From Verrucomicrobiota bacterium (GTDB taxonomy: Bacteria > Verrucomicrobiota > Verrucomicrobiia > Limisphaerales > AAA164-E04), in assembly GCA_047947115.1 (NCBI GenBank), contig CP170459.1:352001-416000 (forward strand): a stretch of DNA of 64,000 bases, in the 5' to 3' direction. Made by a program: the position numbers and the translations under genes. The notes beneath the pieces are model-generated. The model worked only from the letters and a program-made list of their open reading frames with translations. It did no database searches and was not told where the DNA came from. Below, in pieces: positions 1-64,000 of this stretch. The number at the start of each line of letters is the position of its first letter. The stretch's first letter is position 1.

Positions 1-424
1 GCAGAATCCCTGCTTGAAGAAAAATCCAACGGATTCCATGGGATGTTTTATGTTTATCACTCCAAGGACGACCGCGCTGATCAATCCCTACAGATCCTTA
101 AAGTTTCGATCCATTTTATTTAAAACTGCTATGCCTTATCGGTATAAATACATTTTTTTGATAAGTTGCACCTAATAAATGTTGTGTTTTTACATTTTTG
201 CAAGCTGAATCACAAAACATCAATTTTCTACTATTCCAAAATAGGCAGCTTCTTGGGTTAGGGTTTTTTTATCTTGTGGGAGGAAATACCGCTGGCTTTT
301 AGGCCACAGACTTGAACTGTTTTGATCAACTAAATCCGTAATGCTTTTTTAAATTAAGAATTGAAAAACTTTCTTTTGATAATATTTTTGTTGTGCAGTT
401 AATTCAAAAGCTTTATTTGATGTT

Positions 425-1819
425 TTACTGTTTGTATATCTTATTGAAAGTATTTATATCTCTTAATATAACTTTTTTGTGTAAATAATTTTCGTTTAGT
501 ATACTCATGATCACTAAATTGTTTAGTATACTTTTTAGTTTTGTGATGTTTAGATCATTCGGGCAATTAAAGATACATCCTATATTGTTGGCGTATGAGA
601 TAAAGAAAAAAAGAAAGAAGAGATGTGCATATGTGTAGTTAAAAGTTATTCTCCCGTTGACTGTCAGAGTCCCTCGTGCGTATTGCTTGGCAAAAAGTAA
701 CAAAAGCATTTCAGAACTGAGAGACACATGATATACCTGATTACATGATTCACTTACTTCAAATAATTCTTGAAACAAACCAATTTTTAAGTTTAATTTT
801 AAATCAAAAATGTCAACGCTTAAAAGAAAGTTTTTTTCTCGTTTCACTAATCCAATCAATTTGTTTTTCTTTTTAAGTAAAGTATGAAAATTTTTGTATT
901 CCGCCTTTAGACAGTCAATAGTAACGCTTTGAGTATCTACTTTCAGTTTTGCAAATTTTTTTTTGTTTTTCCAGTATTTTAAGGCTTTTAAATTGTTTAT
1001 ATTAAGTTTGTTCTGTAAGTTTTCTGAAATATTTATTATTTGGTTAGGTTGTGGAATTATTAGTTTAGATTCATAGTCTTTATATTTAAAATAAATATGT
1101 TGTAACCAGTCATATTGATTCCAGTGTGCATTTTCTTTATGACAAAAATAAATAAAACTAGCAAATGGAATAATATATTTAGGTTGCAATTTTGAAATAG
1201 CATAGTCATTTTTTTTGTCCCATATCTTTTGTTGAAAAGTTGGAGTTTTCTTGTCATCTATATTACCAGCCCAGTTCGCATAACTATATTGGAACATCAT
1301 TGTATCGACTTGCCTGCAACGCAAACATGGTAGTATTTCGTTTTCGATATGGTTGTTTAGATCAACTCTAGCGTCGTTTATGTTTAACAAAATAGATTTA
1401 TCTGGATACTCCACCACCAAAACACTGTCAAATCCATCACAAATTATGTTGGTTATTTTAAGATCTTTGAATTGATATTCCACTTTATTCTCTAATTCAA
1501 TCACTTTGTGCTTTTTATCTTCTAAGTAGCATTTTAATTTCTTATCCAGAGTTTTTTGAAACAAAAACGTTGTTTTTTTTGTCAAGCGGCTCAAAGTTGG
1601 TATAGAGAAGTGATCGGGATGCTCATGTGATATCCAAATGTAATCAAAATTTAGTTGGTTAATGTCATGGGAATTATCATGCAAAAGACTCCAACCGTTG
1701 TGAAAAGCCAGCCCATTAAACCAAGGATCGCATAGAATATTCGTGGTGTTAGTTGATATTATAAAGCTACTATGATTCAGAAATGTAATTGTTTTTCTGG
1801 AATTAATTGAATTATTCAT
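425..1819 (-). CDS. MBL-fold metallo-hydrolase, CMP-Neu5Ac hydroxylase (CMAH)/UlaG-like
   Basis: 464-aa ORF with FLNHSS, LCDPWF..AF..GW, metal-binding ISHEHPDH, NDA and IPFAS motifs; strongly AT-rich DNA. Confidence 0.75.
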   Translation of the reverse strand: MNNSINSRKTITFLNHSSFIISTNTTNILCDPWFNGLAFHNGWSLLHDNSHDINQLNFDYIWISHEHPDHFSIPTLSRLTKKTTFLFQKTLDKKLKCYLEDKKHKVIELENKVEYQFKDLKITNIICDGFDSVLVVEYPDKSILLNINDARVDLNNHIENEILPCLRCRQVDTMMFQYSYANWAGNIDDKKTPTFQQKIWDKKNDYAISKLQPKYIIPFASFIYFCHKENAHWNQYDWLQHIYFKYKDYESKLIIPQPNQIINISENLQNKLNINNLKALKYWKNKKKFAKLKVDTQSVTIDCLKAEYKNFHTLLKKKNKLIGLVKREKNFLLSVDIFDLKLNLKIGLFQELFEVSESCNQVYHVSLSSEMLLLLFAKQYARGTLTVNGRITFNYTYAHLFFLFFFISYANNIGCIFNCPNDLNITKLKSILNNLVIMSILNENYLHKKVILRDINTFNKIYKQ

Positions 1820-1987
1820 TAATTTTTCGGATTATGAAGACTTTATTTTGAAATAGATAGTCTTTTACTAGTAAAACTTTATTTATTAATCAATCGCTTA
1901 GTGATTGTTGTTTTAATTATGTAAATTAAACTTATTGTCTATAAGCTTTTTTCAATTAGACTTTATACAATTTATGCGGACGCTATG

Positions 1988-2173
1988 TTATCTACTCGAA
2001 TCATACGACATTGCGGCACCATTTTCATTCTGAGGGATATAATAATCCTGTGTTACGACTTTATTTGTAGGTTTATCATCACCGGCCCATGGAACAAAAT
2101 AGACAAACAAGCTGACGAGCAAAACTAAACCGGTCTTGATCATTATATATCTGCCAAATGTTAAACTTTTCAA
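1988..2173 (-). CDS. Small hypothetical membrane protein
   Basis: 61-aa ORF with one hydrophobic segment (TGLVLLVSLFVYFVPW); no recognisable motif. Confidence 0.25.
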   Translation of the reverse strand: MKSLTFGRYIMIKTGLVLLVSLFVYFVPWAGDDKPTNKVVTQDYYIPQNENGAAMSYDSSR

Positions 2174-2312
2174 AGTAAGTAGAGTAAATTCGCGCGGAAC
2201 ACAAAATTCAATTTAATCCAGAATTCCTCCCGTCATTATTTACGTTTGCATTACATAATTAAACAACTATTAGTTAATTGTTCATTCAAATACATCGTAA
2301 TAATCATCGCCG

Positions 2313-3215
2313 TCAAACATCGTGATCAGGCACCAACTCATAGAACACCTTGGCATCAGCCTTCTTGGTCAAAGCCCTGTAATGTTTAAACAGAACAGAA
2401 TCCTGTGTATGCCCCAGCATGGATGCAGTCTTGGCAGAATCCTCATGGAAAGCAAAATGGTAACTGCCAGCACTGTGACGAAGAGCATTATGAGGCCATT
2501 CCTTGATTCCTGCCAACTCTCTCAACTTGTCAAAACGCTCCCGGAACTGAGGTGGCCTGATACTACCTGTTCTGTTCTGGCACCGCATCAACCATAGCAT
2601 GGCATTGTCAGGAATATCCACATTGCGGATGGATCTCGCCTTGGCAATCTTGGCACTAATGGTGACATGCTTTGATTCCAGATCCACAGCAGACCAATCC
2701 AGTCTCTCCAGTTCTGCGGATCTGATGCCACAATACATTCCAAGAGCCACATAACCGAGTAGACCCAAGTCATGCTCTGTTCGGAAGGCGGCACTTAATA
2801 TATTTTCACACTGAACCAAGGACAGCACACCGGGAACGCTATCATCAGGACACGGTTTGGAAATGGCTTTCATCGGATTCTCTGCCCTGTATCCATTGTT
2901 CACGGCAAATTCAAAGAAGGTGTGGAGTATCCGATAGTAATTCTGCCGGGTCTGCAGTGACCACTTATTGCCATGCAACCATGATTCAACCTCGTTTGTG
3001 ACCACATCCTTTACCAACAGTTCACCAAACTGAGTACTGAACTTGCCAAGTCTGGCATTTAGATCCTCCATTGATCGTTGACGCAAGGGTCTACCACGTT
3101 TGACACCCAATCCAGCCTTGCGTGCCTCAAGAAACTTCTCTGCCAGATCTGTTACCAGCATATCTCCACTGGCAGGTTGGTTATGCTTTAAATAAAATTC
3201 AGCACAATCCACCAA
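2313..3215 (-). CDS. Tyrosine recombinase/integrase, probably N-terminally truncated
   Basis: Catalytic residues: GIRSAEL (R), HNALRHS (HxxR), LGHT, HYR (Y); the frame stays open upstream to a TAA at 3300-3302; lies next to tRNA-Tyr. Confidence 0.88.
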   Translation of the reverse strand: MVDCAEFYLKHNQPASGDMLVTDLAEKFLEARKAGLGVKRGRPLRQRSMEDLNARLGKFSTQFGELLVKDVVTNEVESWLHGNKWSLQTRQNYYRILHTFFEFAVNNGYRAENPMKAISKPCPDDSVPGVLSLVQCENILSAAFRTEHDLGLLGYVALGMYCGIRSAELERLDWSAVDLESKHVTISAKIAKARSIRNVDIPDNAMLWLMRCQNRTGSIRPPQFRERFDKLRELAGIKEWPHNALRHSAGSYHFAFHEDSAKTASMLGHTQDSVLFKHYRALTKKADAKVFYELVPDHDV

Positions 3216-3619
3216 GGATATGTTGCAGGATTTGAGCAGATCTATGGCTTTTCTAGCATCTAGGCGTTCCTCTGAATCGAGAATGTTTGCCAGTTTCCAT
3301 TAAAATGTGCCCAGATTCCACCTATTGTGGCTTATCTCAGATAGCATTTTCTTTTGCATCATGGTGAAGGCGGCTAACAAGCTGGTTGCAAGCATCATAC
3401 GCAAATCATTCGAACAAATTGGACACACCCAAAAGTAACCATATTTGCAGGAATGGCAGGACATTTCTTGGTTCATACGGGCCTGAATCTCCGCACAGTT
3501 TCCGCACAAATTTTTGCTCATTTTGACGTCTACCTTGGTCATCAGCCCAAAATCGAATTTTGTTGAAGCAAGCTCATAAATCCGGCTATGATATTGTCGT
3601 TATGGAGAATACGCAAAAT

Positions 3620-3704
3620 GGTAGGATACCCAAGTGGCCAACGGGGGCAGACTGTAAATCTGCTGGCTTTGCCTTCACAGGTTCGAATCCTGTTCCTACC
3701 ACCA
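3620..3704 (+). tRNA. tRNA-Tyr (GTA)
   Basis: Acceptor stem GGTAGGA/TCCTACC, anticodon arm GCAGA-CTGTAAA-TCTGC, long variable arm, GGTTCGAATCC T-loop, encoded CCA. Confidence 0.97.
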
Positions 3705-3990
3705 TCCTTTTTTGGATCTACACCGGGGCTACACCAAAGTTTGGGGATATCCTCTTTTCATTTTTAGAATTTGTTATGTCATCCGCAATGAGAGATGACC
3801 CTCAGACAGTAGTTTTCAAAGTTTCTAAATCGGGAATGATTAAGACCTCCCGCTTCCTTTGCAGCTTTCGCACAGTGAACCTCTCGTAAATGGAGCGTAT
3901 TACGTGTTTCCAAAAACTAAGCCCAAGCTAAACCTTGAGCTTTTCCAATATTCATGCCACTTTTGAGTAATTGCTTTAGAAATTGGACAC

Positions 3991-5943
3991 ATGAAGACAA
4001 CAGCTCTTTCAAATCACATCACCTTGCAAATATGGACATTACTGGTAGCGCTATACGGCGTGAACAATGTCCTGGCTCAAACTACGGAAACATTGAATAT
4101 TGCCCCTACCGGCAATACCGTTGAACTTGAAATGGTTACCAGTTCAAACGACCAATATGTCCTGGAAACCCAGGCCCAATTGATGGAGGGGGAAGAATGG
4201 GAGCCGGTGATGTTCTTTAAGGGAACGCCCTCGAAACCCAGGACCTTTACGGACCCCATCTGTGGCACTTCCGACGCCCGTTTCTTCAGGTTGAAGAAAC
4301 GATTGGCAGCTCCGCCACGCCAGGCCAGCAATTTCCGCCTCCTTGATCTGCAGGGACAGGCACACGAATTGTATTACCATTGGGACGCCAAGGGAATCGT
4401 CCTTTTACTGGCTGGAGATCAACCGGAATTCATCGAAACCTGGGCTCCCGACCTTGCCGAAATCAGTGCCAATTATGATCCGGATTCTCTCCATATTTGG
4501 AATGTGCTGCTTTCGGATGAAAACGACCGTGAAAGCCTCCTCGAAAGGTTCGGCTCGAATTCCCTCACCCTGCCCATATTGCAGGATCTCACCCAGGCTG
4601 TCACCCGAACCCTTTCATCCGGTGAAGTCCCCGAAGCCATCCTGGTGAATACGAGGGATTGGTCGATCGCTTATCGGGGACCAGTGACATTGAATGTGGA
4701 TACAGGAAAATCTGTTACCAATTGGGCACCGCTGACAGAGGCCATTGAAGCTCTCATGGCTGGATCAGAGCCCGAAGTAACCCAGCTCCGCCCCTTTGGC
4801 GTGGCCAACGGCGTGGACGCTCTTCCGGAAACCACCTACAGTGCACACATCGCCCCCATGCTGCAGCAACACTGCTTTCCCTGTCATACACCGGGAGACA
4901 TCGCCCCGTGGGCAATGACCAGTTATGATGTCATTCAGGAATTCTCGGGTCTCATCAAGTCCGCCGTATTGGCAGGTGAAATGCCGCCCTGGCACGCCGA
5001 TCCCAAATACAGTGCTTTCAGCAACACCAAATCCATGAGCGATGAAGAAATCGCCACCTTGGTCGACTGGATCGATCGTGGCGCCCCCCGGGGCGATGGG
5101 GGAGATCCTTTGGCCGAAACCGAAACTCCCGAACCGGTCGACTGGCCGCTGGGCAAACCGGATCATGTGGTATCGATCCCTCTTCAAAGCATCCCCGCGC
5201 AGGGATCCGTGGATTACAAATACTTCTTCTCTGAAAGTCCATTCGACTCGGATGTCTGGCTCAAAGCTGCGGCAGTCAAACCAGGCGACAGATCCGTCGT
5301 TCATCACTGCCTCGTTTTCAAAGGAACCATGTCTGAACTGATTGCCCTGAGAGGCGGTTTGGCAGGTTTTTTTGCAGGATACGTTCCCGGCATGGAACAG
5401 GTTCCCTTTCCGGAAGGCACCGGAAAGAAGCTCAGAAAAAACGACCTGATCGTTTTCCAAATGCACTACACCACCAATGGCAAGGCAGCAACGGATCAAA
5501 CCCAGCTGGGTTTCTACCTGGCAGACGAGCCACCCCGTCGTGAAATCGTCACCAGCGCTGCGTATGACGTGAACTTTCGTATCCCCCCCAACTCGCGCGA
5601 TGTCCGTGTGCAGGCGACCCAACGCTTCGACAGGGCTTCGACGATCTACGAATTCAGCCCCCACATGCACTATCGCGGAGCGGCGGCAAAGTTCACCTTG
5701 AAGTATCCCGACGGCTCACAAGAAGTGGTCCTCAGCGTGCCGGCTTATTTCTTCGACTGGCAGGCCCTGTATCGACTCGAAGCCCCCAAACAGGTTCCGG
5801 CTGGAACCGTCATGATTTGTGAAGGTTGGTTCGACAACACCGCTCAAAACAGATTCAACCCCGACCCCAATGACACCGTCAGCTTCGGCGAACAATCCTG
5901 GGAAGAAATGTTCATCGGTTATTTCAACTATGCCGAAAACTGA
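3991..5943 (+). CDS. Secreted redoxin-like + cytochrome c + copper type II (PHM/DBH-like) monooxygenase fusion protein
   Basis: Signal peptide; redoxin-like region (FRLLDLQG...IAYRG); heme motif CFPCH with MPPW; copper ligands VHHC, QMHY, PHMH, EEM. Confidence 0.8.
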   Translation: MKTTALSNHITLQIWTLLVALYGVNNVLAQTTETLNIAPTGNTVELEMVTSSNDQYVLETQAQLMEGEEWEPVMFFKGTPSKPRTFTDPICGTSDARFFRLKKRLAAPPRQASNFRLLDLQGQAHELYYHWDAKGIVLLLAGDQPEFIETWAPDLAEISANYDPDSLHIWNVLLSDENDRESLLERFGSNSLTLPILQDLTQAVTRTLSSGEVPEAILVNTRDWSIAYRGPVTLNVDTGKSVTNWAPLTEAIEALMAGSEPEVTQLRPFGVANGVDALPETTYSAHIAPMLQQHCFPCHTPGDIAPWAMTSYDVIQEFSGLIKSAVLAGEMPPWHADPKYSAFSNTKSMSDEEIATLVDWIDRGAPRGDGGDPLAETETPEPVDWPLGKPDHVVSIPLQSIPAQGSVDYKYFFSESPFDSDVWLKAAAVKPGDRSVVHHCLVFKGTMSELIALRGGLAGFFAGYVPGMEQVPFPEGTGKKLRKNDLIVFQMHYTTNGKAATDQTQLGFYLADEPPRREIVTSAAYDVNFRIPPNSRDVRVQATQRFDRASTIYEFSPHMHYRGAAAKFTLKYPDGSQEVVLSVPAYFFDWQALYRLEAPKQVPAGTVMICEGWFDNTAQNRFNPDPNDTVSFGEQSWEEMFIGYFNYAEN

Positions 5944-5990
5944 CCTCGGAGATCGCCCCCAAACAGTCACACTGATTTAACTCACATCTC

Positions 5991-7841
5991 ATGAGCAGCC
6001 AGCCACCACAAAACGATTTACCACCCGAAGTCCAAGACGATGCCATCATCGGCAAAGCTTTCAAAGGCTCGGCCTTCGTATTGGCTGGAATCATCGTCAT
6101 CGCCTTGGGAATCTACGCATGGAAAAATCGCACCCCCGAAAAACCAGAGGAAAAGGTAACGGAAATATCCGTCCCCGAAGTTCAGGACCGGCAGCCGGCC
6201 AGTGTTCCGATGGTTTCCTTTACTAACATCACCGAAGAAGCCGGCATCGGTTTTCGGCATATCAACGGTGCCTATGGCGACAAACTGCTTCCGGAAACCA
6301 TGGGGGGTGGCGTGGCATTTCTGGATTACAATCAGGACGGCGCTCAGGATCTTTTCTTTGTTAACTCGCGCTATTGGGAAGGGCATGTTCCCGAGGGACA
6401 ATCTCAACCCACCCACGCGCTCTACGAAAACGACGGAACGGGTCATTTCAAAAATGTGACCGAAGCTGCCGGATTGAATATTGTTGATTATGGCATGGGG
6501 GTGGCGGTGGGTGATTTCGATAATGACGGATGGCCTGACTTATTCATCTCAACTGTATTCCACAACCGCTTGCTGCGTAACACAGGTGACGGAACGTTTG
6601 AAGATGTTACGCAGAAAGCCGGACTACAGGGAGACGAGACCACCTGGAGCACTTGTGCCGCGTGGTTTGATCAGGACAACGACGGAGACCTGGATCTGTA
6701 TGTGGGCAACTACGTCAAATGGTCCCCTGAAATCGATTTCGAACAGGGCGCAACACTCACCGGCCTGGGACGCGCCTACGGTCAACCCATGAACTTCCAG
6801 GGCGCATTCCCCTACCTGTACCGCAACGAAGGAAACGGCACGTTCACAGATATATCAGAAACAGCAGGCGTTCAGATAAAGAACACCGCCACACAAGTTG
6901 CGGTGGCGAAATCACTGGGTGTTGCTCCGGTGGATCTCGATTTTGATGGATGGATCGATCTGGTGGTGGCCAATGACACGGTTCAAAACTTTGTTTTCCA
7001 AAACCAAAAAGACGGCACATTCAAAGAAATCGGTTCCATGAGCGGCATTGCTTTTGACAGTTACGGCAAGGCACGCGGAGCCATGGGTATCGATACCGCC
7101 CGTTTTCGTGAGGACGACGCCATGGGAATCGGCATCGCGAACTTTGCCAACGAAATGACCGCACTCTACGTCGGCAAAGCGGACAATCTCATCTTCACCG
7201 ATGAAGCCGTTCCCGCAGGAATCGGACCGGCCAGTCGATTGGCTCTGAAGTTTGGTTTGTTCTTTTTCGATTATGACCTGGACGGCTGGCAGGATATGTT
7301 GACTGCAAATGGCCATCTCGAGGAAGACATTCAGCAAATCCAGGAAAGCCAGCATTACGAACAAGCGGCCCACCTGTTCTGGAATGCCGGTCCCGAACAT
7401 GGTTGCAGGTTCCTTGAAGTATCCAAAGCAAAAGCAGGCAGCGACTTTTTCTCCCCCATCGTGGGACGCGGTTCGGCATTTGCGGATATTGATGGCGATG
7501 GAGATCTGGACGTCATGATGGCACAGGTCAACGCCCCCCCCAAGTTATTGCGCAACGACCACCAACTGGGTCATCGATGGATTCGCCTCAACCTCGTCGG
7601 CAAGAAAAACAACCGGGACGCTATTGGCGCATGGGTGCACGGCCGCGTGTCCGGCCACGATTTATGGAGACAAGTCATGCCAACGCGCAGCTATTTGTCA
7701 CAGTCAGAAAAGACCATCACTCTGGGATTGGGAACCAACGGCGAACTCGAATCTCTGGAAGTCATCTGGCCAGGAGGCGTCCACCAGAAAATCGGTTCAC
7801 TCGAGGTGAACAAGCTGCATGTCATCGAAGAAAAGCTATAG
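5991..7841 (+). CDS. CRTAC1-family FG-GAP/VCBS repeat protein with ASPIC/UnbV C-terminal domain
   Basis: ETMGGG, repeated D(Y/F)DNDGxxDL motifs, GRGSAFADIDGDGDLD, C-terminal SYLSQS..LGLG..VIWPGG; N-terminal TM helix. Confidence 0.9.
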   Translation: MSSQPPQNDLPPEVQDDAIIGKAFKGSAFVLAGIIVIALGIYAWKNRTPEKPEEKVTEISVPEVQDRQPASVPMVSFTNITEEAGIGFRHINGAYGDKLLPETMGGGVAFLDYNQDGAQDLFFVNSRYWEGHVPEGQSQPTHALYENDGTGHFKNVTEAAGLNIVDYGMGVAVGDFDNDGWPDLFISTVFHNRLLRNTGDGTFEDVTQKAGLQGDETTWSTCAAWFDQDNDGDLDLYVGNYVKWSPEIDFEQGATLTGLGRAYGQPMNFQGAFPYLYRNEGNGTFTDISETAGVQIKNTATQVAVAKSLGVAPVDLDFDGWIDLVVANDTVQNFVFQNQKDGTFKEIGSMSGIAFDSYGKARGAMGIDTARFREDDAMGIGIANFANEMTALYVGKADNLIFTDEAVPAGIGPASRLALKFGLFFFDYDLDGWQDMLTANGHLEEDIQQIQESQHYEQAAHLFWNAGPEHGCRFLEVSKAKAGSDFFSPIVGRGSAFADIDGDGDLDVMMAQVNAPPKLLRNDHQLGHRWIRLNLVGKKNNRDAIGAWVHGRVSGHDLWRQVMPTRSYLSQSEKTITLGLGTNGELESLEVIWPGGVHQKIGSLEVNKLHVIEEKL

Positions 7842-7848
7842 AGCTGGA

Positions 7849-8991
7849 TCATGTCCTGGGACCATGGGTAAGCGGTGTGGCCGGAGTCGTTGAAGGCCTG
7901 CGGCCCTGAAGTTCGGCCAAGCGGCAGGTGTTCAGCCTGGGAAGCACATACCTGGCGAACAAATCACACTCCTCCACGTGCGGATACCCGGATAGAACGA
8001 ACGCACGAAAGCCCATTTCCATATACCTTTCCAACTTTCGAAGCACTTGATCAGGATCGCCCACAATAGCCGAACCGCACCCTGAGCGTGCTCGCCCGAT
8101 ACCGGTCCAAATTTCAGGTTCAACGTAACCTTCCTCGTCGGCAAGTCCTCGCAAATGATCCTGAACAATTACCCCGGCGGATCGTGAATCCTGTGCGCGA
8201 TGCTTGATCTCCGAACCTTTGCCCGATTCCAACCGCGACACCAAACGCCTAGCCGCCGCCCGCGCTTCCGCTTCTGTCTCACGCACGATCACGTGGATCC
8301 TCAATCCATAATCCAATTTGCGTCCATGCTTTGTGGCTCGTTCTGCAATATCATTCCTGACCTGTTCCAATCGTTGCTCAACATCCGGCCACAACAAATA
8401 AACATCGCAAAACCGGGCACACAATTCCCGCGCTGCTTCGGAGTAACCGCCGAAGTAAAGTAATGGACCGCCATTCTGCTGGTATGGTTTGATCGGTTCG
8501 CAAGAAAGCTGGATTTGATAAAACTCACCTTCGAAATCAATCGCATCCTGTGTCCATGCCTGTTGCAGGATCTGGATCACCTCGGCGGACCGGCGGTACC
8601 GGCTTTCCGAATCGAGCTTTGTTCCCGGCAAATCGGATGAAATGATATTCAATGTCAATCGCCCTTCCAGCATATGGTCCAATGTACTGACTGCACGCGC
8701 AAGCATGGGTGGATGCACCTCACCACACCTGATGGCTGCGAGCAAGTGGATCTGGCGTGTTTGTTCGGCCATGGCTGCAGCAAAAGTGAGTGTGTCCTGC
8801 CCCACCTGATAAGAGGATGGCAAAAGAATGTTCTGGTAACCGTTTAGATCAGCTCGCTGAACAATTGATTTACAATGAGCAAAGCTGCTTCGCAACCGGC
8901 CATCCGGCACGCCCAAATACTGATAATCATCCGAACACAGCGCACTGAACCATGCTACTTCCGCTTTTCGTTCTTCGGTTCGGATGTTCAT
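7849..8991 (-). CDS. LLM-class flavin-dependent oxidoreductase (SsuD-like monooxygenase)
   Basis: [56 protein letters not shown] motifs. Confidence 0.88.
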
Positions 8992-9009
8992 GATGCTTGG
9001 GCTCCACGG

Positions 9010-11487
9010 CTATTGTCCATGTTTTGCCTTCAAGTCTGCCAGTTTCTGCCGGATCACGGGTGGAGTTCGCTGTTGAGCCGCCTCCATCAAGTCCCGATGC
9101 CATTCCAAGGACAGATTCCCGTTCAATGCCTCATCCAACCAATACAACAAGACAGAATCAACCCGTCGATCTCTGGATGAACCGAGTTGCTTCAATGCTG
9201 CTTGCCATAGGCCTAATTCACCGGACTCCAACTGGCCCACCCACCCGGCAACCTGATCATCCGGATTGAGTCCTGATTGAATCAACACCGCTTCCTTGCG
9301 AAGCAACGCGCTGTTTGAGATCAAAGCCTCCCGAATGAGGGACTGCAACTGGGGAACACGCCAATCAGCCAGGGTCCACAAAGCCTTGGCACGGTTCTGA
9401 TGACTCTCCGTAAATCCTCGAAAGATGTTTTCAAGCAACCGGGCATGATGTTTCCATTCGCGAATTCGAATATACTCGAGCATGAAACGACGCTGCCCCT
9501 CGAGATCCGCCTTCACCCATGCATCTGCACGTTCCTTCCAGATGTCATCGAATGCCTCGTCCCAGCGATCGCTGTTCTCTGTCTTATCTCCCAACCAATT
9601 GAGGAGCCGTTCTGAACAACGCGCGCGGATATTACTTTCATACTTCCTCGACTCGACCGCTTCCGCCAGCGCTCGAATGTGGACGGGTTCCTGCAGCATG
9701 GCATTTGCGGCATAAACATGAAGCAGCATGGATTCCAATATGCTCCAATCCGGCAAGTGCTGATCGACTGACGCGAATGCAGGCGACCAATCCGATCGGG
9801 TTGCATGCATGCTGGCCAGAGCAGGAAAAGCCTCCCGGACAGATTCCTCCAAAATTGCACAAGCCGCTTCAACAGTGATGAACGGATTAGCATCATGAAG
9901 AAATTCCTGTATGCCAACATGCCGCTTTCTCCGAAGCCCCAGCATGGCGGCCATCCTGATCTTGTCTTCAGGATGCGTCACCAGCTCCATGAACTCTTCA
10001 GCGGACATCAGGTTCGACAAGGCAATCCTTGCCGCCTGTTGCTGGGCGTGCTGTTGATTTTCCGCTCGAACCATCCAATCCAGAAGACTCTGTTTGTATC
10101 CTTTCAAATCAAGTGCCCCCAACAATTTCACCGCGAGTAATCTCACGCCGGGGTCCGCGTCTCTCAGTGCTTCGCCAACCAACCTCTCACGATTGAGCCC
10201 GCCCGTCATGGCATAAATCTCCAAAGCAGTTGAACGCACCCGGGGCTCGGGATCAGCCAGCAGGGATGTCTCCCAACCCTCATTTGAAAGTTTCATCCGC
10301 TGTTCAGGTTGTTGGGATATTATTAAACGAATGCTCCATAAGGCGTGCAGACGACCGATGGTTAGAAAGGGATTTTTAACGCGTCGAAACAATTCATCCA
10401 ATGCAACCTCTCCACGGGCCGCCAATTCAAACTGCGCTTTCATGCGGATGCGGCGATCCTTGTGGTCCAAGCACTGAATCAGAAAGGCCGTTGATTGGGA
10501 GAGTGGATCTGCTCCCAGCAACTGTTTGGTGCGAACGGACTCAGGCGAAAATGCAAGCTTGGGATCGAAGAAACGAAAACTTGCAGGTCGCGCACCATTC
10601 AAAGGGGTTTGGGCCAGGATCAAAACGGACTCTGCTCCCCGGGTCAACAACATCGGCAAACCAGAACGCGCCAAGGTGGTTCTAAAGACCAGATCAAATC
10701 CAGTCCCCGCAGGATGGCTGAAGTATGATCCCACCTCGTAATCCCCATCCTTTTTGCCAACTACAATAAAGACCTGAGGTGAATCAACCGACCATCCTGA
10801 ATCGGTTTGCGCAATGACACTAACGGGATGTTGTAACAACACCGCAACGGGTGCCATGACATTTCCGAGCAGCGACATGGAATTGGTTGGCAATGTGTGT
10901 CGATCAACCAACAAGTCCCTCCTCCCCTCAACGCCAACATCGCTCACATTTCGCCAACCGTAATCAGCGCCTTCTATCAGACTCAACCATCGACTATTGC
11001 CGGAATCCCTCAACCCGGCATCAAGAACAAACGGTTGTCCGAATGCGTCAAATACAATCGGTAAAGGTTCACGCAACCCTGTTGCGAACCTCTCCGGATT
11101 TCCCTTTCCCGGGAATACCCTGAAGACGCTTGTTCCCCGCTCCAGTCCGGTGCGTTGACTGGATTCAAAAAAGTAGGCATATCCATCAGGACTGATCCGC
11201 ATCTCAGGACTCAGCTCGACAACATTTTCCAAAGCCGCCTTCATCCATGGAACATTCTCGATTATGTCTTGCGTCGATGGATCGGAAAAATCCCCATCCG
11301 CTTCACTCATCCGCTCGGCCCTCCAACCTGCCTGAAGCCATTCAATCCGTGAGAAGGATGGAGACGTGGCTGCAGGGACATGCGGTTGAATAGATATCAG
11401 CATGAGTGCAACCAACATCCCACAACGCTTCGCCCCACTCCCCATCGAAGGATCCTTTCCCAACAATTTGGCGGTCTTTACGGTCAT
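9010..11487 (-). CDS. HEAT-repeat protein related to PVC-type dehydrogenases (degenerate propeller, no CxxCH)
   Basis: FATGLREP...FDAFG, EGADYGWR, DRRIRMKAQFELA, RLHALW and HEAT-like repeats; start at ATG 11487 is an estimate (ORF is open to 11709). Confidence 0.65.
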   Translation of the reverse strand: MTVKTAKLLGKDPSMGSGAKRCGMLVALMLISIQPHVPAATSPSFSRIEWLQAGWRAERMSEADGDFSDPSTQDIIENVPWMKAALENVVELSPEMRISPDGYAYFFESSQRTGLERGTSVFRVFPGKGNPERFATGLREPLPIVFDAFGQPFVLDAGLRDSGNSRWLSLIEGADYGWRNVSDVGVEGRRDLLVDRHTLPTNSMSLLGNVMAPVAVLLQHPVSVIAQTDSGWSVDSPQVFIVVGKKDGDYEVGSYFSHPAGTGFDLVFRTTLARSGLPMLLTRGAESVLILAQTPLNGARPASFRFFDPKLAFSPESVRTKQLLGADPLSQSTAFLIQCLDHKDRRIRMKAQFELAARGEVALDELFRRVKNPFLTIGRLHALWSIRLIISQQPEQRMKLSNEGWETSLLADPEPRVRSTALEIYAMTGGLNRERLVGEALRDADPGVRLLAVKLLGALDLKGYKQSLLDWMVRAENQQHAQQQAARIALSNLMSAEEFMELVTHPEDKIRMAAMLGLRRKRHVGIQEFLHDANPFITVEAACAILEESVREAFPALASMHATRSDWSPAFASVDQHLPDWSILESMLLHVYAANAMLQEPVHIRALAEAVESRKYESNIRARCSERLLNWLGDKTENSDRWDEAFDDIWKERADAWVKADLEGQRRFMLEYIRIREWKHHARLLENIFRGFTESHQNRAKALWTLADWRVPQLQSLIREALISNSALLRKEAVLIQSGLNPDDQVAGWVGQLESGELGLWQAALKQLGSSRDRRVDSVLLYWLDEALNGNLSLEWHRDLMEAAQQRTPPVIRQKLADLKAKHGQ

Positions 11488-11666
11488 AAGCCTCAACAAA
11501 TCATACGAAAGAATTATCCGCCAAAACCAGCAAGATGTAAACGTGCAAGACAATCGTTGCATTTGAGCCGAAGCATCGTGCCTCATGACTTTCGGATTGT
11601 ATCTGTTACGCATGCTTGTCGGTGTTCCATCTTGACAGATAAGACAGCAATCGGCATGGGTTGAGC

Positions 11667-12572
11667 ATGCAAATTCACGATATCTCAGCACGACGACGCA
11701 ATGCACCATCAGGTTTCACACTGATCGAACTTCTGGTGGTGATCGCCATCATCGCCATTCTTGCGGGCATGCTCCTGCCGGCCCTTTCCAAAGCAAAACT
11801 CAAAGCAACCGGTGCGGCCTGTGTCAGCAATCAGAAGCAACTGATTCTCGGGTTTATGATGTATGCGGACGACAATGAAGATCGCATGCTATATACAACC
11901 CCTGCGCGGGGCCAGATTGACAATCCCGCAGGAGGTTTCTGGCCCGGACCTCACACGGACGCCGGGCAGTTCAGGGATGTCACCAGCGGTATGACCAAAT
12001 CGGAAGCACAACGCAACGTCGAAAACGGCCTGCGTAAAGGGGCCCTGTTTCAATATGTCGATGGAACAGGCGCTTACCACTGCCCCGGCGATCTGCGCAC
12101 CAAACGCCTCCAACCCGGTAAGGGCTGGGCGTATGACAGTTACTCAAAAGCAAATGGCATGAATGGACTCGCTTGGCAAAGCTCCGGCACTCCGGGCAGC
12201 AATTCAGGTCCACAGCCCGCTTATGTTAAAACAACAGGCATCAACGGACCTTCCGAAGCGATGGTTTTTCTGGAAGAAGCTGATCCACGTGGACGCAACC
12301 TGGGCACCTGGGTGATCAATGTCGCGCCTTCTCCCAGCTGGATTGATCCATTCGCCATCTTCCACGGCAACAACAGCACCATTTCTTATGCAGATGGTCA
12401 TGCCGATGCACATCGTTGGATCACCGACAACGTGATCAGCGCAGCTAAGGATGCATCAAGCGGTGTCACATCCGTTTTCAACTGGGGTGGAGGAAACGCA
12501 TCCAATCCGGACTTCGTCTGGGTCTACAACAACTACAAACACCAACGCTGGACCCGTATTAACAATCAGTAG
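11667..12572 (+). CDS. Prepilin-type N-methylation domain protein with H-X9-DG C-terminal motif (DUF1559-like)
   Basis: [56 protein letters not shown]. Confidence 0.92.
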
Positions 12573-12899
12573 TCAGCAGTCTTGAATGTAAGACCGACAG
12601 GAGAATGGAAAGCACCGGGTTTTCCGGGCAGGTACGGCTTGAATTCAGCCTAAAACACATGCCGGGATCATTCGATTTTCTTTAACACAAAGCATACTGA
12701 GTCTGATTGTAACTTGCTTCCCCGTGCACCCGGAGTTTAATCATGAGTTTTTCAAATAGAAACTCATAAGAATTCATGGTCTGGCTATCAGGCCATGGAT
12801 CCTGGTAAGCTGCTGCTTTGCACAAAGCGGTCCCTTTGCACAGGTTCCGGAAATCCGGAATATAATCTGAGGCAACTTTGTTGACATCTCATTCTCCCC

Positions 12900-15737
12900 A
12901 TGGCCAAGACCTCAACAATACAAAGCAGTTGGACCTCGACAGGAGTGGACATCCGCAGCGATGCCGTCACCCGGCAGCTCTACGCAACCGATGCTTCGAT
13001 TTACGAAATAACTCCCAAGGCCGTGGCATTTCCCAAAGGACCGGAAGAAATGTCTCGCGTGTTTCGGATGGCTGCGGATGAAGGGCTGTCCGTGACCCCC
13101 CGCGGCTCTGGATCAGGGCTTGCCGGTGGGGCCATCGGTGAGGGACTGATCATGGACTGCCAACGCTTCAATCAGCAGATTCATTCGTTTGATCCAGACC
13201 AAAAGAGCATTCGAGTCGGTCCCGGGGTTGTTTTGGATGCGTTGAATGCTTTTCTTCATCCCCATGGATTTCAATTCGGCCCCGATGTTGCCACCAGTTC
13301 ACGAGCCACACTTGGAGGCATGATCGCCAACAACTCCTCAGGGGCCCGAGTCTCGGCATACGGTGTCACCGGTGATCATGTCAGATCTCTGGATTTAATC
13401 AAATCGGATGGCACCCGCGTCACCTTCGACAACCATGGCAACATGACGACAGATTGGCTCGAGGACCTCCTGTTCCATATCCAATCCAATGCCGGGTTGA
13501 TTCGGAAAACATTTCCCGACGGAATGATTAAACGATGGCACGGCTATGGTTTGAGAAAATGCCTTGATCAACCAACACATTGGACTCAACTCCTTTCCGG
13601 CAGCGAAGGCACCCTGGCCGTGATTGCGGGAGCGGAACTGAACATTGTACCGTTACCAAAGGAGAAAGGCCTGGGATTGTTGTTTTTCGACTCCGCCACT
13701 GACGCCATGCAGGCTTCCGTGGATGTGGCCGACTTGAAACCCAGTGCCATTGAACACATCGACCGCATCCTGTTTGATCAAACACGCGGACAATTGCTCT
13801 TCCAGCAAGCAAGAAGTCTACTCGAACTGGATGACAAACCATGTGAATCCATCCTTATGGTTGAGTTTCAGGAAGACGTTGCAGATTGCCTGGATCAGCT
13901 CGGAAAACGAAGATTGGGAAAACGTCGACTCATGCTCCAGGATTCGAGCTCCATGCAGCTTGTCTGGCAATTGCGCAAGGCCGGGCTCAGCCTTTTAACG
14001 GGATGCAAGGGAGCAGCCAAACCCACAACCGGCATTGAGGACACAGCGGTGTGCCCCAAAGTTCTCCCCGAATACGTTCGAGAACTTCAAAAAATCCTGG
14101 CAGCACAAAAGCTCGAAGCCTGTTACTACGGACATGCGGCATCGGGTTTGCTCCACATCCGACCGGTGTTGAACATACTATTACCGGAAGATATTCGTCG
14201 ATTTCGAGCGGTCGCAGATGACATCTCCCAGCTTGTAAAAACCTTCAAGGGCTCACTGGCTGCCGAACATGGCATCGGTATCGCGCGTAGCGAATATCTG
14301 GAAGATCACATCGGCCCCGAGTTGATGGATCTTCATCGAAAAATCAAGGAGACTTTCGATCCTTCATGGCGATTGAATCCCGGGAAGGTCATTGATCTCG
14401 ACAAAAGATACCGAATCGATTCCTGTTTGCGTCACCCCATAACATCCCAATCCCCAGCGGCCACCTTCAATCCGGAGTTGGCCTTTGCCGCGAAGGATGC
14501 ACACTGGACCGACAACCTCGCGCAGTGCAACGGCTGCGGAGGCTGCCGAAAAGCGCCCGCCACCATGTGCCCCACCTTTCAGGCCACCGGGGAAGAAATC
14601 ATGTCCACGCGTGGTCGGGCAAATTTGATTCGCACCTGGACTCAGGAAGGACGTGCGAAGGAAGATATGCCACTCATGCTTCAGGAAGCCTTGGGACATT
14701 GTTTATCCTGCAAGGCATGCAAAACGGAGTGCCCTTCCAACGTTGATATGGCATTGATCAAGGCCGAACTCCAACAGGTCATGAGAGACCGGCACGGCGC
14801 AACTCTATCCCAATGGTTGTTTGGTCATGTGGATTGGATTGCCGAGTGGGCATCTCATTTCCCGGCTTGGAGCAATCGCATGCAATCCTGGAACTGGTTG
14901 AGAAGAAGATTGGAAAAACCATTCAATTTGTCCATCAAACGTCCATTACCAAACTTTGCCAATCAGCGTTTTGATAGATGGTTCGCTCAACGTGTTTCCA
15001 ATCACCCTACCCCCAACGGCCCTGTATACCTCTGGGATGACACGTTTGCCCGTTATTACGACCCACATATCGGAAAAGCTGCCGTGGAAGTTTTGGAACA
15101 TCTGGGCTTTGAAGTGCGTTTGCTCCTTGGGCGCCGATGCTGCGGAAGACCCTCCTTCAGCCAAGGCGACCTCCGTCGAGCGCGTCGACTAGGTCAACAT
15201 AACATTGATCTGATTGAACGAAACCCGAAAACTCCGATCCTGTTTCTTGAACCCTCCTGCTTTTCGATGTTTCGGGAAGATTACACGGAACTTGGTGTAA
15301 AAGGCGCGGACACCATCGCAAACCGCTGTCACTTGCTGGAAGCCTTCCTGGCCCAACAATGTGAAAAACACCCTGAATGGCGTGATCGATTTCACCCTCC
15401 CCAAACACCTGCCGTCACTCACGTGCATTGCCATGCGAAAGCTTTGACAAACACTTCCTATATCCAACAACTGAAACAGCATTTGTGGCCCGACATAAAA
15501 CCCGAAATCCTGGCATCAGGCTGCTGTGGCATGGCTGGCGCTTTTGGCGCTTCTGAATCGGAATATGAACTTTCGGTTCAAGTGGGAAATCAACTTGCTG
15601 AGCTGCTGAATCAATATCCCGAAAAGGTTCAGGTTATATCCAATGGAACCAGTTGCCGCCATCAGATTGAACATCTCACAGACCGCAACCCTCTACACAT
15701 CGCTGAAGTCCTTGCTAAGTCGATCAGGAAGCCCTGA
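12900..15737 (+). CDS. FAD-binding/(Fe-S)-binding oxidoreductase (GlcD/GlpC, YdiJ-like)
   Basis: YATDASIY, RGSGSGLAG, GSEGTL, AEHGIG, CNGCGGC..MCP, CLSCKACKTECP, two CCG motifs. Confidence 0.92.
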   Translation: MAKTSTIQSSWTSTGVDIRSDAVTRQLYATDASIYEITPKAVAFPKGPEEMSRVFRMAADEGLSVTPRGSGSGLAGGAIGEGLIMDCQRFNQQIHSFDPDQKSIRVGPGVVLDALNAFLHPHGFQFGPDVATSSRATLGGMIANNSSGARVSAYGVTGDHVRSLDLIKSDGTRVTFDNHGNMTTDWLEDLLFHIQSNAGLIRKTFPDGMIKRWHGYGLRKCLDQPTHWTQLLSGSEGTLAVIAGAELNIVPLPKEKGLGLLFFDSATDAMQASVDVADLKPSAIEHIDRILFDQTRGQLLFQQARSLLELDDKPCESILMVEFQEDVADCLDQLGKRRLGKRRLMLQDSSSMQLVWQLRKAGLSLLTGCKGAAKPTTGIEDTAVCPKVLPEYVRELQKILAAQKLEACYYGHAASGLLHIRPVLNILLPEDIRRFRAVADDISQLVKTFKGSLAAEHGIGIARSEYLEDHIGPELMDLHRKIKETFDPSWRLNPGKVIDLDKRYRIDSCLRHPITSQSPAATFNPELAFAAKDAHWTDNLAQCNGCGGCRKAPATMCPTFQATGEEIMSTRGRANLIRTWTQEGRAKEDMPLMLQEALGHCLSCKACKTECPSNVDMALIKAELQQVMRDRHGATLSQWLFGHVDWIAEWASHFPAWSNRMQSWNWLRRRLEKPFNLSIKRPLPNFANQRFDRWFAQRVSNHPTPNGPVYLWDDTFARYYDPHIGKAAVEVLEHLGFEVRLLLGRRCCGRPSFSQGDLRRARRLGQHNIDLIERNPKTPILFLEPSCFSMFREDYTELGVKGADTIANRCHLLEAFLAQQCEKHPEWRDRFHPPQTPAVTHVHCHAKALTNTSYIQQLKQHLWPDIKPEILASGCCGMAGAFGASESEYELSVQVGNQLAELLNQYPEKVQVISNGTSCRHQIEHLTDRNPLHIAEVLAKSIRKP

Positions 15738-15767
15738 GCTAACCAATACTCAGCCCGAAGCAAACCA

Positions 15768-16733
15768 TCACTTCAAACTCGCATCTGACAGCTTCTTCCC
15801 ATTCGTGGAAATCACATGAATCCCGTGCGCATGTGCGCTCGGGTGAAAAAACTCCCAAACCACTTTCTTGTCCGGAGTGATTTCAAACAAACGCGGTTTG
15901 GATGCATCACGTTGGGCGTAACTGGCAATCACAGTGTTACCGTTGGGCAAACGCTGACCACCGCATGGATCACTGAACCTTCCTTCCACATCAGTGTTAT
16001 CCACACGCCATACAACCTTGCCAGATATATCGAATTCAACGGTCTTGTTTCCATGCGTTAAATTCGCCAGAGTATTGCCATTCGCCAATCGAATCGCGGT
16101 GAACGGCCAATTTTCCTCTTCACGTCCCCCCAATTCCGCAAGATCCGTGCGGATGGTCTTGAGCACCGTCCCGTCAGGAGCATACTCCTTGATGGCAAAC
16201 CCAAGCAAATGAGGTGCAATATAGTTTCCATTTGCCAACTTTCGCGCCATGCGGGTTTGCATATGGGCATTGTCAGTATCGGGTTGAAGCGGAATTTCAG
16301 CCTTAATCTCACCCTGTGCATTGATCTCAAGCAAACGGGGCTTGATCCCCCGCTCCACTAGCATGGTGTTCCCGGAATCCAATCGAACAGCCGTCCCCAA
16401 CTCCTTGTTCACCGCATTCAATTGATAAGACCAAACCACCTCATTGGATCGGGTATACTCGCGTGCTACCCGTCCGTTGGAGATCAACAGATTCCCATTG
16501 CCCAAGACGTAACCATCGCGTGACCCACCATCGACCTGCCAGACCACCTGACTGTTCTCATCAAACAAAGCGGTCATGTTTCCACAAACAAGAAACCCGT
16601 GTTGAATACGCTCCGCACTGACCTGTTTCGGACTGCCCTGAGCCACTGCAGGTAAAAACAGCTTCAAAACACTCAACAAGCAAAAGCACCCCATTAGGAA
16701 ACGGGATTGAAAATGAAGAAATTTATTTGGCAT
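15768..16733 (-). CDS. Secreted beta-propeller hypothetical protein
   Basis: Signal peptide; repeated RL.NGNT(L/V) and E...(G/K).VVW units. Confidence 0.75.
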   Translation of the reverse strand: MPNKFLHFQSRFLMGCFCLLSVLKLFLPAVAQGSPKQVSAERIQHGFLVCGNMTALFDENSQVVWQVDGGSRDGYVLGNGNLLISNGRVAREYTRSNEVVWSYQLNAVNKELGTAVRLDSGNTMLVERGIKPRLLEINAQGEIKAEIPLQPDTDNAHMQTRMARKLANGNYIAPHLLGFAIKEYAPDGTVLKTIRTDLAELGGREEENWPFTAIRLANGNTLANLTHGNKTVEFDISGKVVWRVDNTDVEGRFSDPCGGQRLPNGNTVIASYAQRDASKPRLFEITPDKKVVWEFFHPSAHAHGIHVISTNGKKLSDASLK

Positions 16734-16778
16734 GTCAGGAGCATGGCACGCTGTATAAATGTGAACAAGTGCGTAAAT

Positions 16779-16809
16779 AAAAAAACCCGGCCTCGAGAGA
16801 GACCGGGTT
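16779..16809 (-). terminator. Rho-independent terminator
   Basis: Hairpin AACCCGG.CTC-GAGA-GAG.CCGGGTT with an A-run on its left (U-tail on minus strand), just past the stop at 16824. Confidence 0.75.
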
Positions 16810-16823
16810 GAACAAAAGAAAAA

Positions 16824-19800
16824 TTACTCGAAAGAAATTTCCTGCTGGATTTCCTTGACCGTACCTTCGGGAGGATCGTTCTTCAAGGTCATAAGATAAG
16901 CCATGAGATCCTCAATGTCTTGAGGCGGGAGCAAGACCCCAAACGGTGGCATCGGCGAAACTTCCGCAGGGAATCCTTCTGCAATGGCAGCCTGTGGATC
17001 CAAAATACTTTCACGGATAAAGGCGGCGTCTTTTCGCCTGGCAATATCATCCAGATAGGGCCCGACAAATCCACCCTGAGCATTCACCTGATGACATCGA
17101 ACGCACGATGCCACCGGATGCTCATTGAAGATTTTTCTGCCGCGCTCAACGTCACCCTCCAGATTGGCGGCTTCTTCATTGGCGATTTCAATAACAACTT
17201 CCTGCAAGGAAACATCATCGTACCACGCAGTGCCCCGCGAGGTTCCCCAACCGCCAAACAAGCAATTGATAAGGATGCTGTCCTGCCCCCCGGTGTTGAA
17301 TGTGACTTCAACCTTCTTCCAATCACTATCACCTGAAACAGGGCTGGTAACACCTTCTCCGATCGTGTGGACATTCATCAGACCACCACGCGCACCACGG
17401 ACGCCTTCTGTCTTGACCCACCCGGACATCTTGTAGTCGGTGTTGGGCTTAACGGACACATTCGCGCTCCACCCCACATCAGCACCTTGTATTGATGTGA
17501 TTTTAATAGAGCGTTTCCCGGTTCGCACGTAGGCTGGATCATCTTCGTAGGAGAAGGTCGTTCCCCCACGATCATTGTAAGTGGCCGGACGCCAGGCGGC
17601 CGGACGATCCCCTCTTGCTTCTTCGAAAGATGCATTCGGCAGGATGTTTTCTCCGAGTGAAGTGGAATAAGCCGCCACTCCCTGGTTCCGGGAGGCTGCC
17701 TTCAGGGCAAGAGACAACCAGTCATCCTTGCGATTCACTTCATCACGGAACAATTGCGGAATGGCAATTTCAAGTGATGTGTGTTTGGGAAAATGGGCCA
17801 TTTCCACAAAGGCCTCACGCCGCACCTGCAAATCATCGGCAGCCACCACAGCGGTATCGAAGAACAACTGAATGTCCTCCTCGGACGTTCCAAGTGCTTT
17901 GATGGCGTTGCGACGCAGAACAGGATTCTTGCTGAGCAAAGCTGCCTGGTGGATTTCGCGATCCAGTTGCCCCAATCCATCGAGCGTCCAAAACGCATGG
18001 ACCGCCGAGCGGCCGGCATCCACCACCTTGCGACGCAGCAGTTGAACAACGTCCGTGGCCTTTCGCTCGATCAACATGCGCTGAGCTGTCATACGCCAAA
18101 ACATGTTTGAATCATCGAACACTTCCACCAACGCTTCATTTGATGAATTGGCAAGGGAGATGATGGTGGGTTGAGATTCGGTCGGTTTGTAAATGAGACG
18201 GTAGATGCGCCCATGCTGACGATCACGATTCGGATTCACATGAGCATTCCCTTTTCCTGTCCGCGCCTCATACCCCCCACGTTGCGGACTTGGGGTCGGG
18301 TTGTGCTGAATGATGAAGTTGTACCAATCAGCCACCCACAAGTGACCGTCCGGTCCCACTTCTGCGGAAACGGGCGAGAACCATTCATCCGCACTGGCAA
18401 TCAGAGAATAACGATTGATCGCTTTGTAACCGGAACCATGCGGAACATTCTGATACATGCCCAATAAATTACCAGTCGGTCCACTGATGAATGCCATGGA
18501 ATCACGCCAGGATTCAGGAAAACGATCGGATGTTGCCAAGGCGTATCCCGCACCCGCAGTGTATCGACCGAATGCATCCACTTGGCGTATATTGGGCGTA
18601 ATGGGCTGAAACTCGGGATGATCGGCAATCATCAGAGCGGAAATGCTGGGACTGCCTTGATATCCCGTGGCAGGAAATCCACCAAAAAAAGCAGGATTGT
18701 TATTGGCTGTGGATCCAAACACATCCCCTGCACTGTTGAAACCCAACCCCCAGGTGTTGTTGTTGAACTGATGCATGAACGTAACATCGGAACCGTCCGC
18801 CTTCATGTTGAAAACGCCGTTACCAAAACGCACATCGCTGTCACCTCTTCGTTCGGAATAACCGGAATACCCCACAGTCCCCCAAACACGATTGTCCAAT
18901 CCATATCGGAAACTGGATGGCCCGGCATGGGTATCAGCAACGCCCCAACCAGTGTTCAACACTTCACGCACATCGGCTTTATCATCTCCATTGGTGTCCT
19001 GGAAAAAAAGGAAGTCCGGAGCTTGAGCCACGATAACACCTCCGTTGGCGAAGACGATCGAGGTCGGGACATTGAGCCCGTCCGCAAACACCTTCACCTT
19101 GTCACAACGCCCGTCCCCATTGGTATCTTCAAGGATCTTGATGCTGTCACGGCCAGTACGGTCGTTGGTGAGTTCGTTGGGATAATCCACTGCTTCGGCC
19201 ACCCACAGCCGCCCACGATGATCCCAAGCCATGCAGATGGGATTCACGATGTCGGGTTCACTGGCGAACAATTCCAAACGAAAACCGACCGGCACCTGTG
19301 TGTATTGCAAGCTTTCCTCGGGAGAAAGCGGAAGTTGATATGGAAGCGGTTCTGGTCGGCGTTCATAATTCGGAATGTTATCACGTTTTTCATAAACCAA
19401 GGGCACACGCTCATTCAGGAATGCCTCATAGGAATGGCGACGCTCATCCCCAATCGACCAGAGAACACCTTTCTTGATCAATTGATGAAATTCATCGCGG
19501 CCCCAGACACGGTGGTCGTGACCCGAGGCGGTGTAAAAAACACGACCCTTGCCCTGCGTTCGAATCCAGGTCCAGGGTTCAGGTTCTTTGATGTTGTCGT
19601 CCGGACCGGCCACTTCACGCACTTGGAGTACCACGCGATCTTTCAAATTGTGATTCACGTGAACGTATGTCTCGTCCCATGCTTCCAAGGCAGGGACGTC
19701 TTTGATGGCCTCATGGTCAGGAAGCACCGTCTTTGGTTGGAACACCCCGGTTCGGTGATGCGCAAATCGCCCCCCCACCAACTGATCGAATCCGGGCTCA

Positions 19801-20180
19801 TTGCTGAAACACCAACTGGCACAGTGGATCGGCAGGAAACCACCGCCGGTTTCGACAAAGTTCAACAGATTCTTCCATTGGTTTGAGGTGATCTCGGCAT
19901 GGTTGGCATACAGCAACACGGCATCGAATTTGCCAAGATAGTCTGCATCCCCCAAAGCCTCCTCGACCGAAGTCATGTAATCAAAGTAGATGGCATCCCG
20001 CCCTAGTGCCTTGGAGATCATGGGGAAATAGGCGTTGGAAGGATGATGCTCGGCATCGTGCCCCAGAAAAAGCACCCGAACCGGACCTTCGTCTGTTCCA
20101 TGTACGTTCAACGCCCCCAGCAAAAGCAGCAGGCTTAACAATGATTTTATGATTTTGCTCAATTTCATATCTAACTTCAT
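16824..20180 (-). CDS. PVC-type heme-binding CxxCH dehydrogenase-like protein (ThuA + beta-propeller + HEAT + CBM4/9-like + cytochrome c)
   Basis: ThuA-like (GKGRVFYTASGHD), LELFASEPDIVNP, LEDTNGDG, ADWYN, DRQHGRIYR, NASFEE...WYDDVSL, CVRCH...SPMP. Confidence 0.9.
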   Translation of the reverse strand: MKLDMKLSKIIKSLLSLLLLLGALNVHGTDEGPVRVLFLGHDAEHHPSNAYFPMISKALGRDAIYFDYMTSVEEALGDADYLGKFDAVLLYANHAEITSNQWKNLLNFVETGGGFLPIHCASWCFSNEPGFDQLVGGRFAHHRTGVFQPKTVLPDHEAIKDVPALEAWDETYVHVNHNLKDRVVLQVREVAGPDDNIKEPEPWTWIRTQGKGRVFYTASGHDHRVWGRDEFHQLIKKGVLWSIGDERRHSYEAFLNERVPLVYEKRDNIPNYERRPEPLPYQLPLSPEESLQYTQVPVGFRLELFASEPDIVNPICMAWDHRGRLWVAEAVDYPNELTNDRTGRDSIKILEDTNGDGRCDKVKVFADGLNVPTSIVFANGGVIVAQAPDFLFFQDTNGDDKADVREVLNTGWGVADTHAGPSSFRYGLDNRVWGTVGYSGYSERRGDSDVRFGNGVFNMKADGSDVTFMHQFNNNTWGLGFNSAGDVFGSTANNNPAFFGGFPATGYQGSPSISALMIADHPEFQPITPNIRQVDAFGRYTAGAGYALATSDRFPESWRDSMAFISGPTGNLLGMYQNVPHGSGYKAINRYSLIASADEWFSPVSAEVGPDGHLWVADWYNFIIQHNPTPSPQRGGYEARTGKGNAHVNPNRDRQHGRIYRLIYKPTESQPTIISLANSSNEALVEVFDDSNMFWRMTAQRMLIERKATDVVQLLRRKVVDAGRSAVHAFWTLDGLGQLDREIHQAALLSKNPVLRRNAIKALGTSEEDIQLFFDTAVVAADDLQVRREAFVEMAHFPKHTSLEIAIPQLFRDEVNRKDDWLSLALKAASRNQGVAAYSTSLGENILPNASFEEARGDRPAAWRPATYNDRGGTTFSYEDDPAYVRTGKRSIKITSIQGADVGWSANVSVKPNTDYKMSGWVKTEGVRGARGGLMNVHTIGEGVTSPVSGDSDWKKVEVTFNTGGQDSILINCLFGGWGTSRGTAWYDDVSLQEVVIEIANEEAANLEGDVERGRKIFNEHPVASCVRCHQVNAQGGFVGPYLDDIARRKDAAFIRESILDPQAAIAEGFPAEVSPMPPFGVLLPPQDIEDLMAYLMTLKNDPPEGTVKEIQQEISFE

Positions 20181-20698
20181 AACTTCAACTCAATGCAACG
20201 GAACACAAGAATCACCTTGAACCGAGCCAGCGCATTTGAAATGCGGATCTGTAAAGGATGATGGTAATCATAAGAATCGCCAAAACCACTCTTTTTTGCA
20301 TCATCTGGGCTCCACCGAAGCCATCTTATGAAAAAAAAAGACTGTGCTATCAAACATTACGACGAGGTTTTAGGAAATAATTGCCCCCGCATGATTTGAA
20401 TCAAACAACACGGCAAATCGTACAGAAATGTCTATCGCCAGCCTCGGCCTCTATGATTCGGGGGCATTCACAGCGCAGCAGATTGGGAGTTTAAATAAGG
20501 CGGGCATCAAGGCTACTATGGCCGCCAAAAACCAACTCAGGAAGGCCGTAATAAATGAATTGTTGGCGCTTACCGCTGACAAGGAGAATGCAATGAGAAT
20601 CCTTGGGTTGGAGAAATCCTGGTCGATGACGGACTATCCACCTCGCAAATTCCCAAAGCATGGTTGCCCACGCTCCACCTGTTTGCTAGCTTCTTCCC

Positions 20699-21754
20699 AT
20701 GCGAATGATTGTTCAATGCATCTGTTTTTGTGTCGCCGCTTTCTCACTGAATGCGGCGGATCTCTACATTGATCTTTCCGAAAAAACAGAAGGAGGTCTG
20801 CCTAAGGATTTTGAAAGTGTGTTGGGAGGCAAAGGGAAACCTGGAAAATGGGTCATCCTTAAGGACGAGGTTCCCGGATACTTCAGGTCTTTCTCCGAAA
20901 AAGCCCTTAACACCAATGTGCGCCCCGTCCTTGCCCAGGTGTCTGAAGACCTGACCGATGAGCATTTTCCCATGCTGATCTATACCGGCCAAAACTTCAA
21001 AGACTTCACCATCAAAACCAAATTCAAACTGGTCAGCGGTGTGATTGAAACCATGGCGGGAATTGTTTTTCGCTACCAGGACGAAAACAACTACTACTAC
21101 GTCAGGGCCAGCGAGGGAGGAAGTTCGTTCGCCTTCTTCAAGGTAGTCAATGGCATCCGAAGCCAGCCTGTTAAGGTACAGGCAGAAATTCCGATCGGCA
21201 AATGGCACAGCATGAGTGTCCAGGTGGAAGGCCCGAAGATCAATGTCATCTTGAATGACAAACCCGTCATCCCGGAACTGACAGATCACACTTTCAATTC
21301 TGGAAAGATCGGCTTCTGGACCAAATCCGATGCTGTTTCATACTTTGCGGATACCGTAATCGAATATAAACCCATGGTCATTGCCGCCCAATCCATGGCC
21401 AAGGATATCCTCGAAGCATTCCCCCGCTTAGTGGACTTGAAGATTTTCGCCCCCAGTAAAAGAGGTGTACCCGCCAAAGTCATCGCAGCAATGCATGATG
21501 AAAATCTCGGTGAAGAAGAAGACGAAGCAGTTCGTGATGTGATCGCCAGCGGCAAACAATACTACGCAAAGAACAAAAAAGTGGTCACGGTCACCATGCC
21601 GGTAAGAGATCGCAATGGAGATCCTGTGGCAGCCATTCGAATCAGCATGAAATCCTTCATCGGCCAAACTCAAGCCAACGCCCTTGCCCGCGCCATCCCG
21701 GTCCTTGAACTCGTGCAGCAACGCGTGCTCTACCTCAAAGATTTTTACCAATAA
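20699..21754 (+). CDS. Secreted DUF1080/concanavalin-like domain protein with C-terminal PDC/Cache-like domain
   Basis: Signal peptide; AGIVFRYQDENNYY, GKWHSM, SGKIGFWTK; C-terminal VTMPVRDRNGDPVAAI. Confidence 0.7.
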   Translation: MRMIVQCICFCVAAFSLNAADLYIDLSEKTEGGLPKDFESVLGGKGKPGKWVILKDEVPGYFRSFSEKALNTNVRPVLAQVSEDLTDEHFPMLIYTGQNFKDFTIKTKFKLVSGVIETMAGIVFRYQDENNYYYVRASEGGSSFAFFKVVNGIRSQPVKVQAEIPIGKWHSMSVQVEGPKINVILNDKPVIPELTDHTFNSGKIGFWTKSDAVSYFADTVIEYKPMVIAAQSMAKDILEAFPRLVDLKIFAPSKRGVPAKVIAAMHDENLGEEEDEAVRDVIASGKQYYAKNKKVVTVTMPVRDRNGDPVAAIRISMKSFIGQTQANALARAIPVLELVQQRVLYLKDFYQ

Positions 21755-21767
21755 GTGCAGCTTCCGC

Positions 21768-21931
21768 AGGTAGACACGGGTCGTCCCTGGCCCGTGCCTT
21801 GTGGTATCCGATAGTCAATCAGCTTTTGCTTGGGGAAGCTTCCGGTCACCCCAAGGTAAAACGTGCCGTCCCTGGCGCGTGCCTTATGGCACCCGATAGT
21901 CAATCAGCTTTCGCTTGGGGAAGCCTCCGGT
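21768..21931. repeat. Two tandem ~80-bp direct repeats, REP-like
   Basis: 21782-21846 vs 21867-21931 match at 59 of 65 positions; copy 1 is preceded by GTAG and forms a CACGGG..CCCGTG hairpin. Confidence 0.85.
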
Positions 21932-22060
21932 TCTCAATAGCCCAACCCTGTTTGCAACCAACATCGCACATGCGTGACTGGAGGTTTATCACGTCAGGGT
22001 TTTCCCTTGGATACCATATTTGAACAGGCAGTCACAAGGGGCGCATCGAGACGATCCGAT

Positions 22061-23143
22061 CTACCTGTTCTCCGCTTGCATCTCCTCTGGCGAAGGGCCC
22101 TCACGGACACAACGAAATCCCGTATGCGACATGGCGGTATCGGGCGCCGACTTCATCCGCCACCACAACCGATAGCCCTCACAATAAAGATCGCTGCAAA
22201 GATAAGATCCGCCGCGCATGATCTTCTTGGGAATTCCTGGTTCGTTTGGATCGTAGCTTTGGCTTGGTCCATGCGGATTTTTGGCCGGACTTTTTGCGTA
22301 ATAGTCAGGCATATACCAATCCATGCACCACTCCCAGACATTGCCCGACATATCATACAGTCCCCATGCATTCGGTGAATACTGGGCGACGGGAGCCATC
22401 CAATAATGTCCATCAGCAACCGAATTCTGATTCGGAAAATCACCCTGCCAAACATTGGCATGCCACTGATTGTCCGGAGTCAACTCATCTCCCCAGATAA
22501 ACTCGGCACCTTCCACACCTCCGCGAGCGGCATATTCCCACTCTGCTTCAGTCGGCAAACGTTTGCCCGCCCATCTGGCGTATGCAATGGCATCTTCCCA
22601 AGCCATCTGAGTGACTGGATATTCCCCCTTTCCCTGAACATCCGAAGAAGGTCCCGTGGGATGCTTCCAACTTGCTCCAGCCACATAACGCCACCAGGCA
22701 TAATGATTCCGGAGTGAAACCGGTTGACCTGGGGGTTCAAACACAATCGCACCGGCAACCAATAACGAAGGATCCGCCCCGGGGAATTGGGCCGGATCAG
22801 GTTTTCGTTCAGCCACGGTGACGTATCCGGTCTCACGAACAAATTCACCAAACTGCTCATTGGTCACTTCGGTCTTATCCATCCAGATACCCGAAATGGA
22901 AATCTCTCTCACCGGCCGTTCATCGCCTTGTCCGGATTCGCTGCCACGCCGATATGTTCCGCTTGGTATCCAGACCATGTCGTTGGTCCATGAGTAATCC
23001 CTGGCGATACGAGGCGTTTCATCACTCTGGCCACCTTCGCTTGTTGCTTCATCCGCAGGAGATCCACAACCGGAAACCAACAATCCGGTCAAGAGCCCCC
23101 CTGCTAGCAGCTGTTGCCATCCGTCCATAAATTCAATTTTCAT
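22061..23143 (-). CDS. Formylglycine-generating enzyme (SUMF1/FGE) family lipoprotein
   Basis: Lipobox LVSGC; TEVTN, RLPTEAEWEYAARGG, GLYDMSGNVWEW, RGGSYLCSDLYC, HTGFRC. Confidence 0.92.
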   Translation of the reverse strand: MKIEFMDGWQQLLAGGLLTGLLVSGCGSPADEATSEGGQSDETPRIARDYSWTNDMVWIPSGTYRRGSESGQGDERPVREISISGIWMDKTEVTNEQFGEFVRETGYVTVAERKPDPAQFPGADPSLLVAGAIVFEPPGQPVSLRNHYAWWRYVAGASWKHPTGPSSDVQGKGEYPVTQMAWEDAIAYARWAGKRLPTEAEWEYAARGGVEGAEFIWGDELTPDNQWHANVWQGDFPNQNSVADGHYWMAPVAQYSPNAWGLYDMSGNVWEWCMDWYMPDYYAKSPAKNPHGPSQSYDPNEPGIPKKIMRGGSYLCSDLYCEGYRLWWRMKSAPDTAMSHTGFRCVREGPSPEEMQAENR

Positions 23144-23201
23144 AAGAACCTTCGAATGCTTTTCTCTGGCTTTCGCACTATCATCGGTGCATATTGGCAG
23201 C

Positions 23202-24170
23202 ATGTCTGATCATCCGTTCAAGCTAAGTTTTCAAACAACTTGCAGGTTGTTTGTTGGTCTGATTGCCCTGCACTTTACAGGCAACTTCGCCCAGGCCCAA
23301 GACAAAGTGTTTTCCGGTCCTCAACCGGGTGAAACCACCACCCCTTTTAAAACCATCGAACTCCGGGGCGAACATCAGGGCGAAACCATTGATCCCATCG
23401 CTTCCAATGCCGGTTCCCCAACCACTTTGGTTTTCGTGCATGGGATCGAACGTTCCATGGCTCCTTTGATGCGTGTCATCGACAAGTTCGGGAGCCAGCA
23501 CAAGGATCAGTTGAAAACGGACTGGGTGTTCCTCAGTGACGACCCCATTGCCAGCCGCCAACGCCTTCCACAGGTCGCTCGCTCGCTCAAAATCGAAGGC
23601 CGCTTGCTGCTGTCAGCCGATGGAATCGAAGGACCCGGCAACTACGGCCTCAACAAGGAATGCCTCCTGACCATCATCGCCGCCAAGGACAACAAGGTCG
23701 CAGCCAATTTCGCGCTCATCCAACCCGGTATCGCCGATGCCGAAGCAGTCATTGGCGCACTTTCGAAACTGATCGAACTGGAAACGCCACCCACCATCGC
23801 ATCCCTGACCGAAGACATGCGCATGGCACAAGAGCAAGGACGAGGTCGCGGGGAAAACATGAGGCAGCGGGGACAAAACATGCGCCGGGGAGAAGGACGC
23901 CCTCAAGGAGGAGAACTGCCCGGAGCCGCACCAACGGATGATCGCCTCGTTGGTTATTTGAGATCTTTCATTCAACGCACCAACTCCGACGAACGTGTGG
24001 ACCAGGTGCTGAATCAGGTGAGGGATTATATCAAAGACAACAATGACCTCACCAAACAGGCCATGAACGGCTGGATCCGTGTGCTCGCCGTGAAATACGG
24101 CACTGAATACGCTCAAACCAAAGGAGCGGCATTTGTTGAAGAGCTCAAAAAACAAGTGGGATCTGAATAA
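23202..24170 (+). CDS. Secreted hypothetical protein (thioredoxin-like fold possible)
   Basis: Signal peptide AQA-Q, SGPQPGE and GPGNYGLN motifs; first gene of the 23202-28746 cluster. Confidence 0.65.
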   Translation: MSDHPFKLSFQTTCRLFVGLIALHFTGNFAQAQDKVFSGPQPGETTTPFKTIELRGEHQGETIDPIASNAGSPTTLVFVHGIERSMAPLMRVIDKFGSQHKDQLKTDWVFLSDDPIASRQRLPQVARSLKIEGRLLLSADGIEGPGNYGLNKECLLTIIAAKDNKVAANFALIQPGIADAEAVIGALSKLIELETPPTIASLTEDMRMAQEQGRGRGENMRQRGQNMRRGEGRPQGGELPGAAPTDDRLVGYLRSFIQRTNSDERVDQVLNQVRDYIKDNNDLTKQAMNGWIRVLAVKYGTEYAQTKGAAFVEELKKQVGSE

Positions 24171-24196
24171 ATCTCTCCCTGAGCCCGCCCCTCGTC

Positions 24197-26377
24197 ATGC
24201 CATTCCCAAAGATTCAATCCGAGCAGCGATCTAAATCAGGATCTTGGATTGCATGTATCATTGCTTTGTCGTGTCCGGTGATGGCATTGAAAGCAACCGA
24301 CGCAATCAACAACACACCACACTTCACAAACGAAATCGTCCCCATCCTGACCAAAGCAGGCTGCAATTCCGGTGCCTGTCACGGCGCGGCGACCGGCAAG
24401 GGCGGTTTCAAGCTGAGTTTGTTCGCCGAGGATCCACAAGCCGATTATGAGGCTATCACGCGTGACCGGTTCGCCCGAAGATTAAACCTCGATCACCCGG
24501 AAGAAAGTTTGGTCCTGCAAAAAGCTTCTCAGCAGATCGATCACGAAGGAGGACGACGGTTGCGCAGTTCTTCCGACAACTTCGCCCGATTGAAACAGTG
24601 GATCACTCATGGCGCCCCAATGGGCAACCCTGCGATTGCCTGCAAAGAACTCCTCGTTTCGCCCCCCGAAATCCGGGCCAAGGCCAAAGGTGATGCTATC
24701 GCCATCAAAGTCGAGGCTCTGATGGCCGACGGTTCCCGCAAGGATGTCACCCGGTGGTGCGTGTTTGATTGCATGGATGAAGGTATCGCCGATGTCACTG
24801 GGCAAGGCGAAGTGGTGTTTCAAAACCATGGCGTCACATCCGTACTGATTCGATTTGGAGCGCTGACCAGTTCCTGTCGCGTGGGATTGCCCTACCCGGT
24901 CGAAAATCCCATAAAATACGAATCCGCTCATCACCCGGTCGACGTCATACTTCAAGCTGAATGGAACAAGTGGAACCTTGAACCTGAAACCACGGCAGCA
25001 ACGCACACACTGGTCCGCAGATTGTTTCTGGATTTGACCGGACAGATTCCATCTCCAGAAGAAACGGTGCATTGGACCCAGGAAGCAGCCTCTGACAGCG
25101 GCTACCATCAATTGGTCAAACACCTGATATCCACTCCCGATTTTGCAGATTTCTGGAGTTTGCGCTTTGCTGATTGGTTGTTGGTGGACACCAAGAAACT
25201 CGGACCGGAAAATGGGGACGCTTATTACTCATGGCTCAAGGAGCAGATCAAATCAGATCAGTCCATGTTGAACACCATCCGGACATTGATCGAAGCCAGG
25301 GGGTCCTTTTCGAATTACGCACCCGCTAATTTCAATCGTCAGGCAACGGATCCGCGTGACATGGCGGAATATGTCGGCCAGACCCTGCTGGGTGCAAGGA
25401 TCGCCTGCGCGCGTTGCCACAATCATCCGGTCGATGAATGGACGCTGACCGATTACCATGATTTCGCAGCCATTTTTTCAAAGACCGGTCTGGAAAATGG
25501 GGCAGTCGTGTTCAAAGATCTCGGCGAAGTCCCCCACCCCAAAACCGGCAACGCCAGCACACCTCGCCCATTGGGAGTTTCCGCGGGAATGATCCATCCC
25601 GACGAAAAAGACCCAATCAAAGTGCTGGGAGAATGGTTGGCTACACAAGGATCAGATCGGTTTGCGCGCGCTTTTGCCAACAGAATTTGGAAACACCTGT
25701 TCGGCAGCGGCATCGTGGAACCGGTAGATGACCTGCGTTCAACCAATCCTCCCCTGATTCCAAATCTGCTTGAAACACTGGCAGAACTATGGAGCGAGAA
25801 AGACTATCGTTTCACCTCGTTGATAGAACTGGTGGTGACCTCCAATGCCTATCGACAGCAATCGGATTTCAACGCCTTTCGCGGCACGCCCCGGGGTTTC
25901 TTCAACGCCATGACGCCACGCGCATATGAAGGGCGCGTACTGGTGGACGCCATTCGTGGCATCACACAACAGCCTGATTATCTCATCGAAGTGCTGGCGG
26001 GCCAAAACGCCATCAACACATGGGATCACCGTCAGGAATCTTTTGCGCTGGATGTCCTCGGACGCTGCAAACGTGAAGACCCGTGCCAGGAATCCGGTTC
26101 CTCAGGGGGTGGATTAACCAAATCGCTCTATCTCTTCAACGATCCGGAATTGCAATCATTACTGGAAAATGCATCGACAAAATGGATTCAACAAATCAAC
26201 TTCAACACTGAAGCGCTACTGCGGGAAGTTTATTTGAGAACGTTTTCACGCACTCCGACACCCGAAGAATTGAAACACTGGTCAAATGTTCTGAAAGATT
26301 CCGATTCAAAAGCTGAGGCCCTTTCAGACATGCTCTGGGCCATGCTGAACAGTCGAGAGTTTCTCTGGATCCATTGA
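24197..26377 (+). CDS. DUF1549/DUF1553 planctomycete-type cytochrome c domain protein
   Basis: GCNSGACHG, RRLFLDLTG, CARCHNHP, NRIWKHLFGSGIVEPVDD, LNSREF. Confidence 0.92.
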   Translation: MPFPKIQSEQRSKSGSWIACIIALSCPVMALKATDAINNTPHFTNEIVPILTKAGCNSGACHGAATGKGGFKLSLFAEDPQADYEAITRDRFARRLNLDHPEESLVLQKASQQIDHEGGRRLRSSSDNFARLKQWITHGAPMGNPAIACKELLVSPPEIRAKAKGDAIAIKVEALMADGSRKDVTRWCVFDCMDEGIADVTGQGEVVFQNHGVTSVLIRFGALTSSCRVGLPYPVENPIKYESAHHPVDVILQAEWNKWNLEPETTAATHTLVRRLFLDLTGQIPSPEETVHWTQEAASDSGYHQLVKHLISTPDFADFWSLRFADWLLVDTKKLGPENGDAYYSWLKEQIKSDQSMLNTIRTLIEARGSFSNYAPANFNRQATDPRDMAEYVGQTLLGARIACARCHNHPVDEWTLTDYHDFAAIFSKTGLENGAVVFKDLGEVPHPKTGNASTPRPLGVSAGMIHPDEKDPIKVLGEWLATQGSDRFARAFANRIWKHLFGSGIVEPVDDLRSTNPPLIPNLLETLAELWSEKDYRFTSLIELVVTSNAYRQQSDFNAFRGTPRGFFNAMTPRAYEGRVLVDAIRGITQQPDYLIEVLAGQNAINTWDHRQESFALDVLGRCKREDPCQESGSSGGGLTKSLYLFNDPELQSLLENASTKWIQQINFNTEALLREVYLRTFSRTPTPEELKHWSNVLKDSDSKAEALSDMLWAMLNSREFLWIH

Positions 26378-26398
26378 CATTCAACTTTGAGATACCCC

Positions 26399-27733
26399 AT
26401 GAAGCCACAATCCTCCCTATTTCGTTGCGATGGCATCAACCGCCGGGATTTCCTGCACATCGGCCTGATGACAGGTCTCGGCATGAACATGGCAGACCTG
26501 CTTCGCGGACGCGCCCTTGCTTCCACGCCTAACGGCAGGACAGGCGCCACCAAAGCCAAATCATGCATTCTTATCTGGTTGGATGGTGGACCGAGCCACC
26601 TTGAAACATTCGATCTGAAACCGGACGCTCCGGTGGAAATCCGAGGGGAATTCAAACCGATTGCCACAGATGTCTCCGGCATCCAAATCAGTGAACACCT
26701 CCCCAGAACCGCGCAAGTCATGAAGCATGTTGCACTCATCCGATCCATGACCCATGAATTCGGAAATCACAACACTGGAAGTCACTATCTTTTGACCGGC
26801 AACAAACCGTCCCCAGTACTGGAATACCCCAGTTTGGGAAGCATCTATGCACAACAATCCGGCCTTGAAAAAGTATTACCCCCTTATGTAGCCATTCCGG
26901 AAGGAGTAACATACGCAGGCTCAGGTTTTCTCCCCGCCACCTATCAACCTTTTTCACTCGGAGGGGATCCATCCAAGCCGGATTTCCGGGTCCGAAACTT
27001 GAATCCGCCAGCAAGCCTCAGCCTGCAGCGCGTGGAACGTCGTCGTGAAATGCAACAATTTCTGGACAAAGTCAAACGCTCCACAGAAGAAAACCCCATC
27101 GACACACCGCTCGACACCTACTACGAACAAGCTTACGCGCTACTGACATCTCCCGAATCACAGGCTGCATTTGCTTTGGAAAAAGAATCGCCCCGCGCTC
27201 GTGAACGCTATGGAAAAACTCGGATCGGCACTGGCTGCCTGATGGCCCGCAGGATGGTGGAACACGGTGTCGGTTTTGTGACCATCGTTGACAAAGGCTG
27301 GGACATGCACACCCAGATCTTCAAGAACATGCCGGACGCCCTTTTCCGTGGCAGCGGCAAACTGCCTTCTTTGGACCATGCTTACTCAGGATTGATCACC
27401 GATCTTCACGAGCGAGGGCTGCTGGATTCAACACTCGTCATCCTTATGGGAGAATTCGGGCGCACACCGAAGATCAACGACCGCGCCGGTCGCGACCACT
27501 GGCCACGGGCAGGCTTTGTCTGCATGGCGGGCGGAGGTGTCCGGGGTGGACAAGTGATCGGAGCCACCGACGCCTACGGAGAAGCCCCCAGCGAACAACC
27601 CGTCCCCCCGGAAGACTTGGCCTGGAGCACTCTGGAACTACTCGGCATTCAACCCGACTTCGCCTACCAAGCCCCCAACGGTCGTCCTATCCAATGGGTC
27701 AAAGGTGGCAAATCCATCGAAGGACTCACATGA
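26399..27733 (+). CDS. DUF1501 domain protein (Tat-exported)
   Basis: RRDFL Tat motif, GGPSHLETFDLKP, GWDMH, GEFGRTP, GRDHWP. Confidence 0.93.
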   Translation: MKPQSSLFRCDGINRRDFLHIGLMTGLGMNMADLLRGRALASTPNGRTGATKAKSCILIWLDGGPSHLETFDLKPDAPVEIRGEFKPIATDVSGIQISEHLPRTAQVMKHVALIRSMTHEFGNHNTGSHYLLTGNKPSPVLEYPSLGSIYAQQSGLEKVLPPYVAIPEGVTYAGSGFLPATYQPFSLGGDPSKPDFRVRNLNPPASLSLQRVERRREMQQFLDKVKRSTEENPIDTPLDTYYEQAYALLTSPESQAAFALEKESPRARERYGKTRIGTGCLMARRMVEHGVGFVTIVDKGWDMHTQIFKNMPDALFRGSGKLPSLDHAYSGLITDLHERGLLDSTLVILMGEFGRTPKINDRAGRDHWPRAGFVCMAGGGVRGGQVIGATDAYGEAPSEQPVPPEDLAWSTLELLGIQPDFAYQAPNGRPIQWVKGGKSIEGLT

Positions 27734-28746
27734 TGCGCCCCACCTTTTGCATCATCAGGGCGCTTTGTCTGTATTTGCTGATCAAGGGCCTTTCTCTGGC
27801 GGGAACGTCGGTGGTCGACATAACATTTCATCCAAGCGAACCCATTGCGGTCTGGAACGGGGATTACTCGGTAATCGTCCATTCGATGAATGATTCATCT
27901 TCCGAACGGAAGATACATATCGATCCCATCAAGACAGGCATGTTCCGAATACATGGATTGACATTTCATCCAAGCGGTAAATACCTCGCTCTCGCCGGGG
28001 GATCTCCAGGAACAAAAGGAAGCGTATTGGTCTTGAACTGGCCTGACGGGGAAGTGGTGGCAAATCAATTACTGGAAGACGAGTGGATGACTTGCATCGC
28101 GTTTTCCAATCAAGGTTCACAGCTGGCGGTTGGCGCGGGAAATTCGGATATACTGATCTTTGATTTCACTCAAGCTGGCAATACTCTGAAACAAACCCAA
28201 ATCCTCCAAGGCCATGCCGGATCCGTAATGGACCTTCTTTATGATGAAAGCGACCAGTGGTTGGTCAGCGGCGGTTCCGATCGATCGGTTAAAATATGGA
28301 ACATGGAAAAAGGAGAACTCCACCGAACCTACTCTCATCACACAGGCATCGTTTATTCAACCGCATTGCGCCCATCTCAACCAAACAGCGCAGAACTCCC
28401 CTTTTACATCGCAACGGCATCCACCGATCAAACCGTCCGAATCTGGCAACCGGAAATCGGACGTATGGTAAGAATTGTGCGCAACCAACAAACCGAATTG
28501 TTCGCAGTCGCCTACCACCCTTCCGGAAACTGGATGGCTTCGGCCGGGAAGGACGGGGTGATCCATTTCATCAATGCCAATTCGGATCAAATCCTGAAAT
28601 CAATCAGAGTTCATGATGACTGGATATATGCACTTTCCTTTTCCCCGAACGGCGAATGGTTGGCCAGTGGAGACTGGAAGGGAAAGGTGCAATTCCAACC
28701 TGTCTCCGCCGATCTTTCCGCAGAGGCAACGGATGCCAAACCTTGA
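27730..28746 (+). CDS. WD40-repeat protein
   Basis: GH...SGGSDRSVKIWN, STDQTVRIWQ repeats; ATGA overlap with the upstream stop. Confidence 0.88.
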   Translation: MMRPTFCIIRALCLYLLIKGLSLAGTSVVDITFHPSEPIAVWNGDYSVIVHSMNDSSSERKIHIDPIKTGMFRIHGLTFHPSGKYLALAGGSPGTKGSVLVLNWPDGEVVANQLLEDEWMTCIAFSNQGSQLAVGAGNSDILIFDFTQAGNTLKQTQILQGHAGSVMDLLYDESDQWLVSGGSDRSVKIWNMEKGELHRTYSHHTGIVYSTALRPSQPNSAELPFYIATASTDQTVRIWQPEIGRMVRIVRNQQTELFAVAYHPSGNWMASAGKDGVIHFINANSDQILKSIRVHDDWIYALSFSPNGEWLASGDWKGKVQFQPVSADLSAEATDAKP

Positions 28747-28752
28747 AATCAT

Positions 28753-29649
28753 TCAGTCCGCATCCACCTGGAAAAATTTAAAAAAGACCATCTGGTATTG
28801 ATTGATGAAACTATCGATCCCAATACGACCTGTTGGCTGCAATCGTGTGTTGTCCCACCCATTGAAGTTCGTGGTCGCAAACAAATAATCAAGAGTGCCC
28901 GCTTTTGGTGTCCAGTGGATTTCGACACTACCGGTTTCACGCCGCACAACATTCGCAGTGGTCGAACGAATAACCGGCAGGGGATCTTGTAATCCTTTGA
29001 CGGCAAAAACCTGAGCCTCCTCCCCCAGTCTAAGGATAAAAACCGATTCTATGACAGGGGCCGTTACTGGCAGATCCACCTGCCCCGTTCGGAGATTCAG
29101 TGTGACCGGAACCTTTCCCAAAGCAGTCACAATATCCATCCCCTCCACCACTTCACCAAACACGGAATGTTTATCGTCCAGATGAGGCGTAGGAGCGAGG
29201 GTCACGAAAAACTGACTTCCATTGGTGTTGGGGCCGGAGTTGGCCATCGAGAGAATGCCAGCCTTGCTGTGACGAAGTTCGGAATGAAATTCATCCTTGA
29301 ATTGATACCCTGGGCCATCGTTGCCCAACCCGTTTCGGGAACCACCCTGAATCACAAACCCAGGCACCACCCGATGAAACGTCAAACCATCAAAGTAAGC
29401 ATCCTCACGCAACCGGCCATCACGGAAATCCAGCCAGGCCTGGTCCCCTTCAGCCAAACCCACAAAACTAGCGACGGTTCTGGGAACTTTCTCATGATTC
29501 AACTTAGCAACAAACTCACCCAAACTGGTTTGAAACACGGCATAAACCCCTGGATCTGTCGGCGCAGCGCCGACGGAAACTGAGACGAACAATGAACCCG
29601 CAAGCAAGATCATTCCGAGTAAAGAACTGAATCGTTGGTATTTTTTCAT
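28753..29649 (-). CDS. Secreted cyclophilin-type peptidyl-prolyl isomerase with C-terminal extension
   Basis: FHRVVPGFVIQGG, LSMANSGPNTNGSQFFVT, HSVFGEV; GGAGG before ATG 29649. Confidence 0.92.
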   Translation of the reverse strand: MKKYQRFSSLLGMILLAGSLFVSVSVGAAPTDPGVYAVFQTSLGEFVAKLNHEKVPRTVASFVGLAEGDQAWLDFRDGRLREDAYFDGLTFHRVVPGFVIQGGSRNGLGNDGPGYQFKDEFHSELRHSKAGILSMANSGPNTNGSQFFVTLAPTPHLDDKHSVFGEVVEGMDIVTALGKVPVTLNLRTGQVDLPVTAPVIESVFILRLGEEAQVFAVKGLQDPLPVIRSTTANVVRRETGSVEIHWTPKAGTLDYLFATTNFNGWDNTRLQPTGRIGIDSFINQYQMVFFKFFQVDAD

Positions 29650-29733
29650 GAGTATCCCTCCATTGAGAACAAAAACCAAACGGGGTTTTAAGGAAAAAGC
29701 CAAGCAGTAAATGCCCCATTCAACAACTCCTTG

Positions 29734-30420
29734 TCAGCACCCCTCTCCAAGAACCAAAAGCTGCTCCTCAAGCTGTCGGATCAATTCCTCCCGATCTTCC
29801 GGAGAAGCATCCCGAGAAACCTGAATGGGTTCACCGAAACGCACATGACACTTTGAAAATGGTTTTGGGATTATAAATGCATCCCAGCTGTTCAACGTCC
29901 ATTTGGAAGAAAAATTCAAGGACACCGGCACAATGGGGTTTCCGGTCAACTGACCAAGGCTGATCACTCCGCCCTGCACCTTGTACTTGGGCCCCCTTGG
30001 TCCATCGGGGGTCAGAGCCAGATCGTATCCATTGCGCTGTAGAGTTACCAACTCCTTCAATGCTTGTGATCCACGACGGCTAGAAGACCCGCGAACAGGA
30101 TGAACATCATAAGATTTCAGTACAACAGACAAAAGCGCGCCATCGTTACTGGCGCTGACCAAGACCCCCAATTGTCGATCAGAATGGAATTGACGCAAAT
30201 ATCGCGAACGCACCTCCAGACACAACGACAACCGATTGTGCCAAATACAGAAGATCGCGGGATGCAGCTTCCCTGTTTGATGTGGATCGATAAATTGAAA
30301 CCGAACCGTTGCTGCCAATCCTTTGATGAGAAAACTCAGAAATGTTCCCGCGATGCGATCCAGAAAACCCGGCTGCTTTGGTGGACGGCGATTTTTAGGA
30401 ATGGTAGGCGATTCAACCAT
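29734..30420 (-). CDS. Lysophospholipid acyltransferase-family protein (DUF374)
   Basis: WHNR, SASNDG, VRGSSSRRG, TPDGPRGP, SWDAFIIPKPF. Confidence 0.88.
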   Translation of the reverse strand: MVESPTIPKNRRPPKQPGFLDRIAGTFLSFLIKGLAATVRFQFIDPHQTGKLHPAIFCIWHNRLSLCLEVRSRYLRQFHSDRQLGVLVSASNDGALLSVVLKSYDVHPVRGSSSRRGSQALKELVTLQRNGYDLALTPDGPRGPKYKVQGGVISLGQLTGNPIVPVSLNFSSKWTLNSWDAFIIPKPFSKCHVRFGEPIQVSRDASPEDREELIRQLEEQLLVLGEGC

Positions 30421-30443
30421 ATACAGGAACCAGTCGGGCCCGG

Positions 30444-31043
30444 TTATTGCTGCAACCCGGCCCTGACCAGACGATCAAGCTCCGCATCATCACCCAACAC
30501 TGCCTGGGCGGCCTTGATTCGTTTCAGGGCATCGGGTTGTTTGTATCCCAATGCCACCAGAGCAGCCACGGCATCGCCGAGTTTTTCTTCAGCCGGAGTG
30601 GCTCCACGTTCGTCACTCCTGGCTTCCCATTCACCTACCTTACCGATCTTGTCCTTCAGCTCGACAATGACACGTTCAGCGGTCTTTTTACCCAGACCAG
30701 GTATACGGGAAAGCCCTTTTACGTCATTATTGGCCACCGCGCCCCGAAACATCGTGGGCGTCATTCCACTCAGCACGTTCAATGCAATTTTTGGACCAAT
30801 ACCACTGACCGTCTGCACCAACAGAAGAAAAAGTTCCCGTTCGGCTGAGGACATAAAACCGTACAGAATATGGGCATCCTCACGTACTGCCAGGTGAGTC
30901 AGAATTTTACACACATTTCCCGGCGCCGGAAGACGGTCATACGAAGACACCGGAATCAGGACATGATACCCCACTCCCTGAACATCGATCAGGATGTGAG
31001 TGGGATGTGCCTCAACTAATTTCCCTTGAAGAAAAGCGATCAT
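30444..31043 (-). CDS. ruvA: Holliday junction branch migration protein RuvA
   Basis: MIAFLQG, VREDAHILYGF, VSGIGPK, PGLGKKTAERVIVELKDK, ALVALGY. Confidence 0.97.
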   Translation of the reverse strand: MIAFLQGKLVEAHPTHILIDVQGVGYHVLIPVSSYDRLPAPGNVCKILTHLAVREDAHILYGFMSSAERELFLLLVQTVSGIGPKIALNVLSGMTPTMFRGAVANNDVKGLSRIPGLGKKTAERVIVELKDKIGKVGEWEARSDERGATPAEEKLGDAVAALVALGYKQPDALKRIKAAQAVLGDDAELDRLVRAGLQQ

Positions 31044-31067
31044 GAACGAAACAACTTAAGTTAAAAA

Positions 31068-31667
31068 TCAAATCTGCTTGGGTAAAACGCCAAAACGTCG
31101 CCCCTGCTCCTGAGCAAACGCCAGAGCCAAAGCAAGAGCGTCGGCAGCGTCAGCATCAGGCACTTCATCGAGAGACAGCATGCGCTGCACCATTTTGGCA
31201 ACCGCTATTTTTTGAGCATTCCCATAGCCGACGATTGCCTGCTTAACCTTTCGCGGGGCCATCTCATAAATCTCCAAACCCAGACTCCCTGCGGCCACCA
31301 ATGCAGCGCCTCGCGCCTCCCCCATAACCAAAGCCGTACGATAATTCTGAGCATAAAACAGTCCTTCAATCGCACAAGCCGTAGGTTGATATTTCAGAAT
31401 AGCCTCCCGCAATACATCATGAATGCGAGCCAAACACCGGGAGTTTTTCCAATCCTTCTTGCACACAATCGTCCCCTGCTCCAAAATGATGGACCGCCCT
31501 TGGTCCCACTGAATCAGCCCAAAACCCGTCCCCCTCAATGAGGGATCGATCCCAATGATGACTTTGTGCTGTGGGGCTGCTCCGGCAGCTTTTGTATCGG
31601 CTGCCTTTTTACCGCCGCCGGTCATTCGACCGACCATTTGCTCATACTGTTTGGCGCTGATGGCCAT
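31068..31667 (-). CDS. ruvC: Crossover junction endodeoxyribonuclease RuvC
   Basis: IGIDPS, AIEGLF, GEARG, KQAIVGYGNAQK, DAADALALA. Confidence 0.96.
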   Translation of the reverse strand: MAISAKQYEQMVGRMTGGGKKAADTKAAGAAPQHKVIIGIDPSLRGTGFGLIQWDQGRSIILEQGTIVCKKDWKNSRCLARIHDVLREAILKYQPTACAIEGLFYAQNYRTALVMGEARGAALVAAGSLGLEIYEMAPRKVKQAIVGYGNAQKIAVAKMVQRMLSLDEVPDADAADALALALAFAQEQGRRFGVLPKQI

Positions 31668-32219
31668 TTAGGCTTCCAAGTATTTAAAAATATCCCGATA
31701 AAAATCAGCGTGGCTCTCCCAGGTCTGAGCCGTGATGAACTGTCCATCCACCACACTCTCCTTGTTCACCCATTTGCCGCCGGCCAATTCGACTTCGAGC
31801 CGAACGTTGCAATAACAGGTTACCTTTTTCCCCTCGCAAAGCCCCGCGGCAATGAGAATCTGAATCCCATGGCAAATGGCAAACAACCCCTTGCCTCCTT
31901 TGTGGAAATCCTTAACCAATTTGATGAGAGACTTTTCATGCCGAAGAAATTCAGGCGCACGGCCCCCGATCAGAACCATCCCTGCATACTCCTTGGGTTT
32001 GACCTTCGAGATCGCAATGTCGGCATCGATCAGGTAACCCGGCTTTTCGATATAGGTGTTCCAACCGGGGTAAAAATCATGGATCACACCATTGAGTCTT
32101 TTCTTTTTCGTGGCAGCTATCACGGGAGTATAACCGGCTTCGCGGAATCGATAAACAGCATACAGGATTTCAAAAGATTCCCCTGCGTCATCTGTGACAA
32201 TCAATATTTTTTTGCTCAT
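31668..32219 (-). CDS. DJ-1/PfpI family protein
   Basis: ESFE, GGRAPEFL, catalytic AICHG. Confidence 0.92.
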   Translation of the reverse strand: MSKKILIVTDDAGESFEILYAVYRFREAGYTPVIAATKKKRLNGVIHDFYPGWNTYIEKPGYLIDADIAISKVKPKEYAGMVLIGGRAPEFLRHEKSLIKLVKDFHKGGKGLFAICHGIQILIAAGLCEGKKVTCYCNVRLEVELAGGKWVNKESVVDGQFITAQTWESHADFYRDIFKYLEA

Positions 32220-32284
32220 AAAATGTTAGGACAATTTCGCCTTTTGTTCAAAAGCTGTCGAGTGGTAATTGGGTAATAAGTAAC

Positions 32285-33109
32285 TTATTGAGCGGAACCG
32301 CCAAACCAACGTCGGTAAGTATCCATAGTCATGCGAGCCGCTGAATCTGAATCTGGAACAGGAAACACTTCAGCAGAAAGATATCCCTTGTAGGAAATAC
32401 GACGGAGAGCGGCGGCAATATCGGAGTAGTCCATCATACCGGAACCAGCAGCCTGACGTTGATTATCCACCAAATGAACATGTCCCAACCAGTCCCCGTA
32501 AGTGAGCAACCCCTCAGCAATCGAAGATTCCTCGATGTTCATATGAAACAGGTCAGCCAAAACCTTTACGTTGTTTGGCTTCAACCTTTCCAAGAAATCA
32601 ACCGTTTCCCTGGCGGTGTTCAAAAGATTGCTCTCGTAGCGATTCAGAGGCTCATAAAGCACACAAGTCCCCAAAGCCTTGGCTCGATCCCCCAACAACA
32701 ACAAAGCACCCCCCAACCATTCAAGAGCAAGCTCCCTACAAACCCCATCACCGTGACGCCCCTGCATGGATCCAATAATGACTGGGGCATTGAATCGGGC
32801 GGCAGCATCCAATAATGCATAAATGAAATCCCTGGCTTTCGTGCGAACATCTGAGGAAGGATGAGTTAAATGCCAGCGATTACAAACCCATCCCCCCCCT
32901 GAACCAACAGCGGCAATTTTCATACCCAACTCATAGGGAATATCCGGAAATACTTCCGGCTTTAAGGCTTTAGAGTCAGGTGGAAATATTTCGACTGCAG
33001 GAAAACCCAAATTCTTAGCACGTTTGGCGTGATCCAATGGATCATGCCAATAAACAAAAGGCCCACCCGCAGCTTCCTTTACCAATGAAATTGTAACACT
33101 TGGAATCAT
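32285..33109 (-). CDS. Sugar phosphate isomerase/epimerase (ketose 3-epimerase-like TIM barrel)
   Basis: YEPLNRYE, ADLFHMNIEE, GHVHLVD, SAEVFP metal motifs. Confidence 0.9.
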   Translation of the reverse strand: MIPSVTISLVKEAAGGPFVYWHDPLDHAKRAKNLGFPAVEIFPPDSKALKPEVFPDIPYELGMKIAAVGSGGGWVCNRWHLTHPSSDVRTKARDFIYALLDAAARFNAPVIIGSMQGRHGDGVCRELALEWLGGALLLLGDRAKALGTCVLYEPLNRYESNLLNTARETVDFLERLKPNNVKVLADLFHMNIEESSIAEGLLTYGDWLGHVHLVDNQRQAAGSGMMDYSDIAAALRRISYKGYLSAEVFPVPDSDSAARMTMDTYRRWFGGSAQ

Positions 33110-33239
33110 GAGCAGAACCTTCTCACGATCTGCAAAATTTTGAAAGCAGCATATTTATCATAAAGGGACAGACCTTTTATTGTTGCAGAGCGCACTTTGC
33201 TGGAATAATTTTCTTGAAAATCGATGCTCAGAAGCAGTC

Positions 33240-34250
33240 ATGAGAAAGCCCAGAAAGTTTTTGAAGTTCTCGGATCAGGCGCAATTCTTTCATGTTACCA
33301 GCAGAATTGTTAACGGAGATCAAGTCATTGGCCCTGAAGAAAAAGTCTTCTTCCTAAAAACCATGCGCAGACTTGAAGTGTTCACTGGCGTCAGAATAAT
33401 CACCTATTGCTTGATGGATAATCACTTTCACCTACTCATAACAGTTCCTGCTCCCATTTCTTTAAGTGATAAGGAAATCATCCAACGAATGGAACCCCTC
33501 TACGCAAAACCACAATTGGATTTGTTCAAAGAGGAACTTGAGAATGCCCGCAATCATGGTAAGCATGAACTAGCAGACCTGATGTGCCGAAAAGTGACTC
33601 GACGCATGTTTGACCTGTCCATGTTCATGAAAGATCTGAAGCAACGATTCACTCAATGGTTCAATCGCCGTCATTCCAGAAGAGGAACATTATGGGAAGA
33701 ACGATTTCGAAGCGTTTTGCTGGAAGGCTCCAAACATGTTTTAATGACAACAGGCGCTTACATTGATCTGAATCCCCTTCGAGCCGGTATATGTAATGAT
33801 CCAAAGGATTACCCATATTCAGGATATGGCGCAGCAATGAAGGGGCATCAAATTGAACTGGAACGTATTACAACCATAAACCCAGAAAAGAATCAAACCT
33901 TATCCGCATCTGCTTCTTTGGATTCTTATCGCAATTATCTTTACTCAATTAATCCCCGAAAATCTTTCCATGATGAGACTGCCGATCTTCTTGCTTCATT
34001 TGATAGAAGAAAAGCACTGAAGGAACTTGAGAAATCAGGGACCTTGGATTTTTGGCAGCTATTGAGATGTCGAGTCCGATACTTTTCTTCTGGAACCGTT
34101 TTGGGAAGCCGATCATTTGTGGACTCTTTCTTTATCGATAAACGCGAGTATTTTGGCCCTCACCGGACATCAGGCGCACGAGGTATGAAAGGGGGAGATT
34201 GGCTCGGCATCTATAGTCTTCGTGCTTTAGCAATGAGAAGGTTTAGATGA
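33240..34250 (+). CDS. Y1 HUH transposase (IS200-like/RAYT)
   Basis: FHVTSR, YCLMDNHFHLL (HUH), RGTLWEERFRS, YIDLNPLRAG. Confidence 0.88.
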   Translation: MRKPRKFLKFSDQAQFFHVTSRIVNGDQVIGPEEKVFFLKTMRRLEVFTGVRIITYCLMDNHFHLLITVPAPISLSDKEIIQRMEPLYAKPQLDLFKEELENARNHGKHELADLMCRKVTRRMFDLSMFMKDLKQRFTQWFNRRHSRRGTLWEERFRSVLLEGSKHVLMTTGAYIDLNPLRAGICNDPKDYPYSGYGAAMKGHQIELERITTINPEKNQTLSASASLDSYRNYLYSINPRKSFHDETADLLASFDRRKALKELEKSGTLDFWQLLRCRVRYFSSGTVLGSRSFVDSFFIDKREYFGPHRTSGARGMKGGDWLGIYSLRALAMRRFR

Positions 34251-34257
34251 TGACAGA

Positions 34258-37200
34258 CTACTTTGCCAGGCGAAAGAACTCCTTCATCCTGTTTGGAGAG
34301 ATAGTATAGGAGGTTGAGGAATCCTGGCGCACCCCATTCCCTTCCCCGACTGGCAACCATTCACCCCCCAACTCTGAAGTCGATTCCAAACGGAAGTCTG
34401 TCCTACCCAGCTCCCAGGCCACGACGACATTTGCCCCCTCGGCAACTAATTCCAGATCAGGAGGCCCCAGTCGAGGTTCGATAAACTCGTTGAGAAAACT
34501 ATGTCGACGTTGAATATGATTCATTAAGTTAGATACGCTACCACTACGATTTCCTTCGGCAGCAATTGATTCAATGAATGGCTGAAGAGCCTCAGGCGAG
34601 TGCACGGTGTTGTTAAGCTGGTAAAACAATTCCAAAAACTCATCTTCGTAGGCGATCAAAAAGGAATCTTTGATCCGATTCCACCACCCGGAACGATTAC
34701 CCACATTTCCTATACGCATCTCTTCAGCGCCCCGGTACGGATTAGCATTCCATTCACCAAAACTCCCCCCCAATGTGTTATCCATATCCCAAGGAAACAT
34801 GCACCATTTACCATCTTCCGCTTTTCGATACAGGTAATGATTTTGAAACATGTCATCAAATGTGCCGACATAGTTGATGGTGCATATGTATCGCAGTGTC
34901 AGGTCTACATCAAAATGGTCTGCCAACCAATTTCTCAAAAACACGGCTCCTCTGTCTCTGGCTTGATGCAGACCTTCAATCATAGGTTCAACGATATCCG
35001 CTTTCCCGTCTCTCGGCTCATTAGTCCAATTTCTGGTTTTACGGTTGAAAGTATATTCGTAACGATCACTCTCACTAAAACCGTTGCGCGAACCTTGAAT
35101 CAATCTTGCATCGCCCCAGCTCCAAGGGCCTTCATCAGCGGTATATCCCTGTGACTTGAAGAGATCTCCGACATCATCAAACCAACGATCGACCATATCT
35201 CTTCCAGGTCGTTCGATCTGGAAAGCATCGGGGTTAAAACTACATCCATTGATTCGTAAATTTGCCCAGGAAGTCCTTGGCGCTGGCACCCCCGCCAGTT
35301 CAAACATCTTAAAAGAAACACGCTGAGGCCAACCGGACTGCTTTTGTAAAATCAAAGTGTCTATGTCATCCCAATTCCGATAGGACGGAAATCGAATACG
35401 CCAGCTTCGAACCTGTGCGGATCTGTCCAGATGAGACGGGCAGTCAAAGGAAATAGTCTGCCCTCCCCGTCGATTCCAACGACTTCCCTGATGCCGAACC
35501 GTCACATCGAACACCTGACCCTGTGACACAAAGGTCGCGGACACTTCATTGTTCCAGGTCGGGTTCGGTTGACTTCCCGAAACACGACCGGCAGCGGTCC
35601 AGTTGTGCAGTTGGCGCCAGTTCGAGGAGCTAATAAACAAGTGATATTGATTGGGTTGAATGGTGGCCTCTGCCGGATCGACGAAGTAGGCATGCCAGGC
35701 AAATGCATCACGTTCTGAATCTGGACTTAGGACTGTCAAGCCCTCGTCAGTTTGAAGTTTCACGCGATACCTTACCACTGAATTTGCTGATTGCGCTGGC
35801 AACGTAACGGTCCATTTTATCGGTGATTGAACTCCCTGCTGGTCCACATCTGGCTGCAAGGGCAATTGATTTAATGCTTCATTTTCACGTTCGAAATCAT
35901 CCACGAAATATTCAATCGTAACCGATTGTATATTGTCCAACCGATCAAATTCTGAAAGCGTTGCGACTATCTCCGGAGTCGTTGTGCTGAAAATCATTTG
36001 TGCATTCATCGAAATGGATTCAAAAGTGGACAAGGACTCACAATCCCATTGGGGGTTGGGTCCATTCGGTGCAGGAGAAGGTTGAGCCACCCAGTTCGCA
36101 GGGGACATGCCGGGTGAAACATCACATCGCCTTTGCAAAGAATAGCCCATGATCGGATTCCCAGCGTAACCGTCGGCCAAAGAGGGCCACGGGTAGTCAT
36201 CATCATAGCTAACCTGATCCACCAAGCGCCCATCGGCTCGAATCAATGAAATGTCCCCTCCTCCGTTTGGCAAACCCCCTCCGTAACCTTGAGGCAAAAG
36301 TGAATCACTAAACTCAAACATCCTTTCCAATCGCTCAGGTGACGAGGCTATGGTCAGATGTCGGCCGGGAGATAAAAGTGTTCCTTCCGGAAAAAGATAA
36401 AACACACTGCCGGCAATCACCCAATGATCCAACGACACCATTTCATTGCTGACATTCTGAATCTTGATGAACTCCAAATCCCGTTCATCCTCCGTGTCAG
36501 TCGCCGCGTGGTAAAGAAACTCCGCGATCACTACCTGACTTGGTGCATTAGCGGGACAGTCTTTGAGGAAATTTGCTGCCCCGGGTGAGGGTCTTCCAAT
36601 CGGTGAACCGAACCACTGAGTTGATTGGTTGAGTTCATCGCTCCAACATCCACGCTCAATGGAAGAACCCAAACCATCAGCCGTTACCGGCCAAGGTGAG
36701 GAATCGGAATACTCGATCCAATCCACCGCCACATCATAATTGTTCAACAACCCGATGGATTCACCACTATTTCGCAACCTTCCACGAAATGTGTCGGCAA
36801 TGATGTTGTCGGAAACGCCAAAGGATTCCATCACCGCGCTACGATTTCCCGCCACCAATGCCAGCGCATCCCCAGAAATCACCATATCTGATGGGAACAG
36901 GGCGTTCAAGCCTCTGAGTTTCCACCTGCCTAATGGCACTTCTGTTTGAGAGATGTTGAGGAGTTCTATGTATTCAGCCTCTTCATTCAATACGGGATGA
37001 TACATGATTTCATTGAGCACCACCGGACCAAAACGGTGACGTACATTGATTTGTCCCGGAGTGGAAACATGCTGATAGAACCATTGATCCCCGCCATCCG
37101 GATATCGCCCGATAGAAACGTCCTGGTCCATTGGGCCGAAGGCATAGGACGCAGCTACGAACGACCCATCCTGTGCTGTCAGAAAAACTTGTTCACCAAG

Positions 37201-38604
37201 CGAACTGATCCCAAAACCTGTCAATCCCACACTGATCTCCTGCACCAAAAAACCACCAGCAGTTATGATCGTGGGAGAAGGAATTTGATAGAGCATCAGA
37301 TTGTCCTGCTTATCCGATAGCCACATCCCACCAATATCAACCTCCGTGTCATTTGGATTGTACAGCTCGATAAAATCCGCCGTTTGTGTTCCATTCGCAA
37401 ACACTTCATTGATCACAATCGATCGTTGCTGATCTCCGGTTGTGGCTTCAGCCCGCAGAGTGGCGATCAACTCCGGTCCCATCACAAAATCTGAACTCAC
37501 CCCGATGCCCACATTGTGTCCTTGAATGGCTAGCCAATTGATGCCGGGTTTTAGCAGATCAAGACTGGAGGTTAGATCGATGGCCAACGGATCATAATCA
37601 CTACCGGCATTGGCTGACTGGTCAAAAGGAGGGGGATTACCACTGACCCCTGCGGCTCCGATGCGCACCCCGTTCAAGTAGGCCACGAAACTGTCATCGT
37701 AATTCATGACCAACCGCATGGTTTCAACACGTTGCAAGTCGGCGGCAGGAAGATCAAAGGGAATACGAGCATAAAGGGAAATGTAACTGTTCCGCATGTC
37801 GTTTAGAATGGTCGACAAATGATCACTCTCGGCCGGATCATTGCTGTAGCCGAACCCGCTTTGCCCATTGAGCCAGTTGTCATCCGTTTCAAAATCAGGA
37901 AGTGTCCAGGTTGTATTGCCTGAACTAGGCTCCTGATTCCCTTTGAAGTAGGAGCCCCGGGAACCTTTCCGAACCAAATGAATCATTAGATCGCCGGGAT
38001 CACTCGATGGTTCCGAAGTTCCGGGAGAACCACCGATCGAATGGCTCGCGCTCCAATTACCCGGGAGATCGTTATCAAGAGAATGATCCAAAATCACGAG
38101 TGAATGCCCAGCACCATCGGCTGATGCCGGCCATGCCCCGACGGATCCGTAGCGGAATCTCAGAACCGGATCCCCAAATCCATCCACCAAAACAATCTCT
38201 TCACCGGAGTTGCTGAGTTGTCCTTCGTAATTTCCGAAGACATTCTGGATGCTATAGTGGGCGGAAACAGCATCAGCATCCTTGGCCAACACAAGATATG
38301 ACCCGGGCTGCATCCGGGTTTCATTGGGAAAAACAAACTGAACCCCCTCTTCAAAGTACCATTGTCCCAAATCGACGGATTCGGATCCAGAATTGTAAAA
38401 CTCGATATACTCCAAAGACTCACCTTCGGCCCCATTGTCGCTCTCCGCAGGATGATACATCAGCTCACTGACCACAATCTGGCTTGTCACAATAGGTTGA
38501 ATTCCAAGAGAAAATATCAAAGCCACCACAAGGCGAGAAAGCCACCGCAAGGGATTCGATTTGTACCGACAGGTGGTGTGGGGCATGGATTGACTCGTGT
38601 TCAT
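34258..38604 (-). CDS. Large secreted lamin-tail-domain protein with CotH-like kinase domain
   Basis: Four (V/I)xE(L/I/F/V)xYH-type LTD starts with EYIE, WP..ADG.G.S motifs; CotH-like NHYLY and PWDMD; C-terminal FFRLAK. Confidence 0.88.
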   Translation of the reverse strand: MNTSQSMPHTTCRYKSNPLRWLSRLVVALIFSLGIQPIVTSQIVVSELMYHPAESDNGAEGESLEYIEFYNSGSESVDLGQWYFEEGVQFVFPNETRMQPGSYLVLAKDADAVSAHYSIQNVFGNYEGQLSNSGEEIVLVDGFGDPVLRFRYGSVGAWPASADGAGHSLVILDHSLDNDLPGNWSASHSIGGSPGTSEPSSDPGDLMIHLVRKGSRGSYFKGNQEPSSGNTTWTLPDFETDDNWLNGQSGFGYSNDPAESDHLSTILNDMRNSYISLYARIPFDLPAADLQRVETMRLVMNYDDSFVAYLNGVRIGAAGVSGNPPPFDQSANAGSDYDPLAIDLTSSLDLLKPGINWLAIQGHNVGIGVSSDFVMGPELIATLRAEATTGDQQRSIVINEVFANGTQTADFIELYNPNDTEVDIGGMWLSDKQDNLMLYQIPSPTIITAGGFLVQEISVGLTGFGISSLGEQVFLTAQDGSFVAASYAFGPMDQDVSIGRYPDGGDQWFYQHVSTPGQINVRHRFGPVVLNEIMYHPVLNEEAEYIELLNISQTEVPLGRWKLRGLNALFPSDMVISGDALALVAGNRSAVMESFGVSDNIIADTFRGRLRNSGESIGLLNNYDVAVDWIEYSDSSPWPVTADGLGSSIERGCWSDELNQSTQWFGSPIGRPSPGAANFLKDCPANAPSQVVIAEFLYHAATDTEDERDLEFIKIQNVSNEMVSLDHWVIAGSVFYLFPEGTLLSPGRHLTIASSPERLERMFEFSDSLLPQGYGGGLPNGGGDISLIRADGRLVDQVSYDDDYPWPSLADGYAGNPIMGYSLQRRCDVSPGMSPANWVAQPSPAPNGPNPQWDCESLSTFESISMNAQMIFSTTTPEIVATLSEFDRLDNIQSVTIEYFVDDFERENEALNQLPLQPDVDQQGVQSPIKWTVTLPAQSANSVVRYRVKLQTDEGLTVLSPDSERDAFAWHAYFVDPAEATIQPNQYHLFISSSNWRQLHNWTAAGRVSGSQPNPTWNNEVSATFVSQGQVFDVTVRHQGSRWNRRGGQTISFDCPSHLDRSAQVRSWRIRFPSYRNWDDIDTLILQKQSGWPQRVSFKMFELAGVPAPRTSWANLRINGCSFNPDAFQIERPGRDMVDRWFDDVGDLFKSQGYTADEGPWSWGDARLIQGSRNGFSESDRYEYTFNRKTRNWTNEPRDGKADIVEPMIEGLHQARDRGAVFLRNWLADHFDVDLTLRYICTINYVGTFDDMFQNHYLYRKAEDGKWCMFPWDMDNTLGGSFGEWNANPYRGAEEMRIGNVGNRSGWWNRIKDSFLIAYEDEFLELFYQLNNTVHSPEALQPFIESIAAEGNRSGSVSNLMNHIQRRHSFLNEFIEPRLGPPDLELVAEGANVVVAWELGRTDFRLESTSELGGEWLPVGEGNGVRQDSSTSYTISPNRMKEFFRLAK

Positions 38605-38879
38605 GGATTAAGAATAGCAGAATCAATGCCATTCAGAAAAGTTCAGGTTTCAGGAGATCGTGGCATGTGAGACAGACCAAGCGCTGAAGGCCATCAGAAG
38701 TCAACGCAAAGTGAATGGGATACAATATGTTGATATTGCTCAGGTGAAGCAACGGCATCGACAGCGATGAGTTGCTACCCGTTGGTGATGGGGATCCGCG
38801 TTATCCAACATGAGGCAAAAATCCCTTTTACGCTCGCGCACCCACGGCGGTGGAACCCTAGCTTGTGGCGCAGCCTGGT

Positions 38880-40049
38880 TTAGCGGAAAATAACGCAAAC
38901 TGGAGTCGGCACGTCAACTCTTACACCAGTTGACTGCAAGGCACCTGTGTTTTCGTCAATCTTGAACACCACGACCGAATCAGTTCCCTGGTTGGCGGCG
39001 ATCAGAAACTTGCCGGTGGGATCAATCCCAAAACCTCTGGGGGTCTCACCTTGAGTGGATTCCGTTTCAATCAAGGTAAGTTTTCCGTTTTCGTGATTCA
39101 CTGAAAAAGCAGCAATGCTGTGGTGGCCACGATTGCTTCCATAGAGATATTTTCCAGATGGATGCATGAAGATTTCGGCAGTGTAACTTACCCCTTCAAA
39201 ATCATGGGGCAGTGTGGAAATAGTCTGGATCTCTTCCAGCTTACCCAGCTCTGGGTCGTAGCTGAAAACCACAACGGTATTGCTGAGTTCATTGATAACG
39301 TATCCAAAAGACTGATTCGGATGAAATGCAAAATGTCGCGGTCCCGAACCGGCTTTCACCGAAACGGAAGCGGCTTTGTAGATATTGAATCGTCTGTTCT
39401 TTGCATCAAATGGATAAATAAAAACCTTGTCGACACCAAGATCGGCGGCAACAGCGAAACGATTGGCCGCATCGAGATTGATGCAATGAGCATGGGCAGC
39501 TTCCTGGCGCTGAGGATTCACGCTGGATCCCAGATGTTCGACGACATCGGCTGTGGTTCCCAAGCCACCATTCTCCTCGATAGGCAAAACCGACACCGTG
39601 CCGCTGGTGTAATTGGCGATGAGAGCACTACCTCCAGTCGAATCGATCTGGATATGACACGGTGCGGCTCCCCTGCTTGCCTGTTGATTGATCAACTCCA
39701 AAGCGCCATGCCGGTCGGCAATATGAAAAGCACTCACAGCTCCGGTCTTTTCTCCCTGGTAATCTCCAGTTTCATTGACTGCATACAGAAGGGGTCTGGA
39801 GGGATGCAAAGCCAGAAAGGAGGGATTGACGGACTCAGCCGCCAAACGCACATCGGAAGTCACCTTGCCGGTGTGCGTGTCAAAATCGAATACATAGATC
39901 CCCTTGCTTTTGGCATTGGTGTAGGTACCGATGTAAACTTGAACCGTTTCTGCATGCATCAAATTCATGGACAACAAGCATGCGGCGAAAGCAAACATGC
40001 GTCGACACTTTGTCCCAATTTCCGGTTTCCAAAAGCACAAGGATTTCAT
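38880..40049 (-). CDS. Lactonase, 6-phosphogluconolactonase (Pgl/YbhE) beta-propeller family
   Basis: YIGTYT, NPSFL, ANYTSG, DLGVD, GSGPRH, SNRGH, PRGF, ANQ; exact start uncertain. Confidence 0.92.
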   Translation of the reverse strand: MKSLCFWKPEIGTKCRRMFAFAACLLSMNLMHAETVQVYIGTYTNAKSKGIYVFDFDTHTGKVTSDVRLAAESVNPSFLALHPSRPLLYAVNETGDYQGEKTGAVSAFHIADRHGALELINQQASRGAAPCHIQIDSTGGSALIANYTSGTVSVLPIEENGGLGTTADVVEHLGSSVNPQRQEAAHAHCINLDAANRFAVAADLGVDKVFIYPFDAKNRRFNIYKAASVSVKAGSGPRHFAFHPNQSFGYVINELSNTVVVFSYDPELGKLEEIQTISTLPHDFEGVSYTAEIFMHPSGKYLYGSNRGHHSIAAFSVNHENGKLTLIETESTQGETPRGFGIDPTGKFLIAANQGTDSVVVFKIDENTGALQSTGVRVDVPTPVCVIFR

Positions 40050-40088
40050 GGCACCCATCAATCCCCAAGCGCATGGAAAAATCAAGAA

Positions 40089-40409
40089 TCAAAAAATGGA
40101 TTCGCCAACGATGATGGTTGCATTTGTCCTGAGTTTGGGAATTTGACTTTCAGGAGTCTTTTTCAAATCTCTTAATTTGAATGTCTCCACTTTCTCTTTA
40201 CCTTCATCGGTGTATTTCAAAGTGACATCATCTGCCAACTTTTCATACCCTCCTGCGATGGCAATCGCATCCAGTAAGTCGATACCAATATCCCGAGGCA
40301 CTTCATAGAATCCTGGCTTATTCACTTGCCCCAATATCTTGAATCGTATGATTTCAGGCTGGGCGTTTTGAGCTTCCTTTGACTTTTTCGTCAATGCATC
40401 CACTCTCAT
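40089..40409 (-). CDS. Small SLBB-domain protein (possibly a fragment)
   Basis: ILGQVNKPGFY, LLDAIAIAGG, C-terminal IIVGESIF as in polysaccharide-export SLBB domains. Confidence 0.7.
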   Translation of the reverse strand: MRVDALTKKSKEAQNAQPEIIRFKILGQVNKPGFYEVPRDIGIDLLDAIAIAGGYEKLADDVTLKYTDEGKEKVETFKLRDLKKTPESQIPKLRTNATIIVGESIF

Positions 40410-40471
40410 AAGGACGCCTTGGAATGAAAGTAATTCCTACTGCACCCTTCAGATAGAATCCCGCGACTGCG

Positions 40472-41985
40472 CATGCGCGTCAGGATAAAGCCAGGAGGTT
40501 TTGTTCATAGTTTTGACGAGATCGTTTGTCATATTTGCATTGGTATCTCATTTGTATAGGGATAGCATCGCTGACTTGTACATTCCACGCTTCAAAACAC
40601 AGAGCCAAAAAGTAATCTCCCAGTAGAGCAGCCACTTTCAACATGCTCAAATGCGCCGCGTTGCAAGTCTGCCCCGGGGCAAGCCAGTCACGCTCTATCA
40701 AGTTTGTAAGAACGGTAATAAAAATGAGTCGTGCACAAACCACTATCCGGAGTTGCTCTGCAGAACCGTCAGGAACCTCGGTGATACGAAAATGGCTTTT
40801 CCATGCCTTAAAAATGGTTTCTATCCGCCAGCGCAAACCGTAGATCTTTGCCACTTCTTTTGCTGTGCATTCGTTCTGGGGAACATTGGTTGTGAATATC
40901 GCCCAACCAAGCAACTCCAACCTTTGGGCATTGGGCTTTCGCCTTTTATCACGATTGCTCTTGGCTTTGCGTCGCCGTTCTGCCGCGATCTCATCGGGAA
41001 GTTTGATGGCCACCAATCGCACGGGTAACTGCTTATCTGAGAGCAAAACATCAAAGTCCAAATTTCCTAATCGTTTCAGTTTTTTGAGTAAATCGATTTT
41101 TTCTCCTGTGGCTGGGTCCCTCACTTCGATATCCAATCGGATTCGACTCAAATAATAGGCTCCAGCGTTTGCTATCTGTTGGAATGATTCTATCACGAAA
41201 TAGCCCAAGTCACGGAGTATTAAGTCCCCCTTACGTATGACTTTCAAAATATCATAAGTTGCGGTTTGGTCGTTACGTCTAAATCCACTTATCCCGAAGT
41301 AGAGGAATTGTTGATTTTGTATATCCTGAATGGCTTGTATTTTCAGCGATGCAATTTTGGAACCACTTTGGTTAGCCGAACCGGGAAAAGCAGCCGCCAG
41401 TTTCGAATTTACTTTGATGGTCGTGCTATCATGAACAAGGATTCGTGGAAATCGATTGAACTTGTTTGGGACGTTGCGGCCATTGTCTTTGGATTTGGCG
41501 CTTAATACTAGCGCCAGGATGCATTGAATATAATTCACAGCGCCCTGGTTCATTCGTTCCCACAATGACTGTTTGGCAATAGTATTATTGCTCAAAATTC
41601 CCAACAAAGTCGCCCATCGACTCAAACTTGCGGTGCCTTGGCAAACCAATAGAATAGTCGCTTGTAGAAAAAATTCGGGCATTATTTTTCGCGGAGTTCG
41701 CAGGACAAAGCCGGTGGCGCGAGCAAGTGTCTGGAAATCGAAATCAGCGAACCAACCGGTTAATGTTTGGGCACATCGGTGCCATTCATGAGGCAGGGAA
41801 ACCCCTTGTGAATCTGGGAGTAAAGTCAAACATTTGGGTTGAGGTCTTGTTGTGTGTTGAAGATCTGAAGATGATATTGTCTGACAAGGATTTGTTGGAG
41901 AGTCATTCGGAAAAGTAGAAAGCAAACTGTACATAAAAGTACAGCTTTATCGTTAAAAATAATCATTTTTATCCTGACGCGCATG
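40472..41985 (-). mobile_element. IS4-family insertion sequence
   Basis: Perfect 18-bp TIR CATGCGCGTCAGGATAAA; 10-bp target duplication CGCGACTGCG at 40462-40471 and 41986-41995. Confidence 0.93.
40480..41934 (-). CDS. IS4-family DDE transposase
   Basis: HDST, RDLGY, YGLRWRIETIFKAWKS (YREK motif). Confidence 0.93.
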   Translation of the reverse strand: MYSLLSTFPNDSPTNPCQTISSSDLQHTTRPQPKCLTLLPDSQGVSLPHEWHRCAQTLTGWFADFDFQTLARATGFVLRTPRKIMPEFFLQATILLVCQGTASLSRWATLLGILSNNTIAKQSLWERMNQGAVNYIQCILALVLSAKSKDNGRNVPNKFNRFPRILVHDSTTIKVNSKLAAAFPGSANQSGSKIASLKIQAIQDIQNQQFLYFGISGFRRNDQTATYDILKVIRKGDLILRDLGYFVIESFQQIANAGAYYLSRIRLDIEVRDPATGEKIDLLKKLKRLGNLDFDVLLSDKQLPVRLVAIKLPDEIAAERRRKAKSNRDKRRKPNAQRLELLGWAIFTTNVPQNECTAKEVAKIYGLRWRIETIFKAWKSHFRITEVPDGSAEQLRIVVCARLIFITVLTNLIERDWLAPGQTCNAAHLSMLKVAALLGDYFLALCFEAWNVQVSDAIPIQMRYQCKYDKRSRQNYEQNLLALS

Positions 41986-42138
41986 CGCGACTGCGGGATC
42001 CCTGCCGCGTTACCTTGTGGTTTCCATTCCTCCATGTGCATTCGTTTGGGGAAGCCTTGGGTATCCGAAAGCCCACAATCCGCATTGCTGACGATTGCGG
42101 GCGGATCAAGTCGATCCGATCTACCGTACGCTGTTGAA

Positions 42139-45100
42139 TCAGCGTACCGTTCGGATCACATTCAATGGCCAGAGGCGTGCAGTATAATCTTCGGAAACCG
42201 TCCCCAGCCAACGTCCGTCCGGACTCATGACCGCATCCAGGACATCGTCCTCGTGGCCTTCCAAGGATTCCAGCAACTCACCTGTTCGAGCATCCCAGAC
42301 TTTGGGTGTTTTGTTCCAGCCGATGGTCACCAGCAAACGGCCATCCGGACTGAGCAAGGCTTTACGCAATCGCTTGGCCACGTCGTTCAACTGGATTAGC
42401 AACTTCCCGCTGTTCATGTCGAACAGACAAACCATCCCATTATCCTGTGTCCAACCAAGCACAAGTTCAAGATTTTCATAGAATGTTGCATCGATGAACG
42501 GAATACCTGGCGATGGATAGGTCACTACACGTTGAGCACTTTCAAGTTCCCAAAGGTTTGCGCCCCTCATATCCTTGATGAATAACTGACGGGCTCCGTT
42601 TACAAATTCCAGTTCTCCCGCGTCTTCGCTTCCAGGAAGCGTCTTCACCCATTGACCATTCACGCCATCCCACAATCGAACAGGTCCCTGGTCAGCAGTG
42701 GCCATCCATTTCCCATCCCCGCTGAACGCAACGTCGTTCAGTTCATGAATGATGCTTTTGATGCGGAATAATTCACGTCCGGAACCGCTTTCCCACACAG
42801 GCAGATCGAAGGGTTCACTCAGTTGTTCGCTGCTGCCACTCCAACCGCGCCCCATCACGCCTTTTGCCCAGATAGCCTTGCTGATTTCTCCATTGGGTAT
42901 CGCAACAAACCGGGCACCATCCTTACTCCATCGAATCGATTGCATCCCAGTGGGCAAATCATCAAAACGCTTTTCCAATTGACCGTCTTGAACGCGCCAC
43001 TTGCGTAAGGGACTGAAAGGTGCCAACAACACATCTGCACCGGTTGGCTTTCCCGACATGTCCACCGGCCGCATCAAGGCCTGACTGTCATCCGATGCCG
43101 TGAGAACGAACTGACCATCGAGACTGAATCGAACATCTTTGACATCACCCGATGCATGGCGGCGCATCTGGTCATCTTTTATTTGCTGGTAACCCTCCAA
43201 AACGAACAGCGTTTCCTGGGATTCCATATCCCACAAACGCGCTTTACCATCGGCTGATCCGGTCACTGCATGTTTGCCGTCTGGACTGATATCCATCGAG
43301 ACAACCTTACGCTCATGTCCGCGAAACACCTTGGACAAATGCATCATCGTTGCGGCATCCCAAAGCCGCGCAGTCCCATCTTCAGAAGCGGTTACTACCC
43401 TTAATCCGTCAGGGCTGAATCGAGCCTGATAGACTTTGTCTTGATGCCCCTTCAGCACGCTAATACCAACTCCTGTCGACGCATCCCAAACCCGAGCCGT
43501 ACCATCACCTGAAGCAGTGACTACCAAGCTGCCACTCTTATTGAATTCAGCCCATAGAACAGTGTCCTTATGAGCGGATAACAAAGCAGCCTGTCTTCCC
43601 GTCGCCACGTCCCAAATACGGGCGGTTTTATCCGCTCCATAGGAAATGACTTGAGTGCTGTCCGTGTTAAAACGTGCACCCACCAATTCCGTTTCGTGTC
43701 CTTTAAGCAGATGTTCGATTCGTTGTTTGGACACATTCCATAGCATCAGATTCGAAGGGTTTCCCCCGGACAGGATGATCCATTGTCCGTCGGCGCTGAA
43801 CTCGGCCACACTACGACTGGAGCGGTATCCGCCCATTAGAAATCCATCTCGCGCACAGTTATCGATGGATTCTACCAATTCACCACTTTCTACATCCCAC
43901 AAGGATCCGATGAACGCTTCATGAACACTGGATGTCGAACCTCCTCCGCCGCCGGGGTGGATGGTGATTTGATAATCATTCCCGGATGGTGTAGTGATGA
44001 CTTGTCTGCCGTCCGGTGAAAACCTTGCAGACAGCAAAGCCGCCTGATGATATTTCAATGTGCTGGTCTCTTTACCGGACAAAACATCCCATACTCTACC
44101 CTGGTGGTCCCATGAAGCAGTCACTATCTGTAGACCATCGGGTGAAAAATCGGCATCAACCACTTGATTGGCGTGATCCAATACGGAGATTTGTGCACCT
44201 GTGGTCTTGTCCCAAACCCGCACGGAACGATCTCCAAACCTGGGAATACGAGTTGTGACAAATAGCTCGTTATTCGGCGACAAATGGGGGTATTGAAAAT
44301 GTGGATCAAAAGACACCGTCAGGATTTGATGTTCATCAGGCGAAAACATCGCTTTCCCAACGACCCCTTCATGTCCCTCGAACACCCTCACGACATCCCC
44401 GGACTGAGCATTCCAAAGGCGAGCCGAGTGATCATGAGAAGCGCTTAAAATTTGTTCACCATTATTACTGAAGGAAACAGCAGCCACGGGACCATCGTGA
44501 GGCAGAATCAGATACGGTTCCATGACAGCTGCCCGCGCGGTGGCTTCGGCAACAATCAATTGCTCTGCCTTAGCCAATGCGGAGCGCGTCTGTTGCAACT
44601 GCCACCCAACAACCAAAAATGCAATGAAACCCACCAGCAACACCAAAGAAGACATCGACACCAGTAATGGATTACGATTCACCCATTTCTGAAAACGCTC
44701 TTTTGCTGTAGAAGGGCGGGCCAGGATGGGCTTGTTTGACATCCAACGTTCCAGTTCTTCCGCCAAGTCCTGGGCAGATCCATAGCGTTGAGCGGGATTT
44801 TTCTCGAGGCATTTGAGACAGATGGTTTCCAGGTCGGCAGGTGCATCCTGGCGAATGGTTATCAGCGAAGGCGGATTGGATTCAGCAACCGCCTTCATGG
44901 TCTCGAGAGGCGTGGAAGCTTGAAAAGGCGGGCGCCCTGCGATCATGCGAAACAAAATAGCACCCAAGGCATAAACATCCGTGAGGGGGCCCACGGTATC
45001 TTGCTTGCCCTGAGCTTGTTCAGGCGCCATGTATGCAGGACTTCCGAACACTGTCCCAGTCAATGTGAGGTCGGCATCCAGATCCATTCGCTTGGCCAAT

Positions 45101-45705
45101 CCGAAATCGGTAATACGAGGTTCGTCATGCTCATCCAGCAAAATGTTCTGCGGTTTGAGATCCCTATGAACCACACCCCGTTGATGGGCAAAATGAACGG
45201 CCCTGGCAATTTTAATCATATAGGACACAGCCTGCTTCATCGGAAGGGCACCTTGCTGCATGCGTGTTTCAAGATGATCGCCTTCCACAAACTCCATTGA
45301 ATAGAAATGGCGTCCGTCCGTTTCACCCACGTCAAAAACCGCAACGATGTTCGGATGTCGGAGGTGTGCGGCAGCTTCAGCTTCTGCCCGAAAGCGGGTG
45401 ACTTCATTTTCGGTTGCCAATCGACCAGAAAGAATCATTTTGAGTGCAACAACTCGATTCAAACTCATCTGACGAGCCCGATAAACCACCCCCATGCCCC
45501 CGCGTGCAATGACTTCCAATAAGTCGTAATCCCCTACAGCAGTATAACTCTCCGCTTCGATTGAAGCTGAGGGAATATTGGGTAAAGTTTTGCTTCCCTC
45601 TGCAAGCAAGCATTTGGGACACATCCCCATAGGGGCATCTTGGGGCAAGGGCGTTCCACACTGAGGGCAATGAGATTCAAATGTTGTCGATTCTGTTTTC
45701 ATCAC
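42139..45705 (-). CDS. Ser/Thr protein kinase with WD40 repeats
   Basis: CPQC..CPKC N-terminus, ARGGMGVVY, VALK, HRDLKPQN, DFG, YMAPE, a TM helix, then many WD40 repeats. Confidence 0.95.
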   Translation of the reverse strand: MMKTESTTFESHCPQCGTPLPQDAPMGMCPKCLLAEGSKTLPNIPSASIEAESYTAVGDYDLLEVIARGGMGVVYRARQMSLNRVVALKMILSGRLATENEVTRFRAEAEAAAHLRHPNIVAVFDVGETDGRHFYSMEFVEGDHLETRMQQGALPMKQAVSYMIKIARAVHFAHQRGVVHRDLKPQNILLDEHDEPRITDFGLAKRMDLDADLTLTGTVFGSPAYMAPEQAQGKQDTVGPLTDVYALGAILFRMIAGRPPFQASTPLETMKAVAESNPPSLITIRQDAPADLETICLKCLEKNPAQRYGSAQDLAEELERWMSNKPILARPSTAKERFQKWVNRNPLLVSMSSLVLLVGFIAFLVVGWQLQQTRSALAKAEQLIVAEATARAAVMEPYLILPHDGPVAAVSFSNNGEQILSASHDHSARLWNAQSGDVVRVFEGHEGVVGKAMFSPDEHQILTVSFDPHFQYPHLSPNNELFVTTRIPRFGDRSVRVWDKTTGAQISVLDHANQVVDADFSPDGLQIVTASWDHQGRVWDVLSGKETSTLKYHQAALLSARFSPDGRQVITTPSGNDYQITIHPGGGGGSTSSVHEAFIGSLWDVESGELVESIDNCARDGFLMGGYRSSRSVAEFSADGQWIILSGGNPSNLMLWNVSKQRIEHLLKGHETELVGARFNTDSTQVISYGADKTARIWDVATGRQAALLSAHKDTVLWAEFNKSGSLVVTASGDGTARVWDASTGVGISVLKGHQDKVYQARFSPDGLRVVTASEDGTARLWDAATMMHLSKVFRGHERKVVSMDISPDGKHAVTGSADGKARLWDMESQETLFVLEGYQQIKDDQMRRHASGDVKDVRFSLDGQFVLTASDDSQALMRPVDMSGKPTGADVLLAPFSPLRKWRVQDGQLEKRFDDLPTGMQSIRWSKDGARFVAIPNGEISKAIWAKGVMGRGWSGSSEQLSEPFDLPVWESGSGRELFRIKSIIHELNDVAFSGDGKWMATADQGPVRLWDGVNGQWVKTLPGSEDAGELEFVNGARQLFIKDMRGANLWELESAQRVVTYPSPGIPFIDATFYENLELVLGWTQDNGMVCLFDMNSGKLLIQLNDVAKRLRKALLSPDGRLLVTIGWNKTPKVWDARTGELLESLEGHEDDVLDAVMSPDGRWLGTVSEDYTARLWPLNVIRTVR

Positions 45706-46205
45706 CCGTTACACAGACTTTTCCCGGTCAAGGTAACAGGAAAAGTTTCTTTTTAGAACAAATTCACCATTTCTCATTTACCTCCTACAGCTTGCATCAG
45801 GTGAGCCAATTCATCCGACACATCTCCCTCAGATTCCACCGTTGCCCTAATTCGCTGAATCAACGACGCACGATATCGCTGCTTCATACGCATGACCCCC
45901 ATTTTGACAGAGGCTTCGGTGATTCCCAATTCCAGCGCCCATTCGGCATACGATCCAGACCCATCACTACCCGACAAGATTCCTTTGAAGGCATTGAAAA
46001 ACTGGTCCTTACCTTCCTTATGATAAACAGCGGACAAGTCGTTTAATGTATCTTCAAGAAGGGTCAGCGCCCATCGACGATCATACAAATCCGACGGGGA
46101 ATTTTGATCGACAGGTTCCAGTGTGTAACGTTCCTCGGCCTGCACGGCGTCCAAGGATAGGATGGCTCGATCCCCGCCGCGCTTCTGCGCTTTTGATCGC
46201 GCATA

Positions 46206-47690
46206 ACAGCCCGTTTAATAAGTGCCAATTTCGAAAAACCGAATGATCCGAATCTCGTCCGGCTTCGATTTCATCAAGCTGCATAATAAAATGGTGGAAA
46301 TCAGTAAAAGGACGGCGGGAGCCATATTTATCGCCCCCTGAGTCATCCATTCGCCAAAAATTATGACAAAAGCAGCCGTCAAAGCGGTAGCGAGGCTCGC
46401 TTCCCAGTTTCTTGGCTTGGCGAGGCCAAAGATTTTCCGCATCAGCAATCCGAGGTTGAATGCTGCGCACTTCAGTGTGTGAATCTTGGTGACATTTTCC
46501 ATTCCCTGGAGCCAGGTTCGACGTCCAGCTCCTGTTTCGCACACATGAGCAAATGTTCGCTCCACAAGTTCGCTTCGTTTTCGACTCAGTCGCTTACCCT
46601 TGACACTCCGAACTCTTCGTCGATTACCACGGAATGCGTGTTCGTAGCTTTCCGGCTTGTCCACCCACTTACGCTTCTTTTGCTTCTTCTCTGGTATGTA
46701 TGTGCGGATACCCCACTGCGTGAGCCGTTCCAACAATGCGTTGCTGTGATATCCCTTGTCCATCACCGCCTCTTCAACGGTCCTTTCTGATTCGATTAAT
46801 TGTAGATTGGCTTCAGCCAAGATGAGGCTCTCAGGCCCCGTGGTTGTATCGCCTTGATCTGCATGTGTGACATGACAAGAAACAATTGCCTCGGTTTCCA
46901 AGTCCACCGAATGTTCAGCCTTATATGCAAGATGTGTGCGCCCATCTTTCATCTTGGTAATGCGGCTGTCCGGATCTGACTTGCTTTGCCATTCTTTGTT
47001 GGAAACTTTCTTCCCCTTGCGCCCTCGGTCGATGCGCTGAATGTCTTCATCACTCGGATTTTCAATGCCTTCTTCTTTGGCCAGTTCACGAAGGTATTCT
47101 TTCCAATCCTCACCCGTCCCTTTGCGCACGATGCTACGCATGGCTGCATTGGCTTCCAGGGTGGTGGCATCAACACCAAGAGTTTTTCCCTTCAAAAGCT
47201 TTTTCTCTTTGAGTTGTTCAAGGACAAAAAGGAAAACCTTGTGAAACACTTCATCGGACAAGCGTTGACGGATAATTGTCATCGATGCGTGAACAGGAGT
47301 TTTCTCTGTCAAACTGATGCCGAGAAATTCACGCAGGCAAAGGCTATCATGACATCTCCATGCGATACCACGTTGACTGTTGAGCCCTTCAAAGTATCCG
47401 ATGAAAATCATCCGGAAATAAATACCGGGCGCAATGCCTGGCCTACCAAAATTCTTGTAAAACGGGGCGCACAACTCTTCGACATAAGCATCAAATCCGC
47501 ACTCATCAAAAACCTGATTGAGTTTGGAATAAAACGGGTGAGCCGGCGTTTTGGGAATCTGATTGGAGGCAATGAACAGTTCTTGCTGTTTCGTTTTCCG
47601 TTTGCCAAGTGCCATGGCAAATACTTTACTTGATCATGTGATCAATCACGAATCTTTTCGTGAAGAATTGTGACTTTTTTAACGGGCTGT
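46206..47690 (-). mobile_element. IS1182/IS5-like insertion sequence
   Basis: Imperfect TIR ACAGCCCGTT(T/A)AA(T/A)AAGT; TA duplication at 46204-46205 and 47691-47692. Confidence 0.9.
46215..47615 (-). CDS. DDE transposase (DUF772 + DDE, IS1182/IS5-like)
   Basis: GRPGIAP, VDATTLEANA, DPDSR, MDKGY, VERTFAH. Confidence 0.92.
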   Translation of the reverse strand: MALGKRKTKQQELFIASNQIPKTPAHPFYSKLNQVFDECGFDAYVEELCAPFYKNFGRPGIAPGIYFRMIFIGYFEGLNSQRGIAWRCHDSLCLREFLGISLTEKTPVHASMTIIRQRLSDEVFHKVFLFVLEQLKEKKLLKGKTLGVDATTLEANAAMRSIVRKGTGEDWKEYLRELAKEEGIENPSDEDIQRIDRGRKGKKVSNKEWQSKSDPDSRITKMKDGRTHLAYKAEHSVDLETEAIVSCHVTHADQGDTTTGPESLILAEANLQLIESERTVEEAVMDKGYHSNALLERLTQWGIRTYIPEKKQKKRKWVDKPESYEHAFRGNRRRVRSVKGKRLSRKRSELVERTFAHVCETGAGRRTWLQGMENVTKIHTLKCAAFNLGLLMRKIFGLAKPRNWEASLATALTAAFVIIFGEWMTQGAINMAPAVLLLISTILLCSLMKSKPDEIRIIRFFEIGTY

Positions 47691-48095
47691 TAAGCATCGG
47701 CTATATAATGCTGAAAGGAGGCCAGAAGAAATGAGCGAAATCGGCCACGCTCCCGGGATGCCTTGCCAAGTGATTTAAGACGCAACATTTGAGCAAAAAA
47801 ACCCTGCACCAAATCCTCGGACAAATGGGGCGAACATCCCCTTCGCCGAGCAAAGGCATACAAAGGATACCAATACGTTTCACACAAACGCTCCAAAGCA
47901 TCACGAACTGTTGCGGAAGAATCTTCATCCCCCGCCGCAAGCACAACGGTCCATTGAGTTGTAACGAAAGGTTCAAATCGCTCACGAGGGCCAAGCATGT
48001 CCCCAGCATAAGAAAAACGCTCTGACATTTCAAATGCAGAGCGTTCAGGAAATTTGTGATTAAATAATGAGTTTCAATGGTGCCGGTTGATTAGA

Positions 48096-49721
48096 CTATT
48101 TCTTACCTTTTCCGTTTCCGCCAGCATTGCCGCCGGAACCTCCACCGTTGTCATTTCCACCAGAACCACCGCCGGAGCCAGCTGTGCCACCGCCTCCGCC
48201 ACCGCTAGCGCCGGAATCTGCATCGATACGCACATCACGCGAACCACCACCGATGTTACCAGGTTGCGGATCATCAGGCGAACCAGTCTGATCCTGCCAG
48301 GCCCAATCTTGTTGTGTTATCAGACCCAGCTCACCAAGCGGTTCACCGTTGCGGTCAGGATCCGTGTTTTCATCCGTGGCGCGGGTTGGATCAGCGCCAT
48401 GACTTTCGGAAAGGTCATACAGGAATTCTTGCAGCGCTGGCATGATGGAACGGCTGACAGTGGCCATTCCGAACGGCGCAAACGGAACCAGATAGCTATT
48501 GAACTCTCCAGCCCAGTCGATGAGTCGATCACCACCCGTGTTGGCGATCATGATGTCACGACCTGCGCCACCGTAGGCTCTGTCTTCATAAGACGGATGG
48601 GTGTCAGGGATATCATTGAGGCCTCCGTTGGTCTCAAGATTATCATCGACATTCATCAGGTCGTCACCAAATCCACCATAGGTGGTGTCGCGGCCTGTTC
48701 CACCGACCAACCAGTCGTTGCCCAGATCACCAAAGATGATGTCATCACCGTCTGTGGCCACCGGATCATAATTGACACCGTCGGCATAAAGGTCCTGAGG
48801 TCCTTCAAGATGGTTGAAGTTCAGGATAAATTCATCACCCGTCTGGGAGAAGACAAGCACGCCATCAGCGTTTGGAGTCACATAGACCTTCGACTTCGGA
48901 TCGTTTTCATCATATGCTGCAAATTCGACTTCACGACCTGCCACCTCACCCCAGGCAAGATAGTCAACTGGATTGAAAGGTTTGGCAAAATACTGTGGCA
49001 ACGCTTCAGCGCCCGAGATGGCGTCATCACCGGAGCTACCGTGCAAGAAGTCCGAACCCCAACCACCAAATATAATATCGTTGGCGTACTGTGCATCGTA
49101 AAGCACGACATCATCTCCCATAGAGGCAACATCCGCTGGGCCTGCAACGTTGAATGGCGTCAGATTCACAGTCTTCTTCAAGGCGCCTTCCACATTAAGA
49201 ACAGCTTGCTGGAAACCGCCAGGGGTCGAAATTTCCAGGTTCAGTTCAGCTGCAGTAAATCCAGCAACGCCATAAAGAGACTCACCTTCGGTGGAATTCC
49301 TGCTGGTGTAGATCCGTCCGTCATCGCCCAGCACGCCATCCTGACCGGTGCCACCGCTGATCCAGTCATGTCCGTAACCACCGTATAGATCGTCATCCTG
49401 ACCATCACCGAATAGCACGTCATCGCCAACCATGCCGTAGATAACGTCATCACCGGCTTCACCATGGATCTCGTCTGCAGCACCAAGGTTGTTTACTGTG
49501 TTAGGCGCGTCATAGTCGGCGCCACCTGGTGTGTAATCCTGTGCGCCGGTTTCATCGTCACCGATCCATTCATTGCCACGAACCACAACGCGCAGGCCGC
49601 CACGATCCGTGCCGTCAAAATGCACTCCGATGTCGTAGTTGAAGGTCAGGTATTGAGTAGTGCCTTGTGCATCTACAATCTCAACCAAACGGTAGATATT
49701 TCCATTGTCACCGAGTATGTA
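48096..49721 (-). pseudogene. C-terminal remnant of a large RTX/hemolysin-type Ca-binding secreted protein
   Basis: Many GGxGxD-type nonapeptides (GEAGDD, GGYGHD, GGTGQD, GDLGND, GGAGRD), Gly-rich tail; the frame begins mid-repeat at the IS boundary. Confidence 0.85.
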
Positions 49722-51410
49722 GTGCCTGAGAGAAAACTCCTCAGTTTTTGAAAATTTCACTGACCGCTGGCGATTCTTGCGGGCGGAAGTCGGAGACACA
49801 CGCCTTGAAGTGCGTGTTTTCCTCCGGAACACATCAAACTATCGTTTTTTTGCCTTTTTTGATCTGAAGATGTACACACCACTTGTGTGATAGGTCTGCT
49901 TGTTAGTGAAAATCTATACCGAGCTTAAGCCGCGTTGGCTTTTTGCTCCGCAGCTTGCCGTTGTTTCTCTATCAAGGCTCACCCGATACGATGCAAATTG
50001 TAAGCCAGCACCCCAAACCCAACATATCGTTTGTACCCTGATAGCCCTTTGTCTGGGCATCGGTTCAGTCCGTGATGCTCCAGTTCATTGATGTTGCTTT
50101 CAATGGCTGCATGTCGTCGCTTGAGTCTTTTAAAGGAGCTGCTGGTTTCACGTTCCTCTTCGACTTTATTGCGTCTTCCTTTTTTGGGCATCACTACCTC
50201 CGGGATCTGCAGCTTCAAATCCTCTAGTTTACTCATGTCACTGAACCCTTTGTCCATGCTCAGCGAATGGATGTTTCCTTCTCCAAAACGATTTACCAGT
50301 CGCAATACCAACGGTTCGAGTTCCTGATTGTCCGTGGTCTTTTCCATGACTTTGTAATCCAATATCAGTCCGTGCTGATCAGTGCTTACTAGGACTTTGT
50401 GTCCCAGTTCAACGGAGGGACGCATCTTGCCCTTGGCGATCCATTCAGTATGGGGTTCGAAGAGCGAAAACACTTTTTCCTCGTGTGGAATAGTCTCTTC
50501 TTTCACGATTCGGCGTTCAACCAAATCAATATGCTTCTCAAGCATTAAGGCAAAATAGCGGATTTTTTCGAGGCAGAGAAAGTGCGTTGGATCCTGGCAG
50601 ACTTTATCCACTCGCCCAATATCTTCAGAGACTTTTGCTCCAAGTTCCTTTGCTTTGCGAAGGTAATTTTTCGCGGCTTTTTCCTGACGCTGATGTCGAT
50701 TCTTGCCACCGCGACTAGACTGCTGAAGCTGGCGCATCAAGCCCTTGATGGTTGTTTTCCAATTTTTGGCTTTACGCCATCCCTCAAGGCCAACCTCCCG
50801 GGCAAGCCAACTCAGTAAGTCGATGCTTTTGCGTGCCGCATCCCACAACAGATTAATATCGGTTGGAAAGTGCACATTGGTCTCAAGAACGTAGCTATCG
50901 GTTTTAACGAGGATTTTTTCGGCGACGTTTTTTTTAGTTCCTTGCGTCCGTGCAAAACCACGATTTCATTGATTTGCCCCAGAAGTTGCTCGTCCACATG
51001 ACAAACATTTTCACTGAGAGTTTTGTGGTGAAAATTTTCCCCACCGGAGGCCACAACGGGCAATCCCATAATCTGTCGCACCAATGAATGGTGATTGGCC
51101 ATATCCTCAAGCCGGTCATAGTCGCAATCCAAAGACATTCGACACACACCCAAAACCAGAATTTGCCACAAATCCATTCCGGGGCGACCGGTGTGCTTCT
51201 TGTTTCCGATTACCTTTTGTTCCAGCAATTCGAAAACCTGTTCGTTGATTTCAGGTGTTGAAAAGATCCACTGCAGAGTGATTTTTACGACGAATATCAG
51301 AGAGAAAATCTCATTTTTCAACAATTTGAATGACAACGTTCCGGGATTCGTTCTCAGAAAACTTCGGAATCCCTTTGCAGACTTGATCATTCTAGTTTTC
51401 AGTCAGGCAC
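49722..51410 (-). mobile_element. IS5-like/ISNCY insertion sequence
   Basis: TIR GTGCCTGAnnGAAAACT at both ends, flanked by TA (49720-49721, 51411-51412). Confidence 0.88.
49925..51390 (-). pseudogene. IS5-like transposase in two frames, with a probable premature stop
   Basis: ORF1 (GRPGMDLWQILVLG) and ORF2 (HFPTD, SLFEPH, DKGF, IESNINELEHHGL) join across an A8 run at 50928-50935; TGA at 49979-49981 precedes 17 more sense codons. Confidence 0.8.
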
Positions 51411-51589
51411 TACGTAACCGCCAAAAATCCGCAATATTCACAATTGTTCAATATGGGACATTTTTACTCTCACCCCTCAACATAAATGGCTTCCCTCTAA
51501 AGTTGACTTGGGGAACATTGAAGAAATTTTGGACTGAATCCAGCATGAAAACCCACCACCTAGGAAGAGGAAAAAGGGCCATCCAGAAG

Positions 51590-53539
51590 TCATGACTGAC
51601 CCGAAAAAGACAAGGATTCTTCCAGCCAACGGTCAGCTCGAAGCACGGCCAAACGCTGTTTGTAGGCTCGCCTTTCTGAAATCCACTGCGCAAAATTAAC
51701 CATCCATGGGCGTGGCAACAAGCTACTGAGAGCTGTCATCGGGTATGATTTTTCGCTTCCCTTGAGTGCTCTGACGATGATTTCATCCTCCATGGAAGCA
51801 AACATGCGAGCTGTTCCGGGATCGCCTTGACGTCCGCAGCGTCCGAATAATTGACGATCCACACGACCTGTTTCGTGAGGTTCGGTTGCGATCACATGCA
51901 GTCCTCCAAGAGCGGAAACATCCGGATCCAGCTTGATATCCGTCCCTCTACCAGCCATGTTTGTAGCCACCGTTATCCGGCCTTTTTCCCCCGCTCGAGC
52001 CACAATCATGGCTTCCTCAGAGAGTCGGGTCGCATTCAAAATCTGATATCTCAACCCTGCTTCATCAAGCATTTCACCAATCTTTTCACTGACATGCACG
52101 TTGCGTGTTCCGATCAAAATAGGGCGTCCCTGATGGTGGACAGCTTTGATTTCCTCCATGACCGCATGCCATTTGGAAGCCTCATCAGTCGTAATGACTC
52201 GTTGATGTTGCCTACGTATACAAGGTTTGTTCGAAGGCAGACACACCACCGGCAATTGGTAAATGCGCCACAATTCACGGGCTGATTCCCTGGCCGTACC
52301 TGTCATTCCGGACAATTTGGTGAAACATCGAAAAAATCTCTGAAAACTCATGCGGGCAACTGTTTCGCTGGGATCTGAGGGTTTGAGCCCCTCTTTCACC
52401 TCTATGGCCTGATGCAATCCCTGTCGCCAACTGCGTTGGGGCATTGGACGGCCGGTAAACTCGTCCACAATCACAACTTTACCATCCTGAACAATATATT
52501 GCTTCCCTTTCAGGAAAAACACCCGCCCCACCAGGGCTTGCCGCAGCAATTCTTCACGTCGAGCCTCGCTTTTCCAGATGCCGGGCCAATCATGAGAGAG
52601 CGATTCGATTTTCTGGCGACCGGCTTCGGTGAAATAAATCTCTTTGTAGGTGGACTGAACCGTGTAGTGGTCTCTCTCCGACAATTGACGCACAAGCGCG
52701 TCCGCGTGATAAATCGCTTTTTTCAGGGATTCGTTCGGTCTTGGACTGGATATGATGAGCGGAGTAACGGCCTCATCGATCAAGATACTATCAGCCTCAT
52801 CGACCACAGCCGTATGAATTCCCCTCAACACACCTCGCTGATTCCCCTGCATGCAGGATTGCGTCATTTGCTTCAGGATTCGACGTGATCGGGTGGCTGA
52901 GTCGCGATTTTTCATTTGATCCCGTAGTAAATCCGCCAAAAGTTCCCGACTGGTCGTGTAGGTCACATCGCAGCGATGAGCATCACGACGTTCCTCTTCG
53001 GAAGCCCCTCCCACTACCTTTCCAACCCGAATACGACAAAACTCGTAAAACGGCTCCAACCAGCTGGCATCACGCGCAACCAGGTAGTCATTCACGGTCA
53101 TCACATGAAAAGGCTTGCGGGTCCACCCGATCAGTACGGCAGCCAAACCGGCAGTCAATGTTTTGCCTTCACCGGTTGCCATTTCCACAAGATGTCCGCG
53201 GTTCAGCGCAAGTGCGCCGGCCAACTGTACGACAAAAGCCTTTAATCCAACCGTCCGAAACGCAGCCTCTCGAACGGCTGCAAGAGCCTCTAATTCAGCA
53301 TCATGCTTTGGTCTGCGGAGAAAAACAGAGCGAAATTCAAGTAAAGCCGCCCTCAGTTCATGGTCATTCATCACCTCAAACCTCGGAGCAAGCGCATCAA
53401 CCGCCTCGGCATCTTGGAGCAATTGTCGCCCAATGGCCGAACGGCGCTGATATGCACCCATCCACCCATGCATGACCGAATCCAACCCCCGATACATGGG
53501 GCGTGGCTTTGGAACCTGATAAAACTGATCGGATGCCAT
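51590..53539 (-). CDS. SecA paralog (SecA DEAD ATPase, C-terminally shortened)
   Basis: EMATGEGKT, TVNDYL, VDEADSILIDEA, DEFTGR, GMTGTA, TNMAGRGTDI, QLFGRCGRQGDPG; 649 aa from ATG 53539. Confidence 0.93.
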   Translation of the reverse strand: MASDQFYQVPKPRPMYRGLDSVMHGWMGAYQRRSAIGRQLLQDAEAVDALAPRFEVMNDHELRAALLEFRSVFLRRPKHDAELEALAAVREAAFRTVGLKAFVVQLAGALALNRGHLVEMATGEGKTLTAGLAAVLIGWTRKPFHVMTVNDYLVARDASWLEPFYEFCRIRVGKVVGGASEEERRDAHRCDVTYTTSRELLADLLRDQMKNRDSATRSRRILKQMTQSCMQGNQRGVLRGIHTAVVDEADSILIDEAVTPLIISSPRPNESLKKAIYHADALVRQLSERDHYTVQSTYKEIYFTEAGRQKIESLSHDWPGIWKSEARREELLRQALVGRVFFLKGKQYIVQDGKVVIVDEFTGRPMPQRSWRQGLHQAIEVKEGLKPSDPSETVARMSFQRFFRCFTKLSGMTGTARESARELWRIYQLPVVCLPSNKPCIRRQHQRVITTDEASKWHAVMEEIKAVHHQGRPILIGTRNVHVSEKIGEMLDEAGLRYQILNATRLSEEAMIVARAGEKGRITVATNMAGRGTDIKLDPDVSALGGLHVIATEPHETGRVDRQLFGRCGRQGDPGTARMFASMEDEIIVRALKGSEKSYPMTALSSLLPRPWMVNFAQWISERRAYKQRLAVLRADRWLEESLSFSGQS

Positions 53540-53574
53540 GGTTGAGTGACCGAAATTCAACCGCAAGAAAACGG

Positions 53575-55731
53575 TTACAATTGATACCTTCGCTGGAGTA
53601 ATTGTCTCAATCTCCTGATCCAACACGGCAGGAGAGGCTCGGCTTTTAAGTCAAATCGAATCTTCCCGGATCGACCGTGCAGAAGATGAGCATCACCGGA
53701 ACTTCCCAGTTTGGAGCGCACTTCAAAGAACGGCTCTGCGGTGGTGGCCCCCTGCTCGTCTTCCTGGGTTACCGGAATATCCCCTCCTCCACTCCAGCCA
53801 AGAGCACGTGAAGGCAATTGACGTTTTTCAACCGGAATGATGTCCATCGAGGTCACTTCAATTCCCGCCTCCGCCATACCAAAAAGTCGCACCTCTGAAG
53901 AACCGATTTCGTTGGCAAACAAACGATCCACATCATCCTGCAGCACCGGCGAAATAAACTCAAATCCACCGGGGTGAATCACTCGTCCAAGCGAACTCCC
54001 CCGCACCAGCCAACGCCCGATGACCTGCTCGACTTCCGGAGCCACCCAAATCCCGTCAATGGGTGATTTCATGATCAAATCTTCCTGCCGTTGCTTGAGG
54101 ACCAGTATACGTTCTTCGATGGATTGACGTTGGAAGAGGAGAGGTTTCACATCCACACCGTCAAAACTCATGGCCTGCAACAACTGCATTTTAACTTCGG
54201 ACAAGCGGGCCTCGGCCCGACGCATTTCGAGGCTCAGTTCCGGATTTGAAAGCCTCAGCAGAGGGGTTCCGGCCGTGACCTGAGCTCCGGGTTCTACCAG
54301 CACTTCCATTAAGGTGCCTTCGGTTTGGGAAACCAACTCGGCCCAGTTTTCTGCCGCTACCACACCCGATGCCCGAAAGTGATGAGGCAAAGGCACCAGC
54401 TGAAGGAAAATCAGCAGCACCCCGACAAAACCAAGCGTCACTCCGACGGCTCTGGAACGCACACGGTCCAGTTCGGGGCTGGTGAAGAGATAATAGATCC
54501 ACTTACCCAGCGGTGCAACGATCCAGGAAAACAAACAAATCACAGCCATCACGACACCGATCAACAAAAACCGATCCGCTACAAACAGGAGGATTCCGGT
54601 GAAAACAATGATACGATAAATATGACTCAATATCCCAAAAGTAACCAAAATCGTCTTTTCGGACTTCTTGTCGGTAGGGCTTTTCGAAGTTGCCACACCA
54701 TATGCATGGCGTTTGACCACGTGTTTCAGCTGTCCTGCCGAATGCTGATGCAAATTGGGATAATTCAGCAAATCACAGAGAATGTAATAACCATCAAAAC
54801 GAAGCAACGGATTCAAATTGAACAACAATGTGGAGACCGAGGCGATAAACATCATGTTGTAGGCCAGGTTGTGCACCAGTCCGGCCCCGGTGTTGGCCCA
54901 GACAAAAGTCGCCAAAGCGGCCACAAACACTTCAACAATCATCCCCGCCAATCCAACCAAAGCCCTTTTCCACCGACTGCTGAATCCCCAGCTGGAAGTC
55001 GCATCCACGTAAGGTATGGGGGTGAAAATCATGAGCATGACACCCATCACATGGACTTCACCTCCGAACTTTCGACAAAAGAAGGCATGACCAAATTCAT
55101 GGAGCGTCTTCAAAATGACCAGGCCAGCATAAAGCCAAACAAGGTTGCCGGGAGCCAACAGGGCCTGAGATTCGTCCTTGAGCGCCGGAAAATAATCCAG
55201 CACAACTTTCAACGCTCCCCCTACCGTCAACAGCCAGATCAAAAACCCAAAGGGACTGATCAAAGGTCCGACGATGGGAAGCATCCGCTTCAAGAAGCGA
55301 TCCGGATCCAGCAGCGGAAATCGAATAAACATCAGGTTGAGAAACTTGGATCGGATCTCACGCTGCCGGCGCTGTTGGAAACGACGGAACAATTCCGCGC
55401 TGTCCTCCGGATTCTCATAGTGCAGCAAACCCACCTGGTACAACTGTGCCAGCAAGCGAATGACCGCATCCTGACTTGGAGCTTCATCCGGATTGGTTTC
55501 CAGAGACTCTTCCCACACCTGCTCCACCGTCTTGTCGGGACGCAAGCGGGCGATGAATTCGTAGGCCTGGGGGCGCAGCCGGAAGTACTGGTTGCTCACC
55601 GGATTCTCCAGCACATACCACCGCTCGCCCCGGTGATACTGACGACGCACCCTCACGCTCGAACGCAGATAAATGCGTTGATTCGCGACGCGATGCCAGG
55701 ATTCGCTGAATGTCTGCTGATTATCCGCCAT
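53575..55731 (-). CDS. M50-family site-2 metallopeptidase fused to an N-terminal PqqD/RRE-like domain and a C-terminal HlyD-like domain
   Basis: HEFGH, NLNPLLRFDGY, multiple TM helices; C-terminal EPGAQVTAGTPLLRL...SPIDG hairpin module. Confidence 0.88.
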   Translation of the reverse strand: MADNQQTFSESWHRVANQRIYLRSSVRVRRQYHRGERWYVLENPVSNQYFRLRPQAYEFIARLRPDKTVEQVWEESLETNPDEAPSQDAVIRLLAQLYQVGLLHYENPEDSAELFRRFQQRRQREIRSKFLNLMFIRFPLLDPDRFLKRMLPIVGPLISPFGFLIWLLTVGGALKVVLDYFPALKDESQALLAPGNLVWLYAGLVILKTLHEFGHAFFCRKFGGEVHVMGVMLMIFTPIPYVDATSSWGFSSRWKRALVGLAGMIVEVFVAALATFVWANTGAGLVHNLAYNMMFIASVSTLLFNLNPLLRFDGYYILCDLLNYPNLHQHSAGQLKHVVKRHAYGVATSKSPTDKKSEKTILVTFGILSHIYRIIVFTGILLFVADRFLLIGVVMAVICLFSWIVAPLGKWIYYLFTSPELDRVRSRAVGVTLGFVGVLLIFLQLVPLPHHFRASGVVAAENWAELVSQTEGTLMEVLVEPGAQVTAGTPLLRLSNPELSLEMRRAEARLSEVKMQLLQAMSFDGVDVKPLLFQRQSIEERILVLKQRQEDLIMKSPIDGIWVAPEVEQVIGRWLVRGSSLGRVIHPGGFEFISPVLQDDVDRLFANEIGSSEVRLFGMAEAGIEVTSMDIIPVEKRQLPSRALGWSGGGDIPVTQEDEQGATTAEPFFEVRSKLGSSGDAHLLHGRSGKIRFDLKAEPLLPCWIRRLRQLLQRRYQL

Positions 55732-55734
55732 GAT

Positions 55735-57627
55735 TTACCACCAGAAAAACATTCTCAGGAAATCCACCGTGCGATGGGTGAATATGTAGAACAAGCTACG
55801 CTTTCCTGCATTGAGTTTTGCCACTCCGCTCATACCTGGACGGAACCAGGATTCCGGGTTTTCAAGAAAGGCCGTACGGATCAGAAAAACATTCTCGCTG
55901 GTTTTGGTGACCGCCGAAGGCTCCACCCGGTCGATTGAAATCGGAAATTTCTTCTTGGGCTGACTGACAAATGCAATCTCTCCATCGACCGCCCCCAGCA
56001 CATCATCGATATCGCGTTCATTGGCTTCGGCTTCCACATAGAGACGATCAATGCGGGCAATGCGAAAGAGCACTTCGCCTTCCCGAACCGGAGCCCCAAG
56101 CCGCTCCTTCAAATCACCTTCCACCATGATACCGTCTATCGGCGACTTCAAGGTGGCCTGACTGATTCGCCACTGAACCAGTTCCAGCCTGGCCTGGTTC
56201 TGCTCCACGAGAGCTTCCGAAATCCGCATATCCGCCAGTTGGCGGGCGGCTCGGGCTTTTTCAGCCTCACGCTTGAAACGGTTCAAGTCGGCGATGATGG
56301 AGGACTGCTCCAACTCCAGATCATCCGTATCCAGTTTCAGAAGGGCATCCCCCTGATTCACCGGGTCTCCGGCTTCTTTGAAAACTTCCTCGATATAACT
56401 GTCAAAGGGAACGGATTGATAAAAAACCTCGTCGCTCTTCAGGATGAAATTAGCTTCCACACGGTATGGCACCCGAATCAAAATCATCGCCAGGAGACCG
56501 AGAAGAATCAAAATACCGATCAATTTGGAAAGGGTATGCTCCGGCCCGAAAAACTTGGCTCCGAAATCCCGAATTCCATCCTTCATCCGTGCGCCAAACC
56601 AACGGTCCTTGTATTTCAGATCCTGCAAACGATAGCTCAACAGGTCGCAAGGCAATTGAATCTGTTGGACCTCGGTTTCTGCAAATGTGCCAGCCATGCG
56701 CTCCAAAGTGATCACCCCGACCACATCATCCCCTTTGTGCAAGGGAATGGAACAAATGTGTTTGAGATCCTCGGATTTCTGGTACTGAGCATGATCTCTG
56801 GTCAACGGTCCTCCATCCTGTTCGGAGGGAAACACAATGATCTCATTCTGGTCCAGCGCTTCTTCCATGGCGGCTTCCAACAATTGGATGGCTTCCATCT
56901 TTCGATCGAAACGCTCTGTATGACTCATTGCCTGCAAGCGAATACCATCACCCTCCACCCAACCAAGGCTCACCCGTTCACATTGGTGTTTGCCAGCCAT
57001 GGCGTTGCAGAATGCAATCGCAGAAGAGAGAAAAGCCTGTTCGGGAGAAACCTGCGCGACCAGATCCAAAACGCTCGCAATCTTTTGAACGTCGTCCCGG
57101 GCACGGGATGCAGACTGGCGAAGAAGCAGTTGGTTGGGCAATTCGGCCACCAACAACTGTCGCAGCAGCGTATCCCTTGCCTTGGATTCATTGCTACCCT
57201 CTAAAAGACTCACCACCACAAAAGTGTCCCGACTCGCTTTGAGCGGAAGGGAAATGGCCAGAGTAAACTCGGTTGCTCCTGGGGCGTCCGCATCTGCGGA
57301 GAGTGGGCGACACACAACGCCCTCTTTTGTGCAATAATCTGCGGCGCCAGGAACTTGACCGCGGAAAAGGGCCTTGTGCTGATTGTTGGCGTCCGAAGCT
57401 TCCCACTGCGAAAGGCGCTTCCAATTCCCATCACCAGTGGTGGATTTGACCGCCACCATCACCACAGAAGCATGGGAAATGCGACCGATTAAACCCGCAT
57501 AACGCTTCCAAAACTCCACCAGATTGCCCTGCCAGTTGGCGAGAGCTTCCAGTTCCTTGGGTATGCGCTCGAAGAAATCCCCTTCGGGCATGGGTGCCCC
57601 GGAATTGACTTGATCCTCGTCTGCCAC
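55735..57627 (-). CDS. GAF-domain HlyD-family membrane fusion protein
   Basis: CERVSLG, MEEALDQ, SIPL...GVITLER (GAF-like); TM helix; GDPVNQGDALLKL, SPIDGIMVEGD, RPGMSG. Confidence 0.85.
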   Translation of the reverse strand: MADEDQVNSGAPMPEGDFFERIPKELEALANWQGNLVEFWKRYAGLIGRISHASVVMVAVKSTTGDGNWKRLSQWEASDANNQHKALFRGQVPGAADYCTKEGVVCRPLSADADAPGATEFTLAISLPLKASRDTFVVVSLLEGSNESKARDTLLRQLLVAELPNQLLLRQSASRARDDVQKIASVLDLVAQVSPEQAFLSSAIAFCNAMAGKHQCERVSLGWVEGDGIRLQAMSHTERFDRKMEAIQLLEAAMEEALDQNEIIVFPSEQDGGPLTRDHAQYQKSEDLKHICSIPLHKGDDVVGVITLERMAGTFAETEVQQIQLPCDLLSYRLQDLKYKDRWFGARMKDGIRDFGAKFFGPEHTLSKLIGILILLGLLAMILIRVPYRVEANFILKSDEVFYQSVPFDSYIEEVFKEAGDPVNQGDALLKLDTDDLELEQSSIIADLNRFKREAEKARAARQLADMRISEALVEQNQARLELVQWRISQATLKSPIDGIMVEGDLKERLGAPVREGEVLFRIARIDRLYVEAEANERDIDDVLGAVDGEIAFVSQPKKKFPISIDRVEPSAVTKTSENVFLIRTAFLENPESWFRPGMSGVAKLNAGKRSLFYIFTHRTVDFLRMFFWW

Positions 57628-57639
57628 AGAAAACCTTCC

Positions 57640-58404
57640 TTAATTGATTTGAACCAAGGCCATCACACCCGGTCTGATTTGTCGTTCCGGATTGTCGATG
57701 ACGACTTTGATACGTAACAACCCACTGGCTGCATCCACTACGGGGGAGATAAAAGTGATCTCACCCGTGACCACTTTATCGAGGTCCTTAAAGGCTCCCT
57801 TGATGGGGAGTTTCTGTCCCTTCTGCAAGTGACCGGCAACATCAAACGGCAAATTGCACACGAACAGAATGCGACTCGTATCCACCAGGCGAATCAAAGG
57901 ATTCCCAACCTTGGTACCTTCCCCGACTTCGTGCTCGAGAAAATCCGCAATCACACCGGAAAACGGGGCAATGACCTGTCTGTCCTTCAGCCTCGCCTGA
58001 GCCAGCTCAAAATCCGCTTTGGCAATCAGGTAATTACCCTCCGCCGTTTCCAACCGTTCAGCACTGACTGAACTGGTTTTTTCAGTGAGCTGTTTGAGAC
58101 GGGCCCATTCCTTCTCGGAAAGATTCATCGCAACCTTTCGACGCTCGACATCCAGGCGCTCAATTTCAGTGGAAAGCTCTACAATCACCTGACCTTTATC
58201 AACTGCATCGCCTTCGTCGAAATAACGGCCGCCAATGACGCCATCATTCGGTGCACCCAAGGTGGAATCCAGAACCGGGTGGGTAATTCCCTCAAACCAT
58301 CCATCCGTTTGAGCCTGTGTGTAAATGCAACTTGCAACCATCAACCAAGCGCCCAAAAGGATGCATGGATGCATGGTTTGCGTAAATGTCCTGCAGTTTT
58401 TCAT
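57640..58404 (-). CDS. Efflux/T1SS periplasmic adaptor (membrane fusion protein)
   Basis: EGDAVDKGQVI, coiled coil, APFSGVI, ISPVVDAASG, IRPGV; start uncertain (ORF open to 58470). Confidence 0.88.
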   Translation of the reverse strand: MKNCRTFTQTMHPCILLGAWLMVASCIYTQAQTDGWFEGITHPVLDSTLGAPNDGVIGGRYFDEGDAVDKGQVIVELSTEIERLDVERRKVAMNLSEKEWARLKQLTEKTSSVSAERLETAEGNYLIAKADFELAQARLKDRQVIAPFSGVIADFLEHEVGEGTKVGNPLIRLVDTSRILFVCNLPFDVAGHLQKGQKLPIKGAFKDLDKVVTGEITFISPVVDAASGLLRIKVVIDNPERQIRPGVMALVQIN

Positions 58405-58470
58405 GTCAAAAATACTCGAATACAATTGGAGCAATCCCATTTCACCTTGGATAAAGCATGCACCCGGCAA

Positions 58471-60168
58471 TCAAGGTTCCTTCGTGGTGGCGCCCAGACG
58501 ATAATAACGGCTCAGGTTCATGCGGTATTTCTGGAACGTGGCGGCATCGATGCCGCTGGCCTCCACCAGAGATCGTGTCTGCTCCGCCAACAATTCCCGA
58601 CTCAATTCCACATTACGCTCCTTAAGGACCGTTCCGGACAAAATCTGCAGCTGAAGCACTGCGCGACGGAACAGCACCTTGGCCATCAGGGATTGGATTT
58701 TAGCTTCCAACAGATCTTCTTCCGTTTCCAACACCTGCTGATTATCCACCGTCCCCACTTCCAAGCGTTCAAGCTGGGTCTTCAACAAATTGTCGTAAAA
58801 GCCGACCACTTTGTCATGGTTGCCCACACTGGAATGGGTGCTTTTCAAATTGTGCAGGGCAGCCTTGATGCCGTTGGACAATTCGGTTTCCATGGATTTC
58901 AACCCCAACTCGGCCTGCTGGACTTCCAACTTAACCGCTTTCAACTCATTCTTGACCCGGCCCCCGCCATCGAGCGGGACACGTAATTCCACACCAACCG
59001 ACCAGGTAACAAAATCACTATTGCTCACGTCGTCGAAGGAATTACCCGCCGAGTCACCCAGACCGTTGTAACCATAATCACCCGTGAGATTTAAATCAGG
59101 TAGACGTTGATTTTTCGCATACTTGAGCCTTACTCGTTGTTTGATGATTTCCCTCTGTTGAGCAAGCAGATCGGGATTCCATTTGTCGGCCTCATACCGG
59201 GCGGCAACAAATGAATAATTTTCAATGCCACTCAACGTGGGACTGTCCACAGAAACCACTCTCTGGTCACTGTTCTCCTGATCATTGGCACTCAGGCTAA
59301 GCAATCGGTTCATGTTTTCGATCACCGCCTGCTCAGCGTCCAACAACTGCGCCTGCCGTTGAGCCAGAGCCGATTCCACCTCCAACACATCGAGAGGTGA
59401 TGCTGATCCGACATTTTGTTTGACCTTGGTGTCATCCAACAAATTTTGAGTGACGGACACACTTTCCGAGAGAAACTGAACCCGCTGCTGTGCGTAATAT
59501 AGATCCCAATAAAGCGTTTCCGCCTGGGTGATCACACGCATGAGTTCGCGGCGATACCCCTGAAAGGCAATGTGCGAATCCTGAGCGGCTATCCGTAAAG
59601 GTGTCATCTCAGCACCCCACGCATTTTTCAGCAAGGGTTGGACCAGAGAAAGCCCGGTGAAGGTCACGAATTCAGCGCCAGGAGGTCGTGTCGTGCCAAA
59701 TATGGAAGAAGATCCTTGCAGATTGTTCTTCAAACGACTGACCGAATACCCCAGCCGCACACGTCCGCCGCCAGGAATAAGAGATTCGATGCCACTGGAA
59801 TACAGGTGGCTTTGCTGATCAAATTCCGCCAAACCGGACAACTGCCGTTCTTGCTGAACCGTATTGGGACGGTCCAAATCCTGATATTGTCCATTGAGAA
59901 CCAGCTCGGGATTGTAAAGCGTGCGTTCGGCATCCAGTCGGCGAAGGCCCACTTCGGTCTGCAAAACAGAAATCTGGATCCGATCGTTCTGATCCAACAC
60001 ACGTTGCAGGTAATCCTCCAAAGTGAGTTCCACAACCGGCTCCGAAGATTCAGCGGCATGCAAGCCAAGGGCAACCCCCATACAAGTCACAGCCAAAAAC
60101 CTAGCTACTCCACATATTTTCCGACCACCGACACGCTGCACGGTCTCCTCTTCCATAAAGGCTTTCAT
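58471..60168 (-). CDS. TolC-family outer membrane channel
   Basis: LTLEDYLQRVL, LVQPLLK, YWDLYYA, RLPDLNL, WSVGVELRVPL; two OEP-like repeats. Confidence 0.92.
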   Translation of the reverse strand: MKAFMEEETVQRVGGRKICGVARFLAVTCMGVALGLHAAESSEPVVELTLEDYLQRVLDQNDRIQISVLQTEVGLRRLDAERTLYNPELVLNGQYQDLDRPNTVQQERQLSGLAEFDQQSHLYSSGIESLIPGGGRVRLGYSVSRLKNNLQGSSSIFGTTRPPGAEFVTFTGLSLVQPLLKNAWGAEMTPLRIAAQDSHIAFQGYRRELMRVITQAETLYWDLYYAQQRVQFLSESVSVTQNLLDDTKVKQNVGSASPLDVLEVESALAQRQAQLLDAEQAVIENMNRLLSLSANDQENSDQRVVSVDSPTLSGIENYSFVAARYEADKWNPDLLAQQREIIKQRVRLKYAKNQRLPDLNLTGDYGYNGLGDSAGNSFDDVSNSDFVTWSVGVELRVPLDGGGRVKNELKAVKLEVQQAELGLKSMETELSNGIKAALHNLKSTHSSVGNHDKVVGFYDNLLKTQLERLEVGTVDNQQVLETEEDLLEAKIQSLMAKVLFRRAVLQLQILSGTVLKERNVELSRELLAEQTRSLVEASGIDAATFQKYRMNLSRYYRLGATTKEP

Positions 60169-60513
60169 AGATTGGTATTCAGTTAGTTAAGGGAATCAAT
60201 CGCGCTTCGGATGGCTCTCTCCCCCTGATTAATTACTCCTGACGCGCATGAACTCATATTACGAATTGCCCTCCTCCTCAAAGGTTAATCACTGAAGTCA
60301 AGAGGCGGACTTTAGTGATTTGCTTTAAAAAAACAAGCCATGATTCAAAAATGACAAAAACGCGTATTTCCACAAAAGGATGAGTAGCATGTAAAAAATC
60401 GATAGAAACCATCGATCAAATCAAGTAAACGGACAAATTCCAACCCCGAGCAGGTGTATCATTGCATCATCGTTCCAACAATCTATAATCATGCCGCAAG
60501 AGAGTTGTATTGA

Positions 60514-62004
60514 ATGATGGATAAATTACTGGTCATTGATGATGAAACGGATGTGAGATATGCGTTCAGGCGCCTCTTCGATTCTCCCGGAATCGAACTA
60601 CGCCTTGCATCCAGTGGAGAAGAGGGATTGCGTGTTCTGAAAGAGTTTCATCCGAACCTGATCGTGATGGATATCCGGATGGAAGGCATGAGTGGTCTGC
60701 AAACACTCCAAGCCATCCGGCAATTCGACACCAAAACCCCGGTCATTCTCATGACTGCCTACGGCGCCACCCAAACAGCCATCGAAGCCATGAAACTGGG
60801 CGCGTATGATTATGTCCTGAAGCCATTTGATGTCCCCAAGCTCCAGAAGCTGATCTACGAAGCCCTCAAGGCCTCGCAGGACATGTCCAAACCCGTTTCC
60901 TTCGAAACCAAGGCGGAATCACTGGACGATGAACTGGGCATGATTGGACGCAGTGAACCGATGCAGCAGGTGTTCAAACTGATTGGACAACTGGCCAATT
61001 CGGACGCCACGGTTTTAATCACCGGCGAAAGCGGAACCGGCAAAGAACTCGTCGCCCGTGCCATTTATCAAAACAGCGCCCGCGCACCACGCTCCTACCT
61101 TGCGATAAATTGCGCGGCCATTCCTGAGAACCTTTTGGAAAGCGAACTGTTTGGCCACGAAAAAGGCAGTTTCACTGGAGCCAACCAAACCCGCATCGGC
61201 AAATTTGAACAATGCCATCAAGGCACCTTGTTTCTTGATGAAATTGGCGACATGTCCTTGCCGACCCAAACCAAAATGCTGCGCGTTCTCCAATCAGGAA
61301 CCTTCGAACGACTCGGCAGCAACAAGCCCGTGGAAGTGGACGTAAGGGTCATCGCTGCCACCAACCAACCACTGGAAGAAGCGGTGGCCGACAGAAAATT
61401 TCGAGAGGATCTTTTTTACCGGCTGAACGTCGTGCGAGTCCAACTTCCTCCCTTGCGGGAACGAAGCGAAGACATCCCATTGCTGGTGCAATACTTCCTC
61501 AGGAAATTTTCAAAACTGTTCGGGCAATCCGGAAAATCAATTAATGAAAATGCCCTGGAAGCCTTGAAACAATACCAATGGCCGGGTAACGTGCGCGAGC
61601 TCGAAAATGTGATCCAGCGTGCCTTCGTGGTGACCAAGGGAGAAACTATTCTGCTGAGTGATTTGCCCAAGGAAATCATTGGAGGAAAGAACACTCCCGC
61701 ATCGTCGAATTCCCATTCCAAGGCATCGGCAGACACCGCCTCCTCAACCTCAGATTCAAAAGCTTTATCCGAAGCTACCCGGACAGAGGGCATTGATCAA
61801 CTGACGGACGCCATGTTCCAGTGGGCACGATCCAATCCGGACCAAGCTCTCATACCGACAGTAGAACGAGAACTTGTCAAACAAGCCCTCAAAGAAACCC
61901 GGGGCAATCAGGTCAAAGCATCCACTCTCCTCGGAATCACCCGCGCCACCCTCCGCAAACGCATCGAGAAATTCAATATCCGCCAGGAGATCAATGTGGA
62001 TTAA
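60514..62004 (+). CDS. Sigma-54-dependent response regulator (NtrC/AtoC family)
   Basis: REC domain (IDDE, MDIRM, KPF), GESGTGKE, GSFTGA, FLDEIG, WPGNVREL, Fis-type HTH. Confidence 0.95.
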   Translation: MMDKLLVIDDETDVRYAFRRLFDSPGIELRLASSGEEGLRVLKEFHPNLIVMDIRMEGMSGLQTLQAIRQFDTKTPVILMTAYGATQTAIEAMKLGAYDYVLKPFDVPKLQKLIYEALKASQDMSKPVSFETKAESLDDELGMIGRSEPMQQVFKLIGQLANSDATVLITGESGTGKELVARAIYQNSARAPRSYLAINCAAIPENLLESELFGHEKGSFTGANQTRIGKFEQCHQGTLFLDEIGDMSLPTQTKMLRVLQSGTFERLGSNKPVEVDVRVIAATNQPLEEAVADRKFREDLFYRLNVVRVQLPPLRERSEDIPLLVQYFLRKFSKLFGQSGKSINENALEALKQYQWPGNVRELENVIQRAFVVTKGETILLSDLPKEIIGGKNTPASSNSHSKASADTASSTSDSKALSEATRTEGIDQLTDAMFQWARSNPDQALIPTVERELVKQALKETRGNQVKASTLLGITRATLRKRIEKFNIRQEINVD

Positions 62005-62040
62005 ACTGAACCAGATTCCATTCAGCCTGAAGATTTCAAC

Positions 62041-62081
62041 AAACAAAAATCCCGTCACTTCGATGATCAAAGTGACGGGAT
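62041..62081 (-). terminator. Rho-independent terminator between convergent genes
   Basis: 12-bp stem ATCCCGTCACTT/AAGTGACGGGAT with an A-rich left flank (U-tail on minus strand). Confidence 0.8.
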
Positions 62082-62118
62082 AAGATCATTCAAATCGAAC
62101 ATCATCGTTCTCTGTACC

Positions 62119-64000
62119 CTAGCGAACGGAACGGAAGAATCGCTGAGGATCATCAGCGTTCACTTCAAAGGGAGAAACAGCGCCAGCCACTGTAGTGTAA
62201 GGACCGTCAACCTCACTCGCTGACTGGAGCGTTCCGCTAAATTCAATGCGAATGGTGCCGTCAGCACGTGAAAGACCGATACTGGCAGGCATGGCATCCG
62301 GATTCAACTTGGTCAAGGTCAAGGTAACCACATCGTTGTCGCCCGAACCATAATTCAGGTTGAATGTATGGCCTTGCTCATTCGTGAACGCATTCCCCTG
62401 TGCGAAGGTTCCGGTCAAGGCGGTGTAATCGATCAAAGTCCACATATCCCCTTCTCTGACCGCCCCTGTCAAGGTCACTTTCAGTGTCGCTTGTGGATCA
62501 ATTTCAAGACTCAAACCAGTGGTGTTGGCTCGCAACAAACCGCCCACCTGTTGTCCGTCGATCACATAAGCAAGAGTTCCATTGGCTCCAATAGTGGACA
62601 CGTTGATATCGTTGAAACTGTTGTTCACACCGGTTGGCAACATTTCCAATGTCCCATTGATCAACCGGAAAAATTTATAATTGAACAACTGTCCCGCGAC
62701 GGACACATGACCAGTCCCACCGGATTCATCACCGATCTGAACCACCATACCGCCGCCTTGCGATCGCAACGCCGCGCCTTCGGAAATGTTGATCGTGCCG
62801 TTTCCATCCGGCCCTACCCCAACAAAAAGACCGGCATTATTACCGCTATGAGCTCCGCTGAACGTTCCACCTTTGACATTCAGAACACCTGTGGTGTTGT
62901 CGCCGACAAAAATGCGGGATGGATTATCCGTGATGCTGCTACCAATATCACGAGTTATTTCGGCAACGCCATTCACGATGGCATTACTCCCATCGATCGG
63001 CACACCGTCACTCCAATTGCCTGCCGTGAACCAATCACCTTCGCCCCTGAATACCGAGCCCAATGTCGACAAAGGAGCACTGTCACGAATGGTCAGAGTG
63101 GCGCCACCAAATATGTCGATCTGCAGACTGTTCAAGCCAAGCCCTTGCGCTACATCCGTCCAGTTGGCGACGGTATAGCTGCCGGCAGGAACCGAAACCG
63201 CCGTCCCATCACTTTGCCTGAAATTCAAAGAATGGAACATTGAATCTTCGAACAACACCAAAGTGCTGTTGCCTTGAAGAACGAGCGCACCATCGGGAGC
63301 ATTAACGGTCCCGTTGATTTCAAGATTGGCATCAATCAATTCCAGATCCCCATTCCCCAGGGAACCATTGGAAGCTGCGAACGTTCTGCCCCCTACTAGC
63401 GTCCAGCCCCCGGAAAAGGAGCTGTTGCTACCACTGATGATCAGCGTTTCGTCAGCTTCCAAATCGGTCGGGGAGGCAGTGACCCGAAGGCGGCCCACAC
63501 CGCTTACGCCCGCGTCAAGGGTCAATGCATTAAAGGCGCCCCGAATATCGATCCCACTGTTCCGAAGAACGGTGACACCTCCTTCCAATGTGACAAATCC
63601 TTCATCATCGGTAAAATCAATCACCCCGCCAGAAAGGCGAAAATCATCAATGCGAACAGAATCGGTTGTTCCGTTTTGAATACGAAGCCGAGCTCCACTA
63701 CCGAGCAATTCAAGCGATCCTCCACCAAACACGTCATCAAACTCATCAGGCACGCCTAGAGATGAAGCAATGAAATCGGTGACCAGATAATCTTCCCCGG
63801 ATCGAGGCGCCTGACCATCGGCCCAGGCAGATGCTTCGTCCCATGAAGTGGTGCTGGTGTTCAAAATAATGACACCTTCGGCAACATCCACCAGAACCAG
63901 CAGTGAACGGGTGCTGGTTCCTTCCGCACCTTCCGCCACAAGTGTGTATCCGGCCGACTGGGTGAGTTGCACATCAAGAATGCCTTGCCCGTTTTGCGTG
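62119..64000 (-). CDS. Large secreted beta-helix/autotransporter-passenger-like protein, 5' end outside the window
   Basis: Frame open to the window edge; Gly/Asn/Thr-rich beta repeats, W...NWS.GVP motifs, C-terminal LQSASEVDGPY...FFRSVR domain. Confidence 0.8.
   Translation of the reverse strand, partial: TQNGQGILDVQLTQSAGYTLVAEGAEGTSTRSLLVLVDVAEGVIILNTSTTSWDEASAWADGQAPRSGEDYLVTDFIASSLGVPDEFDDVFGGGSLELLGSGARLRIQNGTTDSVRIDDFRLSGGVIDFTDDEGFVTLEGGVTVLRNSGIDIRGAFNALTLDAGVSGVGRLRVTASPTDLEADETLIISGSNSSFSGGWTLVGGRTFAASNGSLGNGDLELIDANLEINGTVNAPDGALVLQGNSTLVLFEDSMFHSLNFRQSDGTAVSVPAGSYTVANWTDVAQGLGLNSLQIDIFGGATLTIRDSAPLSTLGSVFRGEGDWFTAGNWSDGVPIDGSNAIVNGVAEITRDIGSSITDNPSRIFVGDNTTGVLNVKGGTFSGAHSGNNAGLFVGVGPDGNGTINISEGAALRSQGGGMVVQIGDESGGTGHVSVAGQLFNYKFFRLINGTLEMLPTGVNNSFNDINVSTIGANGTLAYVIDGQQVGGLLRANTTGLSLEIDPQATLKVTLTGAVREGDMWTLIDYTALTGTFAQGNAFTNEQGHTFNLNYGSGDNDVVTLTLTKLNPDAMPASIGLSRADGTIRIEFSGTLQSASEVDGPYTTVAGAVSPFEVNADDPQRFFRSVR

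Follow-up and report, generated by a model that had tools for sequence, protein, structure and literature searches.

The window analysed here is a stretch of 64,000 nucleotides from a Verrucomicrobiota bacterium, and on its minus strand lie the five genes that the original prediction had placed there, with domains now identified by an HMM scan. The first encodes a TolC/OEP outer-membrane channel (58471..60168; 565 aa) that matches PF02321 over two stretches (E 2.9e-49). It is followed by a stand-alone MFP periplasmic adaptor (57640..58470; 276 aa from a TTG) that scores above the cut-off of TIGR01730 and matches PF13437/PF16576. Hydropathy detected no transmembrane segment in this adaptor; translation probably begins at an ATG further in, ahead of a stretch that resembles a signal peptide. 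The third gene (55735..57627; 630 aa) joins a GAF domain (PF01590, residues 215-331, a weak match) to one transmembrane helix (366-384, by hydropathy) and an MFP module (PF16576, 401-599). The fourth (53575..55731; 718 aa) encodes a fusion of a putative, PqqD-like RRE, an M50 site-2 zinc protease and a further MFP module, and the gaps among these four genes are 0, 12 and 3 bases. The fifth encodes a secondary SecA (51590..53539; 649 aa) with SecA_DEAD, PP_bind and P-loop matches and no SecA_SW. Its ORF was first listed as 51590-53626, but the ATG at 53539 is the better start and yields the same sequence as P0001. Beyond SecA lie an insertion sequence (about 49843..51276, minus strand; PF01609), whose DDE transposase is frameshifted here, and the C-terminal remnant of an RTX-repeat protein that lacks its N-terminus (48096..about 49710, minus strand; PF00353).

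As predicted, neither the ORF list nor a profile scan revealed an ABC or RND gene within the five-gene cluster, and the RTX-type remnant is present, with the insertion sequence between it and SecA. Contigs from two metatranscriptomes overlap parts of the operon, an overlap that does not in itself show transcription, and a promoter scan returned 5 sites where 10 were expected.

These five genes repeat a set whose first description dates from 2015. Passages of Kamneva, Poudel and Ward (2015; PMC4452313) describe, in the same phyla, a secondary SecA_DEAD protein without SecA_SW together with Peptidase_M50-HlyD, GAF-HlyD, HlyD and sometimes OEP, with no ABC, and already propose SecA as the ATPase and M50 as the pore. 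Both the association cited in the original prediction and its hypothesis are therefore in print. The operon fits that description in having a second SecA_DEAD gene without SecA_SW alongside a canonical SecA, adjacent M50-HlyD, GAF-HlyD, HlyD and OEP genes, and no ABC in the locus. Added here are a likely cargo, a leader, the putative RRE domain and SecA-free versions, none of which is named in those passages.

Architecture of the M50 fusion and the SecA paralog

The M50 fusion carries the site-2 protease motifs HExxH and NxxPxxxxDG within a multi-pass membrane domain. Here they read HEFGH (211-215) and NPxxxxDG (307-314), and residues H211, E212, H215, N307, P308, D313 and G314 are invariant in 15/15 aligned sequences; across the M50 fusions, HExxH was found in 66/66 and the DG motif in 61/66. 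Neither this invariance nor the N-terminal cargo leader had been remarked upon in the original prediction. The NCBIfam model of daptide intramembrane metalloproteases (NF041824) spans residues 22-403 with an E-value of 4.9e-54, although its 184 of 300 bits are below cut-off, and the Pfam matches to M50 (22.9 bits) and PqqD (18.9 bits) are weak and also below cut-off. A structural model of the fusion (pLDDT 77) was used in a fold search, in which the leading matches were 3b4r (S2P; the top match, E 3.9e-3), 5v1v (TbiB1-leader) and 5sxy (PqqD), all with E > 0.001. For the putative RRE, the order of strands and helices in the model is that of the PqqD fold, with its three strands and three helices, and the TbiB1 and PqqD matches had a probability of 1.00 with E 0.04-0.08; PF05402 stayed below cut-off.

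Over residues 22-403 the fusion resembles daptide MpaP and the other RRE-fused site-2 proteases of RiPP pathways (NF041824) in having an HExxH...DG intramembrane protease together with a putative RRE. The leader found here (ELEALEPR) is close in wording to the daptide leader motif ELExMEAP, which MpaP, an RRE-dependent intramembrane peptidase, removes according to passages of a daptide study (10.1101/2023.03.08.531785). Unlike MpaP, however, the fusion carries an MFP module, its putative cargo ranges from 110 to 20,000 residues, and modification enzymes are absent nearby; no daptide genes were found near the operon.

The SecA paralog comprises NBD1, PPXD, NBD2 and the first part of the scaffold helix, and lacks the helical wing, the two-helix finger and the zinc tail. 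Compared with the canonical SecA of the same genome, it stops ~25 residues into the scaffold helix. Its ATPase motifs are kept (Walker A MATGEGKT, DEAD, TNMAGRGTDI and RQGDPG), and its structural model (pLDDT 78) matches B. subtilis SecA with an E-value of 1e-50. It had been predicted not to be the sole secA of the genome, and a canonical gene of 1030 codons indeed lies away from the operon, at G000:C1:1991469-1994561. Accessory SecA2 proteins (SecA2-only, SecA2/SecY2) are likewise second, shorter SecAs beside genes for large surface proteins, and the relevant passages of Kamneva et al (2015; PMC4452313) place the paralog clade as sister to actinobacterial SecA2. In contrast to accessory SecA2, the paralog scores below the cut-off of all SecA2 models, has no secY2 or asp ORF in its cluster, and is without the SecA2-type scaffold and two-helix finger able to serve a SecY, as well as the wing. 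A wing-less SecA_DEAD within giant proteins of Omnitrophota is described in passages of another report (10.1101/2023.11.21.568195). A search for natural M50-SecA fusions among 7,982 long candidates gave two matches, neither genuine: in P0122 the MFP similarity stops at residue 618, as expected of a frameshift, and P0123 consists of several bacterial genes that a eukaryotic gene finder had joined. A 1,343-aa SecA frame at one related locus (L106) proved to be an overlapping high-GC frame.

The N-terminal leader and its proteins

A phylum survey covered 301 genomes, 69 of them M50-positive (25 strong-clade and 44 weak-group) and 232 M50-negative. A broader profile of an N-terminal LExRxLL leader matched 60/69 M50-positive genomes (no match in 9/69) versus 7/232 M50-negative genomes. 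The training set of this profile consisted of loci close to the module; when its 13 training genomes were set aside, 47/56 M50-positive genomes still matched. The leader is the motif of LEPR-XLL (NF012209) and Planc_extracel (PF07595), and NF012209 was found in 23/301 genomes, the SecA paralog in 24/301 and both in 21/301. The signal that is conserved lies at the N-terminus and not at the C-terminus, and in the alignment its core is charged and does not amount to a Sec h-region, hydropathy peaks of 1.1-2.1 not being decisive on this point. The motif was proposed as an export signal by Studholme (2004, as cited in PMC8567305), where the passages on it assign no exporter, and Chlorobium LEPRxLL giants are said, in parts of a further report, to lack known transport signals (10.64898/2026.03.19.712371).

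Leader-bearing ORFs occur in 17/64 related loci, 10 of which have a long ORF on the same strand downstream of SecA; 4/6 tested leader-bearing ORFs in that position passed NF012209. These ORFs, together with the co-occurrence across genomes, bear out the earlier suggestion that the paralog and module are tied to giant proteins, and the distribution of the module tracks large acidic repeat proteins. The largest leader frame had a median of 7,794 aa in 23 paralog genomes versus 3,238 aa in 36 without, in a comparison where kin are not independent and contig ends cut frames. Large size does not make the paralog strictly necessary, because SecA-free genomes also hold leader frames of 9,000-11,500 aa. 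Among giants encoded beside SecA-free modules on plasmids, leader variants were present in 4/5 N-termini inspected; at the plasmid locus L115 the neighbouring protein has no leader and a canonical type I ABC lies nearby. In a second phylum the profile matched 1/6 M50-MFP genomes, three more had leaders recognised by eye on DUF4347 proteins, and two fragmented M50-MFP genomes gave none by profile or eye. For Methylobacterium extorquens AM1, passages of two papers describe the locus META1p2399-2402 (Kamneva et al, 2015; PMC4452313) and an adjoining island with the 15,831-aa META1_2412 (PMC2680597).

The genome studied here has a single leader-bearing protein, of 7,794 aa (G000:C1:2098577-2121961), encoded 1.7 Mb from the operon. 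It has 28 copies of GGxGxD, a motif characteristic of proteins exported by ordinary type I systems, and is likely the cargo of the operon in this genome. Many relatives start a leader-bearing giant gene at the place where the insertion sequence here separates SecA from the RTX remnant. A 99.7% copy of this element lies at G000:C1:737311-738745, and the junction with the operon is not an assembly artefact, because one contig of the DNA run bridges both. The first 41 codons of the remnant ORF match DNA of the element's end elsewhere, and the remnant has weak matches to giants at three related loci (L058, L112, L120). It is probably the leftover of a formerly adjacent cargo. No match to the intact 7,794-aa giant was found, and we therefore rejected the remnant as the tail of that protein.

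Distribution of the module and the paralog

Gene content of related loci was read by tblastn. TolC was found in 43/49 loci with sufficient upstream DNA and GAF-MFP in 57/58 informative loci, and SecA directly follows the M50 fusion in 52/56 informative loci; the other 4/56 have no adjacent paralog, as is also the case for a strong-clade Thalassospira plasmid. In the phylum survey, the paralog was present in 24/25 strong-clade versus 0/44 weak-group genomes. In all, 44/69 M50-fusion genomes are without it, yet they retain the adaptors, the M50 fusion and leader-bearing cargo, so that the module can exist in its absence; paralog-free genomes had a single SecA_DEAD gene in 12/12 tested. SecA-free modules with the same leader were also found on Escherichia, Cupriavidus and Burkholderia plasmids. 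When the M50 tree was rooted on RiPP proteases, the SecA-linked loci all fell in one clade (support 0.93) amid SecA-free lineages. Because so many relatives have no extra SecA gene, the paralog is likely an add-on motor and not the defining power source. The GAF-MFP protein is 586-699 aa long beside SecA versus 446-472 or 659-740 aa in the weak group; only length differs, BLAST giving no signal for a tandem GAF duplication or for homology between long and short forms.

The original prediction had envisaged a distinct M50/MFP/TolC/SecA export machine and had called for a survey of the paralog clade for the co-occurrence of these genes and giant proteins. The co-occurrence, the rarity of ABC genes and the link to giant cargo are supported, but many genomes carry the module without the paralog.

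A proposed export route and its alternatives

The reading that we favour, with somewhat better than even confidence, is that the module is a leader-reading, ABC-free TolC exporter of large surface proteins, which likely clips the leader and to which one branch added a shortened SecA, likely as an ATP motor. Shown are the gene set with its domains and conserved order, the intact motifs of protease and ATPase, and the joint occurrence of M50 fusion and leader; we infer the binding and clipping of the leader, the export itself and its source of energy. On the precedent of RiPP systems, the cytoplasmic RRE would bind the LExRxLL leader, and the M50 domain, a 4-5-helix site-2 protease, would cut at or just behind it and form or gate the path through the inner membrane. 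Judging from other MFP and TolC proteins, the three MFP modules may form a duct that leads the unfolded chain, N-terminus in front, to TolC, after which the calcium-binding repeats of the cargo would fold outside the cell. In the most tentative step, the SecA paralog may dock on the exporter and not on SecYEG, feeding the very largest cargo; SecA-free versions would draw on another source of energy, such as proton force, a folding ratchet or the housekeeping SecA.

The two-helix finger and the wing are the parts of SecA that push chains, and their absence from the paralog argues against an extension of the original view, in which the machine would in every case draw its energy from a SecA-type ATPase, with the housekeeping SecA serving the SecA-free loci and the paralog as its dedicated and indispensable substitute within one clade. 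The strong-clade loci without an adjacent paralog, including the Thalassospira plasmid, and the rejection of the only two M50-SecA fusions found point the same way. We consider this view unlikely, although it would explain the recruitment of a SecA, fits the intact ATPase motifs and the frequency of the paralog in and beside strong-clade modules, and was proposed in the passages of Kamneva et al (2015; PMC4452313) on this role. A two-step route seems improbable: chains would cross at SecYEG with the paralog as a SecA2-like targeting factor, M50 would be only a leader peptidase, and the adaptors and TolC would collect the protein from the periplasm. Its sister relationship to actinobacterial SecA2 suits the paralog to such a role, and Chlorobium LEPRxLL giants are reported as periplasmic when their partner is absent, in passages of one study (10.64898/2026.03.19.712371); however, the charged leader core falls short of a Sec h-region, the paralog is without the SecY-contacting domains, and the protease is fused to an adaptor.

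Ordinary type I secretion (HlyB/HlyD/TolC) shares with the operon a TolC channel, HlyD-like adaptors and RTX-repeat cargo, and includes giant-adhesin systems such as LapBCE. Here the MFP and TolC components are present and the cognate ABC is absent from the operon; with a partner in trans, the operon would supply duct and processing only. The genome does hold a separate, divergent ABC-MFP-OMF triad and four lone fused ABC exporters; an ABC pair directly precedes TolC at L046, one ABC lies near the module at L080 and a short ABC ATPase at L097/L108; and the intact cargo, with its GGxGxD motifs, is unlinked to the operon. Yet the triad's ABC occurs in only 2/301 genomes and has its own adaptor and channel, and fused exporter-type ABCs were found in 2/104 related loci, in agreement with the prediction that homologous clusters do not routinely include one. 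HlyB, PrtD and LssB models failed to reach cut-off in 5/5 module genomes, a test that is uninformative because 0/14 controls passed. In contrast to type I systems, moreover, the operon has three different adaptors, a membrane zinc protease and a conserved cargo signal at the N-terminus, where canonical type I cargo, exported in one step, has an uncleaved signal at the C-terminus, and we regard this alternative as quite improbable. Highly improbable, finally, is a role other than export, with the proteins forming an assembly for signalling or regulated proteolysis: the GAF domain would be the sensor and M50 the cutting enzyme, and the giants would reach the outside by a different path. Domains of the GAF and site-2 protease kinds are indeed typically found in signalling, and only the GAF gene was clearly expressed in M. 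extorquens according to passages of Kamneva et al (2015; PMC4452313), but conservation extends jointly to TolC and the three MFP modules, related loci show neither a regulator nor an anti-sigma factor that is conserved alongside the module, and its distribution follows the large acidic repeat proteins.

The leader-reading exporter may be put more boldly, in a form to which we give just under even credence: a separate Gram-negative secretion class derived from RiPP leader processing, in which an RRE-gated site-2 protease takes the place of the ABC, reads the LEPR-XLL/Planc_extracel leader and sends proteins 110 to 20,000 residues long out by way of TolC with the N-terminus leading; for the largest bacterial proteins, one branch would have recruited as a motor a SecA that lacks the finger and works independently of SecY. 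Our literature search found no paper that tests the gene set experimentally or gives it a cargo, and the Pectobacterium multi-repeat adhesin system, possibly a SecA-free member with experimental data, may bear on that. Both versions occur in culturable bacteria, the SecA-free one in Cupriavidus metallidurans CH34 and the SecA-bearing one in Methylobacterium extorquens AM1, and the question is therefore open to direct test. If the leader link holds, the module would be an export route for proteins with LEPR-XLL and planctomycete-type leaders, a signal proposed in 2004, and would extend to the 20,000-37,000-residue symbiosis proteins of Chlorobium. If the proposal is true, the central part of a translocator would be a site-2 protease, and there would be a SecA that acts without SecY.

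The operon and its published counterparts

The original prediction described five minus-strand genes, and all five open reading frames were found where it had placed them. Domain scans (Pfam, NCBIfam) recovered TolC (as OEP), MFP, GAF-MFP, a PqqD-like (RRE)/M50/MFP fusion, and lastly a SecA in which DEAD, PP-binding and P-loop domains are present and SecA_SW is absent. Spacing among the first four genes is 0, 12 and 3 bases, and SecA likely starts at ATG 53539, 35 bases past the M50 stop, giving a 649-aa protein identical to P0001. As predicted, neither an ABC nor an RND pump gene is present in the cluster, and a canonical 1030-codon secA at 1.99 Mb of the window's contig (C1) rules out that the paralog is the only secA in the genome. 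The 3′ side of SecA holds an insertion sequence, with a 99.7% copy elsewhere in the genome, and then an RTX remnant without its N-terminus. In DNA run X9 a single contig spans insertion sequence and operon and other contigs cover the remnant; the gene arrangement therefore exists in nature. The closest relatives carry the label Verrucomicrobiota.

Several neighbouring features were recorded. The transposase behind SecA is frameshifted in the window at 50927, where three of four DNA runs have one extra base. A sigma-54 response regulator (60514-62004), transcribed away from TolC, is not a conserved neighbour in most loci. A second insertion sequence (46204-47690) interrupts an ECF sigma-factor gene (48028-47690 and 46154-45774) ahead of a Ser/Thr kinase-WD40 gene, and is polymorphic because four of four DNA runs show the join without it. 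Window 1-2300 has a GC content of ~30% against 51% and holds a beta-lactamase-fold gene. Many large signal-peptide proteins of the genome (window 62119-64000; many ORFs >1,800 aa) resemble one another at the C-terminus, where they carry an F/Y-F/Y-R motif; this stretch may be a sorting domain distinct from the leader system discussed below.

Kamneva, Poudel and Ward 2015 (PMC4452313) bear out the association of secondary SecA_DEAD and T1SS-like genes cited in the original prediction: they describe a locus of SecA_DEAD without the wing-scaffold domain, M50-HlyD, GAF-HlyD, HlyD and sometimes OEP, with ABC absent. Their proposal is that SecA is a co-opted ATPase and M50 the pore; the biological role they give as unknown. 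The predicted SecA-energised machine is therefore already in print there, and the window's locus is a real, new member of the gene locus that the 2015 paper described in silico. The literature searched yielded no later work on the locus and no link from it to a leader. The M. extorquens AM1 locus (META1p2399-2402; PMC4452313) sits at the edge of the island carrying META1_2412 (15,831 aa; PMC2680597). Excerpts of a 2026 Chlorobium preprint (10.64898/2026.03.19.712371) report giants with N-terminal LEPRxLL domains and no known transport signals, and one recently acquired secA, the two not being linked in those excerpts.

Conservation and protein anatomy

Sixty-four loci with the M50 fusion were fetched. 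SecA came next after the fusion in 52 of the 56 with enough downstream DNA (8 of 64 uninformative; one match partial), GAF-MFP was found in 57 of 58 informative loci and TolC in 43 of 49. An ABC-ATPase profile made from the window's genome was run on 104 loci (these 64 and 40 more) and matched in 13. Eleven matching proteins were domain-scanned (L070 and L085 left out), and three were fused ABC exporters: L046 has a pair of them immediately ahead of TolC, and L080 has one; the others were SMC, a sugar importer, PstB, MlaF-like, YbbA/LolD-like, ABC-F and two short ATPases without a strong family. The L069 match is Wzt. Fused exporters in L046 and L080 alone among the scanned matches agree with the predicted lack of ABC genes in homologous clusters. 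Two related genomes are exceptions, each with a short ABC ATPase that lies within a divergent run of genes (L097 19238-19876; L108 14913-15542, where the run extends into TolC and MFP). Three alphaproteobacterial plasmid loci hold a small DUF3467 protein, absent from the window and a candidate chaperone, between giant cargo and GAF-MFP (L110 17753-18094, L112 17726-18046, L113 17681-17977).

Across 15/15 aligned sequences neither the M50 zinc ligands nor the NP...DG motif varies, and HExxH is present in 66/66 fusions. A structure model of fusion residues 1-420 (pLDDT 77) matched the site-2 protease 3b4r first, then leader-bound RRE domains and PqqD, all weakly (E 0.004-0.15). The best family match was the daptide intramembrane metalloprotease, which, according to sections of 10.1101/2023.03.08.531785, removes the daptide leader motif ELExMEAP. 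The SecA paralog retains Walker A, DEAD and NBD2 motifs and ends ~25 residues into the scaffold helix; it therefore has no wing, two-helix finger or zinc tail. Judged against the established SecA structure, it probably still hydrolyses ATP and can clamp a chain, but would be unable to act as SecA does with SecY. No genuine fusion of SecA to M50 was found.

Leader-bearing proteins as likely cargo

Long ORFs adjoining the module start F-x-L-E-x-L-E-x-R-x-L-L-S; the E and R of this LExRxLL leader are invariant in 36/36 sequences, which were chosen by a pattern requiring both residues. A leader-type ORF was present in 17/64 loci, and four of six N-termini tested passed the LEPR-XLL model NF012209. 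In a set of 301 genomes from the phylum, each at least 90% complete, NF012209 matched 23 and the SecA paralog (E <= 1e-135) 24, and 21 had both. Of the three with the paralog only, one (L089) shows a leader on inspection, and in one of the two leader-only genomes (L093) SecA is truncated at a contig end. A 28-column leader profile matched 60/69 genomes with the M50 fusion versus 7/232 without, and 47/56 of the former once 13 training-row genomes were removed, and no P value is claimed because related genomes are not independent. One genus has very small leader proteins (110-176 aa) in pairs upstream of SecA-free modules (L071 2044-2875, L074 2080-2925, L087 17559-18481), a RiPP-precursor-like short cargo that would suit biochemistry.

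The window's genome encodes exactly one leader protein (7,794 aa, C1:2098577-2121961, 28 GGxGxD motifs), and next to it no ABC or TolC gene is evident that would be its own partner. Its RTX proteins could instead leave through a divergent ABC-MFP-OMF triad at C1:4.157-4.162 Mb; however, the triad's ABC is present in 2/301 genomes, and it therefore does not explain the family-wide pattern. By pattern, the triad's exporter (C1:4156930-4161562), with its own MFP and OMF, is without a canonical Walker A.

Clade-specific SecA and the core module

The 69 M50 genomes comprise 25 strong and 44 weak matches, with the SecA paralog in 24/25 versus 0/44. Twenty weak-group loci had an adjacent SecA in none and a leader ORF in ten, and 9/9 weak-group genomes tested (6 single-contig) carried one SecA_DEAD gene alone, the control G060 having two. 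Plasmid records matching the module numbered 65, of which eight were opened: six (Escherichia coli, Azospirillum, Thalassospira, Cupriavidus, Phyllobacterium, Burkholderia) lacked a SecA-like gene beside it. In the other two, a gene annotated 'translocase' or 'prepilin peptidase' has the expected size and position, and on annotation alone it was counted as the paralog. The leader was seen by eye on 4/5 complete N-termini of plasmid neighbours, and the profile picked up three of these four (E 1.6e-5, 3.2e-5, 0.009) but not the other; the Phyllobacterium N-terminus had no leader. Public annotation also names the SecA paralog 'prepilin peptidase' in P0014, P0052, P0093 and L112 22204-24120, a label that may conceal the family from searches.

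For M50, a tree was built from 69 sequences, with the first 64 loci thinned to every third, and RRE-M50 proteins of RiPP-like clusters served as the root. It placed all SecA-linked loci in a single clade (0.93) amid SecA-free lineages, five clade members being without an adjacent SecA. The fusion's nearest outgroup, RRE-M50 without MFP, lies in clusters resembling YcaO/radical-SAM RiPP loci by sequence (L124, L127, L128, L129).

In a second phylum (121 genomes around G301) the M50 profile matched 13, six as full M50-MFP fusions and the rest as RRE-M50 without MFP. The paralog is adjacent in three of the six, and the other three have a single SecA. The leader profile matched one of the six and one genome without an M50 match, and this poor recovery counts against linking leader and M50. 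DUF4347 proteins of the three SecA-free genomes begin with leader variants (ALEPRMLYD, QLEERIVLD, RLEERIVMD); two fragmented genomes yielded no leader proteins.

The predicted gene set thus stood and its tie to giant cargo found support, but SecA as a constant of the machine did not hold: its distribution points to a clade-specific addition. The defining core is TolC, three adaptors and a putatively RRE-gated site-2 protease, travelling with LExRxLL-leader proteins, and every mechanistic step by which it would act we infer.
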